Positions 1 through 60,489 of a stretch of DNA of 60,489 nucleotides are shown one piece after another. Below the pieces are notes generated by a model. The model was given only the letters and a program-made list of their open reading frames with translations, was not told where the DNA came from and made no database searches. The position numbers and the translations under genes are program-made. The stretch comes from an uncultured Fibrobacterota bacterium (GTDB lineage: Bacteria > Fibrobacterota > Chitinivibrionia > Chitinivibrionales > CAYFVL01), in assembly GCA_964346405.1 (NCBI GenBank), contig CAYFVL010000002.1, positions 1-60,489 on the forward strand, in the 5' to 3' direction. Within the stretch, counting starts at the first letter, position 1. Each line of letters begins with the position of its first letter.

Positions 1-2154
1 GGGGCGGGACATATTTGTTTTGAATGTCGAATCGCGGCGAATCCAGCACGAGCCACGCGCAAACCAATTTATGTTGCGCCCCTTCAGGGCTAAGGGTCCA
101 TTTTGCCGGAATTTTACCCAGGCCTTCAGCCTGGGCTGGTATGTCAGAGCCCTTCAGGCCTTTTCGAAAGCCCCTCCATCAGCCCTGAAAGGGCGCAACA
201 TACCAGCCTGGGCTGAAGGCCCAGGAAGAACAATGCCACGCTATTCCCAGCCCTGAAGGGGCCGGATATACTTGTTTTTGCACGCCAAATCGCGACGAAT
301 CGATTACGCGCACGCGCAAACCAATTTATGTTGCGCCCCTTCAGGGCTAAGGGTCCATTTTGCCGGAATTTTACCCAGGCCTTCAGCCTGGGCTGAAGGC
401 CCAGGAAGAACAATGCCACGCCATCCCCAGCCCTGAAGGGGCCGGATATACTTGTTTTTGCACGCCAAATCGCGACGAATCGATTACGCGCACGCGCAAA
501 CCAATTTATGTTGCGCCCCTTCAGGGCTAAGGGTCCATTTTGCCGGGATTTTACCCAGGCCTTCAGCCTGGGCTGGTATGTCAGAGCCCTTCAGGCCCTT
601 TTCGAAAGCGCCGCCATCAGCCCTGAAGGGGCGCAACATACCAGCCTGGGCTGAAGGCCCAGGAAGAACAATGCCACGCCATCCCCAGCCCTGAAGGGGC
701 CGGATATACTTGTTTTTGCACGCCAAATCGCGACGAATCGATTACGCGCACGCGCAAACCAATTTATGTTGCGCCCCTTCAGGGCTAAGGGTCCATTTTG
801 CCGGGATTTTACCCAGGCCTTCAGCCTGGGCTAGTATGTCGGGGCCCTTCAGGCCCTATTTGAAAGCGCCATCCCCAGCCCTGAAGGGGCGCCACATACC
901 AGCCTGGGCAGAAGGCCCGGGAAGGACAATGCCACGCAATCTTCAGCCCTGAAGGGGCGCCACATATTTGTTTTTGAACGACGAATCGCGACGAATCGAT
1001 TACGCGCACGGGCAAACCAATTTATGTTGCGCCCCTTCAGGGCTAAGGGTCCATTTTGCCGGGATTTTACCCAGGCCTTCAGCCTGGGCTGGTATGTCAG
1101 AGCCCTTCAGGCCCTTTTCGAAAGCCCCTCCATCAGCCCTGAAGGGGCGGGACATATTTGTTTTGAATGTCGAATCGCGGCGAATCCAGCACGAGCCACG
1201 CGCAAACCAATTTATGTTGCGCCCCTTCAGGGCTAAGGGTCCATTTTGCCGGGATTTTACCCAGGCCTTCAGCCTGGGCTGGTATGTCAGAGCCCTTCAG
1301 GCCCTTTTCGAAAGCCCCTCCATCAGCCCTGAAGGGGCGCAACATACCAGCCTGGGCTGAAGGCCCAGGAAGAACAATGCCACGCCATCCCCAGCCCTGA
1401 AGGGGCCGGACATATTTGTTTTTGAACGACGAATCGCGACGAATCGATTACGCGCACGGGCAAACCAATTTATGTTGCGCCCATTCAGGGCTAAGGGTCC
1501 ATTTTGCCGGGATTTTACCCAGGCTTTCAGCCTGGGCTGGTATGTCAGAGCCCTTCAGGCCCTTTTCGAAAGCGCCGCCATCAGCCCTGAAGGGGCGCAA
1601 CATACCAGCCTGGGCTGAAGGCCCAGGAAGAACAATGCCACTCATTCTTCAGCCCTGAAGGGGCGGGACATATTTGTTTTTGCACGCCGAATCGATTACG
1701 CGCCACGGGCAGACCAATTTATGTTGCGCCCCTTCAGGGCTGATGTTGCGTTTTACCGGGATTTTACCCAGGCCTTCAGCCTGGGCTGGTATGTCGGGGC
1801 CCTTCAGGCCCTATTCGAAAGCGCCATCCCCAGCCCTGAAGGGGCGCAACATACCAGCCTGGGCTGAAGGCCCAGGACGAACAATGCCACGCAATCTCCA
1901 GCCCTGAAGGGGCGGGACATATTTGTTTTTGAACGACGAATCGGGGCGAATCGATTACGCGCCACGGGCAAACCAATTTATGTTGCGCCCATTCAGGGCT
2001 AAGGTTGCGTGTTGCCGGGATTCTACCCGGGCCTTCAGCCCGGGCTGGTATGTCAGAGCCCTTCAGGCCCTTTTCGAAAGCGCTGCCCCCAGCCCTGAAA
2101 GGGCGCAAGATACCAGCCTGGGCTGAAGGCCCAGGAAGAACAATGCCACGCCAT
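1..2154. repeat. Satellite-like tandem array of nine units of about 258 bp, truncated by the window edge
   Basis: Units begin at the GGGG of CCCTGAAGGGG, at 1, 258, 438, 696, 954, 1144, 1402, 1660 and 1909. Seven units are 246-258 bp and two are internally deleted (180 and 190 bp). Each full unit carries long inverted repeats, for example ATGTTGCGCCCCTTCAGGGCT at 508-528 and its exact reverse complement at 619-639. Confidence 0.95.
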
Positions 2155-2194
2155 CCGCTCGGTACGGCGTCTCTCGACTGCGAGACCTGGGCTA
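2155..2194. repeat. Terminal fragment of MITE family 1, directly abutting the tandem array
   Basis: CCGCTCGGTACGGCGTCTCTCGACTGCGAGACCTGGGCTA matches the right ends of the copies ending at 37783 and 44900. Confidence 0.8.
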
Positions 2195-2279
2195 ATAAGC
2201 TGAGCGGTTTCCTTGCTCAGAATCGCTCAAATCAGGTTTCAGTTACTTTTTGTTGAAAGTCGTTCGACAAGCGAGCAAC

Positions 2280-3725
2280 TTATCGGGACGGTCGAGTGGT
2301 GGTTCGCCGCTCGAAAAGAGCACCCGGAACAGAAAATGGGTTGTGCACCAATTCAGGAGTGCTTAGCCAGCGTAAAGCTGCCTGGGCCATATCGAAGAAT
2401 CCAATGTCGTAGGACGTCATGCCGATCTGTGCGGCATCCGGTGTGTTGTCAAAACCCAGTACGGATATTTGTGAAGGTACTTTGATACGGTTTTCGGAAA
2501 GAAATACCATTCCGAGCAGAGCGACTTCATCGACCATTCCGACCCATGCCGTGATACTTCGGTCTTCAAGGGCTCTGCGAAACTGAGGTAAGAGCAATGA
2601 ATATCGTTTACAGTAGTGCCTTATATCGTCAATCACTTTTAGCCGTGTACCGAGAAACTCCGCAAGGTCGACACTCACGGAGCGTACGACTCTCGTAAAC
2701 GCCGCGCGGGCCGATTTCATCTCCGACTCGGAAACAAACGACGCCTGATCAGGTTCGAAAAGGACCGCCTTTCGAACCCCATCGCCGGCTGAAGGGAAAA
2801 TCTCACCGATTCCCTGGAGCCGCAGTTCGCTCCAGCTATTTCTGCTGATTCTTTCATCGTGGAACACCGCAATCCGTTCGTGACCGAGATTACTCAGATG
2901 GTTTGCGGCATTCAGCCCACACTGTCTGTTATCGGGCGTCACAACTATCAGCTTTCGAAGGTCTCTGAATTGTATGTTCGTATGCCGCTGGGAAAGGTCA
3001 ATACATGCTTTGGGCTGCGTCGGATATGTACGAATGAAATCTTCGAGCCAATTGTGCGGTTCGCGCGAGATACATATGCAAGAACCGCACGAGTTCATCT
3101 TCTCCGGGGTAACGGTGTTCACCGGAACAATTTCGGGCGAACGCCGGCCCGAAAGGCGGAACCCGATATCTATTGTCTGCAGGATAGTGCTAATACTCAC
3201 GTTCTCTTTGGAGGCGTACTTCTGATCGATTATTATGTAGTTGCGGGTCGTCTGTCGGATCTGCGATTGAGGCGCGGCATTATGGTATCTTTTGCCTTTT
3301 CGTACCAGGAACCCTTTGGCCGTAAGATACGCAAGCGCTTTGTGCGCGGTACGGTACGAACATTCGTATTCGGCGCTAATCTCGGCAATAGAGCGAATCG
3401 AATATTTGTCATCCATGGAGCCCGTTACCATGCAAGTCTTCAATTCATCTGCAATGTCTTGCCAGGCTTTCCGAGCACGTTGAGAAATCGTGCCGACATT
3501 CTCTTCGCCAAGTTTGGATGAACCTGACGACACTCGATAGCCGGCGCGTGCGCCGATTCTGACGACCAATCCCTTTTCGACCAGTACATCCAGAGCCCGA
3601 CAAATGGTTTTCTGCGAAGCGCCGAAATGGTCGGCCAGAACTCGGACCGGCGGCAGCGCTCCTACGGGTGAAAGAAAAGAAGCAAGCTCCGATTGCAGTG
3701 CTTCTGCAATCTCTTTGTGTCGCAT
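2280..3725 (-). CDS. Transcriptional regulator with two GntR-like winged-HTH modules and a LacI/PBP1-type sugar-binding domain (paralog 1 of 5)
   Basis: 481-aa ORF. HTH-like segments are VRVLADHFGASQKTICRALDVLVEKGLVV and SIRSIAEISAEYECSYRTAHKALAYLTAKGFLV. The C-terminal LacI-type signature is VPSQISVLGFDN. Its start lies 1 nt downstream of the stop of the upstream GH gene. Confidence 0.75.
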   Translation of the reverse strand: MRHKEIAEALQSELASFLSPVGALPPVRVLADHFGASQKTICRALDVLVEKGLVVRIGARAGYRVSSGSSKLGEENVGTISQRARKAWQDIADELKTCMVTGSMDDKYSIRSIAEISAEYECSYRTAHKALAYLTAKGFLVRKGKRYHNAAPQSQIRQTTRNYIIIDQKYASKENVSISTILQTIDIGFRLSGRRSPEIVPVNTVTPEKMNSCGSCICISREPHNWLEDFIRTYPTQPKACIDLSQRHTNIQFRDLRKLIVVTPDNRQCGLNAANHLSNLGHERIAVFHDERISRNSWSELRLQGIGEIFPSAGDGVRKAVLFEPDQASFVSESEMKSARAAFTRVVRSVSVDLAEFLGTRLKVIDDIRHYCKRYSLLLPQFRRALEDRSITAWVGMVDEVALLGMVFLSENRIKVPSQISVLGFDNTPDAAQIGMTSYDIGFFDMAQAALRWLSTPELVHNPFSVPGALFERRTTTRPSR

Positions 3726-3726
3726 T

Positions 3727-5316
3727 TTACCGTCTCAGGATTACCGGTTGAACAGGCGAATCATCACGATTGTCCGTTGCGGTTTCTTTGGTGTTCGGGT
3801 ACGCTACGATGTTGTAATCGTATGCTTTGTCTCTATATACTATCTTCAAGGTAAGATCGCCGTCACTTCGTACCTCAAGAGGCCGTTTGCCGTCTGCATT
3901 TTTCTCTTGAAGCACGAGGTCGACGGTCCGGCCGCCAAACCGGTAATTAACAACCCCGAGTTCCTTCTCCGAGCTTATGTTCCAGACGATAGTGTTTTTC
4001 GAAGCATTGGCTTGTAATCCTATCGCATATTCGAGAAAGTAGGCAATCGGAGCGATTCCGGTCCACCCAACAAAATCTCTGCGCGACGGGCGTCCACGAA
4101 TTACCTGGTCGGGAGCATAATTCTCCCAGAAAGTACCCGTCTCCTTGTATATGCGATTCACGCACTCCAGATGATTCAGGGCGATCTCACGCGCCGTTTT
4201 GAAAAAGCCGTACTTCTCGAGTCCCTTGACCACCATCGTATTTGTTGGAGCCCATACTGCTCCTTTCCAGTATCCTCCCTCGGGAGTAAATGCGTCATCG
4301 GTTCCGGCCAGGGTGGGAACCCGGTGCTGCCGGTTAAACGTGTCTTCGTTATTAAGCTCCATTTCCAGGTAGCCCGCCTTTTCCGAATCCGCAACGCCCG
4401 CAATAAGCGGCCAGAATCCGGCGATCGTTTTGCAGCTACCCAGTTCGTCGTCGGAGGAGAGATCGTAATAGAAATTAGCCGTATTGCTCCACATCTTTTC
4501 ATTTATCAGGGCGGCCAGTGCGTCGGCCTCTGCCAGATACTCAGCGGCTTCACCGGCCCTTCCGGTTAATTGTGCAATCTGAGCCAGATCTCGCGCGAAC
4601 AGTACCATCTCGGACGATATATCGATTCCCGTTCCACCGCCCTTAAGAATCCTGTTTCGCGGTGAGTTATCCATGGAGGCCCAGTCCGTGATATACAAGC
4701 CATTACCTTGTCGTAAATACTTCCGAAGCGCTTCGTAATACCGCACGAGTGGTGTTCGGATTTTCTCAAGTCGTGCCGTATCTCCGGTCAATGCATAACT
4801 CGTCAATTCGGCCCAACTCAAAATCGGATGATTCAAAGCATCGAGCGTGAGCCGGGGAGGAGGAGTCGGTGCTTCGCATTCTCTATAGTTTACCGGCATT
4901 TTGTCTCCGCGGTAGTTTGTACCGTACCGGCTGAACAGGGCGTCACCTTCCGTATTGGTCCATCGTGGATCGTCATTTCCGTTGATTCGGCTGATTTGTC
5001 GGCATATTTCACCGGTTGCGTGCTGCTTTGCATAAAAATTGTCCAATCCGACGATTCCGGGACTGAACGGCATACCATAATTTGCGAACATTGAGATAAA
5101 TGACATATCCCAAAGAAAAATGGAATCATTGAACGCGGCGTCCACAAACGGCGAAACAAAACCGGCCTCGGGGCTTGGGACGTACGTGTTTTTGAACGCC
5201 AGTTCCCATGCTTTCCAATAGGATTCCACATAATCCGGTTTTTCATTATATACAGGTGCGGGCAGACTGTTCCGAACGTCCTCAAACGCAGGAGCCGTCG
5301 TATTCATTTTTTCCAT
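3727..5316 (-). CDS. Six-hairpin (alpha/alpha)6 glycoside hydrolase, GH63/GH37/MGH1-like, no signal peptide
   Basis: 529-aa ORF with motifs typical of trehalase/GH63-type barrels: GGYWKGAVWAPTNTMVVKGL, TFWENYAP, ITDWASMDNSPRN. Confidence 0.55.
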   Translation of the reverse strand: MEKMNTTAPAFEDVRNSLPAPVYNEKPDYVESYWKAWELAFKNTYVPSPEAGFVSPFVDAAFNDSIFLWDMSFISMFANYGMPFSPGIVGLDNFYAKQHATGEICRQISRINGNDDPRWTNTEGDALFSRYGTNYRGDKMPVNYRECEAPTPPPRLTLDALNHPILSWAELTSYALTGDTARLEKIRTPLVRYYEALRKYLRQGNGLYITDWASMDNSPRNRILKGGGTGIDISSEMVLFARDLAQIAQLTGRAGEAAEYLAEADALAALINEKMWSNTANFYYDLSSDDELGSCKTIAGFWPLIAGVADSEKAGYLEMELNNEDTFNRQHRVPTLAGTDDAFTPEGGYWKGAVWAPTNTMVVKGLEKYGFFKTAREIALNHLECVNRIYKETGTFWENYAPDQVIRGRPSRRDFVGWTGIAPIAYFLEYAIGLQANASKNTIVWNISSEKELGVVNYRFGGRTVDLVLQEKNADGKRPLEVRSDGDLTLKIVYRDKAYDYNIVAYPNTKETATDNRDDSPVQPVILRR

Positions 5317-5406
5317 AGTTCTTCCTCTGCTGATCTGATTTCAAACTATTTGTCCGACACACGCGTTTTGCTTCATCAAGCTCAGCGCGCCTACTATTTT
5401 ACAACA

Positions 5407-5477
5407 ATCTTTCTCCGACCGACCTCGCGTCCATCAGCCGTGAGCTGCACGAAATAGACACCCGCGGCGCCGGCCTC
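5407..5477 (-). repeat. Orphan 71-bp exact copy of the 3' coding end (T9SS tail) of the gene at 7873-10758
   Basis: Identical to 7886-7956. On the minus strand it reads AFLAEAGAAGVYFVQLTADGREVGRRKIVVK-stop, and an in-frame TGA lies immediately upstream. Confidence 0.9.
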
Positions 5478-5614
5478 TGCGAGGAATGCTCATGAACAAT
5501 CAAGCGTTTTGGGCTGCATCGGCAGCAAGATCACTGAGAGCGAATAATGCGGCGAAAGAGTGCTGCACCTGCGTCGGCAACGAGGTGCCGTATTCGTTTC
5601 TGCCTGAAAGACGC

Positions 5615-7840
5615 TCAGGTGGGCTTTATCGTAATAGTGTCGCCTTCGCCCAGGATCCGGAAAACCGTACCTTCTCCGGCGCGCAGAAGCTCGATGCCGT
5701 TTCGAGAAAAACTGATCCATTCGATAGCGCCGCCTTTTATGCTTGCCGATACGCTTATGCCTTTTTGGGCGCGAATGCCATGGAAAACGACATCTTTCCA
5801 TTCAGCCGGCAATGCCGGGAAAACCTTGATACTATCATCATGCGATTGAACCAGCATAGTAGCGAGGGCAAGAATAAACGATGTGTAATTGGTGGAAAAA
5901 TAGGGTTTTTTGTTGCGCGGGTTTTCGTTTAAAGTCGTACGCGATTGATCAAGACAGGCGAGGTTGTGGCGCAACGATTCCAACGCTCCGGCGGCATCGC
6001 CCAAACCCGCGAACGACAGCGAATACCAGTTTGCAATAAAGCCGATCATTTGAGCGCCGCGACCGTTTCGCTCCCAGCCGTCGCGAAGCGTCGCCAGGGC
6101 GCGTTTGGCATTGAGCGTACGAATCATTTCGGGCCAGGGAAACCCGAGGTAAACGGGGCCGCGAATGCCAAAATAGTCTCCGCCTTTGCGCTCCCGCTTG
6201 TCGCCCAGGTACTCGAGATAGAATTTTCCGTTGTGAGGCAGATAAAGCTCCTGAGAGATTTCATGCCATTGTTCCGCGAGGTCATTGTCACAACCAAGCT
6301 GCTTAGCGTATCGTGCGGCGACTTCAAGACTACCCCGTGCGGAAAGGGTCGCATCCAGAATGCAGCGTTCCGATAGATTTTCGGATACCGAATGAAGAAC
6401 CGGCAGCGTATAGGCATTGAGCGATTCGTCCCATTCCACGATCGCGCGCCAGAATTCGGCAATTCCTTTGATTGCGGGATAGGCATATTGATACAAAAAA
6501 ACCGGATCCCGATAATAGAAGGCTAGACGATGAAACATCGCGGCGGTGAATCCATCGATGCCCCTCTGATGAGCCCGCCGCATGCGGCAGTTACCGTGCA
6601 AACCAATCTGATGTGCAAAGCTTAGCGGGCTGCTATCGTCAAGTATGCCGCCACAACACTCGCCTCTTGCATAACGCTCGAAATGTCGGTCGGGATTAGA
6701 TGGTTGTTGTTCATCGCCGCTGCTGGTGGGGGTAAAGAAAGCTTGCGTATCACCGCTTTTTATAGCTTGGATGTAGGTCTTGGCATTGTGTCGCAGTGCG
6801 GAAGATTTGAAATGCTCGCGTGCCATTTTATGGGCTAGATTATCATGTCCCAGAATCGCATACGCAAAGACGCTCCAACCGGCGCCGCCATAGGTATAAG
6901 GAATCATGCGCCAGCAGTCATGGGCGAACTGCGCCTCCCCGGGGAGGAATCTGTCGGCGCCGCAGGTACAGAATGTCCAATAAACGGAACGGTAAAAAAG
7001 CGACTCCAGCTCTTTGTCTGGGATATCGATGGCCGCGGTTTGCTTCCAGAGCTTTTGCCGGGCGCAGATACTCGCAAGTGATAAAAACTCGAAATCCTGG
7101 CTTGCGGCAATCGAATTTTCACAGCGGCTTGGAAAATCCTCACCACACCAATGCGTATGCATGGAGAATAGGACGGTCAGCGGCGAGTTTTTATCAGTTA
7201 CGAAATTAAAGGTGTACTCGCCGCATTGTTCGATCGCTTGATTTACGCGAATGATATACATGCACCGCGTGAAAGCATTTTCGCTGCTGCATGCATAAAT
7301 AGTATAGGGATCCGGGTGAAATATCTTCAGTTCAGGCAACCCCTTCCTCTCAAAAACCGGTATATGCAGTTTACCCTTGCCGCTTTTGCTGCATTGTAAC
7401 CGCAGCGCCAGCAGGCGTTTTTCGGCGGCGGAGAAGAAGACTTTGCATTCGTAACGTGCGCCGTTTTCCCCCTGCATGTGCGTCTCTGCAATACCGGTTG
7501 CAATATCAAGCTGTTGCCGGTACTGCGAATGACCGTTTTGCGGCAAATCTGCGCATTCAAGCGCAAATCCTTTCAGGGGCATCCGTATTTCCTGCGTTTG
7601 CCAAAGGTCGGAAAACCATAACGAGGGAAACCCCAACCCGTCACCATTCAAGAGACCGCCCATTTCAGTATTTCCCATAAGCAGCGGCAGGTCAGTTTCC
7701 TTCAGTTCGTTTCTTTCAAATGCATAGCATGCAAGCTTTGCCCGGAGCAGGTCATTTTTAGTACGATGCAACTGCTTTCCTCTCTGTATTTGGCTTGGGA
7801 ATACTGAAAATGAGAATGCATGGGGTTTCTGGAACCCCAT
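5615..7840 (-). CDS. GH95-like (alpha/alpha)6 glycoside hydrolase (fucosidase/galactosidase-type fold)
   Basis: 741-aa ORF. The C-terminal signature IKVFPALPAEWKDVVFHGIRAQKGISVSASIKGG resembles the conserved GH95 end (LLPALP..W..G.V.GLRARGG). An SVSEN segment resembles the GH95 SPE motif. Confidence 0.5.
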   Translation of the reverse strand: MGFQKPHAFSFSVFPSQIQRGKQLHRTKNDLLRAKLACYAFERNELKETDLPLLMGNTEMGGLLNGDGLGFPSLWFSDLWQTQEIRMPLKGFALECADLPQNGHSQYRQQLDIATGIAETHMQGENGARYECKVFFSAAEKRLLALRLQCSKSGKGKLHIPVFERKGLPELKIFHPDPYTIYACSSENAFTRCMYIIRVNQAIEQCGEYTFNFVTDKNSPLTVLFSMHTHWCGEDFPSRCENSIAASQDFEFLSLASICARQKLWKQTAAIDIPDKELESLFYRSVYWTFCTCGADRFLPGEAQFAHDCWRMIPYTYGGAGWSVFAYAILGHDNLAHKMAREHFKSSALRHNAKTYIQAIKSGDTQAFFTPTSSGDEQQPSNPDRHFERYARGECCGGILDDSSPLSFAHQIGLHGNCRMRRAHQRGIDGFTAAMFHRLAFYYRDPVFLYQYAYPAIKGIAEFWRAIVEWDESLNAYTLPVLHSVSENLSERCILDATLSARGSLEVAARYAKQLGCDNDLAEQWHEISQELYLPHNGKFYLEYLGDKRERKGGDYFGIRGPVYLGFPWPEMIRTLNAKRALATLRDGWERNGRGAQMIGFIANWYSLSFAGLGDAAGALESLRHNLACLDQSRTTLNENPRNKKPYFSTNYTSFILALATMLVQSHDDSIKVFPALPAEWKDVVFHGIRAQKGISVSASIKGGAIEWISFSRNGIELLRAGEGTVFRILGEGDTITIKPT

Positions 7841-7872
7841 GCAGTACTCGTATTACAGGAAAGTGTGATTTG

Positions 7873-10758
7873 TTATCTCAGAATTATCTTTCTCCGACCG
7901 ACCTCGCGTCCATCAGCCGTGAGCTGCACGAAATAGACACCCGCGGCGCCGGCCTCGAGTTTTCGGGAGTATGTTGACAAAGCTGAAGCGACGCCGTCCG
8001 ATACGGTTCTGCCGTCGGGCTGAAAAATCGCAAACCGGAGAGGCTGATTCAGAGAATTTCGGAAAACCAGCGTACCCTCTTTGATCCGAATATGTATTTG
8101 TTTGAAAGATTGGGCACTCGGCGCTTTCGAGGTTCCGTAGCCGGGATGTGACGATGTTTCAACCGCATCCAACTGCACTCCCGCAGGGTTGTCGGGATCA
8201 ACGTCCAGCTCCGGCCAGACCGTTTCCCCGGCGCGTTGTCTTGCGATGATATCCCAATCCTGTTGGTAAGAACTTAGCTCCATTGAGCCGCAGTCCAACC
8301 ACATGATTATCCGCCGACGTTCCTCGTCGGTCAGTTGGACATCGTTGTGTTCGGGGTAGAGGTGCGGCAAAATTCGGGATGCTTTTGCGCCGAATTTCCC
8401 GGCTATGGTTCGAGAGCCGCCATGTTTGGAGCACAATTCATTCGGTTCCGTTGCATGAAAATAGAAAACGCGGTCTTTCAGATCTGATCCTCCGCCGCCT
8501 CCGCCGGCCCATTCAGTCCAACCGAACTCTCTGTTTTTACTCCAGTAATCGAATGAAATCCCTTTGCCTTTCTCCTCGTGGCATGGTGCACATTTCTGAT
8601 CAAATATCGGTTTGGCCAACTGATAGTAGTTGATCGGGCATGAGCCGTGAAAAGGTACTTCGAGTTTTGACGGATCTCGCCGCAATGCTTTCGGACTTCC
8701 CGGCAGCGTGGTACCTTTGAGTCTATCTTCATGACATCCCAGACAGCTCAAGTGTTCGCCGGGATGAACGTAGGTACCCGATCGCATAGACTGTATCGCC
8801 ATTCCCTCATCGTCGATAGCCTGGAAATAGATTTCTCGCTCAATTGGCGCCTCAAAATAGGCGCTCCCGTCGTCTTCTACGGGAACTTGCCCGAGGACGG
8901 CCCGCACAATACTCCCTTTGCCGTATCCACGCCATGGATCCCGCCATACGTATGACGACCACGGTTGGGGAATAAGCTGAACGATTCTGAGCTCCTTAAC
9001 CTTCTTTTCCTCAACGACACCCTCGGGCCATTCGAAATCCGATTCATACACGTTGAGAACACTGATCGTCGCCTTCGGGGCCTTGGATCGACGTTCGCCC
9101 TGGTAGGTCGTGGTCGGACGTACCGGCGGCCGTTCTCTTTTTCGGAGCGGCCTTGGATAACGTACCGGGACTTTGCGAAAAGAGCTTTGGTGAAGAGTAA
9201 CCATGTTGCCGAAGCGATCGCCCAGAACGACTCGATCGGTGTGGCCGGCCAGATAGAAGTCCTCGTTCAAAGGGTACGGCTCAAACAAACCGAATTCATC
9301 CGGTTTGCAGTTCGGGCACCAGGACCGGATCTTGTAGTTATCACGCTGGAAACATTCCCGGGGGAAAAATGTCTTGATTTGCGACATTTCATTATCATCG
9401 GGTATGCGGGTGTCTATAAGAATAACCTGTCCGCACGGGGAGGTATGATGGCCGGTTTCCACCGCCATGTATTTCGGGGATTCAGGAATAGCCCGGATCG
9501 CCTGCTCCGCCCAGGGGCGATAACTATTGTGACCGTTAGCACAAAATTCATTGCCGTGTTGCTCGCGGTAGACGGGTAAAGGGTAGTTTCCATGCGGGGC
9601 TCGCGGATCGGTTCCGTCGGGACCGCATATCCACATATGGTGCGCGGCGTTGAAATCCCGGTCTATGTAGTCCCATCTCGTGTAAACGATGCCTCCGTCG
9701 TTGGTAACGCTTGGATAGAGATCGCTTGTCTCGTGCCAACTGAGGCATATCAGATCCTGGCCGTTGTCTTTAACAGAATACAGGGTTCCAATCGGTGTGG
9801 GACCGCCGATTCGTTCATTTCCACAGCGGACGCCGGCATGCCGGCGCTCGGATATAAAAGCGATTCTTCCATTCGGGAGCCAGCAGGGATGGTAATCGTT
9901 GAATTTGTCGCTGTCGGTGAGTTGGATCAGGTTGGATCCGTCAAGGTTCATCTGGAACAGGTGAAACGTGCTCTCTTCCGACCGGTTTCGTAAGTCGCCG
10001 CGCCCCCTGTACTTCTTGTCGCAATTCTGAACCCATGAGAAAACGATGCGGTCCGCATCAAAATCCAGATCCAAAGAATTGTAAGCGCATTTGCCGTCCC
10101 ACTCAGAATTTTTGTTACTGAGGCTTTTCCCTTCGTACCGTCCGTTGGTAACCGAAGCATCGGCGAGGATATCCTTCTGTTGAACGGCGTTGGTTTTGTA
10201 TCCTGAAGCGATATATATCCCCGCTTCCGAATCCTCTTGCGCCTCATGTCCCCAATCATTGTTTGGAATGATACCATAGTTCCCAATATATCCGCAGAAG
10301 AGAATGGTATCGAAATCGAGCACCGGATTTTGAAGAGCTATTTCTCGACGGATTCGGCATATTTCGTCAAAGGTCGCGCGGCTTGTGTCGGTCATTGCCG
10401 AAACCTCGGTCTCGAGACTATTCAGTCGGGTACGAAGCTTTTCCAATGTATCCGTTGGGGAATCGGCTGCAAGATACCTCAACAAAGCGGACGCGCGTCG
10501 GAAGACAACCTGTGACGGGGTAGTCTCATTTTCCAGGATCAGTACATTGGTATCGACCACCGTTTCCCGGTTGTTGTCCCGGATTCTTTGTCCATTCTTG
10601 CCGTATTCGACCAACTGGACCTGCAGCGCCTGGAATTCCTTCTGCCGGTATTTGGCAAGTTCGATATTTTCGGCGACACTCCCAAAAATAAAAAGAAGAA
10701 CAGGCATTGCCTTCTTCAGGATCGATACCCGGACTCCTCGTCGTTTTACGCCCGCCAT
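7873..10758 (-). CDS. Secreted beta-propeller / di-heme c (2x CXXCH) protein with T9SS C-terminal domain (HzsA-like architecture), paralog P1
   Basis: The ORF is open to 10854, but ATG 10758 has a GGGAGA RBS and starts a signal-like MAGVKRRGVRVSILKKAMPVLLFIFGS. Motifs: WLPNGRIAFISE, SWHETSDLYPSVTNDGGIVYTRWDYIDRD, DGTDPRAPHGNYP, HLSCLGCHEDR, KCAPCHEEKG. Tail: GVYFVQLTADGREVGRRKIILR. Confidence 0.8.
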   Translation of the reverse strand: MAGVKRRGVRVSILKKAMPVLLFIFGSVAENIELAKYRQKEFQALQVQLVEYGKNGQRIRDNNRETVVDTNVLILENETTPSQVVFRRASALLRYLAADSPTDTLEKLRTRLNSLETEVSAMTDTSRATFDEICRIRREIALQNPVLDFDTILFCGYIGNYGIIPNNDWGHEAQEDSEAGIYIASGYKTNAVQQKDILADASVTNGRYEGKSLSNKNSEWDGKCAYNSLDLDFDADRIVFSWVQNCDKKYRGRGDLRNRSEESTFHLFQMNLDGSNLIQLTDSDKFNDYHPCWLPNGRIAFISERRHAGVRCGNERIGGPTPIGTLYSVKDNGQDLICLSWHETSDLYPSVTNDGGIVYTRWDYIDRDFNAAHHMWICGPDGTDPRAPHGNYPLPVYREQHGNEFCANGHNSYRPWAEQAIRAIPESPKYMAVETGHHTSPCGQVILIDTRIPDDNEMSQIKTFFPRECFQRDNYKIRSWCPNCKPDEFGLFEPYPLNEDFYLAGHTDRVVLGDRFGNMVTLHQSSFRKVPVRYPRPLRKRERPPVRPTTTYQGERRSKAPKATISVLNVYESDFEWPEGVVEEKKVKELRIVQLIPQPWSSYVWRDPWRGYGKGSIVRAVLGQVPVEDDGSAYFEAPIEREIYFQAIDDEGMAIQSMRSGTYVHPGEHLSCLGCHEDRLKGTTLPGSPKALRRDPSKLEVPFHGSCPINYYQLAKPIFDQKCAPCHEEKGKGISFDYWSKNREFGWTEWAGGGGGGSDLKDRVFYFHATEPNELCSKHGGSRTIAGKFGAKASRILPHLYPEHNDVQLTDEERRRIIMWLDCGSMELSSYQQDWDIIARQRAGETVWPELDVDPDNPAGVQLDAVETSSHPGYGTSKAPSAQSFKQIHIRIKEGTLVFRNSLNQPLRFAIFQPDGRTVSDGVASALSTYSRKLEAGAAGVYFVQLTADGREVGRRKIILR

Positions 10759-10927
10759 ATGAGTCTCCCTTTGGCCTGTGTTTGCATGTCCGCTTAGGAT
10801 TAAAGTAGAGCGAAAAACAGAAACCGGAGAAGAAATTGCGTGTCTTTTCTGCATTGTGCTTTCTTTGCTTTCGCGGTCGGAAGAACGGTGCCCGGCCCTT
10901 AAGTCGCGTCAAGGCCGACCGATCGTC

Positions 10928-11005
10928 TTAACCCAGGTTTCGCAGTCAAGATCGTGCAACAGCTTACGCAGAATGCCGTGAGTCGATTGCGAAACCTGGG
11001 TTAGC
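10928..11005. mobile_element. MITE family 1, minimal 78-bp copy
   Basis: Perfect 16-bp terminal inverted repeats TAACCCAGGTTTCGCA / TGCGAAACCTGGGTTA. The outermost TA at each end may be a duplicated target. Confidence 0.8.
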
Positions 11006-11177
11006 GAAGCCGGTTGAAGAGTGGGCGGTTGAAACCCACGGATCAGGGGGCGAGGCGCCGCCCGCCCAACGTCTCTGGAAGCGGATCGCGGTTCAACTAA
11101 TAAACGTGTGCGAATCCGAATGCTGTTGGCATGGCACGATATGGTCCGGAAATCAAATCGCGGAGATTACCGTCAGG

Positions 11178-12083
11178 CTAAGTCCTCTTGTTGTTACAAC
11201 GGTTCATCTTTCGATACGATCCCGGCTGTGTGCCGGTATATTTTTTAAAACAGGTTGCAAAATACTGGCTGCTTTCAAATCCGGTTTCCAGAGCAATAGC
11301 GGTAATTGGCATTGTGGTATTGGCAAGCAGTGACTGCGCTTTTCTGATTCGAATACGCATCAAATAATCCCCGGGGGTAAAACCGGTAGCGTTTTTGAAT
11401 ATGGTATGCAGCCGCCCTCCTGAAATGCCCGCTAAGGAAGCCAATTCCTCGATTCTGATAGTGTTCTGCAAATTTCTATCCATGTAATCGATTATTCGTT
11501 GTATGCGTTTCCCCACCTGCCGCTTATTTCCCCCCTGCCGAATAGTAATTGCAACCCGGCTGATGATATAGTTAAGCAGATTTCGCATGCCAAATAGGAG
11601 TATCCGGTCGACACGGTCCGGGGGAACACCGGCGACCTCATGAAGCAAACTGTACAGCATGTATAACGGGCCGGTCAGCTCTTCGCCGCCATACCAAACA
11701 TTATTTCCCGCACTTCCAAAGATCCTGGATAGTTCGATATTCTCATCCTCGCTGAATCCCGTATCGAGTTGAGCTACTTCTTCGATATTCAAAACGAGCC
11801 AGAAAATCGAGGCCGCCTCAATGATATCCATCCTGCCGTGATGGATAACCTTTGGTTGTATCAAGGCAAAGTCACCACCCTCAAGAACAAGGGGGGATCC
11901 GTCTCCAAGCTCCCATGACACGCCTCCCTTGATTACAAAAGTTATTTCGTGACCATCATGCGTATGTGACGAGAGACGACGGCTTTTCGAGGGAGGGACA
12001 TAGAACCCGGTGCGGATTATCATTGGCAACCCGAACTTACGACCCAGGATTTCGATTCTGCCGGGAGTATAGGAATACTTCAT
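11178..12083 (-). CDS. AraC-family transcriptional regulator (cupin sensor plus HTH)
   Basis: 301-aa ORF. The C-terminal HTH_18-like segment is IEELASLAGISGGRLHTIFKNATGFTPGDYLMRIRIRKAQSLL...IALETGFESSQYFATCFKKYTGTQPGSYR. Confidence 0.85.
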   Translation of the reverse strand: MKYSYTPGRIEILGRKFGLPMIIRTGFYVPPSKSRRLSSHTHDGHEITFVIKGGVSWELGDGSPLVLEGGDFALIQPKVIHHGRMDIIEAASIFWLVLNIEEVAQLDTGFSEDENIELSRIFGSAGNNVWYGGEELTGPLYMLYSLLHEVAGVPPDRVDRILLFGMRNLLNYIISRVAITIRQGGNKRQVGKRIQRIIDYMDRNLQNTIRIEELASLAGISGGRLHTIFKNATGFTPGDYLMRIRIRKAQSLLANTTMPITAIALETGFESSQYFATCFKKYTGTQPGSYRKMNRCNNKRT

Positions 12084-12361
12084 ATGTTCAAAATAATTAT
12101 GGGGACAAGATTGAACGCAGACCGGGTTCCCTTATGCTAAGTTACCTTAAGACTGGGCGCCTCGTGCAGCAACATAATACATCTCCTATTCAGAATCCGG
12201 TGGTAAAATCAATGAGAACGATCGGGTAGTTTCGTGCCGCGGAACCGAAATTGACGCCGGCTCAGCTCAGTTAGGCTGGAACCGGGACCACGGAACGGTA
12301 GTTTTCGAAAGGCAACCACACAGGTGTGAACAGGTGATTACATAATTAAAGGGGAAATGGT

Positions 12362-15298
12362 ATGAAAAAGCCGATGTCTGCGATGAGGATTTCGAAATGG
12401 TGGATTGCCATGGCCGTGATTCTCGGAAATTTGTTTTCGGTTTCGTCTCAAGCCGCGGAAGACATGAGCGACCGTTTGCAAGAGCATTGGAAATCGGACC
12501 GGGAGCAGCTCAGGTATCAGCTTGAGAAACGGTCAAGACTTTCCGAACGCGCCAATGCGTCGCGACTGGAGGAATTTCCCGAAGACATTCACGCCCTGGT
12601 TCTCGACGACGATCAGACTCCCACCGACCTGGTGCTGCGACGAACTCGCGCGCTGCTTAACCATATCCGGCAAATGTCGAACCCACCGGATCTGTCTCAG
12701 CTCGGTTCAGAGCTTACCGAACTCGAAAGTCGTTTGCAGCATGATGATACCGAAGAAGGTTTCTTTGAGGCTTGTGCGTTGCGTAGAAGAATCGCCATGA
12801 ACAACCCGCTTCTTGATTTCGAGGAAATTCTTTTCTCGGGATTTGCCGCGGGCGAATGGCTCATTGATATAGGCAATGTCGCAAATAACGCTGTCCGCGC
12901 TCCAGATGCCGGTCTCTACAAAGTTGGGGGGTTCAAGTCGGGAAATGCAACGGTTACAGACCTTCTTGAAGATGCTGTGGTACAGTCTGGACCGTACGAT
13001 ACCTACAAAGGAAAAACGTTAAGCAACAAGAACCCGGAATGGGGGGGGAATGCGCTTTTTCATTGTCCCGCCCTTTCCTATGATGGAACCGAAGTGGTCT
13101 TCTCGTGGGCGCCGGATATCCAGGGAACACGTACGGGCAGAGCCCCGAATAAACAGTTTGTGCTGTTCAAGATGAATCTGGACGGTACCGGTTTAACCCA
13201 GCTCACCGAGCATCCCTGGGCTAATGTCTACCACCCCTGCTGGCTCCCCAGTGGACGAATTGTGTTTATTTCTGAAGAACTTGACAGAGCGGCCCGGTGC
13301 GGCGCCAATGATCTTGGCGGTAATCTTTTTTCAATGAAGCCCGATGGGAGCGATTTGTTTCCTCTCAGTTGGCATGAGACGGATGAAATATACCCGAGCG
13401 TGGACAATAACGGATTGATCGTCTACACCCGCTGGGATTATGTTGATCGGAAGTTTTCCACCGGGCAGCACTTGTGGACATGCTATCCCGACGGCAGGGA
13501 TCCGCGCGCTCCCCATGGGAATTACGGCAGACCGGGAGATCCCGATTGCGAGGTAGCTATACGAGCTATTCCGGGCACACAGGGATTATACTCGGCCATT
13601 GAGACAGGGCATCACTCCTGCTACTTTGGGAATTTAGTAATTATCGATACCCGCAAAAACGAGAATGTCGAACAACCGATGCATCACTTCTGGCCCGGTA
13701 CCAAAGACCATGGTGATAAGGGATTTAATCGCGGTGCGACCTCGCCCGATGTGAAGGTAGAACTGGACAGATTCTATCTCGAGCCATGGCCGTTGAGCAA
13801 GGAATTCCACATTGTAACCTTGATCGGAAAGGTCCTCTTGGTTGACCGGTTTCGCAACGAGATTCTTCTGTATGATGCCGGTTCGCTGCTGGGAGAGCGA
13901 ATTCCCGCACGCTTCCCCCAGCCGGTGAAGGCGCGCCCAAAACCAACCTCGATTCCGGTGCAAACGTACCAGGGAGAACGCCGCAAAGATTCGCCGAAGG
14001 CGACTATATCCGTACAGAATGTCTATGAAGCCGATTTCGAGTGGCCCGAGGGAACAAAAATCACTCAGTTGAGGGTCGTTCAGATCATACCCAAGGCCTG
14101 GTCCCTTCGGAGTGGCCATAATGATGCCATGATCGGTTACAGCGACGGCGGCATTCCGCGCCTGGCCCTGGGTGTCGTGCCGGTCGAGGAAGACGGAAGC
14201 GCCTATTTCGAAGCACCGATCGAGTGCGAGATTTACTTCCAGGCCTTGAACGAAAAAGGTATGGCGGTGCAGACGATGCGCAGCGGGACCTATGTCCACC
14301 CCGGGGAACACCTGAGCTGTCTTGGATGCCACGAAGACAGGTGGTCGGCCACCCCGGTAGCAGGCACACCGAAAGCTTTGACCCGGGAGCCGTCAAAGCT
14401 GGAGCCGGAACCGGAAGGGTCTTGTCCCCTTTCGTACGCTCGACTAGTCCGTATCCCGGTATTTGAAAAGAAATGTGCTCCCTGTCACCAGGACAGTGGA
14501 AAAGGGATCAGCTTTGGCTACTGGAAAGACATGACCTGCCCTGAATATAAAGAAGCACATGGCTTGCCGAAAGCGAAAGGAATAAGCCCTCAATATACAC
14601 CTGGTGATATTGAGAGATTTGTCAGGTGGCATTTTGCCAGTGCAAGTAATGGTGCTTGCGAATGGACAAAGGCGAACGGCATCGGATGGGGGAAACCATA
14701 TAAAATAGAAAACAACACCCTTGGGTATGAAAGAGAGGAGTGGTATACGAAACCCGGGACTTTTGGAGCTCTGGCGTCCAAACTGAAAAATCATCTCACT
14801 CCCGAACACCACGATGTACAACTAACCGAGGAAGAATTCAGACGAGTGGTTGTCTGGATGGATCTTAACGCGTTGAATCTTTCGAGCAATTATCCCGATA
14901 AAGAAGTGCAGGCTCGACAGGAAGCCGGTGAAATAGTCTGGCCGTATATCGATGTCGACCCCAGTAATCCCACTAGAGTACAGTTGGACGGAAATGGCAC
15001 ATATGCAAAATCGCCGCGGAATGCACGGCAGGCGGGCATACACACCGGTTCGGCTTCACTGAGGATTCGCCGGCTTGGCGGACGAATAATTGTCGAGAAT
15101 GCCGCCTCGGGACCGATGGTCGTGAAAATGTACAATTCGCTTGGCCGAACCAGTGAGATAATCCGGACCCAGGCACGTGGAGCCGGACAAACAACTATTC
15201 CGGTAGGCCTCAGGACGGGAGGAGTCTATATCATCTCCGTCGAGCAACAGGATCGTCGGGGAACTATTCACTTCGTGGCGAACGGCAGCGAACAGTGA
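12362..15298 (+). CDS. Secreted beta-propeller / di-heme c protein with T9SS C-terminal domain, paralog P2
   Basis: 978-aa ORF with RBS AAAGGGG before the ATG and signal peptide MKKPMSAMRISKWWIAMAVILGNLFSVSSQA. It shares the P1 motifs, including HLSCLGCHEDR and KCAPCHQDSG. Tail: GGVYIISVEQQDRRGTIHFV. Confidence 0.85.
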   Translation: MKKPMSAMRISKWWIAMAVILGNLFSVSSQAAEDMSDRLQEHWKSDREQLRYQLEKRSRLSERANASRLEEFPEDIHALVLDDDQTPTDLVLRRTRALLNHIRQMSNPPDLSQLGSELTELESRLQHDDTEEGFFEACALRRRIAMNNPLLDFEEILFSGFAAGEWLIDIGNVANNAVRAPDAGLYKVGGFKSGNATVTDLLEDAVVQSGPYDTYKGKTLSNKNPEWGGNALFHCPALSYDGTEVVFSWAPDIQGTRTGRAPNKQFVLFKMNLDGTGLTQLTEHPWANVYHPCWLPSGRIVFISEELDRAARCGANDLGGNLFSMKPDGSDLFPLSWHETDEIYPSVDNNGLIVYTRWDYVDRKFSTGQHLWTCYPDGRDPRAPHGNYGRPGDPDCEVAIRAIPGTQGLYSAIETGHHSCYFGNLVIIDTRKNENVEQPMHHFWPGTKDHGDKGFNRGATSPDVKVELDRFYLEPWPLSKEFHIVTLIGKVLLVDRFRNEILLYDAGSLLGERIPARFPQPVKARPKPTSIPVQTYQGERRKDSPKATISVQNVYEADFEWPEGTKITQLRVVQIIPKAWSLRSGHNDAMIGYSDGGIPRLALGVVPVEEDGSAYFEAPIECEIYFQALNEKGMAVQTMRSGTYVHPGEHLSCLGCHEDRWSATPVAGTPKALTREPSKLEPEPEGSCPLSYARLVRIPVFEKKCAPCHQDSGKGISFGYWKDMTCPEYKEAHGLPKAKGISPQYTPGDIERFVRWHFASASNGACEWTKANGIGWGKPYKIENNTLGYEREEWYTKPGTFGALASKLKNHLTPEHHDVQLTEEEFRRVVVWMDLNALNLSSNYPDKEVQARQEAGEIVWPYIDVDPSNPTRVQLDGNGTYAKSPRNARQAGIHTGSASLRIRRLGGRIIVENAASGPMVVKMYNSLGRTSEIIRTQARGAGQTTIPVGLRTGGVYIISVEQQDRRGTIHFVANGSEQ

Positions 15299-15405
15299 TA
15301 ACCGAACAGCATTGAGTTTCGGCCGCCTCTGTCCATGCAAAGCATAGCGCAAGCCGACTACGGATAAGTTACACCTACTACGTGATTACGCGAAGGAAAC
15401 AAACA

Positions 15406-15582
15406 TTAACCCAAGTTTCGCAGTCGAGAGACGCCGTACCGCGCTGCACCTGAGCGGTGTCGAAGTGAGCGAAGCGTTGCATTGCGCTGCATTGCGGTGT
15501 CGAAGTGAGCGGTGTCGAAGTGAGCGGTGTCGAAATGTCGAGAGCGAGCATTATGCGTAAGATGTTGTGCGAGATTGACTTA
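15406..15582. mobile_element. MITE family 1 copy (177 bp) with internal 15-bp microrepeats
   Basis: The left end TTAACCCAAGTTTCGCAGTCGAGAGACGCCGTACCG is the reverse complement of the right ends at 37783 and 44900. GGTGTCGAAGTGAGC is repeated at 15456, 15496 and 15511, with a partial copy at 15526. The other end carries the variant terminus GTGCGAGATTGACTTA, also seen at 56079-56094. Confidence 0.75.
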
Positions 15583-15761
15583 GAAAAAGCGCAGGGGTAT
15601 CCGGGGAGATACCTTGAGTCCGGCCCGGCGGGACCGTGAGTTGGTTGCGAAACTTGAAACTAATTTCAGCGGTTGGGTAAAACAGTCTTAGCCGGTAAGA
15701 TTTTCGCGAATAGGGGCCTTGAAGGACGCTCTTGCGGATAATGCATCGTGAGCACATGCAT

Positions 15762-17183
15762 TCAGCGACCGTGCGTGCGATCCCGGCAGATTCCTACCGA
15801 CCCACGATCGACCACGAAGCTTCGGCATGGTATATCGGGCCGGGGTGAACGACAATGAACGGGCAGAATACCATAGAGTAAGTGAAATGCCGCGTATCCC
15901 AGGTAACTGTAGCCGAAATCGACCGAAGAAATCCCCAGAGTGAAACTCCATGACGAATTGTCGAAGGTCAACAGGGAAATCCGGTCGGGAATAGTAATGC
16001 CGTTTTCCTGCAGGAGTCGAGCATAATGGATTGCATGCAGATCATTCAACGCGAGGATACAGGTAGTCGATTTGAGGACCGTGATCAGTTCGGGAAGTAC
16101 GGATCGGGAGATCTCCGGCAGATTCCCCGAAGACACGGACGAAAAAACGGGGGTAATGGTGATCCCGAAATAGCTTGATCGTTTCTGGAGGATCCTGAGT
16201 CGTCTCATTTGCCAGCCGGAGGGATTCTTATCGAGAACCGGACACGCCGCTGCACGATGTCCCCTTCGGGCAATGTGTTGAAGCGCCGCCTCGGCGATGC
16301 TGTTTTCGCAGTAGTGTAGTCGCACGATGTTCTCCGATACGGGGCGACCGGGAATGCCGATATCCTCCGGATCAAAACAGACGACCGGTCTCCGAAATCT
16401 TTCCAGAAATGAAAACCATCCGTCGAATTTCGCGATGTGCTTTTCTGTTATGCAGGCCAGTACGCCGAGATACTGCGCTCCACAATGCTCCATCAGTCGC
16501 CGTGCTCCCTCAAAACCATGGTACCCCGCGGTGAGACCGACCCCCTGATGGGTGTAGAGCGGCACGATGCGAGTATTGTACCGCCGCACTTCTTCCTGAA
16601 AAGAGAAGGAGAACGAATGTGTCAGTACGGAAGAGGAGACCGAGCGCCAGTTGCTTGGACGTTCAACCAGAAGAATGATTACCGGCGAATCACTCGAGGT
16701 GGCGTTGCCCGGTGAAGGGGCCGGGCACGGCGGTGGTCCGAAAAACCGTCTTTTCCCCAGTCGATGGATTATCCGACGCTGCTCCAGATGATCCAATGCC
16801 TTTATGGCCGTCTTACGGGTGACACGGTACTCTTCCGTAATCGCGGATACTTTCGGTAAAATCTGTCCCGTCCTCAGATCGTGCTCCAAAAATGCCTGCT
16901 CCAACTGCATTGAGGTACGCTTCCACGACGGAACTCGCACGGGAGAGGCATCCGGCCCGGGGCGTTGTCCCGCGATTTCCATTGCCCGGCCCCGGAAATA
17001 AACAAGAAGACCTTCCGAACGAAGCAGACCGGCTGCGCGGGAAATGGTGGGCAAGGACACCCCGTATTTGGCAGCAAGCCTGCGGAGTGGCGGAAGACGG
17101 TATCCCTCGGAAACGGCAATTTCGTTGCGCAGGCATTCCGTGGCATATCGGAGTGCCGGTCTCTGGTTGGGTGATTCATTCAT
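15762..17183 (-). CDS. Double-wHTH (GntR-like) plus LacI/PBP1-type regulator (paralog 2 of 5)
   Basis: 473-aa ORF. HTH segments are LRRLAAKYGVSLPTISRAAGLLRSEGLLV and KVSAITEEYRVTRKTAIKALDHLEQRRII. The C-terminal signature is IPDRISLLTFDN. Confidence 0.75.
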   Translation of the reverse strand: MNESPNQRPALRYATECLRNEIAVSEGYRLPPLRRLAAKYGVSLPTISRAAGLLRSEGLLVYFRGRAMEIAGQRPGPDASPVRVPSWKRTSMQLEQAFLEHDLRTGQILPKVSAITEEYRVTRKTAIKALDHLEQRRIIHRLGKRRFFGPPPCPAPSPGNATSSDSPVIILLVERPSNWRSVSSSVLTHSFSFSFQEEVRRYNTRIVPLYTHQGVGLTAGYHGFEGARRLMEHCGAQYLGVLACITEKHIAKFDGWFSFLERFRRPVVCFDPEDIGIPGRPVSENIVRLHYCENSIAEAALQHIARRGHRAAACPVLDKNPSGWQMRRLRILQKRSSYFGITITPVFSSVSSGNLPEISRSVLPELITVLKSTTCILALNDLHAIHYARLLQENGITIPDRISLLTFDNSSWSFTLGISSVDFGYSYLGYAAFHLLYGILPVHCRSPRPDIPCRSFVVDRGSVGICRDRTHGR

Positions 17184-17427
17184 GCAGTACTTCGCCCGTT
17201 CTGGTGTTGATGGTACAATTTTAACACTTCGGATACACAGGATACTGTTAATATAGATGAATGGCGGAATTCTGCCGTATATTTCACGGGTATAGCATAC
17301 CTGTCGGCCGGCACGAACCGAACCTGCTGTCCGTGTCGTCCCGGAGTATCGTTTTCAGTTACATATGCCGCGTCCGACGCAGGGCTGAGCCGGAAACACG
17401 GGGCGGGCGTTGAAAAGGGGTGGAGTA

Positions 17428-20208
17428 ATGCAGATGGTATGGATAGGTCGGAGATTTCTTTCGGTCAAATTGCCTGTTTTGTTAGCGTCCGTCGTTCTTA
17501 TGATCGGAACCGCGCATGCCGACTGGCCGTCAATGTTCGGGCCGAACCACAATTTTTCTTCGGAAAAGAGCAGCATCACCCTTGTCGAAGGGTTCCAGAA
17601 CGCGCGTCTGGGGTGGGTCAGCGAAGCCTCCGATCTTGGAAACGGCAAGTATCCTACGGCTTTCCCCGGTCCATGTGTAAACTCCGGTATCTATGCCGGC
17701 GGTGCCGCGAGTCCGATTGTGTATGACGGAAAGATTTTCGTGAATTATTTCATTCCCTCCGGAGACGTCTATGCGAGTCGATACCTTAGTGAATATGAAA
17801 AATCGCTGTGCTTTGCAATTGAGGCCGACGATGTGATGATCGCCGTCGACGCCGCGACCGGGAAAACGGTGTGGAAAAAGCAGATGCCCCAATCCGGTCT
17901 GAATATTCCCATGGATAAACGAGCCGGCTGGGGACCGACACCGGTTGCGCTGGACGGACGGGCTTTCAAGATATCGACCATGGGCCTTGTGCTGGCCTAC
18001 GATGCAGACGACGGAACAGAACTCTGGCGAAACGATGTTGGGGAGCAGCACGACCGACTCGTATCTATAAAACAGGAACTGCTTGAGGAAGCCGAGAATT
18101 ACTATGCCGGAGACGAAGGGTATAATCCCGGTCTGATCGTGGCCGAAGGGATTCTTGTGACCGGCGATTTCAGTGAAGGGCTTATAGGATTCGATCCGCA
18201 AACGGGGAAGAAACTCTGGGTACACAAAAATGTTCGGTTGCGTATGAATACTCCCTCCGTTTTCACCTTCAACGGCAGGGATTATGTAATAATCGCCGAT
18301 CCTGGAAGAAACCGAATGATTTTAGTAGATCCGATCAATGGTGAGATACTCTGGGAGAGGACAAATATCCAGCATAGTGGACCGATAGTTTGTTCCGGAG
18401 AGCATGCGTTTGTTGTCGAAGGTGAAGCAGAGAGCTGGTCCGGAAGATGGACGGCGTACCGGATTACGCCGGCGGGGGCGGAGCACGTGTGGACGCTGTC
18501 GGATGAGTATTCCGAGGTTGTAACAAAACCGGACAAAGGACCGCGTCCTCACGTAACATACCATGATGGATTCGTGTATATCGTACATTTTGTCGGCGGC
18601 GGGACCGATCCGCAACTGTTGGCTGTCGAAGAAGAAACCGGACAGGTGGCGGCAACTCACCGAGGGAACCAGGTAGAGGGAAACTCGATGCCGTTTGTCT
18701 TTGAGGATCGCGTGTGCGTCGTGCGAGACATGTGGCATCAGAACCCGACCTGGACCATGTTTGAGAAGGCCACTCTCACACCGATCGGTGAAACATGGGG
18801 CGGTGCATTTCAGGGGATTACCGGCTACGAAGTCCCGAGTGTCATACCCTATTCCGACGGGTTTCTGTATGCCCGGACGGCTCTGGGAACACTTGCGGCA
18901 TACGATCTGCGTCGGTCGGCCGACATCCCAACCGTTACTTTGACGCACCCGTCCAGTGACACGACGATTTCGAATACGGCCGTAGAAACGCTCAAAGCAA
19001 CAGCTTCACACGCCGGCGGTATTGCGAAGGTATCCTTCTATGTAAACGGTGCCAAGGTGGGAGAAGACGATTCCGCGCCTTACGAAACTATTTGGGATAA
19101 CAAAACGCCGGGCGACTATTTTGTCTATGCCGTCGCGTATGCTGCCAACGGTTACAAAAGCAGTTCGTCTTCGATACCCGTATCTGTAATTGCCGACGCC
19201 TGCACCGGCGCTCCGGGGCAGGTGACAGCCACTAACCCGTCGAACGGTGCCACGCTGACAAACACCCGAATGCCGACCCTGCGCTGGTCGTGGACGGGAG
19301 ATTTTGAGAATATCCCCACTGGATACAAGGTGTACCTGGGCGATAACGCCGACGACCTGGAAAAGGTAGCCGAACTCTCGAATGTCGGCGATAGCACATT
19401 TGTTGTGGAAGAAACGCTGGAGATGGAGAAAACCTATTTCTGGCGGGTCGATGCGGTAAACAGTTGCGGGATCACGCAGGGACAGGTACAATCGTTCACG
19501 ATCGAAAAGCCCCAGGGCTTCCGGTATCTTCGAGTTCATTTCTTCAAAGAGGGGGGAATGGAGTTTCGAATATTCTCGGTTGAGTGGCTGGGCGATGGTG
19601 GAAACATTGTACCCACGCTGACGTCGAACATAGAACAGGGCGTGGCTCTCGATGCGAATGTCGACGAGGCGAGTGCATTTCATATTTACGACGGCAACGC
19701 GGATACAGAGTGGGGGAATTCAGAAACGGCACGCAATACAATTGACTTTGGCCCGAGTACGGTAGTTACCCCCGACCAGGTCAAGGTGAGCTTCAATCGA
19801 GATGCTGATTCAATTCGTTTTGAGGGCTCCTATTTTGGGAACGAATGGTATCGCATCGGTATAATTGGGGATACGCACGAGTACGGCGGCAGTTTTACGA
19901 TCGATCTGGGAGAGCCCGTGCGGATCGAGTCTGCCCCGGTAACGGCGATTCCGACGCCCACTCTGCCGGAGAAAAGGCCGACGGTTCGCCTCACCGGTCA
20001 TTCAATCCATATAGAAACACCGGACAACAGTGCTGAATTTACCGTTACCCTGCTCGATGTTTCCGGCAGAACCGTTGCCGTGCGGAGAGTTACACAAGGC
20101 CGGTTGGAGTTGCGCAATCTCCTTCCGTCGGGAGGGATGTACCTGATGCAAATCACGGCGCGTGGAACCGGGAAGGTCTATCGAAAACGTTTCTGTGTGT
20201 TCCGGTAA
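17428..20208 (+). CDS. Secreted multidomain protein: PQQ-like beta-propeller, Ig-like, Fn3-like and discoidin-like modules, T9SS C-terminal domain
   Basis: PQQ-type blades recur as D..TG...W: DAATGKTVWK, DADDGTELWR, DPQTGKKLWV, DPINGEILWE. The signal peptide is MQMVWIGRRFLSVKLPVLLASVVLMIGTAHA. Tail: GGMYLMQITARGTGKVYRKRFCVFR. The ORF is open from TTG 17410, so the start is uncertain by 18 nt. Confidence 0.7.
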   Translation: MQMVWIGRRFLSVKLPVLLASVVLMIGTAHADWPSMFGPNHNFSSEKSSITLVEGFQNARLGWVSEASDLGNGKYPTAFPGPCVNSGIYAGGAASPIVYDGKIFVNYFIPSGDVYASRYLSEYEKSLCFAIEADDVMIAVDAATGKTVWKKQMPQSGLNIPMDKRAGWGPTPVALDGRAFKISTMGLVLAYDADDGTELWRNDVGEQHDRLVSIKQELLEEAENYYAGDEGYNPGLIVAEGILVTGDFSEGLIGFDPQTGKKLWVHKNVRLRMNTPSVFTFNGRDYVIIADPGRNRMILVDPINGEILWERTNIQHSGPIVCSGEHAFVVEGEAESWSGRWTAYRITPAGAEHVWTLSDEYSEVVTKPDKGPRPHVTYHDGFVYIVHFVGGGTDPQLLAVEEETGQVAATHRGNQVEGNSMPFVFEDRVCVVRDMWHQNPTWTMFEKATLTPIGETWGGAFQGITGYEVPSVIPYSDGFLYARTALGTLAAYDLRRSADIPTVTLTHPSSDTTISNTAVETLKATASHAGGIAKVSFYVNGAKVGEDDSAPYETIWDNKTPGDYFVYAVAYAANGYKSSSSSIPVSVIADACTGAPGQVTATNPSNGATLTNTRMPTLRWSWTGDFENIPTGYKVYLGDNADDLEKVAELSNVGDSTFVVEETLEMEKTYFWRVDAVNSCGITQGQVQSFTIEKPQGFRYLRVHFFKEGGMEFRIFSVEWLGDGGNIVPTLTSNIEQGVALDANVDEASAFHIYDGNADTEWGNSETARNTIDFGPSTVVTPDQVKVSFNRDADSIRFEGSYFGNEWYRIGIIGDTHEYGGSFTIDLGEPVRIESAPVTAIPTPTLPEKRPTVRLTGHSIHIETPDNSAEFTVTLLDVSGRTVAVRRVTQGRLELRNLLPSGGMYLMQITARGTGKVYRKRFCVFR

Positions 20209-20233
20209 GGGAACTCGGGGCCTCTGGGAAACG

Positions 20234-20276
20234 CAAAAAAACTGAAGCGAAACGCCACTTTCGGCATTTCGCTTCA
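20234..20276 (-). terminator. Rho-independent terminator downstream of P3
   Basis: Minus strand: a 14-bp stem (TGAAGCGAAATGCC / GGCGTTTCGCTTCA, one mismatch) with a 6-nt loop, followed by GTTTTTTTG. Confidence 0.7.
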
Positions 20277-20398
20277 ATCCGTCGCTGTCTTCGGCGCAAA
20301 GATATTTTCCTCAGCGCCTAAATTGATTTTGACGTACAGTAATAACAACCGTTTCCCTCTGTACGCACTCTGAATCAGAATCTCGTTCGGCTACCTAT

Positions 20399-23326
20399 TC
20401 AATCAGCGTCCGTTCTCAATCTGACCGGCAACCTCACCGTCTGAGTTTCGCCGGTACGGTAGGTGACTTTCACGAAATGGATCCCCGGGCTCATCCGTGA
20501 GGAGATGCTCGCGAGAGTTCCGGTTGCCCGGTCGTCATTTGACGGTTGCAAGGCGCGGATTCGTCGGCCCCTGAGATCAAGCAACTCAAGTGAGATTGCG
20601 CCCGCGGGCACAGTGATACGGTTCCCCTGTACCTTTAAGTCGTTGTCTCTTGTCGGCGGACCGGACCGTTTGTCGGTTTTGATCCCTACGGTACCATCCG
20701 GAGGCCACTCTACCGACGTCGGATTGGCGGGATCTACTTCGCCGTGCGGCCAACGGATCTCTCCTCGTGCCTGTGACTCCAGGTCAACATAGGCGCCGTG
20801 GAAGTCTGAATTGCAGTCAAGCCAGAGAGTAATGCGACGCATTTCTTCCGGGGTGAGTTTCACGTCATTGTGGCCGTTTTTCAACATAGGATACAGCTTC
20901 GACCCAAGAGCCCCGGTTTTCCCGGGAATGCTGTAGTGGACGTCTTCAAGCCCCAGGGTTGAATCACCCATACATTTGCTTCCATCATTATCCCAATAGA
21001 ACGAATATAGGCGAAGATTCATGTAGCTTTCAGTCCAGTACTCCCAGCTCTCCCTCCCGTTTTCGAGAGATTTACCACATGATGTACCGTTGTTGGAAAG
21101 CTGACCTTCAAGAACGGTTCCTGCTAATCGCGGAGCCTTGTCCGGATGTTTTTCATGACAGGGTTGACATTTTTCATCCAGTACCGGTTGCACGAGTCGG
21201 CTGAAGGAAAATGGACGACTTCCAGGAACTTCGGCCGTGATTTTTGAGGGTAGCCGTTGCTGAGCCGTAACTTGTCCTTTTGGTTCGGGAATTTTCCACT
21301 TATCTTCATGGCAGCCAAGACAACTGAGGTGCTCTCCAGGGTGAACGTAGGTTCCGGACCTCATTGATTGAACCGCGACCCCGTTTTCATCCAAAGCCTG
21401 AAAATAGATCTCTCTTCCGACAGGCGCCTGGAAAAATGCGCTGCCGTCCTCTTCAACCGGGACCGTCCCAAGGACCATCCGAGCACCGCCATGCTTTGCA
21501 TATCCTACCCAACTATTGTCCACGCTTTGGACTCTCTTGTTCAGAAGAACCTGAACGATTCGAAGCTGAGTTATTCTTGTTCCTTCCGGGAAGGGCAATT
21601 CGGATTCATACACGTCGGTAACGGAGATCGTAGCCGGCGTGTGATCTGCCAACCCACTTCGTTCGCCCTGAAAGGTTTGGGTCGACAACACTGGTGGCGT
21701 TGGACGGGATGCCTGCGGCATTGCATCCCAGATGAGAAATTCTCGGTTTTTCGGCCGTAACAAAAGTTCCTTATTGCCGAACTGATCAAGCAGATACAGT
21801 GAATACCTGTTGAGGCCATGCCGGTCTATCTTCCACCTTGACTTTTCCGGACGCTCTTCGTTGGGTATCCACTTGGAGCCGTGTGAGATCAAATAGTACT
21901 TCTCGCTCAGAGGCCAGGGGGTGGCGTAAGCGGCATCCGAGGCGAGGAACTTCAACTGTGAGCATTTCCGGTCATCCGGAATTCTTGTATCGATGATCAA
22001 CGGAGGCCCGGCGTATCCTTGATTGTGATTTCCCCCAATTGCGATGTATTTTTGAGAATTTGGAATTGAACGTATTTGTTTCTCGGCGGTCGGGCGATAA
22101 CGCCGACTCACATTTGCTGGAGCATAGTTGCCGTGCGGGGCACGGGGATCTCTTCCATCGGGGTAACACTTCCAGAGGTTGTGGAAATACCACAGGTTCC
22201 GATCCACATAATCCCACCGGGTGTAGACGATCATCCCGTCATTATCAACGCTTGGTTCCCATTCCTTTGTTTCATGGACGCTCAGCCAGATGCGGTCCGA
22301 CCCGTCGTCTTTCATGGAAAACAGGTTCTGTGAAGGACGAACATAACCCGTGCCGTCACAACGACCTTGAACGTCAAACGAATCAGAGGTAAACACAATG
22401 CGACCGTTTGGAAGTTGGCATGGATCCTGGTCGTCCCAGGGGCGGTCAAGCACCGACATCAGGTTTGAACCATCTACGTCCACTTTGTAAATACCAAACG
22501 AACTTCCCTGGCTGTGATATTTTGAGAAATTAAAGCTCCCACTTTCTTCCCCTCCTTCAACCAATCCGGCATAGCCAAAATAAACCTCAGTTCCTCCAAA
22601 GGTGACCTCGAGTCCACGAAACACACCGGGATTCAGAGGCTTTCCCGCAAGGCGACCGTTTTGTACAACGGAGTTCTCCAGAAGGTTTGACACCGAAGGG
22701 GCGTCACCGAAGGGATCATGAAGGACGTACACTCCTGCCGTGCTCAGGTCGAAATCTTCATCACCATAGATCCTTTTGAGCATGAACGATGAAGTCGCCT
22801 TGGTGACGTGAGAGTCGTGATTCCCCGGGTATTCTATGAAAAGGATCTTGTCGAAATCAAGCAATGGGTTCTTGAACGCTATTTCTCTCCGCAACTGGCA
22901 TACTTCAAGGTAGAGAAGTTTTCTGTCGGAAACGTCGGCAAGGCTAACAGATTCGGCTCTCGTCCGGATATTCGTAAGCCGATCGGCCTCCGATGAAAAC
23001 GTTGTTGATTCACCCCCCGAGGATTGGAGATCTTCGAGCAGCATGCTCACGCGACGAAGCGCGATGTCCAGCGGATCACGGTCTTCAGAGACCAGACCCG
23101 CGGCTGGGTTCAGAAGTGAAATGTCGCATTGGTATGGCTGGTAGTTCTTGTGCCCACCCTTAATGCGTAGGTCCAGTTCTCTCCATTGCGTATTCCATTC
23201 ATTCTCAACCATTTCACGACTGATATATTCACCGGCCAGAGCTGCAAAGGCAAAGACCAATATTAGCACGGCAAGATACCGACTGGATTTTATTGGAAGC
23301 GTATTAGCGATTTGGCGTTGTTTCAT
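20399..23326 (-). CDS. Secreted beta-propeller / di-heme c protein with T9SS C-terminal domain, paralog P3
   Basis: The ORF is open to 23377, but ATG 23326 follows a GGAGG RBS and starts MKQRQIANTLPIKSSRYLAVLILVFAFAALA. Motifs: SVHETKEWEPSVDNDGMIVYTRWDYVDRN, DGRDPRAPHGNY, HLSCLGCHEDK, KCQPCHEKHP. Tail: GIHFVKVTYRTGETQTVRLPVRL. Confidence 0.85.
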   Translation of the reverse strand: MKQRQIANTLPIKSSRYLAVLILVFAFAALAGEYISREMVENEWNTQWRELDLRIKGGHKNYQPYQCDISLLNPAAGLVSEDRDPLDIALRRVSMLLEDLQSSGGESTTFSSEADRLTNIRTRAESVSLADVSDRKLLYLEVCQLRREIAFKNPLLDFDKILFIEYPGNHDSHVTKATSSFMLKRIYGDEDFDLSTAGVYVLHDPFGDAPSVSNLLENSVVQNGRLAGKPLNPGVFRGLEVTFGGTEVYFGYAGLVEGGEESGSFNFSKYHSQGSSFGIYKVDVDGSNLMSVLDRPWDDQDPCQLPNGRIVFTSDSFDVQGRCDGTGYVRPSQNLFSMKDDGSDRIWLSVHETKEWEPSVDNDGMIVYTRWDYVDRNLWYFHNLWKCYPDGRDPRAPHGNYAPANVSRRYRPTAEKQIRSIPNSQKYIAIGGNHNQGYAGPPLIIDTRIPDDRKCSQLKFLASDAAYATPWPLSEKYYLISHGSKWIPNEERPEKSRWKIDRHGLNRYSLYLLDQFGNKELLLRPKNREFLIWDAMPQASRPTPPVLSTQTFQGERSGLADHTPATISVTDVYESELPFPEGTRITQLRIVQVLLNKRVQSVDNSWVGYAKHGGARMVLGTVPVEEDGSAFFQAPVGREIYFQALDENGVAVQSMRSGTYVHPGEHLSCLGCHEDKWKIPEPKGQVTAQQRLPSKITAEVPGSRPFSFSRLVQPVLDEKCQPCHEKHPDKAPRLAGTVLEGQLSNNGTSCGKSLENGRESWEYWTESYMNLRLYSFYWDNDGSKCMGDSTLGLEDVHYSIPGKTGALGSKLYPMLKNGHNDVKLTPEEMRRITLWLDCNSDFHGAYVDLESQARGEIRWPHGEVDPANPTSVEWPPDGTVGIKTDKRSGPPTRDNDLKVQGNRITVPAGAISLELLDLRGRRIRALQPSNDDRATGTLASISSRMSPGIHFVKVTYRTGETQTVRLPVRLRTDAD

Positions 23327-23479
23327 TAATCCCTCCGTTTTTTCAAACCTTGGTCCTCGACTGAACATTATTAACAAATGTACTCCCGTAACACGCTTAG
23401 TATATTACCGAACAAGGCAATGATATTTTCCAAAACAGTGCGAATTTCCCGCCCGGGGCGTCGAAAGCGTATACTATTT

Positions 23480-23621
23480 AGTGTCTGTCCGAAAAAAAAC
23501 CGTTCATCGAGTCCCGAATTAACTTCGGGAAGATGAACTCTTCGTTTCCAGCCGAAAACGAGCACCTTCCCGATTGAAATCGGGACTCGGCGTCCGTTTT
23601 CGAGGTTTTCGGACAGGCACT
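23480..23621. mobile_element. MITE family 2 copy (142 bp), inverted relative to the copy at 52832-52974
   Basis: TIRs are AGTGTCTGTCCGAAAA / TTTTCGGACAGGCACT, flanked by a 4-bp direct duplication ATTT (23476-23479 and 23622-23625). The whole element is a long imperfect palindrome. Confidence 0.85.
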
Positions 23622-23660
23622 ATTTAAGGTGGGAACTTCTGGAACAGCAGAGGGCAAAAA

Positions 23661-24518
23661 GTGAACTTTTCAAAAGCTGTTGAGAAAAACTATCCTCATG
23701 GTCGCAACCGACTGTTTCCCGTCTATGGGAGGGAAGGGGAGGTCTTTCGAGACGCGGGGATAAATCATTGCGGTCTGGCTCATCTTACCGGTGAGTACCG
23801 TCGGGAGAGACGGAACCACAATCTGCATTTAATTGTTATCTCGATCTCGGGCAGCGGATACTTTCTCGATAAGGAAGGAGAAGTGTCGGTTTCTAAGGGA
23901 GAGACACTCTTCTTTCCGGCACGAGTACCTCATTTGTATGGAATGAAAGACGGTGAATGGGAATTTATCTTTTTCTTTTTGGAACCCGGTGTGCGGATTG
24001 TCAATTTGCCCAACCGTACCATGGTAAGTCGAGGCCTGGCCCCGGGGGAGTTCGATACGCTGATGAACCTGTTCTGGTCGGAATGCCTTAAGGAACGGAA
24101 AGACTCTCAGGCCCTGCTTGATCACCTCGCTCATATGATACTCATCTATTTGCAGAGGGAGATTGAATGTTTCACCCCCGACGGTGAAAAAATCCCGCTG
24201 CCGGTCGAGCAGAAAGAGCTGTGGAAGAAGGTTGAAGCCAACATCGAGAGAAGATGGACGGTGCACGAACTGGCCGAGCTGGCCTGTATGTCCGTGAGTT
24301 CTTTCAATCGGTTGTGTAAAAAGAATTACGGCATGCAGCCGATGAAGATCGTTGGCAAGCTACGGATCAACAGAGCTAAAGCGCTGCTGTCCATGTCGGA
24401 CTTGTCCATAAAACAAGTCGCGTATTTATCGGGCTACACAAACCAACTCTCCTTTTCGACTTCATTCCGAAAAGCCGCCGGTGTTACGCCAACTGAATTT
24501 AGAAAACGCTATGTGTAA
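23661..24518 (+). CDS. AraC-family transcriptional regulator
   Basis: 285-aa ORF. The C-terminal HTH is VHELAELACMSVSSFNRLCKKNYGMQPMKIVGKLRINRAKALL...QVAYLSGYTNQLSFSTSFRKAAGVTPTEFRK. Confidence 0.85.
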   Translation: MNFSKAVEKNYPHGRNRLFPVYGREGEVFRDAGINHCGLAHLTGEYRRERRNHNLHLIVISISGSGYFLDKEGEVSVSKGETLFFPARVPHLYGMKDGEWEFIFFFLEPGVRIVNLPNRTMVSRGLAPGEFDTLMNLFWSECLKERKDSQALLDHLAHMILIYLQREIECFTPDGEKIPLPVEQKELWKKVEANIERRWTVHELAELACMSVSSFNRLCKKNYGMQPMKIVGKLRINRAKALLSMSDLSIKQVAYLSGYTNQLSFSTSFRKAAGVTPTEFRKRYV

Positions 24519-24837
24519 TCGCTCAATACTCAATGTTTCCGGAAGAACCCTGGCCGAGCGATGGGAGTCAATCGCCCGGATAGGATTGTTGCCCACTACC
24601 TGATGGCACAGATTGCCGCCTGCGCATAAAGCCGTGAGTCGTCTGTCGAAGTCAGGCTAAAGAATCACTTTCCACCGTTGAGTCTCAGCCAACGCACTAC
24701 TATCCTGGCGCCAACCGCCGGAGGCAGAGCAAGGCAGCACAAAAAACCGCACGTACGGACGACCGCATCCAAGGTTCCGCCATTCGAATTTCCTCCACGA
24801 GACCAGCATCGCGAGGACGCCGAAATGGAAGCTATAT

Positions 24838-24957
24838 AGTGCTTGTCCGAAAAGTCCCTAAAACGGACGCTGAGCCTGTCGAAGCGCCCGTTTTAGGCTG
24901 AAATCGCCGGTTTGCTTCATCAATCCGAGCGAAAACAGGACTTTTCGGACGGACACT
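24838..24957. mobile_element. MITE family 2, 120-bp variant; left bracket of the radical SAM cassette
   Basis: 100% identical to 34283-34402 in the same orientation. TIRs are AGTGCTTGTCCGAAAAGTCC / GGACTTTTCGGACGGACACT. The 4-bp flanking duplication is ATAT (24834-24837 and 24958-24961). Confidence 0.9.
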
Positions 24958-25183
24958 ATATATATATTCTCATGTGTTGATTCGGGTTAAAGGACCAAAC
25001 GATACATGCCGGCTTCCACCCTGTCGATGTACTCTGTTTGCACCAACCTGTACACCAGATGTACACGCAGCACGAACAAGGTGGTTAGTTATTCCCTTTA
25101 AAATCAAAGTGTTATAAAGAGTGAGGCTGCCGGCACACCTTCTGTCTTGCTCTTCCCCGAACACCTGAGCCAAGGAGCCCGAC

Positions 25184-26518
25184 GTGCGAATACTGCTTAT
25201 AATGCCCGACGCCGGCATTCACCGGATGAGTCTGGGAGGGAAACACATCTCTTTCCGGGAAGCGCCCCTGACCCTCACCATGCTTGCCGCCCTTGCTCCT
25301 CCGGAGGTGGATGCCGAGTTTACGCTTGTCGATGAAAGCGTTACCGAACTCCCTGCGCACAACCATTGGGATCTGGTCGGCATCAGCATTCTTACCGGAA
25401 CTTCCACCCGCGGATATCTTCTGGCAGACCGATTCCGAGCGGCCGGTTGCACGGTGGTGCTTGGAGGCGTTCACGTGTCTCTGTGTCCCGAGGAAGCCAC
25501 CCGACATGCGGATGTGCTGGTTACCGGATTCGCGGAACGTACCTGGCCACGCTTGTTGCGGGATTTTGCGGGCGGCAAAGTACTGGCCCGCTACGACGAC
25601 CGGCAAGGTTGCATCGAAAAGCTGCCGACTCCGCGCAGGGATCTTCAAACCACGTCCGCCTATGCCATGCCCCAGACAGTCTTTGCCACCAGGGGATGTC
25701 GCGGGGGCTGTACGTTCTGTTCGGTAAACGCAGCGAAATTCGGCTGGTCCGTTCGTCCGGTCGGCGAGATAATCGACGAAATTCGACAGTTGCCGGGGCG
25801 ACGGTTCGCATTCAACGACGTCAGTTTGCTCGAAGACCGGGATTACGCTCTGGAGCTTTTCACCGCTCTGCAGGCGTGTAACAAAGAGTGGGGCGGGCTT
25901 TGTACCAGTAAGATTGGCGCCGACGAAGAAATGCTGCAATTGATGGGGCGCGCGGGTTGTCGCTACCTTCTTATTGGGTTCGAATCGGTATCCGACGACA
26001 CACTCTGCGACATACGTAAACGTTATAACAACCGGGAAAATTATGTAATACTCTGCGATCGTCTTCACCGGACTGGAATCGCCGTTCAGGGATGTTTTAT
26101 TTTCGGGTTCGATCACGACGATAACACTGTTTTCGACAATACGGTTGAGGCTGTCGAACAGCTCAAAATCGACATCCCCCGGTATGCGTTGTACACCCCG
26201 TACCCACGAACGCCTGGATTCGAGAAACTCCGTGCACAAGGCAGGCTGCTTCACACTCGATGGGAACACTATGATACGCAACACGTAGTTATCCAACCGG
26301 CGAAAATGTCTCCGTCGGATCTTGACCGAGGGTTCATTCGCGCCTACAAACAAACGTTCGGGCTGAAAGCGATAACTCGTCGCACTCTCCGTTTTTCCAA
26401 AACCGCTCCGGTTGTGTTCGTCGGCAATCTGGCATATCGCATGTACATCTCACGATTGGAGAATGAGAAGGCTCGCATCCTCCCGTCAACCCCCGTACCG
26501 TATGCGTTGTCCGCATAA
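25184..26518 (+). CDS. B12-binding-domain radical SAM protein (class B-like, DUF4070-type C-terminus), rSAM1
   Basis: GTG start 7 nt after AAGGAG. The N-terminal Rossmann-like cobalamin-domain pattern is DLVGISILTGTSTRGYLLADRFRAAGCTVVLGGVH. The CX3CX2C cluster is TRGCRGGCTFCSV. Confidence 0.85.
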   Translation: MRILLIMPDAGIHRMSLGGKHISFREAPLTLTMLAALAPPEVDAEFTLVDESVTELPAHNHWDLVGISILTGTSTRGYLLADRFRAAGCTVVLGGVHVSLCPEEATRHADVLVTGFAERTWPRLLRDFAGGKVLARYDDRQGCIEKLPTPRRDLQTTSAYAMPQTVFATRGCRGGCTFCSVNAAKFGWSVRPVGEIIDEIRQLPGRRFAFNDVSLLEDRDYALELFTALQACNKEWGGLCTSKIGADEEMLQLMGRAGCRYLLIGFESVSDDTLCDIRKRYNNRENYVILCDRLHRTGIAVQGCFIFGFDHDDNTVFDNTVEAVEQLKIDIPRYALYTPYPRTPGFEKLRAQGRLLHTRWEHYDTQHVVIQPAKMSPSDLDRGFIRAYKQTFGLKAITRRTLRFSKTAPVVFVGNLAYRMYISRLENEKARILPSTPVPYALSA

Positions 26519-26545
26519 GACCGCCGGCCGGTCAGGCTATGCACT

Positions 26546-27853
26546 ATGAAGATAGCATTTATTAACCCGAATTTCGCCCCGACTCGCTCTCGGGATGCCA
26601 TGCAACCGTTGGTGTTCGCGCTGCTCAAGGGCCTGACCCCCACCGCATATCATACCGTGTTGTACGATGAGCGGATAGAACCTGTTCCGGATCGCCCCAA
26701 TTTTGATCTGGCCGCCCTGTCGGTTCAGACCTTCACTGCACGAAGGGCATACGAGATCGCCGACCAACTTCGAGCAAAGCGCATTCCGGTTGTCCTGGGA
26801 GGAATACATCCAACATTGCTGCCGCACGAGGCCGCGGCACACGCGGACAGTGTCGTCGTCGGTGACGCCGAGGATACCTGGCCTCGTCTTCTGAAGGATC
26901 TTAATCATAACCGGCTGAGAAGCATCTATCGTTCAAGGTATACTCATGATCTTGGGGGACTGCAACCGGACCGTTCCATTTACAGTAGTAAGCGATACGG
27001 GCCGCTTGTACCCGTGTTCTTCAGGCGAGGATGTCGGTTTGCCTGCGATTTCTGTGCAGTCGGAGCGGTGTACGGCTCAACGGTACGACACCGCCCGGTG
27101 CGCGACGTTCTTCGAGAAATCCAACAACTGCCGTCGGGTATTCTCTTTTTTGTTGACGACAACCTTTTCAGCGACAAAGGATCGTCCCTGGATCTGTGCC
27201 GGGCTCTTCAGCCTCTCAGACGTCGCTGGATATGCCAAACCGGAATTGATTTGGCGAAAGACCGGGAGATGCTTGTAACGATGAGACGTAGCGGATGTCG
27301 TGCGGTCTTCGTAGGGTTTGAATCCATGAACCAGCGAACACTGAGGGCTATGAGCAAGCGGCAGAACGTCGGGGTGGACTATACCGAAGCGGTCGCCCGC
27401 TTTCGGGAAGCCGGAATAATGATCTGTGGTTCTTTTCTCTTCGGTCGAGGAGAGGAAACCGTTCGCGATATTGAATGGGCCGAAGCATTTGCACGAAAAA
27501 ACAAATTGTGTCTTTCCCATTTCAACCCTCTGTTTCCAACTCCGGGTACTCCGGTTTACGAACGAATTCACTCCGACGGTCGCCTGCTTTACGACCGCTG
27601 GTGGCTCCACGACGATTACCGAATAAATGAGCCGATTTTCGAACCGAAAGGTATGTCGGCAAAAGAACTTTGCGACGCCACGATTCTGGCCAGAAAGCGA
27701 TTCAACAAACTTGGTAGTATTCTACATCGACTCATCGATCCTAAAGCAAACAGTCGAAGTGCGATGAATGTCTTTCTGTATCTTATCGCCAATCTTGTGT
27801 CTCGCACCGAAATCCGTCGCAAAACCCACCGGCACTTAGGGAGCATCTCATGA
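26546..27853 (+). CDS. B12-binding-domain radical SAM protein, rSAM2
   Basis: Motifs: DLAALSVQTFTARRAYEIADQLRAKRIPVVLGGIH, GDAEDTWPRLLKDL, RRGCRFACDFCAV. The C-terminal block is YDRWWLHDDYRINEPIFEPKGMSAKEL. Confidence 0.85.
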   Translation: MKIAFINPNFAPTRSRDAMQPLVFALLKGLTPTAYHTVLYDERIEPVPDRPNFDLAALSVQTFTARRAYEIADQLRAKRIPVVLGGIHPTLLPHEAAAHADSVVVGDAEDTWPRLLKDLNHNRLRSIYRSRYTHDLGGLQPDRSIYSSKRYGPLVPVFFRRGCRFACDFCAVGAVYGSTVRHRPVRDVLREIQQLPSGILFFVDDNLFSDKGSSLDLCRALQPLRRRWICQTGIDLAKDREMLVTMRRSGCRAVFVGFESMNQRTLRAMSKRQNVGVDYTEAVARFREAGIMICGSFLFGRGEETVRDIEWAEAFARKNKLCLSHFNPLFPTPGTPVYERIHSDGRLLYDRWWLHDDYRINEPIFEPKGMSAKELCDATILARKRFNKLGSILHRLIDPKANSRSAMNVFLYLIANLVSRTEIRRKTHRHLGSIS

Positions 27854-29196
27854 GAGTAACGCTGATTAAACCGAACATGGGAACTCTGGCCCACGGCCCC
27901 TATAGAGACACCGGAAGAATGGAACCTCTAAATATCGGCGTGCTTGCCGCTATGGTTCCACCGGACGTAGAGGTTTCCTTTTACGACGATCGCTGCGAAC
28001 CGGTTGACTATCATGCTCCCACCGACCTGGTGGCCTTGACGGTCGAAACTTTCACGGCGAAGCGATCATACGAGATTGCCCGTGAATATCGGTCCCGCGG
28101 TATTCCGGTGGTTATGGGCGGTATGCACCCGACACTGATACCCGACGAAGTCCGTCGACATTGCGATAGTGTATACATCGGCGACGCCGAATGGGGATGG
28201 CTCACGGTGATAGAAGACGCGCGCAACCTTACACTGAAACCGCAATACAAGGCGAAACGCCGCAAAGTCGCCTCTCCACAAAGCACCGGCCCCGCACGGC
28301 GAGACCTTTTTGCGGGAAAGGGGTATCTCCCTGTTTCACTCCTGCAATTTTCCCGAGGATGTCCGCACTCATGTTCATTCTGCGCAACTGCGCGCTATTT
28401 TTCCTCGAGTCATTTCTGCCGCTCAACGGAATCGGTACTCGAAGAGGTATCACGGTGCGGTAAATTGCTTTTTTTCGTGGACGACAACTTCACTGCAGAC
28501 CGCCCGAGAGCACGCGCATTGTTGCAGAGGCTCAAACAATACAAAGTACACTGGGTGACCCAGGTGAGTATCGATGTAGCGGACGATTCGGCATTGCTCA
28601 AACTCATGCGGGAGAGCGGCTGTCTGGGGTTTGTCTGTGGCTTTGAGTCCATTGTCTACAGCAATCTGAAATTGATGAACAAACATACGAATACCCACAA
28701 CTTTTCGCACTACGAGGAGCAGATCACCGCGCTAAAAGACCATGGGTTCCAGATATGGGCGGCATTTACGATTGGCCATGATTTTGACACCGTGAGCAGT
28801 ATCGAGGATACTGTAGCGTGGGCGATCAAAAACAAATTCGCCTTTGCCGCCTTCAACATACTGCTCCCCTACCCCGGCACTCCCCTCTACAGGAGAATCG
28901 CCGAAGAAAACCGTCACCTGTACGATGGTGCGTGGTGGCTTCATGATGACTATCGGTTCAATCATGCAGCAATCAAGCCGAAACACATGACCGCGGACCG
29001 CCTCACGGAGACCTGTCAATCGGCTCGACAGAAGTTCAACAGTCCGTTATCCATCGCAAAACGCTTGCTTGACACACGGACCAATATGCGGAGCATTTTT
29101 CGTGTGGGGCTCTTTTTGAGATACAGTTTGTTGTTCAGAACCGAAGTTTACACAAAGCATGGCATGCATCTTGGGAACGGAAAGGATACACAATGA
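27850..29196 (+). CDS. B12-binding-domain radical SAM protein, rSAM3
   Basis: ATGA overlap with the rSAM2 stop. Motifs: DLVALTVETFTAKRSYEIAREYRSRGIPVVMGGMH, SRGCPHSCSFCAT, YDGAWWLHDDYRFNHAAIKPKHMTADRL. Confidence 0.85.
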   Translation: MRVTLIKPNMGTLAHGPYRDTGRMEPLNIGVLAAMVPPDVEVSFYDDRCEPVDYHAPTDLVALTVETFTAKRSYEIAREYRSRGIPVVMGGMHPTLIPDEVRRHCDSVYIGDAEWGWLTVIEDARNLTLKPQYKAKRRKVASPQSTGPARRDLFAGKGYLPVSLLQFSRGCPHSCSFCATARYFSSSHFCRSTESVLEEVSRCGKLLFFVDDNFTADRPRARALLQRLKQYKVHWVTQVSIDVADDSALLKLMRESGCLGFVCGFESIVYSNLKLMNKHTNTHNFSHYEEQITALKDHGFQIWAAFTIGHDFDTVSSIEDTVAWAIKNKFAFAAFNILLPYPGTPLYRRIAEENRHLYDGAWWLHDDYRFNHAAIKPKHMTADRLTETCQSARQKFNSPLSIAKRLLDTRTNMRSIFRVGLFLRYSLLFRTEVYTKHGMHLGNGKDTQ

Positions 29197-30587
29197 AAGT
29201 CACCTTCATTATGCCCTGTGTGGGGAGGAAACCTGACAGCAATGAGTACGTGAAAGGGTGGCTCATGGAGCCCCTGGCGGTTGCAATGCTTTCGGCGCTA
29301 ACGCCGGAACACATAACTCGTGAATTTTTCGACGATCGACTGGAGCCGATTGACTACGACACAGGCACCGATCTGGTTGCCGTTAACGTGGAGACATACA
29401 CTGCACGAAGGGCCTACCAGATAGCAGGCGAATACCGCCGTCGAGGGATCCCGGTAGTAATGGGCGGATTTCATGCGACGTTGTGTCCCCATGAAGTCGA
29501 GCAGTATGCCGAGAGCGTTGCCGTTGGATCCGCTGAAGATACCTGGCCGCGGATTCTGTCCGACTACGAAAACGGGAGGCTTGCACGACGGTATACCGGT
29601 GAAGACAACTCTTTTGCCGGCGTGTTGCCCGACCGCGCAATCTATGCCGACAAAAGATACACCGGAGTCACGCTGATTGAAACCGGGCGCGGATGTCGGT
29701 TTTCTTGCGAGTTCTGTTCCATTAGTCCATTTTTCAAGAAACAGTACTTTCCTCGCTCCGTCGACGAGGTAGTCACGGAAATCGAACAACGCAGATTCCG
29801 TTTTGTTTTCTTCATCGACGACAACATAATGGTAGATCGCGCCAGGACGGTCACGCTGCTGAAGGCTCTGATTCCTCTCAAAGTACAGTGGATTGGCCAG
29901 GTCAGCCTGAATCTGGCACGAGACCCGGAAATGATGTCACTAATGAAACAGAGTGGATGCGCCGGTGTACTGATAGGGTTTGAATCGCTCAATCGGGACA
30001 ATCTGACCGCAATGGGTAAACAAATCAACTATTCAATGGGAGACTACGACTCGGCGGCCGCGACCCTACGAAAAGCGGGACTGGGGGTATACGCAACATT
30101 CGTGTTCGGATATGACGGCGACACGGTTGACGCTTTCAGACGAACACTTGCATTTGCCAAAAGAAGCAAGTTTTTCTTCGCCGCATTCAACCATCTGGTC
30201 CCCTTTCCCGGGACTCCATTGTATCAACGTCTGCTTTTGAACGGCTCGCTCAGGGATGAGAAGTGGTGGCTGTCGGGGGAGCGCACCTTTGGGGAAGTGG
30301 TATTCGAGCCCGGGCAATTATCTCCCGACGCTCTCGCTGAAACATGCCTTACCTATCGGAGGAAATTTTATAGTCCTCTCTCGGTTCTCTATCGTTCCTC
30401 CAATTTTCAATCAAATTGTTCCTCATTGGCAAAAACACTCATTTACTTTAGTCAAAGCGTTATCGGCCGAAAAGATGTGCTTCGCCGCCAGGGACTTCCT
30501 TTTGGACTCCCGGGGGTTCACGTTGAGAAGCGAGTCGCGAAGCCGAAATCAGTCGATGCCGAAGGACAGGAGCGTATCTGCTCATGA
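29193..30587 (+). CDS. B12-binding-domain radical SAM protein, rSAM4
   Basis: ATGA overlap with the rSAM3 stop. Motifs: DLVAVNVETYTARRAYQIAGEYRRRGIPVVMGGFH, GRGCRFSCEFCSI. Confidence 0.85.
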   Translation: MKVTFIMPCVGRKPDSNEYVKGWLMEPLAVAMLSALTPEHITREFFDDRLEPIDYDTGTDLVAVNVETYTARRAYQIAGEYRRRGIPVVMGGFHATLCPHEVEQYAESVAVGSAEDTWPRILSDYENGRLARRYTGEDNSFAGVLPDRAIYADKRYTGVTLIETGRGCRFSCEFCSISPFFKKQYFPRSVDEVVTEIEQRRFRFVFFIDDNIMVDRARTVTLLKALIPLKVQWIGQVSLNLARDPEMMSLMKQSGCAGVLIGFESLNRDNLTAMGKQINYSMGDYDSAAATLRKAGLGVYATFVFGYDGDTVDAFRRTLAFAKRSKFFFAAFNHLVPFPGTPLYQRLLLNGSLRDEKWWLSGERTFGEVVFEPGQLSPDALAETCLTYRRKFYSPLSVLYRSSNFQSNCSSLAKTLIYFSQSVIGRKDVLRRQGLPFGLPGVHVEKRVAKPKSVDAEGQERICS

Positions 30588-31675
30588 GGCCAATCCTGGT
30601 AATCGATAATTCCAGCGACGCCGCTTTGAATCAACTTCTTCGCGACACGCCGATGCCGGGTGTCGTTGAGCTTGCCTACTGCAGGCATCCCTCGGTTGTC
30701 GAATCGCTTGCTCTCGATGGAGACCGCCACGATCTCTTCGTGTATAAGGATGATAAGCGTATTATCGGCATGGGAGTTCGGAGCATTCGGAGTATGTATT
30801 TGGATGGAATACCTCGAGAAATTGCCTATCTTTCAGGTTTGCGGATTCGGAAGGAGTATCGCAATGGATTACTCCTTGCCCGGGGATACCGTTTTCTGCG
30901 CAAACTCGCGACCGACAATCCAAGCTCTCTGCACCTCACCACTATAGTCGAAGACAATCATCATGCCCGCGGAATTCTTACCGGCGGCAGAGCCGGTATG
31001 CCCACATACAACGACCTCGGACGAATAGTCACCTCTGCTATTCCACTGAGAAAACGATCGATTTTTTCGCCGGTTTCGCCGGTGAGTGTTCACCGGGGTA
31101 GAAAAGATGAACTCCTGGAATACTGCCGGTTTTTGCGTACTGAAGGGGCCAAACGACAGTTTTTCCCTTGTATCGATCAATCGATGTTCGGTACGGCTCG
31201 ACTACGGGGATTATCGGCAGACGATTTCGTGATTGCACGGAGGGACGGCTACATAATGGGTCTTGCCGCTGTCTGGGATCAGCGCAGCAGCAAGCAGCAC
31301 CTCATCACGGGATACTCGCCGCTTTTATCCGGCCTCCGTCCCATCCTCAACATCCCGGCGTCGGCCGCCGGGTTTCGTCCTCTGCCGTCGCCCGGGAATC
31401 ACCTGCCGACAGCTCACCTGGCATTCTGTTGCGTTCGCGACCATAGTCACCGGACTCTTCGACGGCTTATCTCTTCGGCGTGCAATCTGGCATTCTCCAA
31501 AGGATGTGCATTTCTTGTCTTTTCGCAACATGAGAAAGATCCGCTTCTCGGCATGCCGAGAATGATACCGAAAATGAATTACTACAGCCGTTTGTATTCA
31601 GTCTCGTGGAATTCTGTCCCGGAGACAACATTTAACGCTTCCAGAATTCCACACATCGAATCATCAATGCTTTAA
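30584..31675 (+). CDS. Conserved hypothetical protein, probably a two-lobed GNAT-like acyltransferase
   Basis: 363-aa ORF with an ATGA overlap with the rSAM4 stop. The segment LSGLRIRKEYRNGLLLARGYRFLRKL resembles GNAT motif A (R/Q-x-x-G-x-G/A). There is no signal peptide. The fold assignment is tentative. Confidence 0.45.
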   Translation: MRPILVIDNSSDAALNQLLRDTPMPGVVELAYCRHPSVVESLALDGDRHDLFVYKDDKRIIGMGVRSIRSMYLDGIPREIAYLSGLRIRKEYRNGLLLARGYRFLRKLATDNPSSLHLTTIVEDNHHARGILTGGRAGMPTYNDLGRIVTSAIPLRKRSIFSPVSPVSVHRGRKDELLEYCRFLRTEGAKRQFFPCIDQSMFGTARLRGLSADDFVIARRDGYIMGLAAVWDQRSSKQHLITGYSPLLSGLRPILNIPASAAGFRPLPSPGNHLPTAHLAFCCVRDHSHRTLRRLISSACNLAFSKGCAFLVFSQHEKDPLLGMPRMIPKMNYYSRLYSVSWNSVPETTFNASRIPHIESSML

Positions 31676-31687
31676 AGGAGTAAAATT

Positions 31688-32488
31688 ATGCCGCTAACCG
31701 CCACAATTACCGGTACGAAACAGATCAGCATGGACACACGTCGTGAGATGTTTGATCTTCAGCGAACCCATTTCGACAACGTCCGCGAAGGCGCCTTTAT
31801 GCGTGATCTTTTCGAGAAAGACTACGTAATACTCCTGCATGACGAATCCGGCGGTCTGCACGGTTTCAGCACCATACAGCTCATATACCATGCTATGGGA
31901 GACCGCCAAACAATTTTCCTGTTCAGCGGAGACACGATTGTTGACCCCAGGTTCTGGCAAAGCGGCGGGATCGCCGGGGCATTCGGCCGATTCGTTCTCC
32001 GTCTACTCGAACAGGAGAACAACGCTGACCTCTACTGGTTTCTCATATCGAAAGGCTACCGGACGTACCGGTTCCTTCCGACATTCTTCCATGAGTTTTA
32101 CCCGGTATGGAACCGGGAGACTCCGGCTTTTTACCGAGGACTGCTCGATTTCGCAGGGCGATACAAATTCAACGAAAACTACTGCTCATCAGATGGGTTA
32201 GTGAAGTTCGACGACGCCAGGGACCGACTGTGTGCACCGCTGGCGACCGTGCCCGAAAGATGCCTCCAGGATCCTCATGTTAATTTTTTCCTTAAAAGTA
32301 ACCCCGGGTATGCACGCGGGGATGAACTCACCTGCATAGCCCCGCTTACCGGAGAAAATTTCAGCGCCCCGGCTCGTCGCGTAATCCGCACTGCCCGTGT
32401 AATATGGGAAACTCCTTTACAGGGTCGACGTGGTGTCGGATGTTCCGACAACCGTAATGATCTGAATGCGACACCGGTCACGACCTGA
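31688..32488 (+). CDS. Conserved hypothetical protein (possible acyl-CoA N-acyltransferase-like fold)
   Basis: 266-aa ORF with ATG 8 nt after AAAGGAG. It has no signal peptide and no motif I can assign securely. Confidence 0.4.
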   Translation: MPLTATITGTKQISMDTRREMFDLQRTHFDNVREGAFMRDLFEKDYVILLHDESGGLHGFSTIQLIYHAMGDRQTIFLFSGDTIVDPRFWQSGGIAGAFGRFVLRLLEQENNADLYWFLISKGYRTYRFLPTFFHEFYPVWNRETPAFYRGLLDFAGRYKFNENYCSSDGLVKFDDARDRLCAPLATVPERCLQDPHVNFFLKSNPGYARGDELTCIAPLTGENFSAPARRVIRTARVIWETPLQGRRGVGCSDNRNDLNATPVTT

Positions 32489-32498
32489 GGGTAGCAGA

Positions 32499-34280
32499 AT
32501 GAAGTCTATGCAGCTTTTCACCGTCAATCTGTTCTGGTTCATTTCCTGCATTCCGGGTTTGCTTTCGTATGTTGTAGCTTCCTTTTTTCCACATTTCATT
32601 CAAAATAGGCTTTCCAAAAGTACATACGACGAAAACCGTTCATCGTGCTATCTCAACCATTTTGGAGTGCCGCCGCCGATTACAGACTATTCCGAGCTGG
32701 AACCGTATATAGAACGTATCATGAATGGCGATGAAAACGTCCTGACCGCCGAAAAAGTCAGACTACTGGAGCCTACCTCGGGCTCAAGTGGAGGATCGAA
32801 ATATGTCCCCTACACGGCCGAACTTCAGAAACGGTTTCAGGCCGCGATTTCTCCCTGGATCGGGGCTCTTTTCATTCAATATCCCCGGCTCTTCTTTCGC
32901 AGCCAGTATTGGTCCATTTCTCCTAATACCGCTAACGAACGTGTGGACAGTACGGTCCCGATCGGATTTGATTCCGACGCCGAATACCTTACCGCCGCAC
33001 AGCGTGCCGTGGCTGAAACGCTCATGGCGGTTCCCGGCGAAGTTCGCCATCTGCATGATGCCGAAACTTTCGAGTTTGTCACCCTGACATTTCTGCTGAA
33101 AGCGCGCCGTCTTGGGTTACTCTCAATCTGGCACCCGAGTTTTCTCACCATTATGCTGGACAAGCTCGATGATCTCTACCCGTCACTGCTGGAAACCTTA
33201 CGGACAGGAAGCTTCCCCGGAGAGCTGCACATTTCCGACGATATACGGTCAAAGCTCGAAAGACGCCTTGGGAGGAACGACCGTCGGGCGAAACATCTGT
33301 CGATGATCGACACATCCCTTTCAGGCTATGGATCTCGCATCTGGCCCGGTCTCACCGTGGTTAGCTGCTGGACAGGCGGAACCTCTGCTCATGCAGTTCG
33401 TCGCATTCGCACGATTTTCCCCCGTGCCGTCATCCAATCCAAAGGACTGATCGCCACCGAGGGTATCGTTTCATTCCCCATTTTCGGTCGACAATCCGCT
33501 GCCGTGCTATCTCATGTAATGGAATTTGTCGATCAATCCGATGATACGATCATACCGCTTTGGAAAGTCAAACGGGGGAAGAGGTACTCGGTGATTCTTA
33601 CCAACGGCGGTGGACTGTACCGATACCGCCTTCGAGATATTGTGGAGATCGAAAAAGGGTTCGGCCGAACCCCGGGAATTCGTTTCATTGCCAAGGAGTC
33701 GTCCTTTTGCGACCTCGTCGGGGAGAAGCTTTCGGAAGAATTCGTATCCGGTATACTCAGTGAAGCCGTACCGCACACCGGCGTCAATCCGAATTTTATC
33801 GTTATTGCCCCGCTGCGTTACCCTATTTTGAAGCAGCCTGGACCGCATGACCAGTCATTCCCCTTCAAAAACGGCTTGGATCATCAGACTTCAGAGAATT
33901 CCGAAAGCTCCCGTAATGGAAACCCAGAGAACTCCCCGACCCCGGGGTCATCCGATTCCGAATCGGCCGGATTCGGTTACGTACTTTTTGTAGAAGGGTC
34001 GTCGGAAATTCAAATGCCGCACATTCGAACGCTTGCGACGTATATCGAAAAAGCGTTTTGTGGGCGCTCGTACCACTATCGTCATGCACGAAACCACAAC
34101 CAGCTCCAAGGCTTATGCCCGGTACATCTCCCGCCGGGCGCGCAGGAGTCCTACATTGCAGCCCTGGTCGATCTCGGGATGAAACGGGGAGATATTAAAC
34201 TTACCGCCTTGTGTTCGCGATACGATACGGCCGAGGTCCTGTTTTCATTATCTCGTGACGCCCGGCCCGGCTTGCAGTAG
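32499..34280 (+). CDS. GH3-family (auxin-responsive-promoter-type) adenylating acyl-acid amido synthetase homolog
   Basis: The GH3 signatures are LEPTSGSSGGSKYVPYT (P-loop-like TSG..G..K.IP) and GGLYRYRLRDIVEI (YRxGD-type). ATG 32499 lies 10 nt after the upstream stop, with GAGG as RBS, although the ORF is open from 32466. The N-terminus is hydrophobic. Confidence 0.8.
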   Translation: MKSMQLFTVNLFWFISCIPGLLSYVVASFFPHFIQNRLSKSTYDENRSSCYLNHFGVPPPITDYSELEPYIERIMNGDENVLTAEKVRLLEPTSGSSGGSKYVPYTAELQKRFQAAISPWIGALFIQYPRLFFRSQYWSISPNTANERVDSTVPIGFDSDAEYLTAAQRAVAETLMAVPGEVRHLHDAETFEFVTLTFLLKARRLGLLSIWHPSFLTIMLDKLDDLYPSLLETLRTGSFPGELHISDDIRSKLERRLGRNDRRAKHLSMIDTSLSGYGSRIWPGLTVVSCWTGGTSAHAVRRIRTIFPRAVIQSKGLIATEGIVSFPIFGRQSAAVLSHVMEFVDQSDDTIIPLWKVKRGKRYSVILTNGGGLYRYRLRDIVEIEKGFGRTPGIRFIAKESSFCDLVGEKLSEEFVSGILSEAVPHTGVNPNFIVIAPLRYPILKQPGPHDQSFPFKNGLDHQTSENSESSRNGNPENSPTPGSSDSESAGFGYVLFVEGSSEIQMPHIRTLATYIEKAFCGRSYHYRHARNHNQLQGLCPVHLPPGAQESYIAALVDLGMKRGDIKLTALCSRYDTAEVLFSLSRDARPGLQ

Positions 34281-34282
34281 TT

Positions 34283-34402
34283 AGTGCTTGTCCGAAAAGT
34301 CCCTAAAACGGACGCTGAGCCTGTCGAAGCGCCCGTTTTAGGCTGAAATCGCCGGTTTGCTTCATCAATCCGAGCGAAAACAGGACTTTTCGGACGGACA
34401 CT
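34283..34402. mobile_element. MITE family 2, 120-bp variant; right bracket of the radical SAM cassette
   Basis: Identical to 24838-24957. The 4-bp flanking duplication is AGTT (34279-34282 and 34403-34406). The left duplicate overlaps the GH3 stop codon TAG (34278-34280). Confidence 0.9.
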
Positions 34403-34665
34403 AGTTACATTCCCAGGAAAACGACGGAACGTACGAAGGATCCATTCGTATATCCTACCCGCCACACATTACGCCCCCGACTTGCGTCCCAAAGACTGCC
34501 GTTTTTCACGATTTTCTTGATGTTTGGTCTCTCAATCAGGAGCGGTCTCAACACTTGGTCGTGTCGGATGTGGGTCAATTCCGCTCGTAGAAGACGCTAT
34601 TTGAGCCCGTGAGCCATAGCTCCCGCATAGCCACTTCCCTTCTGTGGAAACCTCATGCACACTGT

Positions 34666-34890
34666 CTATCGAAGAAATTCGCGTCGTAGGTCAGTTCTTC
34701 GTCTGGAGCCATGGCTTTGGGGTCTGGTGGGCCCATGGGATGCACTCAGCCTGTCGGAGTCTTGTGAAGGCTCTCGCCGGAGTTCGCGGTGGCGCAGTAT
34801 TCGCTCGACCACATCGGGCTGTTGATGGTGGTCGATGAATCCCACAATTTTCATTGTTCCGCCACAGTCGGGGCACTTCAGTGGGCCCAC
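34666..34890 (-). pseudogene. Remnant of the 3' end of an IS91-family-like transposase gene
   Basis: LKCPDCGGTMKIVGFIDHHQQPDVVERILRH resembles the C-terminal C-P-x-C-G-G-x-M-x-I-I-A-x-I-x-D-x-x-V-I-x-K-I-L-x-H block of IS91-type transposases. No intact catalytic domain lies upstream, and the downstream part looks frame-shifted. Confidence 0.5.
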
Positions 34891-35439
34891 CTCAGATACC
34901 CTGAAAGCCGAATCTCAAAAAGGCAAGAACAGTGTCATAGTATATAAGGAACTTCGGCGTATTTGACCTGATTTCTACACAGAGGTCATACCCGATCTCG
35001 ATGAGTCGGGTCGCGTGAACATAAAGGACAAGATCGCCGATAACAAGAGGAAGTTCACGTGGGTCCCTGAACTCTGCCCCCACAAGCCAAAGCAAATACC
35101 CCTGGCCCCACGCGCCTGCCCGGATAAAGCAACGCCCAAGCCTTGCCGGGTGGGGCGCGAAACCGACAGATAATCTACGGTTCGAAGCAGACCGAAGTGG
35201 GGTCGACCATTTGGGCCATGCCCACCGTCGCGGTCCCCCCAGCGTCTGAATCACAAATATCCTTGGAAAAAACTTGTTTATTCTGAAAATCAAGGATTAC
35301 TTTAATTGCATTGTGCGCCGTTGTGCCACCCCCTGGTTTGATGGAATTTAAAGAAATCCTTCGGGGGAAGTCCTTGGTCGCTATTGCACGACTATCTTGT
35401 GCAACCGGTATGAATCTCTTGCAGCAGGAGGAGGGGAAT

Positions 35440-37335
35440 GTGATACGATGGAAAGGTACGGGGGCGGCACTGGTTGCCGGATGTGTCGCGGTTGCGGCTT
35501 TGGTTGCCGGTGCGGATGCACAGGTCGGTGAATGGCGGGTTGTCGGTGCACCGGAGGGCCAGGAGACGTTCGGCCTATTGCATGTCGACGGTACGGTATT
35601 CGCTCGTGCGGAATTGCCCTCCAATATACCCGGCGGCGATGCATGGAGTGTCAAAATGCTGGGCTATGAGAGTGTCAATGCAGGGGCGGAATGGTCCAGA
35701 TCGGGAGTTGTGCTCCCGGCCGGCGGAACCGCGTTCACCGATCCGCCTGTTGCAATCGGCAACACCATCTACGTCCACGCCGGGCGGAGTACCTACCGTT
35801 CGGATGACAAAGGACGCACATGGAGCGAACTCAGCGGACCGTCAGGCTACGCCTCGTTCTATCGTCATATGTACTGGTCGGGCACGGTGCTTTCCATTGG
35901 CAAGTACGTGTGCGATCTATCGGAGGGAACGTGGTCGCAGGTTCCCGTCAACTCAGTCGATATCCATCAGCTTTCCCGATTCGCCAAGCTCGATGGGCGC
36001 ATGGTGGCGGTAAGCAGCCGCACCGGATTGTTCTACTCCGATGACGACGGAACGTCGTGGAGCCCCTCTTCGTTCGAACCGGAATGCGTTTCCATCTACA
36101 CAATGAACGATCGGGTGTACGCGGTCGCGGGAGACAGTTCAGGACTGTACGTGTCGAACGACGGGGGTGCACGTTTTACCCGGACGAACGCCGATATAAA
36201 GAGAGGATTCCTGAGGGGTGCCCGCGGAGAGCTATACTGTGTCGATAGAATCGGCAATGCGCTCTACCGGATATCGTCTGACGGTGCAACGGTCACTCCG
36301 GCGACGGTCGGGCCGTGGAGAGAGATTCACGACGTGGACGCGTCGGAGAACTATCTCCTGGCAGCCACGGACATCGGCGTATTCCGTTCGGTCGATGATG
36401 GTCGTACGTGGTATGCGGCCAACAAGGGCTTGGGGTACCAGACGATCACCAGGATGACCGCCGCCGGTTTCGAGGGCGACACGCTCTACTGCGTGACCGA
36501 TGACGGTGTATGGCGGTCGACCAGCCATGGTGAGCGGTGGAAGAATATCGGGATGCATGGGATTCCGATGTACGATGTCGTTTCGCACGGTGGGAAGGTT
36601 TACGCCACAGGTGACGACAAAATCTACGTGAGCGGTAATCACGGCGCGACATGGGACGAGATCGCTGTCTCGACCAACGACTATGTCGGCGGCTATCCGA
36701 GCCTGTTCGTGTACGAAGGTGATGTTTACTTTAACAACACGCAAACGCTGTCACTCATTTCCGGTCTGTCGCTCGAGGCCAAGGCCTCGGATCCGGGAAG
36801 GTGCTGGGTTGCCGACGGCTACGTCTATTCAACGAATGCCAAGCGAACCACCGATTTCGCCTCCTGGGAGGATTTGACGGGCCTCGCGAATCCTCACCAC
36901 GTTCGGGCCGGGTTCGTCTCAACCGCGACACACGTGTTCGCAGGAATGCTCAACAGCCGGTTCGAGCCGTTCAACGACCAGGCCTACCGTTCCGCCGACG
37001 GCACGGCGTTTGTGGGGCTCGATGGCGGGCTCAGACAGGGGGTCGGTGCGAGTGGAGACTGTTGGCTTTCGGCCATCTGCGCGCGCGGGGATACGGTGTA
37101 CGCGTTCGAAGAAGACGGCGGTTCATTTCGTTCGGAAGTCAAATATGTCACATCGACCGGCTCTCGATGGAACCGGTTCGACAACGTAACCGACAACACG
37201 GGTCTGGGCATGTATACTACGATGGTGGCCACCCGCCGAAGTCTGCATTTTGGGGGGCATCGTTATGATTCGAGGAGGTCCCCGCCGCACCCCCGACGGT
37301 CGACACCACGATATACGTTGACCCGTTGTCCGTGA
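35440..37335 (+). CDS. Secreted BNR/Asp-box beta-propeller protein, interrupted near its 3' end
   Basis: Asp-box repeats: SDDKGRTWSEL, SDDDGTSWSPS, SNDGGARFTRT, SVDDGRTWYAA, STSHGERWKNI, SGNHGATWDEI. GTG 35440 follows GGAGGAGGGG and starts a signal-like IRWKGTGAALVAGCVAVAALVAGADA; ATG 35410 is an alternative start. The last ~20 residues (SRRSPPHPRRSTPRYTLTRCP) look out of frame. Confidence 0.7.
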   Translation: MIRWKGTGAALVAGCVAVAALVAGADAQVGEWRVVGAPEGQETFGLLHVDGTVFARAELPSNIPGGDAWSVKMLGYESVNAGAEWSRSGVVLPAGGTAFTDPPVAIGNTIYVHAGRSTYRSDDKGRTWSELSGPSGYASFYRHMYWSGTVLSIGKYVCDLSEGTWSQVPVNSVDIHQLSRFAKLDGRMVAVSSRTGLFYSDDDGTSWSPSSFEPECVSIYTMNDRVYAVAGDSSGLYVSNDGGARFTRTNADIKRGFLRGARGELYCVDRIGNALYRISSDGATVTPATVGPWREIHDVDASENYLLAATDIGVFRSVDDGRTWYAANKGLGYQTITRMTAAGFEGDTLYCVTDDGVWRSTSHGERWKNIGMHGIPMYDVVSHGGKVYATGDDKIYVSGNHGATWDEIAVSTNDYVGGYPSLFVYEGDVYFNNTQTLSLISGLSLEAKASDPGRCWVADGYVYSTNAKRTTDFASWEDLTGLANPHHVRAGFVSTATHVFAGMLNSRFEPFNDQAYRSADGTAFVGLDGGLRQGVGASGDCWLSAICARGDTVYAFEEDGGSFRSEVKYVTSTGSRWNRFDNVTDNTGLGMYTTMVATRRSLHFGGHRYDSRRSPPHPRRSTPRYTLTRCP

Positions 37336-37619
37336 GCACCCCTCGACCCGTGCGTAGTGTGAAAAGCGGGACGGCGATTCTGCGTCACGCGTCCTCTGGC
37401 GTCCTATGTCTCAGCCTCGCTTCAGAGTTCGGCCGCGTCACTCGTATTCAGGTACTTGACGCCCGCGGCCGGGTCGTCCGGGCTATGTCGCCGGCGACGG
37501 CGGAAACCGACGGGGGCCATGTAAGGCTCCCCACGGCGGGACTTGGGGCGGGGATGTACCTCGTGCATGTGGTCGGCGTAAAGAGTAAAAGCACGTTTGG
37601 TCCCGCATGGGTCGACTAG
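37269..37619 (+). pseudogene. Detached T9SS C-terminal domain belonging to the BNR gene (a -1 frame relative to it)
   Basis: This frame is open from 37269 and reads FEEVPAAPPTVDTTIYVDPLSV...RIQVLDARGRVVRAM...GAGMYLVHVVGVKSKSTFGPAWVD, a typical sorting-domain end. Confidence 0.65.
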
Positions 37620-37783
37620 CCCAAGTTTCGCAATAAACTCACGGCATTATGCGTAAGCTGTTGCACGATCTTACGCATGATGCTCTACCCCTCGATGTTT
37701 CGACTACGCTCAACACAACGCTTCGCTCGGGGCATCGCCTCGGCTCCGCTCGGTACGGCGTCTCTCGACTGCGAAACTTGGGG
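37617..37783. mobile_element. MITE family 1 copy (167 bp)
   Basis: It starts TAGCCCAAGTTTCGCA and ends TGCGAAACTTGGG. Its first three bases are the TAG stop of the preceding ORF. Confidence 0.8.
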
Positions 37784-37877
37784 GTACACCGCGATCGCCT
37801 TCCATCTCCTCCGCGGAAAGTGAAGTCGGCAAAGGAGCCACATTTTACTTTACACTAAACGAATGAGGTTGCAATAG

Positions 37878-39335
37878 TCATCTCCCAACCATTGATTCGC
37901 ACAAATCGATCAGCTCGATCTCCTTTTCCCGTCCGGGGACATGGTATTCCCAAAGCGCATCGCGGACTTCGCTCAATGAACTCCGGACATGTGGACTTTC
38001 GCGTAGAATTTCCGCATACTCCCCAACGGCTTGTGCAAAATAGAATCTATCTGAACCGGCTCCCGATTGAAGGCCGAGGAATTCAACCAGTGTTCCGCTG
38101 TTGCCGGATACGGAATCCACGTATTTCAGGACGACTCTTCCCACTTGAGATGCGCCATTGGGTATCATTTCCAGTTCATAGAGGGCTGTAACACTGTGGC
38201 CTGAGCCGATTTCTCCTCCATCGGTGGTATCATGTCCGAAAGCATTGTCCTCAATCGCTCTGTTTTCGTAGCCAATCAATCGGTACCGCTTCACAGCGTC
38301 TGCATTGAAGCAGACCTGTACCTTCACGTCTTGGGCAACCACCTCCACCACCGAGCTGAGTTCTTCACCAAACAGGCGGTCGGCTTCCTCTTTACTATCA
38401 AGGTAGTAGTAATTGCCGTTTCCTTTGTCCGCCAGTTGCTCCATCATCTGATCATTATAGTTACCCGTGCCGAAACCCAGTGTAGAAAGGAAAATGTCTT
38501 GATTCACATATTCTTCTATTTGCTCGAGTATTTCCTCGTGAGTGCCTGCCCCGACATTCGCATCTCCATCGGAACATACGATTACCCGATTCACACCGTT
38601 CTCAAGGAACCGGTTCTTGTTGAGAGAGTAAGCATTATTCAATCCCGCCGCCATCGCGGTACTACCTTCCGATGTCAGCCCCGCCAGGATTTCCTTTATT
38701 TCCTCCCGTCCACGATCTTCTATTCCAGTAGGATGAAGAACTGTTTTGGCGGTTCCCGCATAGGTGCACACGGACAGCATATCATCGGTTTTCATTTTGT
38801 CTATAAGAAGGTAAAGGCATTGCTTCACGAATTCAAGTCGTGAAGACATCGACCCGGAGACGTCTACGAGAAATGTCAGATTCCAGGGTGCACGCTCTGC
38901 TGAGGGTTCCCGCCCCTGAATGCCTATCCTCAGGACATGCAGACTGTCTCCCCGGAAAAGCGAAGGCCCGACATCGGTGTAAACTGCGAATGGTGCGGTT
39001 TCGGGCACTGCATAGCCATAATCAAAGTAGTTCACGTATTCCTCGACCCGCACCGAATTGGCCGGAGGACGGACGCCCTGTCTGATTTTCTTTCTGCCAA
39101 AGGTATATGAACCGGCATCAACGTCGACCCCAAAGGTAGACAGGCTGTCCTGGATTGTAGACACGAACTGGTTCGTACCATACTCACCGAAGCGCTCCGT
39201 GCCTGGATAGTAATCGTTGAAAACCCCACTTTCGGACCTGGATGGTTGATTCACGTCCGTGGAGCATCCGAGAATGGAAAGCGTAAGGCCAAGGCCAAAA
39301 AATCTCAAGACAACTGCGTGCTCCAGTTTCCCCAC
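37878..39335 (-). CDS. von Willebrand factor type A (vWA) domain lipoprotein, YfbK-like
   Basis: GTG 39335 follows a GGAGGGG RBS. The lipobox-like signal is LRFFGLGLTLSILGCS. Motifs: VEEYVNYFDYGY, the MIDAS-type FLVDVSGSMSS, and VCSDGDANVG. The longer ORF to 39440 runs into a repeat and is unlikely to be translated. Confidence 0.75.
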   Translation of the reverse strand: MGKLEHAVVLRFFGLGLTLSILGCSTDVNQPSRSESGVFNDYYPGTERFGEYGTNQFVSTIQDSLSTFGVDVDAGSYTFGRKKIRQGVRPPANSVRVEEYVNYFDYGYAVPETAPFAVYTDVGPSLFRGDSLHVLRIGIQGREPSAERAPWNLTFLVDVSGSMSSRLEFVKQCLYLLIDKMKTDDMLSVCTYAGTAKTVLHPTGIEDRGREEIKEILAGLTSEGSTAMAAGLNNAYSLNKNRFLENGVNRVIVCSDGDANVGAGTHEEILEQIEEYVNQDIFLSTLGFGTGNYNDQMMEQLADKGNGNYYYLDSKEEADRLFGEELSSVVEVVAQDVKVQVCFNADAVKRYRLIGYENRAIEDNAFGHDTTDGGEIGSGHSVTALYELEMIPNGASQVGRVVLKYVDSVSGNSGTLVEFLGLQSGAGSDRFYFAQAVGEYAEILRESPHVRSSLSEVRDALWEYHVPGREKEIELIDLCESMVGR

Positions 39336-39365
39336 TGTCCCCTCCCCTTTTGTTTTTGTTGCCCC

Positions 39366-39391
39366 CGAAACCTGGGCTAGCCCAAGTTTCG
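39366..39391. repeat. 26-bp palindrome made of two MITE family 1 termini joined at a shared TA
   Basis: The sequence is CGAAACCTGGGC-TA-GCCCAAGTTTCG, with one mismatch between the arms. Confidence 0.8.
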
Positions 39392-40124
39392 GGTGTATTT
39401 TCTGTGTTGTATGACACATTCGGCCCCTGAAATCGCTCACTTTGTTGGGGAGGGGACGGAGCTGCGGCAGTGCATTTTGCCCCCGCCATGTTGTGCCATG
39501 GGGACGGAGCTGCAGTCATGCATTTCCGATTTCTCGACTTGCGGCGTCCTACTAAAGGCCAGAAATCATCTCCCACCTCAGTATTTTCCGTGCTGGAAGG
39601 AATTATACTGCTGCGTCGTGGTTTGACATAGCGATAGCAAGATTCCTCTGCCCTTGCACCTGCATCCTTCTGAAGATCCGGCAATGATCGTGACATGTGG
39701 CCAAACTCGAACGAGTGAAACAAATGGTGTGCGAGTATACACCATAATTCCGGAGTGCAACCATAAATCCGCAATCAATTGATAGGAAATTGCTTTTGCT
39801 GTGATCCACAAGTTTTCCCCTCACGGTGGTCCCAGCGGGAGGAGACGCTCGGACTCGGATGGAGACGGAACCCCATGGGTCCATCAACACATGCACTTCT
39901 GATCAAGTTTTCTGGATTATGAGTCAGGTATTCGGTGGTGACTCTCGGGGTCCGAGGCCTTAAATTATTACCAGGGGCCGTCACGAAATAAGCACTAGCT
40001 TTCACTGATAATTTCGCGATTCCCGCGGTGGGTGCCGCCCGTCTGGGGCTTCGAATGCATATTCTCTCACCGCCGAATGTCTGAACAGTTTCAAAAACCC
40101 AAACTCCAGCCGGAGGCATGCGAA

Positions 40125-42938
40125 ATGCATATAAACCCGAAAACCGCTCTGCTGATTAGCGTTCTTCTGCTATCAAACTCGCTTCTCAGGGCTGATATAG
40201 CGGAAAATGTCCGCCAAAGCTGGGAAGACGAGTATCTCCATACCGCCTTTCACCTCGATAGGTATACAAAACTCAAAGACGATTATCATCAGAGGCTGGA
40301 AAATGAAACCTATGACCCCCAGGCTTACATCATGCCCGAAGATACCGATCCCCTGGATGTCGTTATTCGCCGAACCGAAGCACTGATTGCCGATCTCACG
40401 GCTAAAAGTGTCGCCGGTCTGAGTTCATATTCCGACAATCTGGCTTCCATAAAGTCCCTGGCACAAGGCATGACGAACAAAGAAGAGCGTCGGGCGAAAT
40501 ATCGGGAGGTTCGCGAAATTCAGAGAACGGTTGCTTTCAAGAATCCGCTTCTGACGGCGGATACGCTTCTTTTCAATCGATTCTGGATTCCAAACGCCAA
40601 GAACCGTAGCCACATGGTGAACCAGTATCTCAAATGCCGAGACTGGTCACCGGCCCGAATCTGTTATCTTCTCAATCCCTGGAGTGATAATCCCAGTGTA
40701 GTCGACGTTCTCGAAAACTCAGTGGCTGAGAACGGTACGTGGAAGGGCGAAAAACTCGGCGATTGTGCAATTCAACCCGATATTTCTTTTGACGGTAACA
40801 AGATCGCGTTCTCGTATGATCTCAACCTGTTTACCGTGAATAGGGACGGATCCGAATTGCGGCAGATTACAGAAGCCGGAGGGCAAGGTGATTGGGACCC
40901 CTGTTGGCTTCCCGGCGACGAACGGCTGGTTTTCGTGTCTCTTCGGCGGGGCGGCAGTGGACGCTGTCATACTAAACCGACTTTTTGTTTGTACGGATGC
41001 AAAAGTGACGGCTCCGACCTGATTCCCATTAGCTATCACGAGACAAATGAATGGCACCCGAGTATCAATAATGACGGGAAGCTCGTGTATTGTCGATGGG
41101 ACTATGTTGACCGCGATTCCGATATCGCTCACCATATCTGGATAAGCGGTCCCGACGGTACCGATCCACGCGCGCCGCACGGAAATTACCCTCATCCGTA
41201 TCATACTCTGGATGCCGATATCCCGTGGTACAAACGGCCGAATGCCGGTCGCGGCACTCGACCATGGATGGAAATGAATATTCGTTCAATTCCGTCTTCG
41301 GTGAAATACGTCGCTACCGCCGCCCCACATCATGGCCGCGCATTCGGGTCGCTGGTTATTATCGATCCGTCCGTTGCCGACGACGGCAACATGAGTCAGG
41401 TGAAGCGGTTGAATCCATTGGATCCTTTTCCCGAGTCGGAAGGACCCAAAAATTCATTGATCTGGGGAACCGCATACCCGCTGAGCGAAGATTATTTCAT
41501 CTGCTCTCACGACCCGAAACTGTCACAATACCGATATCCCCGCGAAAAAGATGGTTATATCAATGTGCATGACGAGAGCAAAAACCACCCAATCAAGCAC
41601 AACCTGTATCTTCTCGACCGGTTCGGTAATTTGCAGTTGCTTTGGGCTTTTGACGACAGCGTTTCATCGATCGACCCCATTCCACTCGAGCCGCGGGATT
41701 CGCCGCCTATCGTGCCGACCAGAACCTTTCAGGGTGAGCGTAGCGGCAGTGACGAGCACTACCGGGCAACGATAAGCATCAATAATGTGTATGAAGCCGA
41801 CATGCCGTGGCCCGAGGACTACAACATCAAATGGATGCGTATCGTGCAACTGTTCCCCTGTCCCAGCAGCGTCAATACGCCCAGTTCCGGACCTCACGGG
41901 GCAAATACCCGAATGTCTTTGGGAATAGTCCCGGTTGAGGACGACGGCAGTGTATACTGTGAGGCACCAATCGAGAAAGCCATATACTTTCAATTGCTCG
42001 ATGAGAACAAAATGGCGGTGCATTCCATGCGATCCGATGCATTTGTGCATCCGGGGGAGAACCTGTCCTGTATCGGATGTCATGAGGACAAGCTGACAGT
42101 GCCGGTGCCAACTACGAACAAGGCAATGAAACGTGCACCAAGTCGGCCGGAGCCTGAAGCGATCGGACTCGAGCCCATAAGTTTTCCCCGGCACATACGA
42201 CCAATTCTGGAGAGCAACAACTGTGTGGGCTGTCATAAGGACAAGAATGCTTCGGGTCCCCAGTACCTGGTTTACGATTCCATCGCGGGATACCGCAAAA
42301 GCGACCTGAAGGAACCGGGATATCTTTTCTTTTTCCATGGGTCGGGTAACGGTCACATTGGAAAAGACATGGTAGGCGGTTCACGAACCATTCCCGGCTA
42401 TTTCGGCGCTAACTACTCCAGAATGGGTAAAAAACTGTTGGAGCAAGAACACCGTCAGCGCCTTACCGAAGAAGAGTTCCACAAGATCATGACCTGGATA
42501 GATTGTAATTCAATGCAGTACGGCGCCTACACAAAAGACGAACAGGCGAGAGAGGAGGCCGGTGAACTGGTCTGGCCGAAGTATGATGCCACCCCCGGTA
42601 ATATTCAGGGACTCGAGCTGGACCGACAGATTAACGGTGATCCCGTTAAATATGCGGAACGAAAGATCGCAACAGCTCCAAATCTCGCTACTCCCCGAAT
42701 ATCGATCACGATGCATGGCATCACGGTCGAGAATGGCGATGGGCTTCTGAAGGGAATCCGGGTGTTCGACGCTCGTGGAAGCCTGGTAGCGAGGTATGAA
42801 CAAACCGATACCGCGGTCAACAGAAACCATGTTTCTTTAAATGGGTTGAGACCCGGCGCCTATATCGTTTCGGTACGGCTCCGTACCGGTGATCATAAGC
42901 GACGGAAATTGACGATCGTGCAGCGTGCCCCACGGTAA
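40125..42938 (+). CDS. Secreted beta-propeller / di-heme c protein with T9SS C-terminal domain, paralog P4 (most divergent)
   Basis: ATG 40125 lies 8 nt after GGAGG and starts MHINPKTALLISVLLLSNSLLRA. Motifs: SYHETNEWHPSINNDGKLVYCRWDYVDRD, DGTDPRAPHGNYP, NLSCIGCHEDK, NNCVGCHKDK. Tail: GAYIVSVRLRTGDHKRRKLTIV. Confidence 0.85.
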   Translation: MHINPKTALLISVLLLSNSLLRADIAENVRQSWEDEYLHTAFHLDRYTKLKDDYHQRLENETYDPQAYIMPEDTDPLDVVIRRTEALIADLTAKSVAGLSSYSDNLASIKSLAQGMTNKEERRAKYREVREIQRTVAFKNPLLTADTLLFNRFWIPNAKNRSHMVNQYLKCRDWSPARICYLLNPWSDNPSVVDVLENSVAENGTWKGEKLGDCAIQPDISFDGNKIAFSYDLNLFTVNRDGSELRQITEAGGQGDWDPCWLPGDERLVFVSLRRGGSGRCHTKPTFCLYGCKSDGSDLIPISYHETNEWHPSINNDGKLVYCRWDYVDRDSDIAHHIWISGPDGTDPRAPHGNYPHPYHTLDADIPWYKRPNAGRGTRPWMEMNIRSIPSSVKYVATAAPHHGRAFGSLVIIDPSVADDGNMSQVKRLNPLDPFPESEGPKNSLIWGTAYPLSEDYFICSHDPKLSQYRYPREKDGYINVHDESKNHPIKHNLYLLDRFGNLQLLWAFDDSVSSIDPIPLEPRDSPPIVPTRTFQGERSGSDEHYRATISINNVYEADMPWPEDYNIKWMRIVQLFPCPSSVNTPSSGPHGANTRMSLGIVPVEDDGSVYCEAPIEKAIYFQLLDENKMAVHSMRSDAFVHPGENLSCIGCHEDKLTVPVPTTNKAMKRAPSRPEPEAIGLEPISFPRHIRPILESNNCVGCHKDKNASGPQYLVYDSIAGYRKSDLKEPGYLFFFHGSGNGHIGKDMVGGSRTIPGYFGANYSRMGKKLLEQEHRQRLTEEEFHKIMTWIDCNSMQYGAYTKDEQAREEAGELVWPKYDATPGNIQGLELDRQINGDPVKYAERKIATAPNLATPRISITMHGITVENGDGLLKGIRVFDARGSLVARYEQTDTAVNRNHVSLNGLRPGAYIVSVRLRTGDHKRRKLTIVQRAPR

Positions 42939-42969
42939 TCGAACCGTCGCAGGGATGACGATGATTCCA

Positions 42970-43013
42970 CCCCGCATACTTGTGCTTTGGCCGGGTATGC
43001 GGGGCTCTTTTTT
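42970..43013 (+). terminator. Rho-independent terminator after P4
   Basis: The stem is CCCCGCATAC (42970-42979) / GTATGCGGGG (42995-43004), followed by CTCTTTTTT. Confidence 0.75.
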
Positions 43014-43072
43014 GGGGTCAAACGATAGAATTGCTCACGCAGAATGCCGTGAGTCGGCGCGCTAAACCTCGT

Positions 43073-44581
43073 TCAGTGCTTGTTCGAATGTCTGCCGCCA
43101 AAGCCAACCCTTCTTTTTCCGTCTTTAAGAACCTTCAGACCAGGGGCGTCGCCGGTCGCAGCCGTTCTTCCCCGCAAGTCATATCTTCTGGATGACCCCG
43201 ATTGACCGGTTATCGCTTTCCTGATTGCGGATAGAGGCTTTGTAATGACGGCCGCTTTTTGAGGAACCGGATTCCCGTCCCTGAGAGCCCGACGAAACTC
43301 GCCACTCAAACTCTTTAGTTCTTCGAATTTTTCCGGTTCCTGGTCTATGAGATTGGTTGTTTCACCGATATCTTCGGCCAGATTATACAGCTCGTATTTG
43401 CCATACCCCTGACCCGGCTTGAGTTTCCAGTCACCCATGCGAAGAGAATTTGTGTAGCGAAATGCCAAATGGGGCGATTCTTCATTGTCCGGATCTTTCA
43501 TCAACGGCAAAATGTCATGACCGTCTATCACCCGGTCTGATGGAAGAGCCGCGCCGGCCGCGCCAAGAAAGGTCGGAAAAAAATCCATGGTGGCGGCAAT
43601 TTCATCGGTCGTTTTCCCTTCGGGTATAACTCCGGGCCAACGCACAACAAACGGTACGCGGCTCCCGCCTTCGAAGCTCGATCCTTTACCATCGCGAAAA
43701 GGCGTGTTATCCGCTCGATCACTGCAATCAGCACTGTCCTCCGGGCATTCACGTCCACCGTTATCGGAGGTGAAAACCACCAGCGTGTTTCCATCGAGAT
43801 CGAGTTCTTTGAGCGTATCCAGAAGGCGTCCGGTGTGGTAATCGATCTCCTCCATGACATCGCCGTAAATCCCCTTCTCAGTGGTCCCCCGAAATTCATC
43901 GGTTGCATAGAGCGGAGAATGCGGCATCGTGTGGGGAAGATAGAGGAAAAACGGCTTATCCTTGTTTTCGGTTACAAAGTCGATTGCCTCGTCGGTGTAG
44001 CGTTTCGTGAGGGTTGCCTGATCAACCGGTTCCTCGATTATTTCACCGTTTCTCATCAGGATAGAGGGATTCATGTTATTGCTGTAAGGGATACCGTACC
44101 AGTAGTCGAATCCCCGTCGGTGGGGCAGTTGTTCTTCTTCGGCGTGGCCCAGATGCCACTTGCCGATACAGGCGGTGGCATAACCCGCGGGCTTCAATGC
44201 ATCGGCGAGCGTAATCTCGTCCAGATTCAATCCACCGTCTTCATGTGCATGAACCACGCCCCTAATGCCGGTGCGACCCGGATACCGCCCGGTCATGACC
44301 GAGGCACGCGTGGGCGAACACACCGCCCCGTTGGTGTAAAAACTCGTAAATGTTACGCCCTCCGCGGCCATCTGGTCGATACGAGGGGTACTGAAGCCCT
44401 TGCTTCCGAAGCAGCCTAGATCGGCATAGCCCTGGTCATCGGTAAGTATGAGCACCAGATTTGGTCTGCTCCCCGCGAATTTTCCCGCTTTCACGCCGGT
44501 GTTGAGATACATCGCACCGGCCGCGGCGGCGCTCATTCCTATAAACCCTCGACGGGAAACCGAATGTCCCTTTTCAGACAT
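43073..44581 (-). CDS. Cys-type sulfatase (formylglycine-dependent) with a twin-arginine signal
   Basis: ATG 44581 follows AAAGGAG. The Tat motif is SRRGFIGMSAAAAGA. The sulfatase signature is LILTDDQGYADLGCFG...CSPTRASVMTGRYP (C-x-P-x-R). The 90-codon 5' extension of the raw ORF runs through repeat elements. Confidence 0.85.
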   Translation of the reverse strand: MSEKGHSVSRRGFIGMSAAAAGAMYLNTGVKAGKFAGSRPNLVLILTDDQGYADLGCFGSKGFSTPRIDQMAAEGVTFTSFYTNGAVCSPTRASVMTGRYPGRTGIRGVVHAHEDGGLNLDEITLADALKPAGYATACIGKWHLGHAEEEQLPHRRGFDYWYGIPYSNNMNPSILMRNGEIIEEPVDQATLTKRYTDEAIDFVTENKDKPFFLYLPHTMPHSPLYATDEFRGTTEKGIYGDVMEEIDYHTGRLLDTLKELDLDGNTLVVFTSDNGGRECPEDSADCSDRADNTPFRDGKGSSFEGGSRVPFVVRWPGVIPEGKTTDEIAATMDFFPTFLGAAGAALPSDRVIDGHDILPLMKDPDNEESPHLAFRYTNSLRMGDWKLKPGQGYGKYELYNLAEDIGETTNLIDQEPEKFEELKSLSGEFRRALRDGNPVPQKAAVITKPLSAIRKAITGQSGSSRRYDLRGRTAATGDAPGLKVLKDGKRRVGFGGRHSNKH

Positions 44582-44612
44582 GGTTAGCTCCTTTCTGATA
44601 AACCTGGTCAAA

Positions 44613-44680
44613 TAGTGTCTGTCTGAAAACCCGAGCCGGTGAGCAAACCGGCCGCAAAAGTTTCCGGATTCGCAGTTTAG
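44613..44680. repeat. Partial, degenerate MITE family 2 copy
   Basis: The left terminus TAGTGTCTGTCTGAAAA is recognisable and the right end is not. Confidence 0.45.
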
Positions 44681-44716
44681 AATCGCCGTATCTCCGCGGA
44701 GGTACTTACTTGTGCC

Positions 44717-44900
44717 TAGCCCAGGTTTCGCAATCGACTCACGGCATTCTGCGTGAGCTGTTGCTCTATCCCTCGGCATTTCGACATCGCTCACTTCGAC
44801 ACCGCTCAGTGCAGCGCAGTGCAGCGCAATGCAACGCTCCGCTCGGGACATCGCCTCGGCTCCGCTCGGTACGGCGGTTCTCGACTGCGAAACCAGGGCT
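44717..44900. mobile_element. MITE family 1 copy (184 bp)
   Basis: It runs from TAGCCCAGGTTTCGCA to TGCGAAACCAGGGCT. An internal 10-bp repeat AGTGCAGCGC occurs twice. The interior is collinear with the reverse complement of 15406-15582. Confidence 0.8.
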
Positions 44901-45123
44901 CGTTGTAACGCGTTGCCGGACCGCCGGTCGAGGACACACCAAAGCGGGTTTCGAGACAGGCAATGGCAATAATGTAATTGGATAGACAGTTGTCGACGGA
45001 CGTTTTTGATTTTATACTATATTAAATGAATATAGCGTCAAATCGTATTTTCGAAAGGCGTTTTCTCGTACAGCCACTCTCGAATACGAAATCCGGGTAT
45101 AAAGGCGAATACAGGCGAAAAAT

Positions 45124-46773
45124 ATGGGCAACAGATGCAGAAATGGTGGCGGAATCGTGAACTATTTGCTGCCGAAGATGAAACGTGAACTCTCTGACCT
45201 GTTTGTCGGGCGGCGTCCGACAATCGCAGCGTTGGCCACGCGTTATGACGTCTCGTATGTCACTATGTGGCGTGCGGTGGATGCGCTTTGCAGGGAGGGC
45301 CTGCTGGAAACGTCGCGGGGAAGGGGGTTGAAGCTTGCGGGTGAAGAAAGGATCAATGCCGATTGCTTCGGGCAAAAGCTGAATTCTTCCGCGCAAAGGC
45401 TTGCGTCAAAAATTCAAGAGCAAATTGAGACGGGCATTTTGCGGGATTCGTCGCCGCTCCCCAAAAACGCGGCATTATGCGAGTTGTATCACGTATCGGC
45501 GGGTACTGCCACGGAGGCGCTGCGTTTTCTGGCGGGAAAGGGTTTTTGCCGCCGTGAGGGGCGGCAGTGGCTGGTTGGCGCCAAAAGACCGAGCATCGGG
45601 GGCGCTATCCGCGGCATGCGGCATTCGGTTCTGGTCGTGGCGCCGTATGCCATTTCCCGGTATCATTATCTCCTTCATTCTGAATGGACCGGAAGTTTTC
45701 TGGGGGAATTCTTTTCCGTGCTCGAAGAAAACGGTGTCAGAATTGTGTTGGTGCGACCCGTTCCCTATTTGGTTCCTTCCGCTCACTATAATGAAGAAGG
45801 CGTGGTAGAGACCGCCGAAGGCGTTGATTCGCTTCGAAACATTGTACGACAGTTGGGCATTTCGCTTCGTGGCGCTCTTTGTCTGCTTACGCTGCGGGAT
45901 ACCGCTCAGTTGCAAGAATGGCTTCAACTGCTCGTTTCGGATATAAAGCCTGTCATATGGTACAATTACCGAAATGATAATATTTTGCCGGAAATCCTTG
46001 AAAAAGGCGCAAAGAAGCCTCTGTTCACAGCTATTCGATACGAGCGCGGCGCCGTAGAGTCGGCGGTACAGACACTGTACGGAATGGGGCACACAAAAAT
46101 AGCCGTGCCAAATCTTCGCGGGAGCGACGCTCAATGGGTCGAAAGGCGTATTGCCCTGGCGCGCAGCGTCGCGAATGATATCGATTCCACAATTGAAATC
46201 TTTGAGTCTCCGCGGAATATGCAGTTTGATCAAGCAGGAGGAAGAGGACTTGATTCACTTGCATGTCAAGCAAAAGCGATGATGCCGCCTGTCTTTCACA
46301 ACCTTGCCGAATGCATCGCGACCAGTCGTTTGTTACCGGAGAAGGAACGAATCAATGCCCTTATCTGCCTGCCTCCCATAGTTTCCATTATCGGAAAACA
46401 TCCGATTTCCGCCTTTCTTCTACCAAATGACGCCCAGGCGTCGCTGTTCAATCGATGTGTCCGGACTTTGGGACTCTGGGCGCCAAAAGATTTTTCGGCA
46501 TTATCCTTTGACAATGCCGCCGACTGGAAGCATCTTCCGATTTCGACCGTGGATTTCGGCATGCGAAGGGCCGGCTATTGCGCTGCGCAAATCATTCTCA
46601 AACAGACGCCGGTAGCCTGCGACGAAAACCGGATACTGCGAAACGCCTGTTTTATTGCTCATCGGGATTCATTAGAACCATGGAAGGGAACCTGGCTGAA
46701 AAAGGAAACGATATTGCGTCGGGCAAAGAGTCTTCACCCGACTTCGACAATCGACTCACGGCATTCCGCCTAA
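45124..46773 (+). CDS. Double-wHTH (GntR-like) plus LacI/PBP1-type regulator (paralog 3 of 5)
   Basis: HTH segments are IAALATRYDVSYVTMWRAVDALCREGLLE and NAALCELYHVSAGTATEALRFLAGKGFC. The C-terminal signature is APKDFSALSFDN. The start may be ATG 45178 instead. The last codons derive from a MITE fragment. Confidence 0.7.
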   Translation: MGNRCRNGGGIVNYLLPKMKRELSDLFVGRRPTIAALATRYDVSYVTMWRAVDALCREGLLETSRGRGLKLAGEERINADCFGQKLNSSAQRLASKIQEQIETGILRDSSPLPKNAALCELYHVSAGTATEALRFLAGKGFCRREGRQWLVGAKRPSIGGAIRGMRHSVLVVAPYAISRYHYLLHSEWTGSFLGEFFSVLEENGVRIVLVRPVPYLVPSAHYNEEGVVETAEGVDSLRNIVRQLGISLRGALCLLTLRDTAQLQEWLQLLVSDIKPVIWYNYRNDNILPEILEKGAKKPLFTAIRYERGAVESAVQTLYGMGHTKIAVPNLRGSDAQWVERRIALARSVANDIDSTIEIFESPRNMQFDQAGGRGLDSLACQAKAMMPPVFHNLAECIATSRLLPEKERINALICLPPIVSIIGKHPISAFLLPNDAQASLFNRCVRTLGLWAPKDFSALSFDNAADWKHLPISTVDFGMRRAGYCAAQIILKQTPVACDENRILRNACFIAHRDSLEPWKGTWLKKETILRRAKSLHPTSTIDSRHSA

Positions 46774-46856
46774 GCCGGTGCGCGATTCATTGATTCCCGC
46801 TCCCCGGCTTGTTCATTCGCGTATGGACCCACACCGCTTGTACCGCAAAGCCGGGC

Positions 46857-48605
46857 CTATCGCGCAGGCTCCAGGAAAACCCTGGAACGTGCTCCGACGG
46901 TTTCTTTTCCGCGGATGTACACTCCCGGGACCAGTACGGAATTGTCGGGCAACCGTTTGCCGAGGATATTGTATACTGGTGCTTTTCCGGTTGCTTTACG
47001 TACCGATTGACTAACTCCCGGACCGCCGATTCTCGCCGAAGTGCTTCCCAGCGACAGCCTCAAAACGGCGTCGGCCCTGAAGTCAGGTACGGAAATGCTC
47101 TGCTCGCCTTCCGTATCAACCATAATTGAACTCAACGTCTCGCCGGTCTTTGGATCCATCCAGTAGCCCGTACCGACATCGGAGGGGTTTATCGTGATTG
47201 TCAAACCGGACCGCGTCGATGCATACCCCGCCCAATCGTAAAGGTAAACGGCATAGTTTCGATCTCCGGACATTGCATACCCCCGGACTTCGGAATCGGA
47301 TGTTTCTACCAGGTCGGGTACAACACGTGCCCCGGCATCAAACTCGGCTCTCCAGTCGGTGAGAATCTGGAAATACTTCATGGACAGGGTGTCCAGATGG
47401 AAATTCTTTGGCCCGTTCCCGCACCATTTCCGGTTTTCGGTGTGCCAGAATATCGGGATCACCTCGCTGAAAAACATTGTCCATATCGTTACCCGCCAGC
47501 GGTCCTCATGCCTAGCATCCGGGTATTCGTGTATAGTGTCATACGGGCAGGTTCCACCATTACCCAATTCACCATAAACTATCGGCTTATCGTGCTCTCC
47601 GTATTCGTCCAACCTGCCGCGGCCCCAACGGTCGAATTTGTCGGGGGACGTATTGATATACCCGTGAGGAGACGCAATGTCGATATAATCGAGTTCCGCC
47701 CGGGCATAACTGGTACTTATCGGTTTTGCATGTGGATCGACAGCCCTGATATGCTCGGCCATAATCTGCAGCAATGTATCCTGATACGTCTTGGACCTCA
47801 CTTCATTCCCAAGCTCCCAAATATCTGTGTACGCCCCATACCTGTTCACCACAAATGAGAGGAAATTCCTCAGTTTTTCCATATTTTCGGGCGCCTGCAC
47901 GCTATCTTTCTGCCATGGAAAGTTCATGCCGAAAATGCAGAGGTACACGGCAAAGCCCTTTTCCTTGAGCGTTTTTGCATACTGGTCGAAGATTTTGCTG
48001 TTTTCCTCGCGGTATGGGATCTTGTCTTTATCCAGTTTCTCATTCAGATGAAATGCGCAGTTATTCGCATTCAGGCGCCAGAGGTTGAATCCCGCGCTCC
48101 GCATGACATCGAGGTATTCCGCAAAAGTGAGATTCTTTTGACTGTTTACCCCCCAATTGCTACTATCGATTTCGTTGTTGCCGACACCACTATGTTCCAG
48201 ACAGTCCTGGACTCCAAGTACATAAAACGGGGCTCCTGAAGTATAGGTGAAACGGCGGGGATTGTAAGGACTGAGCCGCAAAAATCCAGGGTTCTCCGAT
48301 TCCACACAGGTAAAAGTACCCGATTCCTGGTGTTGTCCAATACTCAGGCTATACGACCATTCACCAACCTCTCGAGGGGCAAAGCGGAACATCCAGGTGT
48401 TCTCCTCATAATAGAATCCACCGAATCTGTAATCAGTACCGGAAGGAGATGTCAGGGTCACCGGCATATCCACGATCCAGGGATTTTCGTAATCTCCACT
48501 TGGATGCGAAACCGTATGTTCGAACACGCCATGCAGAGGTACATCGATTGAATAGCCCGCAAAAACCGTGATCAAAGGGATCAAGAACGCCACGATCTTC
48601 TTCAT
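46857..48605 (-). CDS. Secreted clan GH-A (GH5-like) glycoside hydrolase with an N-terminal Ig-like (DUF5060-like) module
   Basis: Signal peptide MKKIVAFLIPLITVFAGYS. The catalytic-type motif is WELGNEV. The N-terminal module is VPLHGVFEHTV...YRFGGFYYEENTWMFRFAPREVGEWSY. Confidence 0.55.
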   Translation of the reverse strand: MKKIVAFLIPLITVFAGYSIDVPLHGVFEHTVSHPSGDYENPWIVDMPVTLTSPSGTDYRFGGFYYEENTWMFRFAPREVGEWSYSLSIGQHQESGTFTCVESENPGFLRLSPYNPRRFTYTSGAPFYVLGVQDCLEHSGVGNNEIDSSNWGVNSQKNLTFAEYLDVMRSAGFNLWRLNANNCAFHLNEKLDKDKIPYREENSKIFDQYAKTLKEKGFAVYLCIFGMNFPWQKDSVQAPENMEKLRNFLSFVVNRYGAYTDIWELGNEVRSKTYQDTLLQIMAEHIRAVDPHAKPISTSYARAELDYIDIASPHGYINTSPDKFDRWGRGRLDEYGEHDKPIVYGELGNGGTCPYDTIHEYPDARHEDRWRVTIWTMFFSEVIPIFWHTENRKWCGNGPKNFHLDTLSMKYFQILTDWRAEFDAGARVVPDLVETSDSEVRGYAMSGDRNYAVYLYDWAGYASTRSGLTITINPSDVGTGYWMDPKTGETLSSIMVDTEGEQSISVPDFRADAVLRLSLGSTSARIGGPGVSQSVRKATGKAPVYNILGKRLPDNSVLVPGVYIRGKETVGARSRVFLEPAR

Positions 48606-48649
48606 CTGTTTTTTCCTTTAGTTAGCTCTTGGTGGTTGCTTACTTAATT

Positions 48650-48718
48650 GTGATTGTCCGAAAACTACCCGTTCATCGGGACTCGGTGTCCTTTTTCGGG
48701 GGGTTTTCGGACAGATAC
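48650..48718. mobile_element. Short (about 69 bp) MITE family 2 derivative upstream of the GH5-like gene
   Basis: It runs from GTGATTGTCCGAAAA to TTTTCGGACAGATAC, and its interior matches the outer arms of the 142-bp copies. Confidence 0.65.
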
Positions 48719-49112
48719 CTTCAATATAAATCAGTTTTTTCAATGATGCAGGAATTTGGCATTGGAATCATGAGGGTCCGTCACGGAAGATTGTGTCGGA
48801 ACCCGGAAGTTCAGGATTGGTTTACGGGTATCGGGAGTTTGTCGGGGCGATTGTGTCCTTCGCATACGCCACCCCGGAAGCCATGGATCGCGCGTCGGCT
48901 TACGCATACTTGTCGTCCACAGCTTTATGCGGCGAGAGTTGGTATTCTCACTCCCGCTCAGTTTTTCCGTAGCGAAGCGGAGGATGAGCCGGTACTCAGC
49001 CGAAAGGGGTGGAAGCGTCCAGAATACGGTGCAGCAGCCAAAAGTGACTCACTGCTGCACCATAAGCTCAGTTGCTTTCAGACTCCGACCCTGGATGCCC
49101 GCCGGTTGTACC

Positions 49113-50762
49113 TCATCGGCGGGGAGCAGCGATGAGTATCTGGTCTACAGTTGCCTTAGTGCCTGCCGTGCCGGGCATCGAATGCGATTTCAATACGCGT
49201 CCTCGAATATCGTAGAACACCAGGCCTTTCGGAAGAGTACCGGTCGGGGTGAAAGGTGACATTCTGGTCGGTCGCGACGTCTTCTGCATGAGCCGGGCGC
49301 CGACCGATGGACTGGCCGGGTTTACCGATTTGGTAGAGGGTTGGAGAAAGTCGCCGTCCGCGATTATGATTGGCGAATCGTAAATAGGAATATCCCGGAA
49401 TTCGGTCATACCGTTTTCGTATGAGTAAACACTGTCCGGGATATCGTAAATTATTCCGGTGCGCAGGTCCACATAGACCGGATTCTCGAAACGATGCTCG
49501 AAACTCGTGGTATACGGTAGTGTCGTATTGGAGTCTGCGTTATCGACCGGAGATCTTCTGAGCCATCCGGTTATCAGGTGCAGGTCGGTGTTTTTCTTTT
49601 TGTAGCCGAAGAACCTTACTCCCCCGTTGACGTTAAACCCTTCCGAATCATCTACCCAGTAATCCGGGATACGTTCGACCGTCGCATCGAAAATTGAAGC
49701 GATATTCCGGGCGGCGTAATAGGCTGGTTTCCGGTAGGCAACGGATTTGTCTTCGTTACTCTTGAGAATACCCTTGAAGTTGATCTTTTTGGGATAATGC
49801 ATATCAATGATGCCAAAAAGACTACTAACCGCATCAACGGCGCGGCAGGAGAGAAGCAATTTTGAATCGAATTTTGCTTGTTTCAATTCGCTATTGTCGG
49901 CGTCACCATGCATGCCATATCCGCCCGAAGCGGACGGCAGGCCGGTTTCGCCCTGGAACACTTCAAAAGGCCGCCCGTATTTCTCTTCAAGATTCGTGTT
50001 TATCCACTTGTAACCGGCGGGTTCGGAACTGTAAGGATGATCCGTACATCCGTCGAGCAGATGAAGTTTCCCCAGGCTCTGAAGCGTATCCGCGATCTCT
50101 ACAAATATTTCGTAGTTGAATCGTGCCATTTGAGCCCAGACTTTCGCTTCGGGCTGAATGCTTTTGATTGTTTCCGATGTTAAAATAATGAGATCCACAT
50201 AGCGTTCAAAGCCTCCGGTTCCCGCCAGTCCCAGGTGCTTGGGCTCGTTCCAGACTTCCCACTCATCGATGATGTGTCCATATCGCTCCACCATGGCGAT
50301 AAGCCAGTTTGTCCAGGCTTCCCGCGTCACCGGATCTTTGAACCAGAGTGAATCGTTTTTGCTTTCGTTGTAAACACCATTACCATACCCGGCCATCATC
50401 CACGGCTTCATCCCGATTGAATCCATGTGAAAAATGATCTCATCGAGCCATTCCCAGCTATACACCCCCTGTTCCTTTTCGGTGCGTCCCCACCCGGCCT
50501 GGAGACGGGCTCTTTTTATGCCCAAAGGCTCCAGATAGTCCTTGTATTCGGCGTACACGGTGTACTCACGATCGATGGTTTCACACCCGATCGAAAACCA
50601 CGGTGAACTGTCGATCTCGGTAGTACTCCTGGTAACCAGAGTACCGATTGGCGGGTAATGGTGAACTTGCTCCGGAGTCAGGGGATACAGTTCGACATCG
50701 GCGGCGGTCGCGATCAGCGAAAAGACAAGAATGCATTGCATCACTCTGGTTGTCGCTTTCAT
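49113..50762 (-). CDS. Secreted clan GH-A (beta/alpha)8 glycoside hydrolase with a T9SS-like tail, paralog a
   Basis: ATG 50762 follows AAAGGAG. Signal peptide MKATTRVMQCILVFSLIATAA. The acid/base-type motif is WEVWNEP and the nucleophile-type motif is FQGETGLPS. The tail contains VFYDIRGRVL. Confidence 0.6.
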   Translation of the reverse strand: MKATTRVMQCILVFSLIATAADVELYPLTPEQVHHYPPIGTLVTRSTTEIDSSPWFSIGCETIDREYTVYAEYKDYLEPLGIKRARLQAGWGRTEKEQGVYSWEWLDEIIFHMDSIGMKPWMMAGYGNGVYNESKNDSLWFKDPVTREAWTNWLIAMVERYGHIIDEWEVWNEPKHLGLAGTGGFERYVDLIILTSETIKSIQPEAKVWAQMARFNYEIFVEIADTLQSLGKLHLLDGCTDHPYSSEPAGYKWINTNLEEKYGRPFEVFQGETGLPSASGGYGMHGDADNSELKQAKFDSKLLLSCRAVDAVSSLFGIIDMHYPKKINFKGILKSNEDKSVAYRKPAYYAARNIASIFDATVERIPDYWVDDSEGFNVNGGVRFFGYKKKNTDLHLITGWLRRSPVDNADSNTTLPYTTSFEHRFENPVYVDLRTGIIYDIPDSVYSYENGMTEFRDIPIYDSPIIIADGDFLQPSTKSVNPASPSVGARLMQKTSRPTRMSPFTPTGTLPKGLVFYDIRGRVLKSHSMPGTAGTKATVDQILIAAPRR

Positions 50763-50865
50763 AAATGTTTGCTCCTTTGCTTTCAGGTTTATGTCTTTCA
50801 TCTGAATTGAGGAATCCTCTTGTGGAAATCATCATTATTTCGGGTGCTCACTGTCAACCTTTCAG

Positions 50866-52614
50866 CTATCGAAAAACATGGAAAAGGAAAGATCCGGTAC
50901 TGCTCGCCGTTTCTACTCTCAACAAATACAGTCCGCCGGCGTATTCCTGGGGGGACAAGCGCAAACGCCATGGGCTTTCCGCCTCGAAATCGGTCATGCG
51001 TTTTCCGGATATCGCGTAAATGGTAGCCCTGTGTCGGTTCTGTGAATTGAACTCGAGAACCGGGGTTTTCCCCGGTGTGTAGTGAAAAGAAAATCGAGTC
51101 CTCTTTGTCGGAGAAATTCGGTCAAAAGAAGGCGAACGTGCCCCGACGTGAGGCTGGATAATCGATCTCTCCAGAATCGTGACAGGGGAGTCGTAAATCG
51201 GGATATCCCGAAAGGTGGAGGAATCGCCCGCTTTATCTGAATCCCAGTCTTCGGCCGGTATTTCAAAGATGGCGCCGGTGCGGATATCGACATACACCGG
51301 ATCGGTAAAGGTACACTCCTTAAAAGTCAATGTTAGTTCCCGAGGTACGATTTCCTCTTTAGGGATTTCATAATTGAACCACACGCTGACTGCCATGTTG
51401 TCGGTGCCGTTTTTCTTGAGCGGCACGATCGCCAGGTGTTGACCTTCTTCACGCCCGGCGGCCGCAAAGTCAAACCCGCTCGAGGTAACATTCACCAGAG
51501 TTTCGTCAAACAACGTGAAAAGGTGTTGCGCGGCATAGTAGGCTTGCTTTAAATGGTGCACGCTTCTGTCCGGATTCGCTTTGATCAATCCCTTGTAATT
51601 GAAATCTCTTACCTCGACAAACGTGTCCACCTCCGTATTGCGATACTTCATATCCATTATTGCGAACAGATTGGCCGGCTCTCCTCTACCCGCATATAGA
51701 AGCATTCGTCGAAGGTTCCATTTTGCCTGAGTCAGTTCGGACAACCAGTCCTTTTTCCCCAGCATACCGAATCCGCCAAATTCCGATGGGCACCCGGTTT
51801 CGCCCTGAAGACTGAGGAACTCACCGTTCAATTTGTGTCCACGAAGCAACCGATCCTTGTTTCCTCCATCGGGATTTTCGGGGTAGCCGTGGAAGGTATG
51901 GCCGTCGTAAAGATCCAGCTTCCCCTGTTCCTTTAGCTGTTTGTCTATGGTATGGTATCCGACGATTGTTGAGTTTGGCTGGATGTTTCGGATAACTTCC
52001 GCGGTTCCGATAAAAAAATCTACGTATCCTTCTTTAGGAGGCTCATTCCAGATTTCCCAGATCCGAATCCGGTCGGCATATCGTCGCACCAGTGCGTCGA
52101 CATAAGACTTCCATGCCGCCCATGCATCCTCCCGTTCCATGATTTCTTTGGGATCGGTATGTAGCTTTATACCGCCGCCGTAGACTGGATTTGCATAACA
52201 AATCGTCATCCACGGCTCGACCGACTGTGACACACACCCGTCTACGATTGTATCGAGCCATCCCCAACTGTACTCTCCCTTTATTTTTTCCGTTTTGGCC
52301 CATCCGGACTGCAGCCTGACCGCCTTTGCACCCAGTTTACCCAGATACGGTCCCCATTCGCTGAAAAGGGTGTAGTCGCGGTCCATGGTTTCACCTCCAA
52401 CCGACCACCGTCCCAGTCCCCAGCCGGTACCCGGGATTTCGGAAGAATGCTTCGGTTGTATTGAACCCGACTGCTCGTAGTCTATTTCGAGCGGCGGCAG
52501 AGTAACTACGCTGTCAACGGTAAGCGCCGAGTTCGTCGCCCAGATCACCGGCGCAAAAGTGAAAACAATGAGTTTCAGCATAAGCTGTCCGCGGGATTTC
52601 TTACCTTCTCTCAT
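50866..52614 (-). CDS. Secreted clan GH-A (beta/alpha)8 glycoside hydrolase with a T9SS tail, paralog b
   Basis: ATG 52614 follows GAGGGGG. Motifs: WEIWNEP and LQGETGCPS. Tail: GGLYLLRVETASSTGSFLFHVFR. It is collinear with 49113-50762. Confidence 0.6.
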   Translation of the reverse strand: MREGKKSRGQLMLKLIVFTFAPVIWATNSALTVDSVVTLPPLEIDYEQSGSIQPKHSSEIPGTGWGLGRWSVGGETMDRDYTLFSEWGPYLGKLGAKAVRLQSGWAKTEKIKGEYSWGWLDTIVDGCVSQSVEPWMTICYANPVYGGGIKLHTDPKEIMEREDAWAAWKSYVDALVRRYADRIRIWEIWNEPPKEGYVDFFIGTAEVIRNIQPNSTIVGYHTIDKQLKEQGKLDLYDGHTFHGYPENPDGGNKDRLLRGHKLNGEFLSLQGETGCPSEFGGFGMLGKKDWLSELTQAKWNLRRMLLYAGRGEPANLFAIMDMKYRNTEVDTFVEVRDFNYKGLIKANPDRSVHHLKQAYYAAQHLFTLFDETLVNVTSSGFDFAAAGREEGQHLAIVPLKKNGTDNMAVSVWFNYEIPKEEIVPRELTLTFKECTFTDPVYVDIRTGAIFEIPAEDWDSDKAGDSSTFRDIPIYDSPVTILERSIIQPHVGARSPSFDRISPTKRTRFSFHYTPGKTPVLEFNSQNRHRATIYAISGKRMTDFEAESPWRLRLSPQEYAGGLYLLRVETASSTGSFLFHVFR

Positions 52615-52831
52615 CTTTACCCCCTCGATTTTGAACCAGTTTCCAAACAAAACGTATGTACCGCTTCTCCGCGAAAAGCATTGTCTCTTCAATCCTGCGC
52701 CTTCGCAGACCGGTAGCGTTACTGGTGTTCAATTTACCTGGTCCGAAGTCATTTGCGGATATAATACACTTTCTTGTTTTATTTTATGTATACTTAGCTC
52801 TGGAGCGGCTTTTCCACCGGCTCATGTATTT

Positions 52832-52974
52832 AGTGCCTGTCCGAAAACCCTCGAAAACGGACGCCGAGTCCCGATTTCAATCGGGAAGGGGTCCTTTTTC
52901 GGCCCCAAACGACAGGCTCATCTTCCCGAAGTTGATTCGGGACTCGATGACCGGGTAGTTTTCGGACGGGCACT
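52832..52974. mobile_element. MITE family 2 copy (143 bp)
   Basis: TIRs are AGTGCCTGTCCGAAAA / TTTTCGGACGGGCACT. The flanking 4-bp duplication is ATTT (52828-52831 and 52975-52978). It is the reverse complement of the 23480-23621 copy with a few substitutions. Confidence 0.85.
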
Positions 52975-53037
52975 ATTTAGCCTAACCCGCATTACATCCC
53001 TCGCATACTTGTTTCGTATTGCACCTCGGGGGGAACC

Positions 53038-54486
53038 ATGATGAACGATGATTTGTCGAAAATGACTGGTGCTTCACCATTTATAGAAACCCTGGCCGAT
53101 CGCATATCCGGTGATCTGAAGAAAGCTCGTGAATTGTATGCCCCATCGCAGCTCGATTTGTCGGAACGGTATTCCGTCAGCCGATCGAGCATCCGCAGAG
53201 CGTTGAAAGTTCTGGAAAAACGGGGGATTTTGTTTCGAAGACAGGGACGTCGGACGATTATCACCGCCAATCAACGGCTACAGCCGAAAGTACCATCCAG
53301 AAAACGCGCCCTCGAGCAGGTCACGCAATACCTGCGTGAGCAGGTAGTTTCGGGAAAAATCAGATCAAAAGAGGCGTTTCCCAAAATAGAGGCGCTTTCT
53401 CGACAACTCGGGACGTCTTCGGTCACCATTTGTCGAGCGTTGACAGAGCTTTCCAACGAAGAATTGATTCATAAAGCCGGTAAGTCCTGGATTGCGGGAC
53501 CGTCCCCCTCTGAAGCCACCGAGGATCTGTATTCCGTATTCATTGTACTTCAACAGAAACCCCATAGCTGGCTCAACATGAACAATTCACGAACCGGTGG
53601 ATTTGTGAGTGCGTTTACGCATGAGGCACAGATACACAAAACAATCGTGCAGTCGGTTGTCGCCGATGAACGGTTTTCGTATTTTGGATGGTTTCCCGCC
53701 GGAAGAGGCGCGATCGAGCGACTGCGGGAGACGTATGGTACTCGATTGCGGGGTGCTTTGATTGCCGGATCTACAAAAGAGATTGCAGACCTCGACAATT
53801 GGATCGGATATCTTGTTGAAAGAGTTGACCGAGTAGTCTGGTTCGACAGGTATGGTGAACAGAAGAAAACGGTCGAGTGTCAAAATTTGATGCATTGTCG
53901 CCTGAATGAGCGTCCTGCTCTCCGAATCGCCCTGGATTACCTGAAATCCCGCAACCACTCTGAAGTTGTGTATCTGGATTTTTTCAATGAGTCCTGGTCG
54001 GTGGAGCGAGGACGGCTTCTGGCCGGGCAGGCCGCAAAAATGGGAATACGCCTCCATCGAGTCGATAACGAGAATGCCCTTTCTCCCGACGAGGCAAAAA
54101 ACTACTTTCGTGATACGGTCGCGCGAGCACGCGGCACAATGGCGCCCGAGCCTGACTATGAGGTCAATCGCATTCGGATAGCGATAACGGGGCTGCGGTT
54201 GGGTGCAACGGCAATTCTTGCCGCCAATGATGACGTAGCCCGGCGAGTGTATTCGTTGTTCATGAATCGCGGTATACGGATACCCGATCGAATATCACTG
54301 CTTTCCTTTGACAACAGCCAGATGGTATTCCCATTCGATTCCGTGGATTTCGGGTTCGACAACCTGGGATATTCCGCCTTCCATTCCCTGCTTGGGGATA
54401 TTCCAATGCGATCACGGAATCGGTTAATCGAGACTCGTCCATGGATTGCACAACGCGCCAGTACCGCGATTATCCGAAAAAGCTGA
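53038..54486 (+). CDS. Double-wHTH (GntR-like) plus LacI/PBP1-type regulator (paralog 4 of 5)
   Basis: HTH segments are QLDLSERYSVSRSSIRRALKVLEKRGILF and KIEALSRQLGTSSVTICRALTELSNEELI. The C-terminal signature is IPDRISLLSFDN. Confidence 0.75.
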   Translation: MMNDDLSKMTGASPFIETLADRISGDLKKARELYAPSQLDLSERYSVSRSSIRRALKVLEKRGILFRRQGRRTIITANQRLQPKVPSRKRALEQVTQYLREQVVSGKIRSKEAFPKIEALSRQLGTSSVTICRALTELSNEELIHKAGKSWIAGPSPSEATEDLYSVFIVLQQKPHSWLNMNNSRTGGFVSAFTHEAQIHKTIVQSVVADERFSYFGWFPAGRGAIERLRETYGTRLRGALIAGSTKEIADLDNWIGYLVERVDRVVWFDRYGEQKKTVECQNLMHCRLNERPALRIALDYLKSRNHSEVVYLDFFNESWSVERGRLLAGQAAKMGIRLHRVDNENALSPDEAKNYFRDTVARARGTMAPEPDYEVNRIRIAITGLRLGATAILAANDDVARRVYSLFMNRGIRIPDRISLLSFDNSQMVFPFDSVDFGFDNLGYSAFHSLLGDIPMRSRNRLIETRPWIAQRASTAIIRKS

Positions 54487-54500
54487 ATGCGGAGTTTGTG

Positions 54501-55937
54501 CTATATGGTTCGGACCGTAGCCCGCGACGCAACCCAGGGCCGTGAATCGATAACCCGTCCCCTGGAGTGCTTTACGGGGATGTCCCCCAGAATACGATGG
54601 AAAGCGCCGTAGCCCAGATTATCAAATCCGAAATCCACCGAGTCAAAAGGGAAATGGCCTATGCGGTTATCGAATGAGAGCAGGGAAACATGATCGGGAA
54701 TCCGTATCCCCCGGTTCAAACATAGTGAATACAGACGATATGCCGCCTTATCATTCGAGGCCAGAATCGCGGTAGGCCGTAGCGAGAGGCAGGTCGCGAT
54801 AGCCCGAACATGATTGAGTGTATAGTCGGGTTCCTGAGGCATTGGTGCATATATCCGAGGGTCGAGGGTGCGGAAGAAGTCTCGAGTCTGTTGAGGAGTG
54901 AGGGAATGCTCCGGATCGACTCTATGCACCGTCATGCCGATTTCATCGGCGCGATTCTCAATCCGACGCCCCCGGCTGATCGACCACTCTTCTCCCACAA
55001 TATCCAGGTAAGCTACTCGAGTATGATTGCGCTCCCGAAGGTATTCGAGTCCCAGATCAAACGCGGGAAGCTCTCGAAATCGGCAGTGAGTGAAGTTCTT
55101 CGGCGGCCCGGACGCCCTCAACGGAGCTTGTTCATCGTAACGGTCAAACCAGACCACGGACGGAGCAATGGGACATAGGTAGTGAACCCAATCGTCAAGA
55201 TCAGGTATTTCATCGCGCGATCCCGCCAGCAATACTCCCCGTATGCGAGGCCCATACTCATCAAAAGCACTCTCCAGAGCTTTACGCCCCGACGGATACC
55301 ATCCCAGAAAGGGGTTTTCCTCGGACGCTATGATTGTCTTCAGAATGGTTGAGTGTCGCTGTGATTCACGAGTAAATTCACGTACAAACGAAGATGTTCG
55401 GGGATTATCCATTTGCAGCCATGTCGAGGGCTTTTCCTCCAGAATCAGGATAACCGAATAGGTATCCCGGCCTGAGCCCTTCTTCCGAGGTCCTGCTATC
55501 CAGGATTTCCCCGACTTGTGAACAAGATCGTTTTGCTCCAGTTGGCGTAACGCGCGGCAAACCGTTACGGGTGAAGTATCGAGTGAGCTTGAAAGGTACG
55601 ATATTTTGGGCAGAGCGGTCTGAGAACGGAACGTCCCCGATGTAATACCTTCGCAAAGCCCGTGAACGGTCCGTTCGAGGGCATCGGGCCTCGATTCTTC
55701 ACCGCCCCGATTCCGATTCGCGACAATAACCATCCGCCCCCCCCGGCGAAGATCTACGAGATTACGCGCCTCCAGCACCTTGGCCGCCTTCTGGACACTG
55801 GTACGACTCACCCCGTATCTGCGTGCCAGCAAAGATTGCGTGGGCGCGTAGTACTCGCTCGATCCGCCCAAATCTTCCGCCATACGTGACGCCAAAGATT
55901 CAATGAAAACGGAACACATGGAAGACTCATCATTCAT
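54501..55937 (-). CDS. Double-wHTH (GntR-like) plus LacI/PBP1-type regulator (paralog 5 of 5)
   Basis: ATG 55937 follows GGAGGGAAGG and aligns with the N-terminus of paralog 4 (MNDESSMCSVFIESLASRMAEDL versus MMNDDLSKMTGASPFIETLADRISGDL). The C-terminal signature is IPDHVSLLSFDN. Confidence 0.75.
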   Translation of the reverse strand: MNDESSMCSVFIESLASRMAEDLGGSSEYYAPTQSLLARRYGVSRTSVQKAAKVLEARNLVDLRRGGRMVIVANRNRGGEESRPDALERTVHGLCEGITSGTFRSQTALPKISYLSSSLDTSPVTVCRALRQLEQNDLVHKSGKSWIAGPRKKGSGRDTYSVILILEEKPSTWLQMDNPRTSSFVREFTRESQRHSTILKTIIASEENPFLGWYPSGRKALESAFDEYGPRIRGVLLAGSRDEIPDLDDWVHYLCPIAPSVVWFDRYDEQAPLRASGPPKNFTHCRFRELPAFDLGLEYLRERNHTRVAYLDIVGEEWSISRGRRIENRADEIGMTVHRVDPEHSLTPQQTRDFFRTLDPRIYAPMPQEPDYTLNHVRAIATCLSLRPTAILASNDKAAYRLYSLCLNRGIRIPDHVSLLSFDNRIGHFPFDSVDFGFDNLGYGAFHRILGDIPVKHSRGRVIDSRPWVASRATVRTI

Positions 55938-56031
55938 ACCTTCCCTCCGCAGGCAGGTGGTCAAAAGAGTGAAATTATATAACATAATATACGCATCTCG
56001 CCCCGGAAAGTTGTATATGTTTCAATGGAGA

Positions 56032-56094
56032 TTAGCCCAGGTTTCGCGGTTGAGAGCGAGCAGTAAGCGGAAAATCCCGTGCGAGATTGACTTA
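56032..56094. mobile_element. Short MITE family 1 derivative (63 bp)
   Basis: TTAGCCCAGGTTTCGC sits at one end and the variant terminus GTGCGAGATTGACTTA at the other. Confidence 0.65.
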
Positions 56095-56116
56095 CACCTG
56101 AAAAGAGGAGCATGAA

Positions 56117-57775
56117 GTGTTAAAAGTGACACTGGGAAAGACGATTCTGATACCGGCCCTGCTCATGGTAAGCGCGGTCTGGGGCGAGGGGGATGTATGT
56201 AATCCCGATACAATACTCGCTTTGTGTGAGAGAAACATATCGAATCGGTTCCCGGTTAACGACCGCGGTTGGTATACATCGACATATTGGACCGGTGTGG
56301 CGGCAATTCATTCACTCGTGAACACACAACTGTACTATGACAAGATGTTTGAATGGGGTAACCATGGGAATTGGGAGCCCAATGAATCTGTACTCCATGA
56401 CAATGCGGACAACCAGGCATGCATTCAGGTTTACCTGGACTTCTACTTCCTCGACCCCAGGCCCGAAAACCTCTATTTGATACAACCGGGTTACGAAAAT
56501 TTCACCCACAACTATTCGGGCAAGGACGAGTATTGGGGCTGGTGCGATCTTCAGTTCATGGCGCCGCCCGGACTTGTTCGCATGGCCGTAGCAATGGACG
56601 ATCCGGAACTGCACGAAGCCATGAATCGTTTCTGGTGGAACACCAGTGAACGACTATACTGCCCCGATACCCATCTGTACTATCGCGACAAGGGCGGAAG
56701 GAAGAAGCAACCGGGAGAATTCTGGTCACGAGGCAATGGATGGGTTCTCAGTGGAATGGTGCGCCTTCTGGAGTACTTCCCAGAGGACCATCCTGACCGT
56801 CCAGAATATATCACACAGTTCAAGGAGATGATGGCGGCATTACTCGAGTGCCGACATGATGACGGTCTGTGGCGGTCCGATCTATTGACGGACAGCCTGG
56901 GGATCAACCCGGAGAACAGTGGGTCGGGGTTTTTCTGCCAGGCTATGGCGTGGGGCATTCGCAACGGTCATCTGGAGCGTTCAATTTACGAACCGGTTGC
57001 TCGTCAGGCATGGCAAAGCCTGGTCACCTATCTGCTTCCCAACGGCAAACTGGGCTCTGTTCAGCGAGCGGCGAAAGCGCCGGGAAGCGTGGATTTGGAT
57101 GAAACGGCCCCGTGGGGCAATGGGGCGTTTCTGCTGGCCGGATATGAGATGTACCGTCTTGTAACCGAATCCGTCAGGTTCGAGCAGGATACGGTCTTGC
57201 TGGATCTGGATTCGGGATCAGCCCCGGTTCAGATTATACAGCGGTATGATGCTTCTGCCTGGGGCGGTGTTGTCAATGCCGAGTCCGGAGCGGAAGATAT
57301 CTGGCTCACTATTTCGCCACAGTGCGGCGATACGCTATGCGAGCTTACCAATGCGATCGATGTCGCGGGTCTGGCCCCCGGGACCTATAGCACCGACGTC
57401 ACGGTGAGCACCGAAAACGGCTATGGTGGGGGTTATACCGTGGTGCTGCGCGTGATTGGTTCTTCGACAAAAGCCAACAAGGTGAAAGGAGCCGTCGGGA
57501 CCGTGTCACGCCCCTCGATCAACATGCGTCCGTCTCCGAACGGCGGGCGGATAATTACCGTGAATTTTGCGAACGAAAAACCCACCCGCCGGAATATCGC
57601 TTTTTCGGTTTTTGATATCCGGGGGCGACGGATGAACGAAACGGTGCGGCGAAATTCATTGTCGGGCGAGTACACGATCGAGGTGGGCGGAAGTGCCTCA
57701 ACTTCGTCGCGGTACATTCTGGCGATTAGTATTGATGGTGAGGAAGTATGGCATAGTGTGTTGCCTGCTTTTTGA
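56117..57775 (+). CDS. GH105/GH88-type unsaturated uronyl hydrolase with a T9SS C-terminal domain
   Basis: GTG start 6 nt after AAGAGGAG. Motifs: FWSRGNGWVLSGM (the family WxRGNGW), WGWCDLQFMAPPG, DDGLWRSDLL. The tail contains FSVFDIRGRRM...YILAISIDGEEVWHSVLPAF. Confidence 0.7.
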   Translation: MLKVTLGKTILIPALLMVSAVWGEGDVCNPDTILALCERNISNRFPVNDRGWYTSTYWTGVAAIHSLVNTQLYYDKMFEWGNHGNWEPNESVLHDNADNQACIQVYLDFYFLDPRPENLYLIQPGYENFTHNYSGKDEYWGWCDLQFMAPPGLVRMAVAMDDPELHEAMNRFWWNTSERLYCPDTHLYYRDKGGRKKQPGEFWSRGNGWVLSGMVRLLEYFPEDHPDRPEYITQFKEMMAALLECRHDDGLWRSDLLTDSLGINPENSGSGFFCQAMAWGIRNGHLERSIYEPVARQAWQSLVTYLLPNGKLGSVQRAAKAPGSVDLDETAPWGNGAFLLAGYEMYRLVTESVRFEQDTVLLDLDSGSAPVQIIQRYDASAWGGVVNAESGAEDIWLTISPQCGDTLCELTNAIDVAGLAPGTYSTDVTVSTENGYGGGYTVVLRVIGSSTKANKVKGAVGTVSRPSINMRPSPNGGRIITVNFANEKPTRRNIAFSVFDIRGRRMNETVRRNSLSGEYTIEVGGSASTSSRYILAISIDGEEVWHSVLPAF

Positions 57776-57982
57776 ATTGAAGGGGCAAACTATTCTGACC
57801 CCACTTGCACGGAAATTGGGAATTCGTATCCGTAAGAGAAATTTCACCGGTCATTGTCTCTCATTAGATCATCGTCCGCGGTCGGTCGACTCGCTGAATG
57901 CCGCGAGTCGGCAGCGAGACCCGGGCCAGGGTTCTCGGAGTCAGAATCACTCAATTTATCAATAATGATGGAGATTATCGAA

Positions 57983-59203
57983 ATGGAAAGACGCGTTCAC
58001 CTCCTGATAGCCGCGGGAATACTGATCGGTACGGCAGTCGGGATAAAATCAGGATTGAGTACTTCGAATTACATGCCCGCACCGTCTCCGATCGCCTGGC
58101 ACTCGGTCGGAGGATGTGGGGCTTCCAGTGGTTCGGCCGGGTCTTCGCAACAGTTGCAGTGGATCGGTGAAGGCTTGATCGGGACACTTCTCGATGTGGA
58201 AATCATGGGGGAGTACTCGATGCTGGCAAATACGGCAATAGACAGCTCGAACGAATATGATGGAAGACTAAAAACAACCTCGGCAACGATGCGTCCGAGT
58301 GTGTTTTTGCGGTTTCCCGGGACCGAGCTGATGGTTACGGTTCCCATGATCAGTAAACAGGGCTACGATCTTCAGACTGCGTCAATTGGGGATATAAGTA
58401 TAACCACGACGAGGAAATGGGGACAAACAGGGTCCATAAGTACCTCGCTCACTCTCGGGTTTCCCACCGGGGAATATGACATCCACAATACCAAGGACCG
58501 GTACGCGGTGCCGGAAATGCAGATCGGGTCCGGCATTTTCTCGGCCTCATTGAGCCTGGCTTATGATCGCGGTTTCGATTGGGGCATTGCAGGGGGTCTT
58601 GTGGGATATTCGGGCGGGCTTTTCGCCATGAAAACGAAAGATTTTGGCTACAATACGACAATCGAAATGGTATCGAGAGATCGAACCTTCCAGTATGCTC
58701 GAGATGGATATGCGGCGGTTAACGACATCGGGACGTCCGTGCCCGATAATCTGAATTTCTCGGGTATTGTCGGCGTTCGGGCCAGGTCGTTTTTTCACGG
58801 ATTTCAGGTCTCGTTGGGAATTCCTCAAGCCGACGCCGCTTATACTGATCATGACAAGAAAGTGAAGCGTTCATTTTCGAGGGATACAAGTGCCGCCAAT
58901 TACTACCCTGACCGCGAATCCGCCCAACAGTATGCGGACACGGTAACCGATGACCTTACCGAGGAGCCATATGAAGATCCGGTGGTCGTTGGCGCCGATG
59001 CATCGGGGCAGTGGGTGATTATTGAAAGAAAAAGGATCGAACGCCAAACCAACCCGTCGTTTTCCGTCCAGTACTCAATTGAAAAGAGCGATGCGATTGG
59101 TATGCCGATTCTCCTGGGGTCGCGTATGACGTTCGATTTGAATGAGGGTGTAGTTTTCAGCGGCATTCTTGTGAGTGCTGGAATCAAATTTCCCGTTTAT
59201 TGA
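57983..59203 (+). CDS. Putative outer-membrane beta-barrel protein
   Basis: ATG 57983 lies 8 nt after GGAGA and starts the signal-like MERRVHLLIAAGILIGTAVG. The body has alternating-hydrophobic strand patterns and ends SAGIKFPVY (terminal aromatic residue). The family assignment is tentative. Confidence 0.45.
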   Translation: MERRVHLLIAAGILIGTAVGIKSGLSTSNYMPAPSPIAWHSVGGCGASSGSAGSSQQLQWIGEGLIGTLLDVEIMGEYSMLANTAIDSSNEYDGRLKTTSATMRPSVFLRFPGTELMVTVPMISKQGYDLQTASIGDISITTTRKWGQTGSISTSLTLGFPTGEYDIHNTKDRYAVPEMQIGSGIFSASLSLAYDRGFDWGIAGGLVGYSGGLFAMKTKDFGYNTTIEMVSRDRTFQYARDGYAAVNDIGTSVPDNLNFSGIVGVRARSFFHGFQVSLGIPQADAAYTDHDKKVKRSFSRDTSAANYYPDRESAQQYADTVTDDLTEEPYEDPVVVGADASGQWVIIERKRIERQTNPSFSVQYSIEKSDAIGMPILLGSRMTFDLNEGVVFSGILVSAGIKFPVY

Positions 59204-59308
59204 CGAATTCGCCACATTTCATCTTCGACAGTGAACTTTCGTACCGGTAAACGCGGAGTGCCCCGGGGCGGTTGTCAGGATTGAGTCAAGAAAGGAGAGG
59301 TAACACAA

Positions 59309-60334
59309 TTGAAAGAACTGGTTTTAGCCGCAATATGCGTCGGGGTTTTCCAGGCGGTATCGCTGGGGGATTTCCGGGATGTCCCGAAGGAAAAGAAGCA
59401 TGTCTATCTCTTTGTCGGCAACTCGGCTATGTCCGGAAGGGATCCGGATCGGGATACGGTGATTCATCCCCGTGCCTGGAAATACGTTCTCTCGGGGGAA
59501 TCGAAGTATACCTGGCAGTTGGCCGGGGAGCCAATATGCAAAGACGGAGGAAATAAGGGCGATAAAGGCGGCCCCGGCATGCCGTTTCTCAAAAGTCTGA
59601 TTGAAAAATCGGAGGACGAGGATCTCTATTTCGGAATTATCCAAAGCTCCGGGTCGGCCTGGACCGTTGAAGACAGATTCTTGCCAGGAAGAAAAGAGTA
59701 CGATGAGATCGTGGATCATGCGCTTCTCGTCAAAGACGATGTCACGATCAAGGGTCTGGTTTCGATGGTCGGGCTGGTGGAAGTGGAAAAAGGAGAGGTA
59801 TACGTTTCCGATTATCTGGAAACCGTCCGCAAAATGGTAATTTATTTCCGGAGGGACCTGGGCATTGATAGTTTGCCTTACATTCACTCTGGATATCCCA
59901 TGAAAGCAGGGGGGGTATACGAGGCGTCCAAAAACAGACCTCGGGAGATACTTCAACAACAAGAACAGATCCCGGAGGTGATTCCCAACAGCGTGGTAAT
60001 CCCGGGGCACGGTTTAACGATCTACGATGACATATACAAGTCACACTATGACCGCGCTGGATGTATTGAATGGGCGAATCGTACGGTTGACACTCTGTTT
60101 GCGCGTGAATGGGAAATGTCACGGGTCTCTGTGGCCGGTCTTTCCGGGATGCCGCGTCCGGCCGGACGGGCGGCGCTTCGTCATGAAATCATGTGCCGGA
60201 TCATTTCGAGCGGGCCTGTCGAAGGGGGAGGACGATCCACCATTTATATGTTGAACGGCAAGAATCTGACTGGTTCAACCACACGCGCAATGGGTTATCG
60301 AGTACCACAAATGATGATACACGAAAGCGACTGA
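59309..60334 (+). CDS. SASA/SGNH-type carbohydrate esterase (sialate O-acetylesterase-like) with a short T9SS-like tail
   Basis: TTG start 8 nt after AAAGGAGAGG. Signal peptide MKELVLAAICVGVFQAVS. The catalytic-type block is VYLFVGNSAMSGR (GxSNMxG-like). Confidence 0.5.
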   Translation: MKELVLAAICVGVFQAVSLGDFRDVPKEKKHVYLFVGNSAMSGRDPDRDTVIHPRAWKYVLSGESKYTWQLAGEPICKDGGNKGDKGGPGMPFLKSLIEKSEDEDLYFGIIQSSGSAWTVEDRFLPGRKEYDEIVDHALLVKDDVTIKGLVSMVGLVEVEKGEVYVSDYLETVRKMVIYFRRDLGIDSLPYIHSGYPMKAGGVYEASKNRPREILQQQEQIPEVIPNSVVIPGHGLTIYDDIYKSHYDRAGCIEWANRTVDTLFAREWEMSRVSVAGLSGMPRPAGRAALRHEIMCRIISSGPVEGGGRSTIYMLNGKNLTGSTTRAMGYRVPQMMIHESD

Positions 60335-60489
60335 TATTCAGTGCCTGTTCGGAACCATGATCCAAGCCGGCACGTCGAGCGACCGCAACGGCGCGCGCGG
60401 TGCTTACTAGTCGATGTCAAGGGGCAAAAAAATTTAGGGTCATCCGGCATTTCCGTGGGTAACCACTAGATGTTGTGGTTTAGTATTTT

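Follow-up and report, generated by a model that had tools for sequence, protein, structure and literature searches.

Why would one stretch of bacterial DNA encode four proteins that resemble the alpha subunit of hydrazine synthase, among the strangest enzymes of the nitrogen cycle? The window analysed here is a 60,489-nucleotide contig of an uncultured Fibrobacterota bacterium, and its source material is a microbial-mat metagenome. A first-pass annotation, made from the letters alone, had read in it four paralogous propeller and diheme proteins (P1-P4), set among glycan genes and with a suggested redox role on glycans that it took to be undescribed. We find that they are new members of a known family, and that they are most likely surface-exposed diheme oxidoreductases; what they act on is a question to which we offer a graded answer below.

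Four collinear paralogs in one window

An open reading frame is present at each of the four positions, on the strand that had been claimed: P1 (7873..10758, minus strand, 961 aa), P2 (12362..15298, plus strand, 978 aa), P3 (20399..23326, minus strand, 975 aa) and P4 (40125..42938, plus strand, 937 aa). The proteins align end to end, as the annotation had proposed, with pairwise identities of 37-44% (44, 38 and 37% to P1 for P2, P3 and P4), and all of the conserved sequence blocks that it quoted are found in the alignment. Longer upstream reading frames are possible in three of the four (P1 to 10854, P3 to 23377, P4 to 40032); each chosen start has a GGAG-type ribosome-binding site ahead of it and a signal-peptide-like N-terminus directly behind it, and the JGI gene calls match P1 and P2 at the lengths given above. 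Judged by eye, every N-terminus has the basic region, hydrophobic region and Ala-X-Ala-like site expected of a signal peptide, in agreement with the prediction of one on each protein.

Did the four arise by recent tandem duplication? This was considered and rejected because none of the four has its nearest relative among the other three: P1 shares 72% identity with the homolog P0002 and P2 shares 89% with P0003, and P3 and P4 stand at about 44-45% identity to everything compared.

An HzsA-like fold with two heme motifs

P1 opens with a putative signal peptide (residues ~1-31) and a helical N-domain (to ~141), followed by a TolB/PD40-type propeller (~150-540), an HZS_alpha middle domain that carries heme motif 1 (~560-680), a helical cytochrome c domain that carries heme motif 2 (~690-850) and a C-terminal beta-sandwich of seven predicted strands that resembles a type A sorting domain of the type IX secretion system (T9SS; residues 886-961, 7876..8103, minus strand). 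This layout, from signal peptide through propeller, HZS_alpha and second heme domain to T9SS-like tail, is the one first proposed, and both profile and structure searches bear it out. The Pfam HZS_alpha profile (PF18582, gathering cut-off 26.6 bits) matches P1-P4 at 80.8, 76.0, 81.2 and 74.0 bits, respectively; PD40 and TolB profiles match them weakly. For the AlphaFold model of P1 (pLDDT 86.5, pTM 0.86), the top Foldseek matches in the PDB are 5c2v_D and 5c2v_A (E 1e-21; 850-856 aligned columns, target-normalised TM 0.58-0.59), from the hydrazine synthase of Kuenenia stuttgartiensis (PDB 5C2V), and the next-best match after HzsA is a TolB-type propeller (E ~6e-9). HzsA is again the top match when the heme half is modelled alone (E 1e-10), and no other PDB structure is related to that half at E 0.001 in the structure search.

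The resemblance is one of order as well as of fold. In HzsA as in P1, a TolB-like propeller precedes a middle domain of beta structure with CXXCH at its end, and the helical domain that comes next carries the second CXXCH, with a conserved W-x-D helix after it; PDB sequence searches match HzsA collinearly over the propeller, heme 1, heme 2 and this helix, with TolB and one cytochrome c matching weakly over one domain each. The TolB/PD40 propeller proteins share the fold only, as TolB has neither the heme domains nor the invariant polar residue set described below. We are highly confident that P1-P4 are HzsA-fold diheme cytochromes c.

Heme motif 1 of P1 (CLGCH, residues 672-676; 8731..8745, minus strand) lies at the end of the HZS_alpha domain and aligns with the CSGCH of HzsA heme alpha-I; heme motif 2 (CAPCH, residues 723-727; 8578..8592, minus strand) aligns with the CAMCH of heme alpha-II. 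The corresponding pairs are at 14318-14332 and 14474-14488 in P2, 21308-21322 and 21155-21169 in P3, and 42069-42083 and 42222-42236 in P4. Each protein has exactly two CXXCH motifs, as had been read, with their first cysteines 51-52 residues apart, and the pair is conserved in relatives: 120 of 120 close homologs have two, spaced by 50-56 residues. Across a wider set, motif 1 is invariant (255 of 255 aligned relatives) and motif 2 is kept in 245-247 of ~250. These motifs predict covalent heme at both sites in P1-P4. One relative, at locus L019, adjoins the cytochrome c maturation genes ResB and CcsA.

Conservation extends well beyond the heme motifs. M658, R591 and the D630-G-S triplet are 90-100% conserved in the family alignment, and in the propeller R311, C312, H342, R361-W-D-Y-x-D-R367, D381, R386, H389, N391, Y392, H437 and H438 are family-invariant. 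Altogether about 20 polar propeller residues are 90-100% conserved across proteins that are only 35-45% identical. A histidine at H804 of P1, a candidate distal ligand of heme 2, is found in all four paralogs and is 68% conserved family-wide. The heme ligands and pocket residues named here are putative, being assigned by their position in the sequence.

A large family of stand-alone relatives

At E <= 1e-30, P1 matches 981 clusters (50% identity). The family occurs in Planctomycetota, Verrucomicrobiota, Kiritimatiellia, Lentisphaeria, Hydrogenedentota, Sumerlaeota and Fibrobacterota-type lineages. All 120 homologs listed have a precomputed PF18582 match, and NCBI labels relatives "HzsA-related protein" (P0052 and P0053 are 40-44% identical to P1). 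The closest match in a genome collection, at 65% identity, is a 7-kb contig that bears the label Woesearchaeota, probably through a binning error. P1-P4 belong to the same family as the 'HzsA-related' or 'HZS_alpha domain-containing' proteins, which PMC12758564 and PMC10732223 describe from non-anammox Planctomycetota, Desulfobacterota and others, with a canonical heme 1 site and no function assigned. The clades published there were picked for an adjoining fused beta-gamma homolog and an FG-GAP/CRTAC1 gene, whereas P1-P4, like their relatives at about 95% of 96 related loci, stand alone; and the distal heme 2 ligand is reported absent from published clade I, whereas P1-P4 all have a histidine (H804 in P1) at the possible ligand position. 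At five of the 96 loci (L019, L029, L034, L055 and L059) a two-CXXCH protein of ~620-650 aa, resembling a beta-gamma diheme partner, is encoded at most a few genes away, and the L019 copy has YNCE and CCP_MauG matches.

The sections of PMC12758564 and PMC10732223 consulted here mention neither T9SS tails nor CBM-type fusions. Beyond these evolutionary and metagenomic papers we found no study of the function or T9SS export of the family in the literature searched, and no glycan role for it. The claim of an undescribed role needs qualification, since the family itself was already recognised (PF18582; 'HzsA-related protein'; PMC12758564; PMC10732223).

Hydrazine synthase and the anammox question

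Could P1-P4 be genuine hydrazine synthase alpha subunits, and the window a sign of cryptic anammox? The common three-domain fold and the Pfam match invite the idea, to which we give practically no credence. NCBIfam hydrazine_alpha (NF052339, equivalog cut-off 800 bits) scores the four at 30-41 bits, over only ~60 residues around heme motif 1, and their identity to 5C2V in the structural alignment is 16-19%. In HzsA, as described in PMC12758564, Tyr591, four residues after the CXXCH histidine, is the iron ligand of heme alpha-I, and that histidine binds zinc together with Cys303. P1-P4 lack the tyrosine and have L, W, W and L, respectively, at this position. Propeller Cys312, at most a possible counterpart of Cys303, is invariant in the family; the conserved propeller block, searched against PDB sequences to map Cys303, returned no match even at E 10. 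The P1-P4 propeller motifs RWDYxDR, DGxDPRAPHGNY, GHH and RC likewise differ from HzsA in having no sequence match among PDB chains, and P1-P4 add an N-terminal helical domain (~110 aa) and the C-terminal T9SS-like tail.

Partner genes are missing as well. Neither HzsB nor HzsC is encoded in the 60-kb window, and no other ORF of at least 100 aa in it contains a CXXCH; no electron partner is encoded nearby. A PQQ_2/BamB-like propeller and Big_7 protein between P2 and P3 (17410..20208, plus strand) was considered as a hidden HzsB-like partner and rejected, because its matches are confined to BamB, quinoprotein propellers and Ig-like modules; a PDB sequence search gave no match between it and the hydrazine synthase chains. 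The equivalog score, the absence of Tyr591 and the missing beta and gamma partners refute the hydrazine synthase reading, as the first-pass annotation had anticipated in setting anammox aside, and PMC12758564 concludes likewise for other non-anammox homologs.

C-terminal tails and export

Where do these proteins go? Each had been said to end in a T9SS sorting tail, and here the evidence is divided: TIGR04183 matches in the correct place at every C-terminus, and every score lies below the curated cut-off (23 bits for TIGR04183, 27 bits for PF18962). Full-length P1-P4 score 15.5-19.7 bits with TIGR04183, and the tail of P1 alone reaches 21.4 bits (E 1.8e-4). The tails of P2, P3 and P4 lie at 15068-15295, 20402-20629 and 42708-42935, respectively, that of P4 being the best match of the four (Pfam E 7e-4, TIGR04183 E 6e-4). 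The P1 model has a beta-sandwich at residues 886-960, and D-x-x-G-R and G-x-Y positions are conserved in the tails. Among relatives, 53 of 98 homologs have an extra C-terminal domain of ~90 aa, and 37 of these 53 tails match TIGR04183 at E <= 0.01 (best 2.8e-8). The PQQ_2/Big_7 protein, also with a sub-threshold match, is a fifth tailed protein in the window. No T9SS machinery gene was matched among the scanned ORFs of the 60-kb window. An array of Acido-Lenti-1 RNA copies hints at Lentisphaerota or Acidobacteriota and, more broadly, at a host of the PVC type, in which T9SS would not be expected. Weighing these points, we consider export of P1-P4 by T9SS likely.

Regulators, neighbours and fused domains

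An AraC-family regulator with a cupin sensor domain (11178..12083, minus strand) precedes P1 on the same strand, across a 420-nt spacer that holds a long hairpin, and is divergent from P2. A second AraC-family regulator (23661..24518, plus strand) is divergent from P3. The pairing of the paralogs with such regulators, noted by the annotation, is seen at P1/P2 and P3, and none adjoins P4. The two regulators themselves were considered as a paralogous pair and rejected, having only the HTH domain in common (28% identity). A distant GH95-like glycoside hydrolase gene (5615..7840, minus strand) lies downstream of P1 on the same strand, at exactly the 32-nt gap that had been read, and is probably co-transcribed with it.

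Does this setting recur? We compared gene neighbourhoods at 96 related loci for co-occurrence with CAZymes and sulfatases. There is no conserved partner gene among them; AraC regulators have no match among the neighbours and the GH95-like gene has one, and by phmmer there is essentially no recurrence of GntR-PBP, GH63, GH39, GH88, SASA, apiosidase-like, BNR, VWA, radical SAM or other families of the window, with the qualification that single-sequence phmmer is insensitive for neighbours (0 SASA, versus four by Pfam). More than 150 Pfam families are represented among the 132 adjacent proteins. Among the families listed, adjacent genes include Sulfatase (4), SASA (4), CBM6 (2), CBM35 (2), GH141 (2), 3-keto-disaccharide hydrolase (2), and GH127, GH9 and GH10 (1 each); among the 25 most frequent families listed, control genes at least four positions away have none of this kind except GHL6 (2), and within that listing carbohydrate-active genes are modestly commoner adjacent than distal. 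Sulfatases show an even spread over distance (4 of 166 adjacent genes, 3 of 100 in third position, 3 of 224 beyond that). The L019 homolog has a GH141 gene 61 nt upstream and on the same strand, and the genes upstream at the P0035 locus include a sulfatase, one GH92 and two GH95; some other relatives are placed among housekeeping genes. Proximity to glycan genes is in any case weak evidence, because the host lineages are already rich in carbohydrate-active enzymes.

Fused domains offer a second view. In 43 multidomain relatives the extra domains are mostly lectin or carbohydrate-binding types: Laminin_G_3 (10), F5/8 type C (5), NedA-like galactose-binding (4), Laminin_G_2 (3) and NPCBM (2), with PA14, 3-keto-disaccharide hydrolase and FGE-sulfatase once each. 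The role in redox-assisted glycan processing or sensing put forward by the annotation is partly supported, and that indirectly: its AraC and GH neighbours do not recur at the 96 loci, and adjacent carbohydrate-active genes and lectin/CBM fusions speak for it. A glycan-related substrate for P1-P4 seems to us a tentative proposition, rather less than an even prospect.

A proposed mechanism and its alternatives

What might P1-P4 do? Paralogy, fold, motif invariance, absent partner genes and the make-up of the fused domains are direct observations of this analysis; from heme attachment and T9SS export, through the roles of the two hemes and the location of invariant residues in a pocket, to the glycan link, the steps that follow are what we infer. 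P1-P4 would be stand-alone 'HzsA-related' proteins, exported by Sec, that receive two covalent c-type hemes in the periplasm at the invariant CXXCH motifs; the C-terminal sorting domain would then most likely direct them through type IX secretion to the cell surface or medium. By analogy with hydrazine synthase alpha, heme 2 in the helical C-terminal domain may serve as an electron relay, and heme 1, predicted to sit at the junction of middle domain and propeller, may be the reactive centre, beside a predicted pocket of family-invariant polar residues (R311 to H438). The chemistry would be other than hydrazine synthesis; our best guess for the substrate is a glycan or a glycan-borne group, and the neighbouring AraC-type sensors probably govern expression in this genome. 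Taken whole, this explanation has in our judgement an equal chance of being right or wrong, with the glycan layer its weakest part; that P1-P4 are catalytic rather than pure carriers we hold to be somewhat favoured.

Bacterial cytochrome c peroxidase and MauG have two c-type hemes, one a relay and one reactive. They offer a working analogy for P1-P4, with two c-type hemes per secreted protein, one of them plausibly relaying, although there is no sequence or fold similarity between them by Pfam or structure search. Chemistry driven by O2 or H2O2 is less obvious because many of the source habitats look anoxic.

An alternative that we consider somewhat unlikely is that P1-P4, as diheme enzymes, act on a small molecule, inorganic or of low molecular weight (nitrogen oxides, hydroxylamine, sulfur species or peroxide, for example), and that the glycan-gene setting merely reflects a genome dense in such genes. 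HzsA, the sole characterised relative, handles small nitrogen compounds (PMC12758564), the putative pocket, rich in Arg and His with one Cys, would suit small anions, many of the heterogeneous neighbourhoods are without carbohydrate-active genes, and a minority subclade (five of 96 loci) keeps the beta-gamma-like diheme partner. Yet the HzsA-specific ligands are not conserved, the window has no partner or other heme gene, and a small substrate leaves unexplained both the lectin/CBM bias of the fused modules and the surface-export tail on about half of the family. The proteins could also be non-catalytic at the surface, as glycan-binding or scaffold proteins, an outer-surface electron conduit or a redox sensor, with hemes that merely carry electrons or stabilise the fold. 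TolB/PD40 propellers are often interaction modules, both hemes could be six-coordinate carriers by virtue of invariant Met658 and highly conserved His665, surface display is suggested by the tails, and lectin-type fusions fit a binding role equally well. We nevertheless find this quite improbable: some 20 nearly invariant polar propeller residues are an active-site-like pattern and not a variable binding face, and the same pocket is kept by all four paralogs, so that no difference in specificity is expected there.

If P1-P4 are catalytic and do act on glycans, a bolder extension of the preferred explanation suggests itself, although we think it doubtful: stand-alone T9SS-tailed HzsA-like proteins would be a new class of surface-displayed heme c enzymes whose redox chemistry is aimed directly at complex glycans or the groups they bear, and which would assist polysaccharide breakdown as an auxiliary activity of glycan degraders in mats and sediments. 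A sugar would then lie over heme 1 in the invariant propeller pocket, and in relatives the appended CBM-like modules would guide the enzyme to its substrate.

Should the glycan link prove true, heme c redox chemistry would join the toolkit of glycan degraders in mats and sediments, and P1-P4 would be a case of T9SS export of a c-type cytochrome, of which the literature searched yielded no example. Should it fail, the result still guards against misreading such genes as anammox markers in metagenomes. The family's ancestral job also bears on the origin of hydrazine synthase, because this family is the only visible set of HzsA relatives.

Predicted diheme proteins related to HzsA

P1 to P4 are further members of a known but uncharacterised family related to HzsA, the alpha subunit of hydrazine synthase. 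As the first-pass annotation proposed, they are four collinear paralogs (P1, 7873-10758, minus; P2, 12362-15298, plus; P3, 20399-23326, minus; P4, 40125-42938, plus), whose open reading frames start at 10758, 12362, 23326 and 40125, each behind a GGAG-type ribosome-binding site, and encode proteins of 961, 978, 975 and 937 residues that align over their whole length and contain every conserved block quoted in that annotation. The proposed signal peptides agree with the N-termini as read, which are basic, then hydrophobic and signal-peptide-like directly at the start. As claimed, there are exactly two CXXCH motifs per protein, with first cysteines 51-52 residues apart, and none was found in any other window ORF of at least 100 amino acids. 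In end-to-end alignment P2, P3 and P4 are 44%, 38% and 37% identical to P1. The four are old paralogs, as far from one another as from proteins of other phyla; the suggested fourfold expansion is not a recent event. The window is an entire contig of 60,489 bp, and its sequence is present in microbial-mat metagenome assemblies as well (PRJEB25599).

The HzsA-like architecture proved correct at the levels of profile, sequence and predicted structure. All four proteins match Pfam HZS_alpha (PF18582), which represents the hydrazine synthase alpha middle domain, at 74-81 bits (gathering score 26.6). HzsA (5C2V chain A) is the only significant match of the P1 sequence in the PDB, and a family profile places HzsA far ahead, with TolB and one cytochrome c as weak single-domain matches. 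The weakly matching stretches of P1 and HzsA are collinear, comprising a propeller blade, VPVE..DGS..CxGCH at heme alpha-I, KCxxCH at heme alpha-II and an LT..E...W.D helix. An AlphaFold2 model of P1 built with 98 family sequences as input (mean pLDDT 86.5, pTM 0.86) has a helical N-domain (residues 11-141) followed by a propeller (about 150-540), a middle domain of beta structure (about 560-680) and a cytochrome domain made of helices (about 690-850); residues 886-960 form a beta-sandwich at the C-terminal end. In Foldseek its top PDB matches are 5c2v_D and 5c2v_A (E 1e-21, 850-856 columns aligned, target-normalised TM 0.58-0.59, 16% identity), followed by TolB over the propeller only (E about 6e-9). 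The heme half modelled separately (pLDDT 87.7) again matches HzsA (E 1e-10), and no other PDB structure matched it at E 0.001.

These proteins are nevertheless excluded as genuine hydrazine synthase. They score 30-41 bits on the NCBIfam HzsA equivalog model, far under its cut-off of 800. According to PMC12758564, Tyr591 of HzsA, the fourth residue after the histidine of the first CXXCH, is a heme iron ligand; its counterpart is Leu in P1 and P4 and Trp in P2 and P3. Neither a gene for a beta or gamma subunit nor any other heme-motif gene was found within the 60 kb window, in agreement with the earlier view that this is not an anammox context.

Family distribution and invariant residues

The family is large. 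A word-indexed search returned 1,614 relatives at E <= 1e-5, those named belonging to Planctomycetota, Chitinivibrionales, Fibrobacter, Sumerlaeia and Hydrogenedentota, and HMMER, run exhaustively against 1.84 billion cluster representatives, found 981 matches with E <= 1e-30 and 2,991 with E <= 1e-10; a genome collection adds Kiritimatiellia, Phycisphaerae, Verrucomicrobia and Lentisphaeria. The family is already present in Pfam and in NCBI naming, where some relatives are called "HzsA-related protein", and PMC12758564 and PMC10732223 treat homologs outside anammox as a broad family without known function, both centring on copies beside beta-gamma homologs. The claim that the role is undescribed therefore stands for function, for which the searched literature offers nothing, but not for the family itself. 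In that literature we found no mention that most of the family stands alone, of T9SS-type tails on about half of it, or of its mainly lectin/CBM accessory domains; none of these features yet amounts to a function.

Both CXXCH motifs are kept in 120/120 close homologs, 50-56 residues apart, and an alignment of 257 proteins retains the first in 255/255 and the second in 245-247 of about 250. Other invariant or nearly invariant residues (P1 numbering) are M658 (255/255), R591 and D630-G-S in the middle domain, W820 in the C-terminal domain and, in the propeller, R311-C312, H342, E346, R361-W-D-Y-x-D-R367, D381-G, R386, H389, N391, Y392, H437-H438 and D514. By predicted strand pattern, the propeller set maps to the B-C and D-A loops of successive blades, which share one face in the usual propeller geometry, and these residues may line a pocket turned towards heme 1, the orientation that the propeller has in HzsA. 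H804, which by sequence lies near the position of the distal heme 2 ligand of HzsA, is a histidine in all of P1-P4 but in only 68% of the family, which makes the invariant Met658 an alternative candidate ligand.

Probable sorting tails and accessory domains

The T9SS tails assigned in the first-pass annotation are correctly positioned matches to the type A sorting domain that fall under threshold (the P1 tail by itself reaches 21.4 bits, the TIGR04183 cut-off being 23). Across the family, the number of residues beyond the second CXXCH is bimodal, 117-166 in 45/98 proteins and 208-283 in 53/98; among the 53 long tails, 37 have a TIGR04183 match with E <= 0.01 (best 2.8e-8), and several also match other T9SS-dependent models. 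Given these matches, the bimodal lengths, the GR and GxY positions kept in the tail alignment and a like tail on the neighbouring PQQ_2 protein, the tail is probably a sorting domain. We found nothing in the searched literature on type IX secretion combined with c-type or multiheme cytochromes.

Extensions of at least 150 amino acids occur in 44/257 family proteins. Scanning 43 of these 44 identified Laminin_G_3 (10), Mala_s_1-like propellers (7), F5/8 type C (5), NedA-like galactose-binding (4) and Laminin_G_2 domains (3), two each of NPCBM, fn3, PQQ_2 and DUF7402, and single PA14, 3-keto-disaccharide hydrolase, FGE-sulfatase, Calx-beta and Big_5 domains. Such accessory modules are the usual partners of glycoside hydrolases, lyases and sulfatases, and by analogy the set suggests, short of proof, a catalytic core aimed at glycans or glycoconjugates. 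The fusions are independent of gene context and stronger evidence than it is for a glycan link.

Gene neighbourhoods

The window is rich in glycan genes, encoding GH63/MGH1-like, GH95-like, two GH39-like, GH88 and apiosidase-like hydrolases, a sulfatase, a SASA esterase and a BNR protein, with five GntR-PBP hybrids and two AraC proteins as regulators. P1 and the GH95-like gene do run in the same direction, P1 first, with 32 nt between them, and the two are probably co-transcribed.

How general is this arrangement? We compared a non-redundant set of 96 related loci, drawn from genomes and metagenomes, with the HzsA-like gene picked by family profile; genes were called with a simple ORF caller, and the neighbour counts use lists of the commonest families. 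More than one HzsA-like copy occurs in 12/96 loci, and a two-CXXCH protein of about 620-650 amino acids lies within a few genes in only 5/96. The 132 immediate neighbours are spread over >150 Pfam families; among those listed the commonest are Sulfatase (4), SASA (4) and GFO_IDH_MocA (3), with two each of CBM6, CBM35, GH141, 3-keto-disaccharide hydrolase, PQQ_2 and GntR+PBP, and one each of GH127, GH9 and GH10. The commonest families in a control set of 121 genes at least four positions off are ABC transporters, GFO_IDH_MocA, DnaB and further housekeeping types, GHL6 being the only glycan-type family listed with two members. Carbohydrate-active genes appear only modestly enriched directly beside family members. 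Single loci vary, with GH123 alongside in one, a sulfatase, GH92 and two GH95 genes in another, and housekeeping genes around the HzsA-like gene in others. When the window's own neighbours served as queries across the 96 loci, AraC had no match near HzsA-like genes, GH95-like had one, and sulfatases were evenly spread with distance; the two window AraC proteins resemble each other only in the DNA-binding domain. No operon is conserved across the related loci, and the reported AraC pairing is a local trait of this lineage.

In one locus (L019, 10001-21030) a same-strand run comprises a GH141 gene, 61 nt upstream of an HzsA-like gene whose product (P0114) bears a T9SS tail, and genes for a 275-aa protein, a 624-aa YNCE-propeller/CCP_MauG diheme protein, two further proteins, ResB and CcsA. 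The YNCE and CCP_MauG matches make the two-CXXCH protein beta-gamma-like, and this subclade keeps a partner, linked to a glycoside hydrolase and heme maturation genes. The locus is a good starting point for work on the family.

Possible mechanism

Most likely, P1-P4 would be exported by Sec, acquire both hemes in the periplasm and reach the surface via T9SS, where heme 2 would serve as a relay and heme 1, next to the invariant pocket of the propeller, would be the reactive centre; the substrate may be a glycan or glycan substituent. Expression here is probably set by the neighbouring AraC-type sensors. The main competing explanation, that these are enzymes acting on a small inorganic substrate and sit among glycan genes by chance, is possible but less probable: the absence of a conserved operon is compatible with it, and the accessory domains point instead to glycans. 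That P1-P4 are surface proteins without catalysis, binding or carrying electrons, we consider unlikely. Two hemes and a putative sorting tail would suit such a role, but the fixation of about 20 polar residues among proteins just 35-45% identical is more typical of an active site than of a binding surface that varies.

Other features of the contig

Between P2 and P3, a 932-aa protein with a PQQ_2/BamB-like propeller and Big_7 (17410-20208) has a sub-threshold T9SS tail (TIGR04183 E 5.5e-4) and is kept beside P3 in three other assemblies. It was rejected as a subunit candidate, matching only BamB-type/quinoprotein propellers and Ig-like modules. Among relatives, PQQ_2 turns up in two neighbouring proteins and in two fusions.

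Five regulators in which GntR-type HTH domains (often two) are joined to a sugar-binding Peripla_BP_3 domain (2280-3725, 15762-17183, 45124-46773, 53038-54486 and 54501-55985) look like a lineage-specific expansion of sugar sensors within 60 kb. A regulator of this type also accompanies the closest relative of P1 in the genome collection (65% identity; L001, CAYOTW010000042.1), on a 7-kb contig whose MAG is labelled Candidatus Woesearchaeota. The presence of a heme protein of bacterial Sec/T9SS type beside a GntR-PBP gene suggests that this contig is mis-binned.

Directly downstream of the second AraC gene, which adjoins P3, a one-strand run (25184-34280) contains four consecutive B12-binding radical SAM genes (25184-26518, 26546-27853, 27850-29196 and 29193-30587), a weak GNAT-like ORF (30584-31675), an ORF without family match (31688-32488) and a gene for a GH3-family (PF03321) protein (32466-34280), and might be a cluster for modifying small molecules or peptides. 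In the spacer from the first AraC gene to P1, a long near-perfect hairpin (10930-11005; aacccaggtttcgca ... tgcgaaacctgggtt) may be a terminator or repeat element parting the two transcription units.

Over positions 1-2260, about nine units are repeated in tandem at spacings of 180 or 258 nt. Seven minus-strand Rfam matches to Acido-Lenti-1 RNA (RF01687; 181-225, 619-663, 877-921, 1325-1369, 1583-1627, 1832-1876 and 2091-2135), each a hairpin of about 46 nt, reach 28.7-37.4 bits (gathering score 37), and their inverted partners are on the plus strand. The motif has been described from Acidobacteria and Lentisphaerae and may therefore offer a clue to the host; a multi-copy array of it is, to our knowledge, unusual.

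Follow-up and report, generated by a model that had tools for sequence, protein, structure and literature searches.

The cassette analysed here lies in a window of 60,489 nucleotides, the whole stretch of DNA studied, from an uncultured Fibrobacterota bacterium. Seven open reading frames, all on the plus strand, occupy positions 25184-34280 at the coordinates given in the initial annotation (Table 1). They encode four class-B-type radical SAM (rSAM) paralogues (rS1–rS4), two GNAT-fold proteins (p5 and p6), and a GH3-family adenylating amide synthetase, which is the make-up first proposed for the locus. Start/stop overlaps of the ATGA type were read directly from the sequence at 27850, 29193, and 30584; the other gaps measure 27 nt (rS1/rS2), 12 nt (p5/p6), and, if the GH3 gene starts at 32499, 10 nt (p6/GH3). 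The longest GH3 open reading frame begins at 32466, and the 593-aa database copy of the protein places the start at 32499. As previously concluded from these junctions, the region is a single operon, which is intact, comprises seven genes, and is translationally coupled. In keeping with the initial annotation, all seven proteins lack a signal-peptide-like N-terminus; that annotation had credited almost every neighbouring gene with one, and many neighbours do have one, the regulators excepted. The AraC-family gene directly upstream is a candidate regulator that lies outside the widely conserved cluster, and it also precedes the cassette in a relative contig (L001).

Table 1. Genes and flanking elements of the cassette region, in window coordinates.
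Feature	Position	Strand	Evidence and remarks
AraC-family regulator (candidate)	23661..24518	+	Pfam HTH_18, HTH_AraC, AraC_binding; directly upstream of cassette
Upstream MITE, 122 bp	24837..24958	+	Identical to 34282-34403; absent from L001
rS1, radical SAM with N-terminal B12-binding-type domain, near-universal clade	25184..26518	+	Radical_SAM E 1e-14; B12-binding 26.7 bits; CX3CX2C
rS2, B12-binding radical SAM, accessory clade	26546..27853	+	B12-binding 40.8 bits and Radical_SAM (Pfam)
rS3, B12-binding-type radical SAM, accessory clade	27850..29196	+	Pfam; ATGA overlap with rS2
rS4, B12-binding-type radical SAM, near-universal clade	29193..30587	+	Pfam; ATGA overlap
p5, predicted tandem-GNAT, N-myristoyltransferase-like fold, 363 aa	30584..31675	+	AlphaFold2, Foldseek; no Pfam/NCBIfam family
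p6, predicted single GNAT fold with C-terminal extension, 266 aa	31688..32488	+	AlphaFold2, Foldseek; no Pfam/NCBIfam family
GH3-family adenylate-forming amide synthetase	32499..34280	+	Pfam GH3 domains; alignment to JAR1 at motifs I and III
Downstream MITE, 122 bp	34282..34403	+	Identical to 24837-24958; starts 2 nt after GH3 stop codon
74-aa ORF with CxxC zinc-finger motif (possible transposase remnant)	34666..34890	-	Weak zf-IS66 match, E 0.005, below cut-off

The radical SAM proteins form a paralogous set of four, in which rS2–rS4 share 26–32% identity with rS1. Common to all are the CX3CX2C motif (C172/C176/C179 in rS1 numbering, invariant) and the VVLGG.H and G.AE.(T)W blocks, and the Pfam Radical_SAM domain (PF04055) is significant in each (E 5e-13 to 1e-14). 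The B12-binding domain (PF02310) exceeds its curated cut-off of 32.1 bits in rS2 (40.8 bits), whereas rS1, rS3, and rS4 fall below it at 26–31 bits; the N-terminal regions of the rSAMs align with the B12 radical SAM family TIGR04013. The architecture initially described for these proteins was borne out for the four-fold paralogy, the cysteine motif, and the two blocks, but not for the C-terminus: no DUF4070 match was found by Pfam at E <= 0.01 in any of the four, and the WWLHDDYR motif is intact only in rS2 and rS3; rS4 has a degenerate form of it and rS1 has none.

Whether the four enzymes belong to a characterised family, a question raised by the initial annotation, was addressed with the NCBIfam equivalogs for HpnJ, HpnR, BchE, PhpK, the ladderane rSAM, MCR Gln methylase, AprD4, BzaD, and TsrM-type enzymes. 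Scores of 15–91 bits (best 78–91) were obtained against curated cut-offs of 250–775, and membership of HpnJ, BchE, HpnR, PhpK, ladderane, or the other equivalogs was rejected, as all lie far below the cut-offs. The closest solved relative of rS4 is AprD4 (E 1e-12), and CysS is also among its solved relatives. With class B enzymes such as HpnP/HpnR, HpnJ, BchE, PhpK, CysS, AprD4, and the ladderane rSAM, the cassette proteins share an N-terminal B12-binding-type domain followed by the CX3CX2C core and, as predicted here, a tailoring role in biosynthetic clusters for lipids or natural products; they differ from them in scoring far below every curated cut-off and in forming their own four clades tied to p5, p6, and GH3. 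These orthologous clades are old, and rS1 together with rS4 is the commonest set (43 and 40 loci, respectively, against 8 each for rS2 and rS3). The window carries all four clades, and rS2 is mostly deleted in another relative (L006).

The fold of the two remaining non-GH3 proteins was assigned by structure prediction. The AlphaFold2 model of p5 (pLDDT 90.8) found its best Foldseek matches among N-myristoyltransferases and tandem GNATs (E 4e-12, TM 0.55–0.64), the nearest solved structure being N-myristoyltransferase, and the model of p6 (pLDDT 91.4) matched GNAT acetyltransferases (E 3e-6). Judged by these models, p5 has a tandem-GNAT fold and p6 a single GNAT fold, which agrees with the earlier description of a 363-aa two-lobed GNAT-like protein and makes the 266-aa p6 the second of the two GNAT-like proteins then counted. 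At the sequence level, p5 stays under threshold in the Pfam Acetyltransf families (17.7 bits against a cut-off of 20.7) and p6 has no Pfam GNAT match; a profile search against PDB sequences gave E 0.0016 for p5 and nothing for p6. Lobe 1 of p5 contains a plausible acyl-CoA pyrophosphate loop (Q/R-x-x-G-x-G/A) in its R..RNG...ARG segment, and the equivalent segment of p6 is atypical and poorly conserved. Two GNAT lobes per chain are common to p5 and to its top fold matches, N-myristoyltransferase and bacterial tandem GNATs (5kf1, MAB_4324); however, sequence identity is about 10%, and p5 lacks a Pfam match above threshold. N-myristoyltransferase may head the list simply because no other tandem-GNAT fold is as well represented in the PDB. 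N-acyl amino acid lipids are assembled by the GNAT-fold enzymes OlsB, GlsB, and NAS/FeeM, which provide a functional analogy for p5 and p6; these enzymes have no detectable sequence relationship with either protein, and the amide in the cassette would presumably come from the GH3 enzyme instead.

The GH3 protein scores above cut-off for the Pfam N-terminal (PF03321, 121 bits, E 8e-35) and GH3_M (PF23571, 50 bits, E 3e-13) domains and just under it for the C-terminal domain (PF23572, 22.3 bits against 23.6). Its motifs I and III, TSGSSGGSKYVP and GLYRYRLRD, align with SSGTSQGRPKFIP and GLYRYRLGD of JAR1. The Pfam domains and this alignment uphold the original family assignment, which had cited TSGSSGGSKYVP and YRYRLRDIV as signatures. 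The plant GH3s (JAR1, GH3.5/3.6, GH3.12) resemble the cassette enzyme in the N-terminal and central domains and in motifs I and III, and the predicted course of adenylation followed by amide formation would also be shared. Overall similarity to them is nevertheless low (E 2e-14, local matches only), and unlike the plant enzymes the cassette GH3 is found in a bacterial operon with an obligate GNAT-fold partner.

Members of the p6 family were found in at least 583 GTDB species-representative genomes, which span more than 12 phyla, and a profile search recovered 2222 cluster representatives at 50% identity. In about 60 of 80 loci p5, p6, and GH3 are adjacent, and B12-type radical SAMs are present at about 54 of the 80. 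The invariant core of the cassette family is p6 plus GH3, usually with p5; p6 and GH3 form an almost invariant adjacent pair, fused as one protein in some genomes. In anaerobe-type lineages this core carries two to four B12-type radical SAMs, and in Clostridia it forms a self-contained five-gene module between housekeeping genes. Acidobacteriaceae and cyanobacteria retain p6 and GH3 (the former also p5), with Rieske, di-iron, P450, and fatty-acid desaturase or hydroxylase genes in place of the radical SAMs. Among the recurrent neighbours are genes of lipid type (FA_desaturase, FA_hydroxylase, P450, PAP2_3, small membrane proteins), together with SnoaL-like, Rieske, AurF-like di-iron, Amidohydro_2, and UbiE-type methyltransferase genes, which suit aromatic or small-molecule chemistry as much as lipid chemistry. 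The co-occurrence in other genomes that the initial annotation had proposed to look for is widespread. That annotation knew of no characterised pathway with these genes, and no paper describing the GH3, GNAT, and radical SAM combination was found in the literature.

Two identical MITEs in direct orientation bound the cassette, as initially noted, although they measure 122 rather than 120 bp; they have terminal inverted repeats of about 21 nt, and the downstream copy has a stable hairpin fold (-58 kcal/mol, z -7.2). These flanks and the functional discontinuity with the surroundings had been taken to suggest horizontal acquisition. Recent arrival as one composite mobile element with the two MITEs as its ends would suit the placement of the copies, one lying 226 nt ahead of the rS1 start codon and the other 2 nt beyond the GH3 stop codon, as well as the possible transposase remnant and rearrangement breakpoint downstream, the different downstream genes of a relative with 82–85% DNA identity, and the patchy distribution of the cluster across phyla. 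However, L001 (about 98–99% DNA identity) carries the cassette at the same place, behind the same AraC gene, with a clean empty site where the upstream MITE should be, and with the downstream MITE at 2 mismatches; the upstream MITE inserted recently, at a TA-rich position. Five related MITEs lie within the 60-kb window. The composition check proposed as a sign of mobility gave values matching the flanks: GC is 0.529 against 0.525, GC3 and codon usage are inside the flanking range, and the tetranucleotide distance is 0.119, compared with 0.09–0.24 for other 9-kb windows. Because of the empty site in L001, the five related elements, and the flank-like composition, the step from the MITE flanks and the functional discontinuity to horizontal acquisition is not supported, and we consider the mobile-unit explanation very improbable. 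Each flanking MITE inserted independently and belongs to an element common in this genome; the cassette was not delivered by them. The sequences of the window and L001 diverge beyond about 34490, and L006 shares neither flank with the window. The ORF at 34666-34890, outside the cassette and earlier called an IS91-like remnant, did not sustain that label, yielding the weak zf-IS66 match and no tblastn match in plasmids.

OlsH, the sole characterised bacterial GH3, uses ATP to convert free fatty acid into N-acyl-ornithine, and its authors predict N-acyl amino acids of other kinds from further bacterial GH3s (PMC12493201). By analogy, the closest characterised system is the OlsH/OlsI(/OlsG) ornithine-lipid pathway of Singulisphaera acidiphila (PMC12493201), and an amide-linked lipid product is plausible for the cassette since OlsH makes N-acyl-ornithine. 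The two systems are alike in having a dedicated operon whose pathway starts with amide formation by a bacterial GH3 and in ATP dependence (both predicted for the cassette enzyme), and also in conserved nucleotide-binding motifs. They differ in that the alpha/beta-hydrolase O-acyltransferase OlsI and the N-methyltransferase OlsG have no homologues among the seven cassette genes by Pfam domain search; the GH3 partners here are instead p6 (sometimes fused to it), p5, and the B12-type radical SAMs. Moreover, motif III of the cassette enzyme, GLYRYRLRD, is nearer to the plant enzymes than to GMWSHLIGD of OlsH.

We propose that the GH3 enzyme would adenylate a carboxylic acid, most likely a free fatty acid by analogy with OlsH, and then join the activated acid to an amino acid or amine as an amide, with p6 acting in complex with GH3. 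With acyl-CoA or acyl-ACP as donor, p5 may attach at least one additional acyl group; unactivated carbons of the product would then be altered by the radical SAMs through C-methylation or other radical chemistry, giving a tailored lipoamino-acid or aminolipid-type molecule. Repeated C-methylation is unproven, as the two kinds of chemistry look alike from sequence; the replacement of the radical SAMs by oxygenases in aerobic lineages leaves room for radical chemistry other than methylation. A lipid substrate is supported by the joining of free fatty acids to ornithine by OlsH (PMC12493201), by the recurrent neighbours of lipid type, and by the fatty-acyl (myristoyl) transferases that are the top fold matches of p5. 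Taken as a whole, the explanation by a widespread cassette with such a product and independent flanking MITEs has, in our estimate, about an even chance of being correct. The amide-linked lipid pathway of the initial annotation thereby gains a precedent in OlsH, which it had not cited, and loses its MITE-based acquisition.

The chemistry could instead be directed at a non-lipid small molecule, in which case GH3 would activate an aromatic or other small acid and ligate it to an amino acid; the GNATs would acetylate the compound, methylation or rearrangement would fall to the radical SAMs, and the outcome would be a specialised metabolite or cofactor-like compound. Plant GH3s activate jasmonate, auxin, and benzoates, every solved relative of the cassette GH3 is a plant enzyme with small-acid substrates, and class B radical SAMs such as CysS, a solved relative of rS4, use aromatic natural-product precursors; the recurrence of the SnoaL-like, Rieske, AurF-like di-iron, Amidohydro_2, and UbiE-type neighbours also fits. 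We nonetheless find this possibility rather unlikely, considering that OlsH takes fatty acids (PMC12493201), that fatty-acid desaturase and hydroxylase, PAP2, and membrane-protein genes recur by the core, and that the minimal clostridial module is without genes for making a special acid. Modification of a ribosomal peptide or protein, with C-methylation by the radical SAMs, N-acylation of the terminus by p5, and ligation of a carboxylate by GH3, appears improbable. B12 radical SAM C-methyltransferases of RiPPs exist, weak matches to ApyD and rSAM_ocin_1 were obtained, p5 resembles protein N-myristoyltransferase, and SPASM radical SAMs occur at some loci; however, scores against the RiPP radical SAM families are far under the cut-offs, a precursor gene in the form of a conserved 25–110-aa ORF outside the large genes was not found in 80 loci, and the cluster contains no conserved RiPP recognition element, protease, or transporter.

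The cassette is one instance of a conserved, widespread, experimentally uncharacterised biosynthetic cluster in hundreds of bacterial species, and its most likely product is a modified amide-linked lipid.

The cassette combines known enzyme classes with two unmodelled families of predicted GNAT fold, and it belongs to a large, conserved and uncharacterised family of gene clusters. As initially annotated, its seven consecutive genes (table below) were all recovered as open reading frames on one strand; direct reading of the sequence likewise confirmed the three ATGA overlaps at 27850, 29193 and 30584 and gave non-overlapping junctions of 27, 12 and 10 nt, and none of the seven N-termini (0/7) resembles a signal peptide. 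Promoter and terminator scans returned counts no higher than shuffled expectation. In the intergenic region between the AraC gene and rS1, a 31-bp indel at about position 24712 distinguishes the window from L001, a near-identical contig.

Genes, repeats and paralogues in the window
Feature	Position	Strand	Remarks
rS1, radical SAM	25184-26518	+	ORF
rS2, radical SAM	26546-27853	+	ORF
rS3, radical SAM	27850-29196	+	ORF
rS4, radical SAM	29193-30587	+	ORF
p5	30584-31675	+	ORF, 363 aa
p6	31688-32488	+	ORF, 266 aa
GH3	32466 or 32499 to 34280	+	ORF
GH3 N-terminal motif	32499-32580		ANLxWFLSCLPGW, amphipathic/hydrophobic
Flanking MITEs	24837-24958, 34282-34403		identical over 122 bp
MITE-like elements, second subfamily	23474-23609, 48643-48716, 52845-52980		termini TGTCCGAAAA / TTTTCGGACA as in flanking copies
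Tandem array, window start	53-2262		~9 copies of ~258-nt unit, 61-97% identity, embedded 47-nt inverted repeats
Second dispersed repeats	10948-11004, 15405-15461, 2117-2196, 37616-37782, 44716-44898, 46733-46787	both orientations	55-75 nt, 64-93% identity, intergenic
PF18582 paralogues	12362-15298, 20399-23377, 40032-42938		~970-990 aa, signal-like N-termini

The Pfam Radical_SAM domain is present in all four radical SAM proteins (4/4), which have in common an invariant CX3CX2C, a VVLGG.H block and a G.AE.(T)W block; rS2, rS3 and rS4 are 26-32% identical to rS1. The Pfam B12-binding domain lies above the curated cut-off in rS2 only and scores 26-31 bits in rS1, rS3 and rS4. The reading of these genes as four paralogues with a CX3CX2C cluster thus stands, without the DUF4070-like C-terminus also attributed to them, for which Pfam gave no match. 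The best NCBIfam matches are HpnJ, PhpK, BchE, TIGR04013 and the ladderane-cluster radical SAM; since their best scores are 78-91 bits, far under cut-offs of 250-600, placement in a characterised family, which would have spoken against a novel pathway, fails. Among solved structures, AprD4, CysS and an unnamed radical SAM protein come closest, all with weak E-values. In a neighbour-joining tree, the window paralogues fall into four separate orthologous clades, a pattern which indicates that they are old and presumably not functionally redundant. The commonest set is rS1 with rS4 (26 of 47 loci), and all four clades occur together in at least four loci, Peptoclostridium litorale among them. In L006, a relative's locus, about 1 kb of rS2 is lost at 1830-1994 (window 26655-27677) and the other six genes are kept; rS2 therefore appears dispensable. 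Four uncharacterised B12-type clades are in this way added to the unassigned part of the radical SAM superfamily.

By sequence, p5 gave a sub-threshold GNAT match only, and p6 gave no GNAT match in family profile searches; profile searches of both against PDB sequences returned nothing useful, and a fold search was used instead. In AlphaFold2 models built with homologue alignments (pLDDT 91.4 for p6 and 90.8 for p5), the N-terminal two-thirds of p6 match GNAT acetyltransferases (E 3e-6), followed by an additional C-terminal part, and p5 is modelled as a tandem GNAT that most closely resembles N-myristoyltransferases and bacterial tandem GNATs (E 4e-12, TM 0.55-0.64), in keeping with the two-lobed GNAT-like protein first described. 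Judged from these models, both p5 and p6 are GNAT-fold proteins. Neither has a Pfam or NCBIfam model, although cluster representatives number over 2000 for p6 alone. In L087, whose p6 is 78% identical to that of the window, the p5 position (4496-5484) holds only a 163-aa gene call, a sign of either p5 disruption or faulty assembly.

The GH3 protein contains the Pfam N-terminal and central domains, and the alignment of its motifs I and III with JAR1 upholds the original assignment. An exact database look-up of the 604-aa GH3 ORF found no entry, because the start annotated in the database lies 11 codons further on. Its hydrophobic N-terminus is a conserved motif common to this GH3 subfamily and is not claimed as a membrane anchor. 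In three cluster representatives (P0386, P0405 and P0427; 726-788 aa), p6 is N-terminal and a full GH3 follows within one protein, and these natural fusions argue that p6 and GH3 act together.

Co-occurrence of the genes is conserved well beyond the window: database homologues of p6 and of GH3 lie on contigs whose lengths match, and the same cluster was found in the near-identical metagenome-assembled genome (L001), in a 6-Mb metagenome-assembled chromosome (L002) and in Lentisphaerae GWF2_57_35 (L003-L005). A motif scan covering one genome for each GTDB species found a p6 relative in at least 583 species, spread over more than a dozen phyla; carriers among the matches listed include Lentisphaerota, Kiritimatiellia, Verrucomicrobiota, many Planctomycetota, Acidobacteriota, Cyanobacteria, Sericytochromatia, Bacillota (P. 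litorale DSM 5388, Acetivibrio), Bacteroidota, Desulfomicrobium, Spirochaetota, Sumerlaeota, KSB1, Calditrichota and Gammaproteobacteria. When 1.84 billion cluster representatives were searched with a p6 profile, 2222 matched at E <= 1e-3 and 824 of these at E <= 1e-30. In nearly all of the 80 fetched loci p6 adjoins GH3; about 60 of the 80 have p5, and about 54 have B12-type radical SAMs. All seven genes occur in the cultured P. litorale DSM 5388, at about 142.7-151.7 kb of NZ_FSRH01000001.1. In Clostridia, five genes (p6-GH3-rS1-rS4-p5) are flanked by housekeeping genes; this set is thus a self-contained module whose substrates must be common metabolites. In L006 (8332-11624) and L088 (6555-9739), the cassette is followed immediately by genes for a RACo-type corrinoid activase and for CdhD, a corrinoid protein of acetyl-CoA synthase; RACo was rejected as a corrinoid-reactivation partner of the cassette because it adjoins CdhD, and both probably belong to a Wood-Ljungdahl cluster.

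The two flanking MITEs are identical, as reported, have inverted repeats at their termini and form a very stable hairpin, and were at first taken as a sign of horizontal acquisition. This mobile-element inference is wrong. From the HZS_alpha gene and AraC through GH3, L001 has approximately 98-99% DNA identity to the window and carries the cassette at the same place, with a clean empty site at the upstream MITE and the downstream MITE present; the two copies are therefore separate insertions, the upstream one being younger than the residence of the cassette here. Moreover, five related MITE-like elements with the same termini occur within the 60-kb window. Deviating composition was not found either: cassette GC is 0.529 versus 0.525 in the rest of the window, its tetranucleotide distance is 0.119 versus 0.09-0.24 for other 9-kb windows, and its GC3 and codon usage lie inside the range of the flanking genes. 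The supposed IS91-like remnant, a 74-aa ORF, gave a weak zf-IS66 Pfam match only and no plasmid tblastn match. Divergence between the window and L001 begins approximately 85 nt beyond the downstream MITE, and the downstream side is therefore a rearrangement hot spot.

Over longer times the cluster clearly moves, because its phyletic distribution is patchy, the flanks differ in L006 (82-85% DNA identity), which has only 25127-34283 in common with the window and an acetyl-CoA synthase cluster downstream, and the neighbours in P. litorale include an integrase and a group II intron reverse transcriptase. In that strain (L062), a phage-type integrase and a DegT/DnrJ/EryC1 aminotransferase lie upstream of the seven genes (6820-9675), and a small GNAT gene and the reverse transcriptase lie downstream (19143-20677). 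The window also contains a tandem array at its start, a second dispersed repeat family distinct from the flanking MITE, and three paralogues with the hydrazine-synthase-alpha middle domain (PF18582), whose neighbours are sulfatase, BNR/sortilin, VWA and AraC/GntR regulator genes.

The tailoring genes were tallied in 61 loci of at least 12 kb. B12-type radical SAMs occur without oxygen-dependent enzymes in 30 (Lentisphaerota, Kiritimatiellia, Verrucomicrobia, Bacillota, Bacteroidota, Desulfomicrobium, Spirochaetota, Sumerlaeia and Phycisphaerae), oxygen-dependent enzymes alone in 15, both in 14, mostly Pirellulales and Gemmataceae, and neither in two. The oxygen-only layout is Rieske-p6-GH3-p5-FA_desaturase-P450-FA_hydroxylase in Acidobacteriaceae and p6-Rieske-AurF-like-AurF-like-Rieske-ferredoxin-Rieske-FA_hydroxylase-hexapeptide-GH3 in cyanobacteria and some Gammaproteobacteria. 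The cyanobacterial loci L047, L050 and L075 (~10000-19600) share a conserved ten-gene p6...GH3 operon without p5 or radical SAM, and cultured Calothrix sp. NIES-4105 carries the aerobic version. Other genes that recur nearby encode SnoaL-like proteins, PAP2_3, Amidohydro_2, membrane proteins of the DUF4345 family, hexapeptide transferases that contain membrane segments, methyltransferases of UbiE type, and radical SAMs of the SPASM and non-B12 kinds. BchE, as compared with AcsF, performs oxygen-independent oxidative chemistry; with oxygenases in place of radical SAMs in aerobes, one permissible reading is that some cassette radical SAMs do likewise.

From the analogy to OlsH, from neighbours of lipid type and from the likeness of the p5 fold to myristoyltransferases, we infer an acyl-amide pathway: GH3, with p6, would form an N-acyl amino acid or amine, further acyl groups would be attached by p5 or p6, and the radical SAMs would alter unactivated carbons. 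The functional idea first put forward, of the same kind, appears reasonable, with a published precedent in OlsH (PMC12493201). A non-lipid compound built from a small acid stays a serious rival, since several of the recurrent neighbours that suit lipids also suit aromatic chemistry. A peptide (RiPP) substrate is unlikely and this reading was rejected: in 80 loci, the search for conserved small ORFs accompanying the cluster turned up only shadow ORFs within large genes.

Returning to the acyl-amide pathway, a wider version, which we regard as a doubtful conjecture, is that p6-GH3, usually with p5, represents an unrecognised family of amide-forming lipid pathways with oxygen-independent and oxygen-dependent versions, in which some radical SAMs functionalise C-H bonds and the products are possibly membrane lipids. 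Anaerobes would tailor the scaffold with B12-type radical SAMs, and aerobes would tailor the same positions with Rieske, di-iron, P450, desaturase or hydroxylase enzymes; at least some B12 radical SAMs would then catalyse not simple methylation but anaerobic hydroxylation, desaturation or cyclisation, on the model of BchE as against AcsF.

OlsH of Singulisphaera acidiphila (2025; UniProt L0DAW6) is the only bacterial GH3 of known function, forming N-acyl-ornithine from free fatty acid and ATP (PMC12493201); a 2026 aminolipid review mentions no radical SAM or GNAT partner of GH3. Literature searches for the gene combination found no description, the relevant works being the OlsH paper and its review. 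The OlsHI pathway has OlsI and OlsG, both of which the cassette lacks, and the cassette is therefore not a member of it. The cluster is a second GH3-centred bacterial pathway, far more elaborate and widespread than that of OlsH, with the partner fused to GH3 in some genomes, and the contrast between its radical SAMs in anaerobes and oxygenases in aerobes provides a natural experiment on tailoring chemistry that needs no oxygen. A membrane-lipid product, if that is what the cluster makes, could explain some of the unassigned branched or modified lipids of anoxic environments, and, were the wider lipid-pathway family real, its products could represent an unassigned class of bacterial membrane lipids of anoxic habitats.
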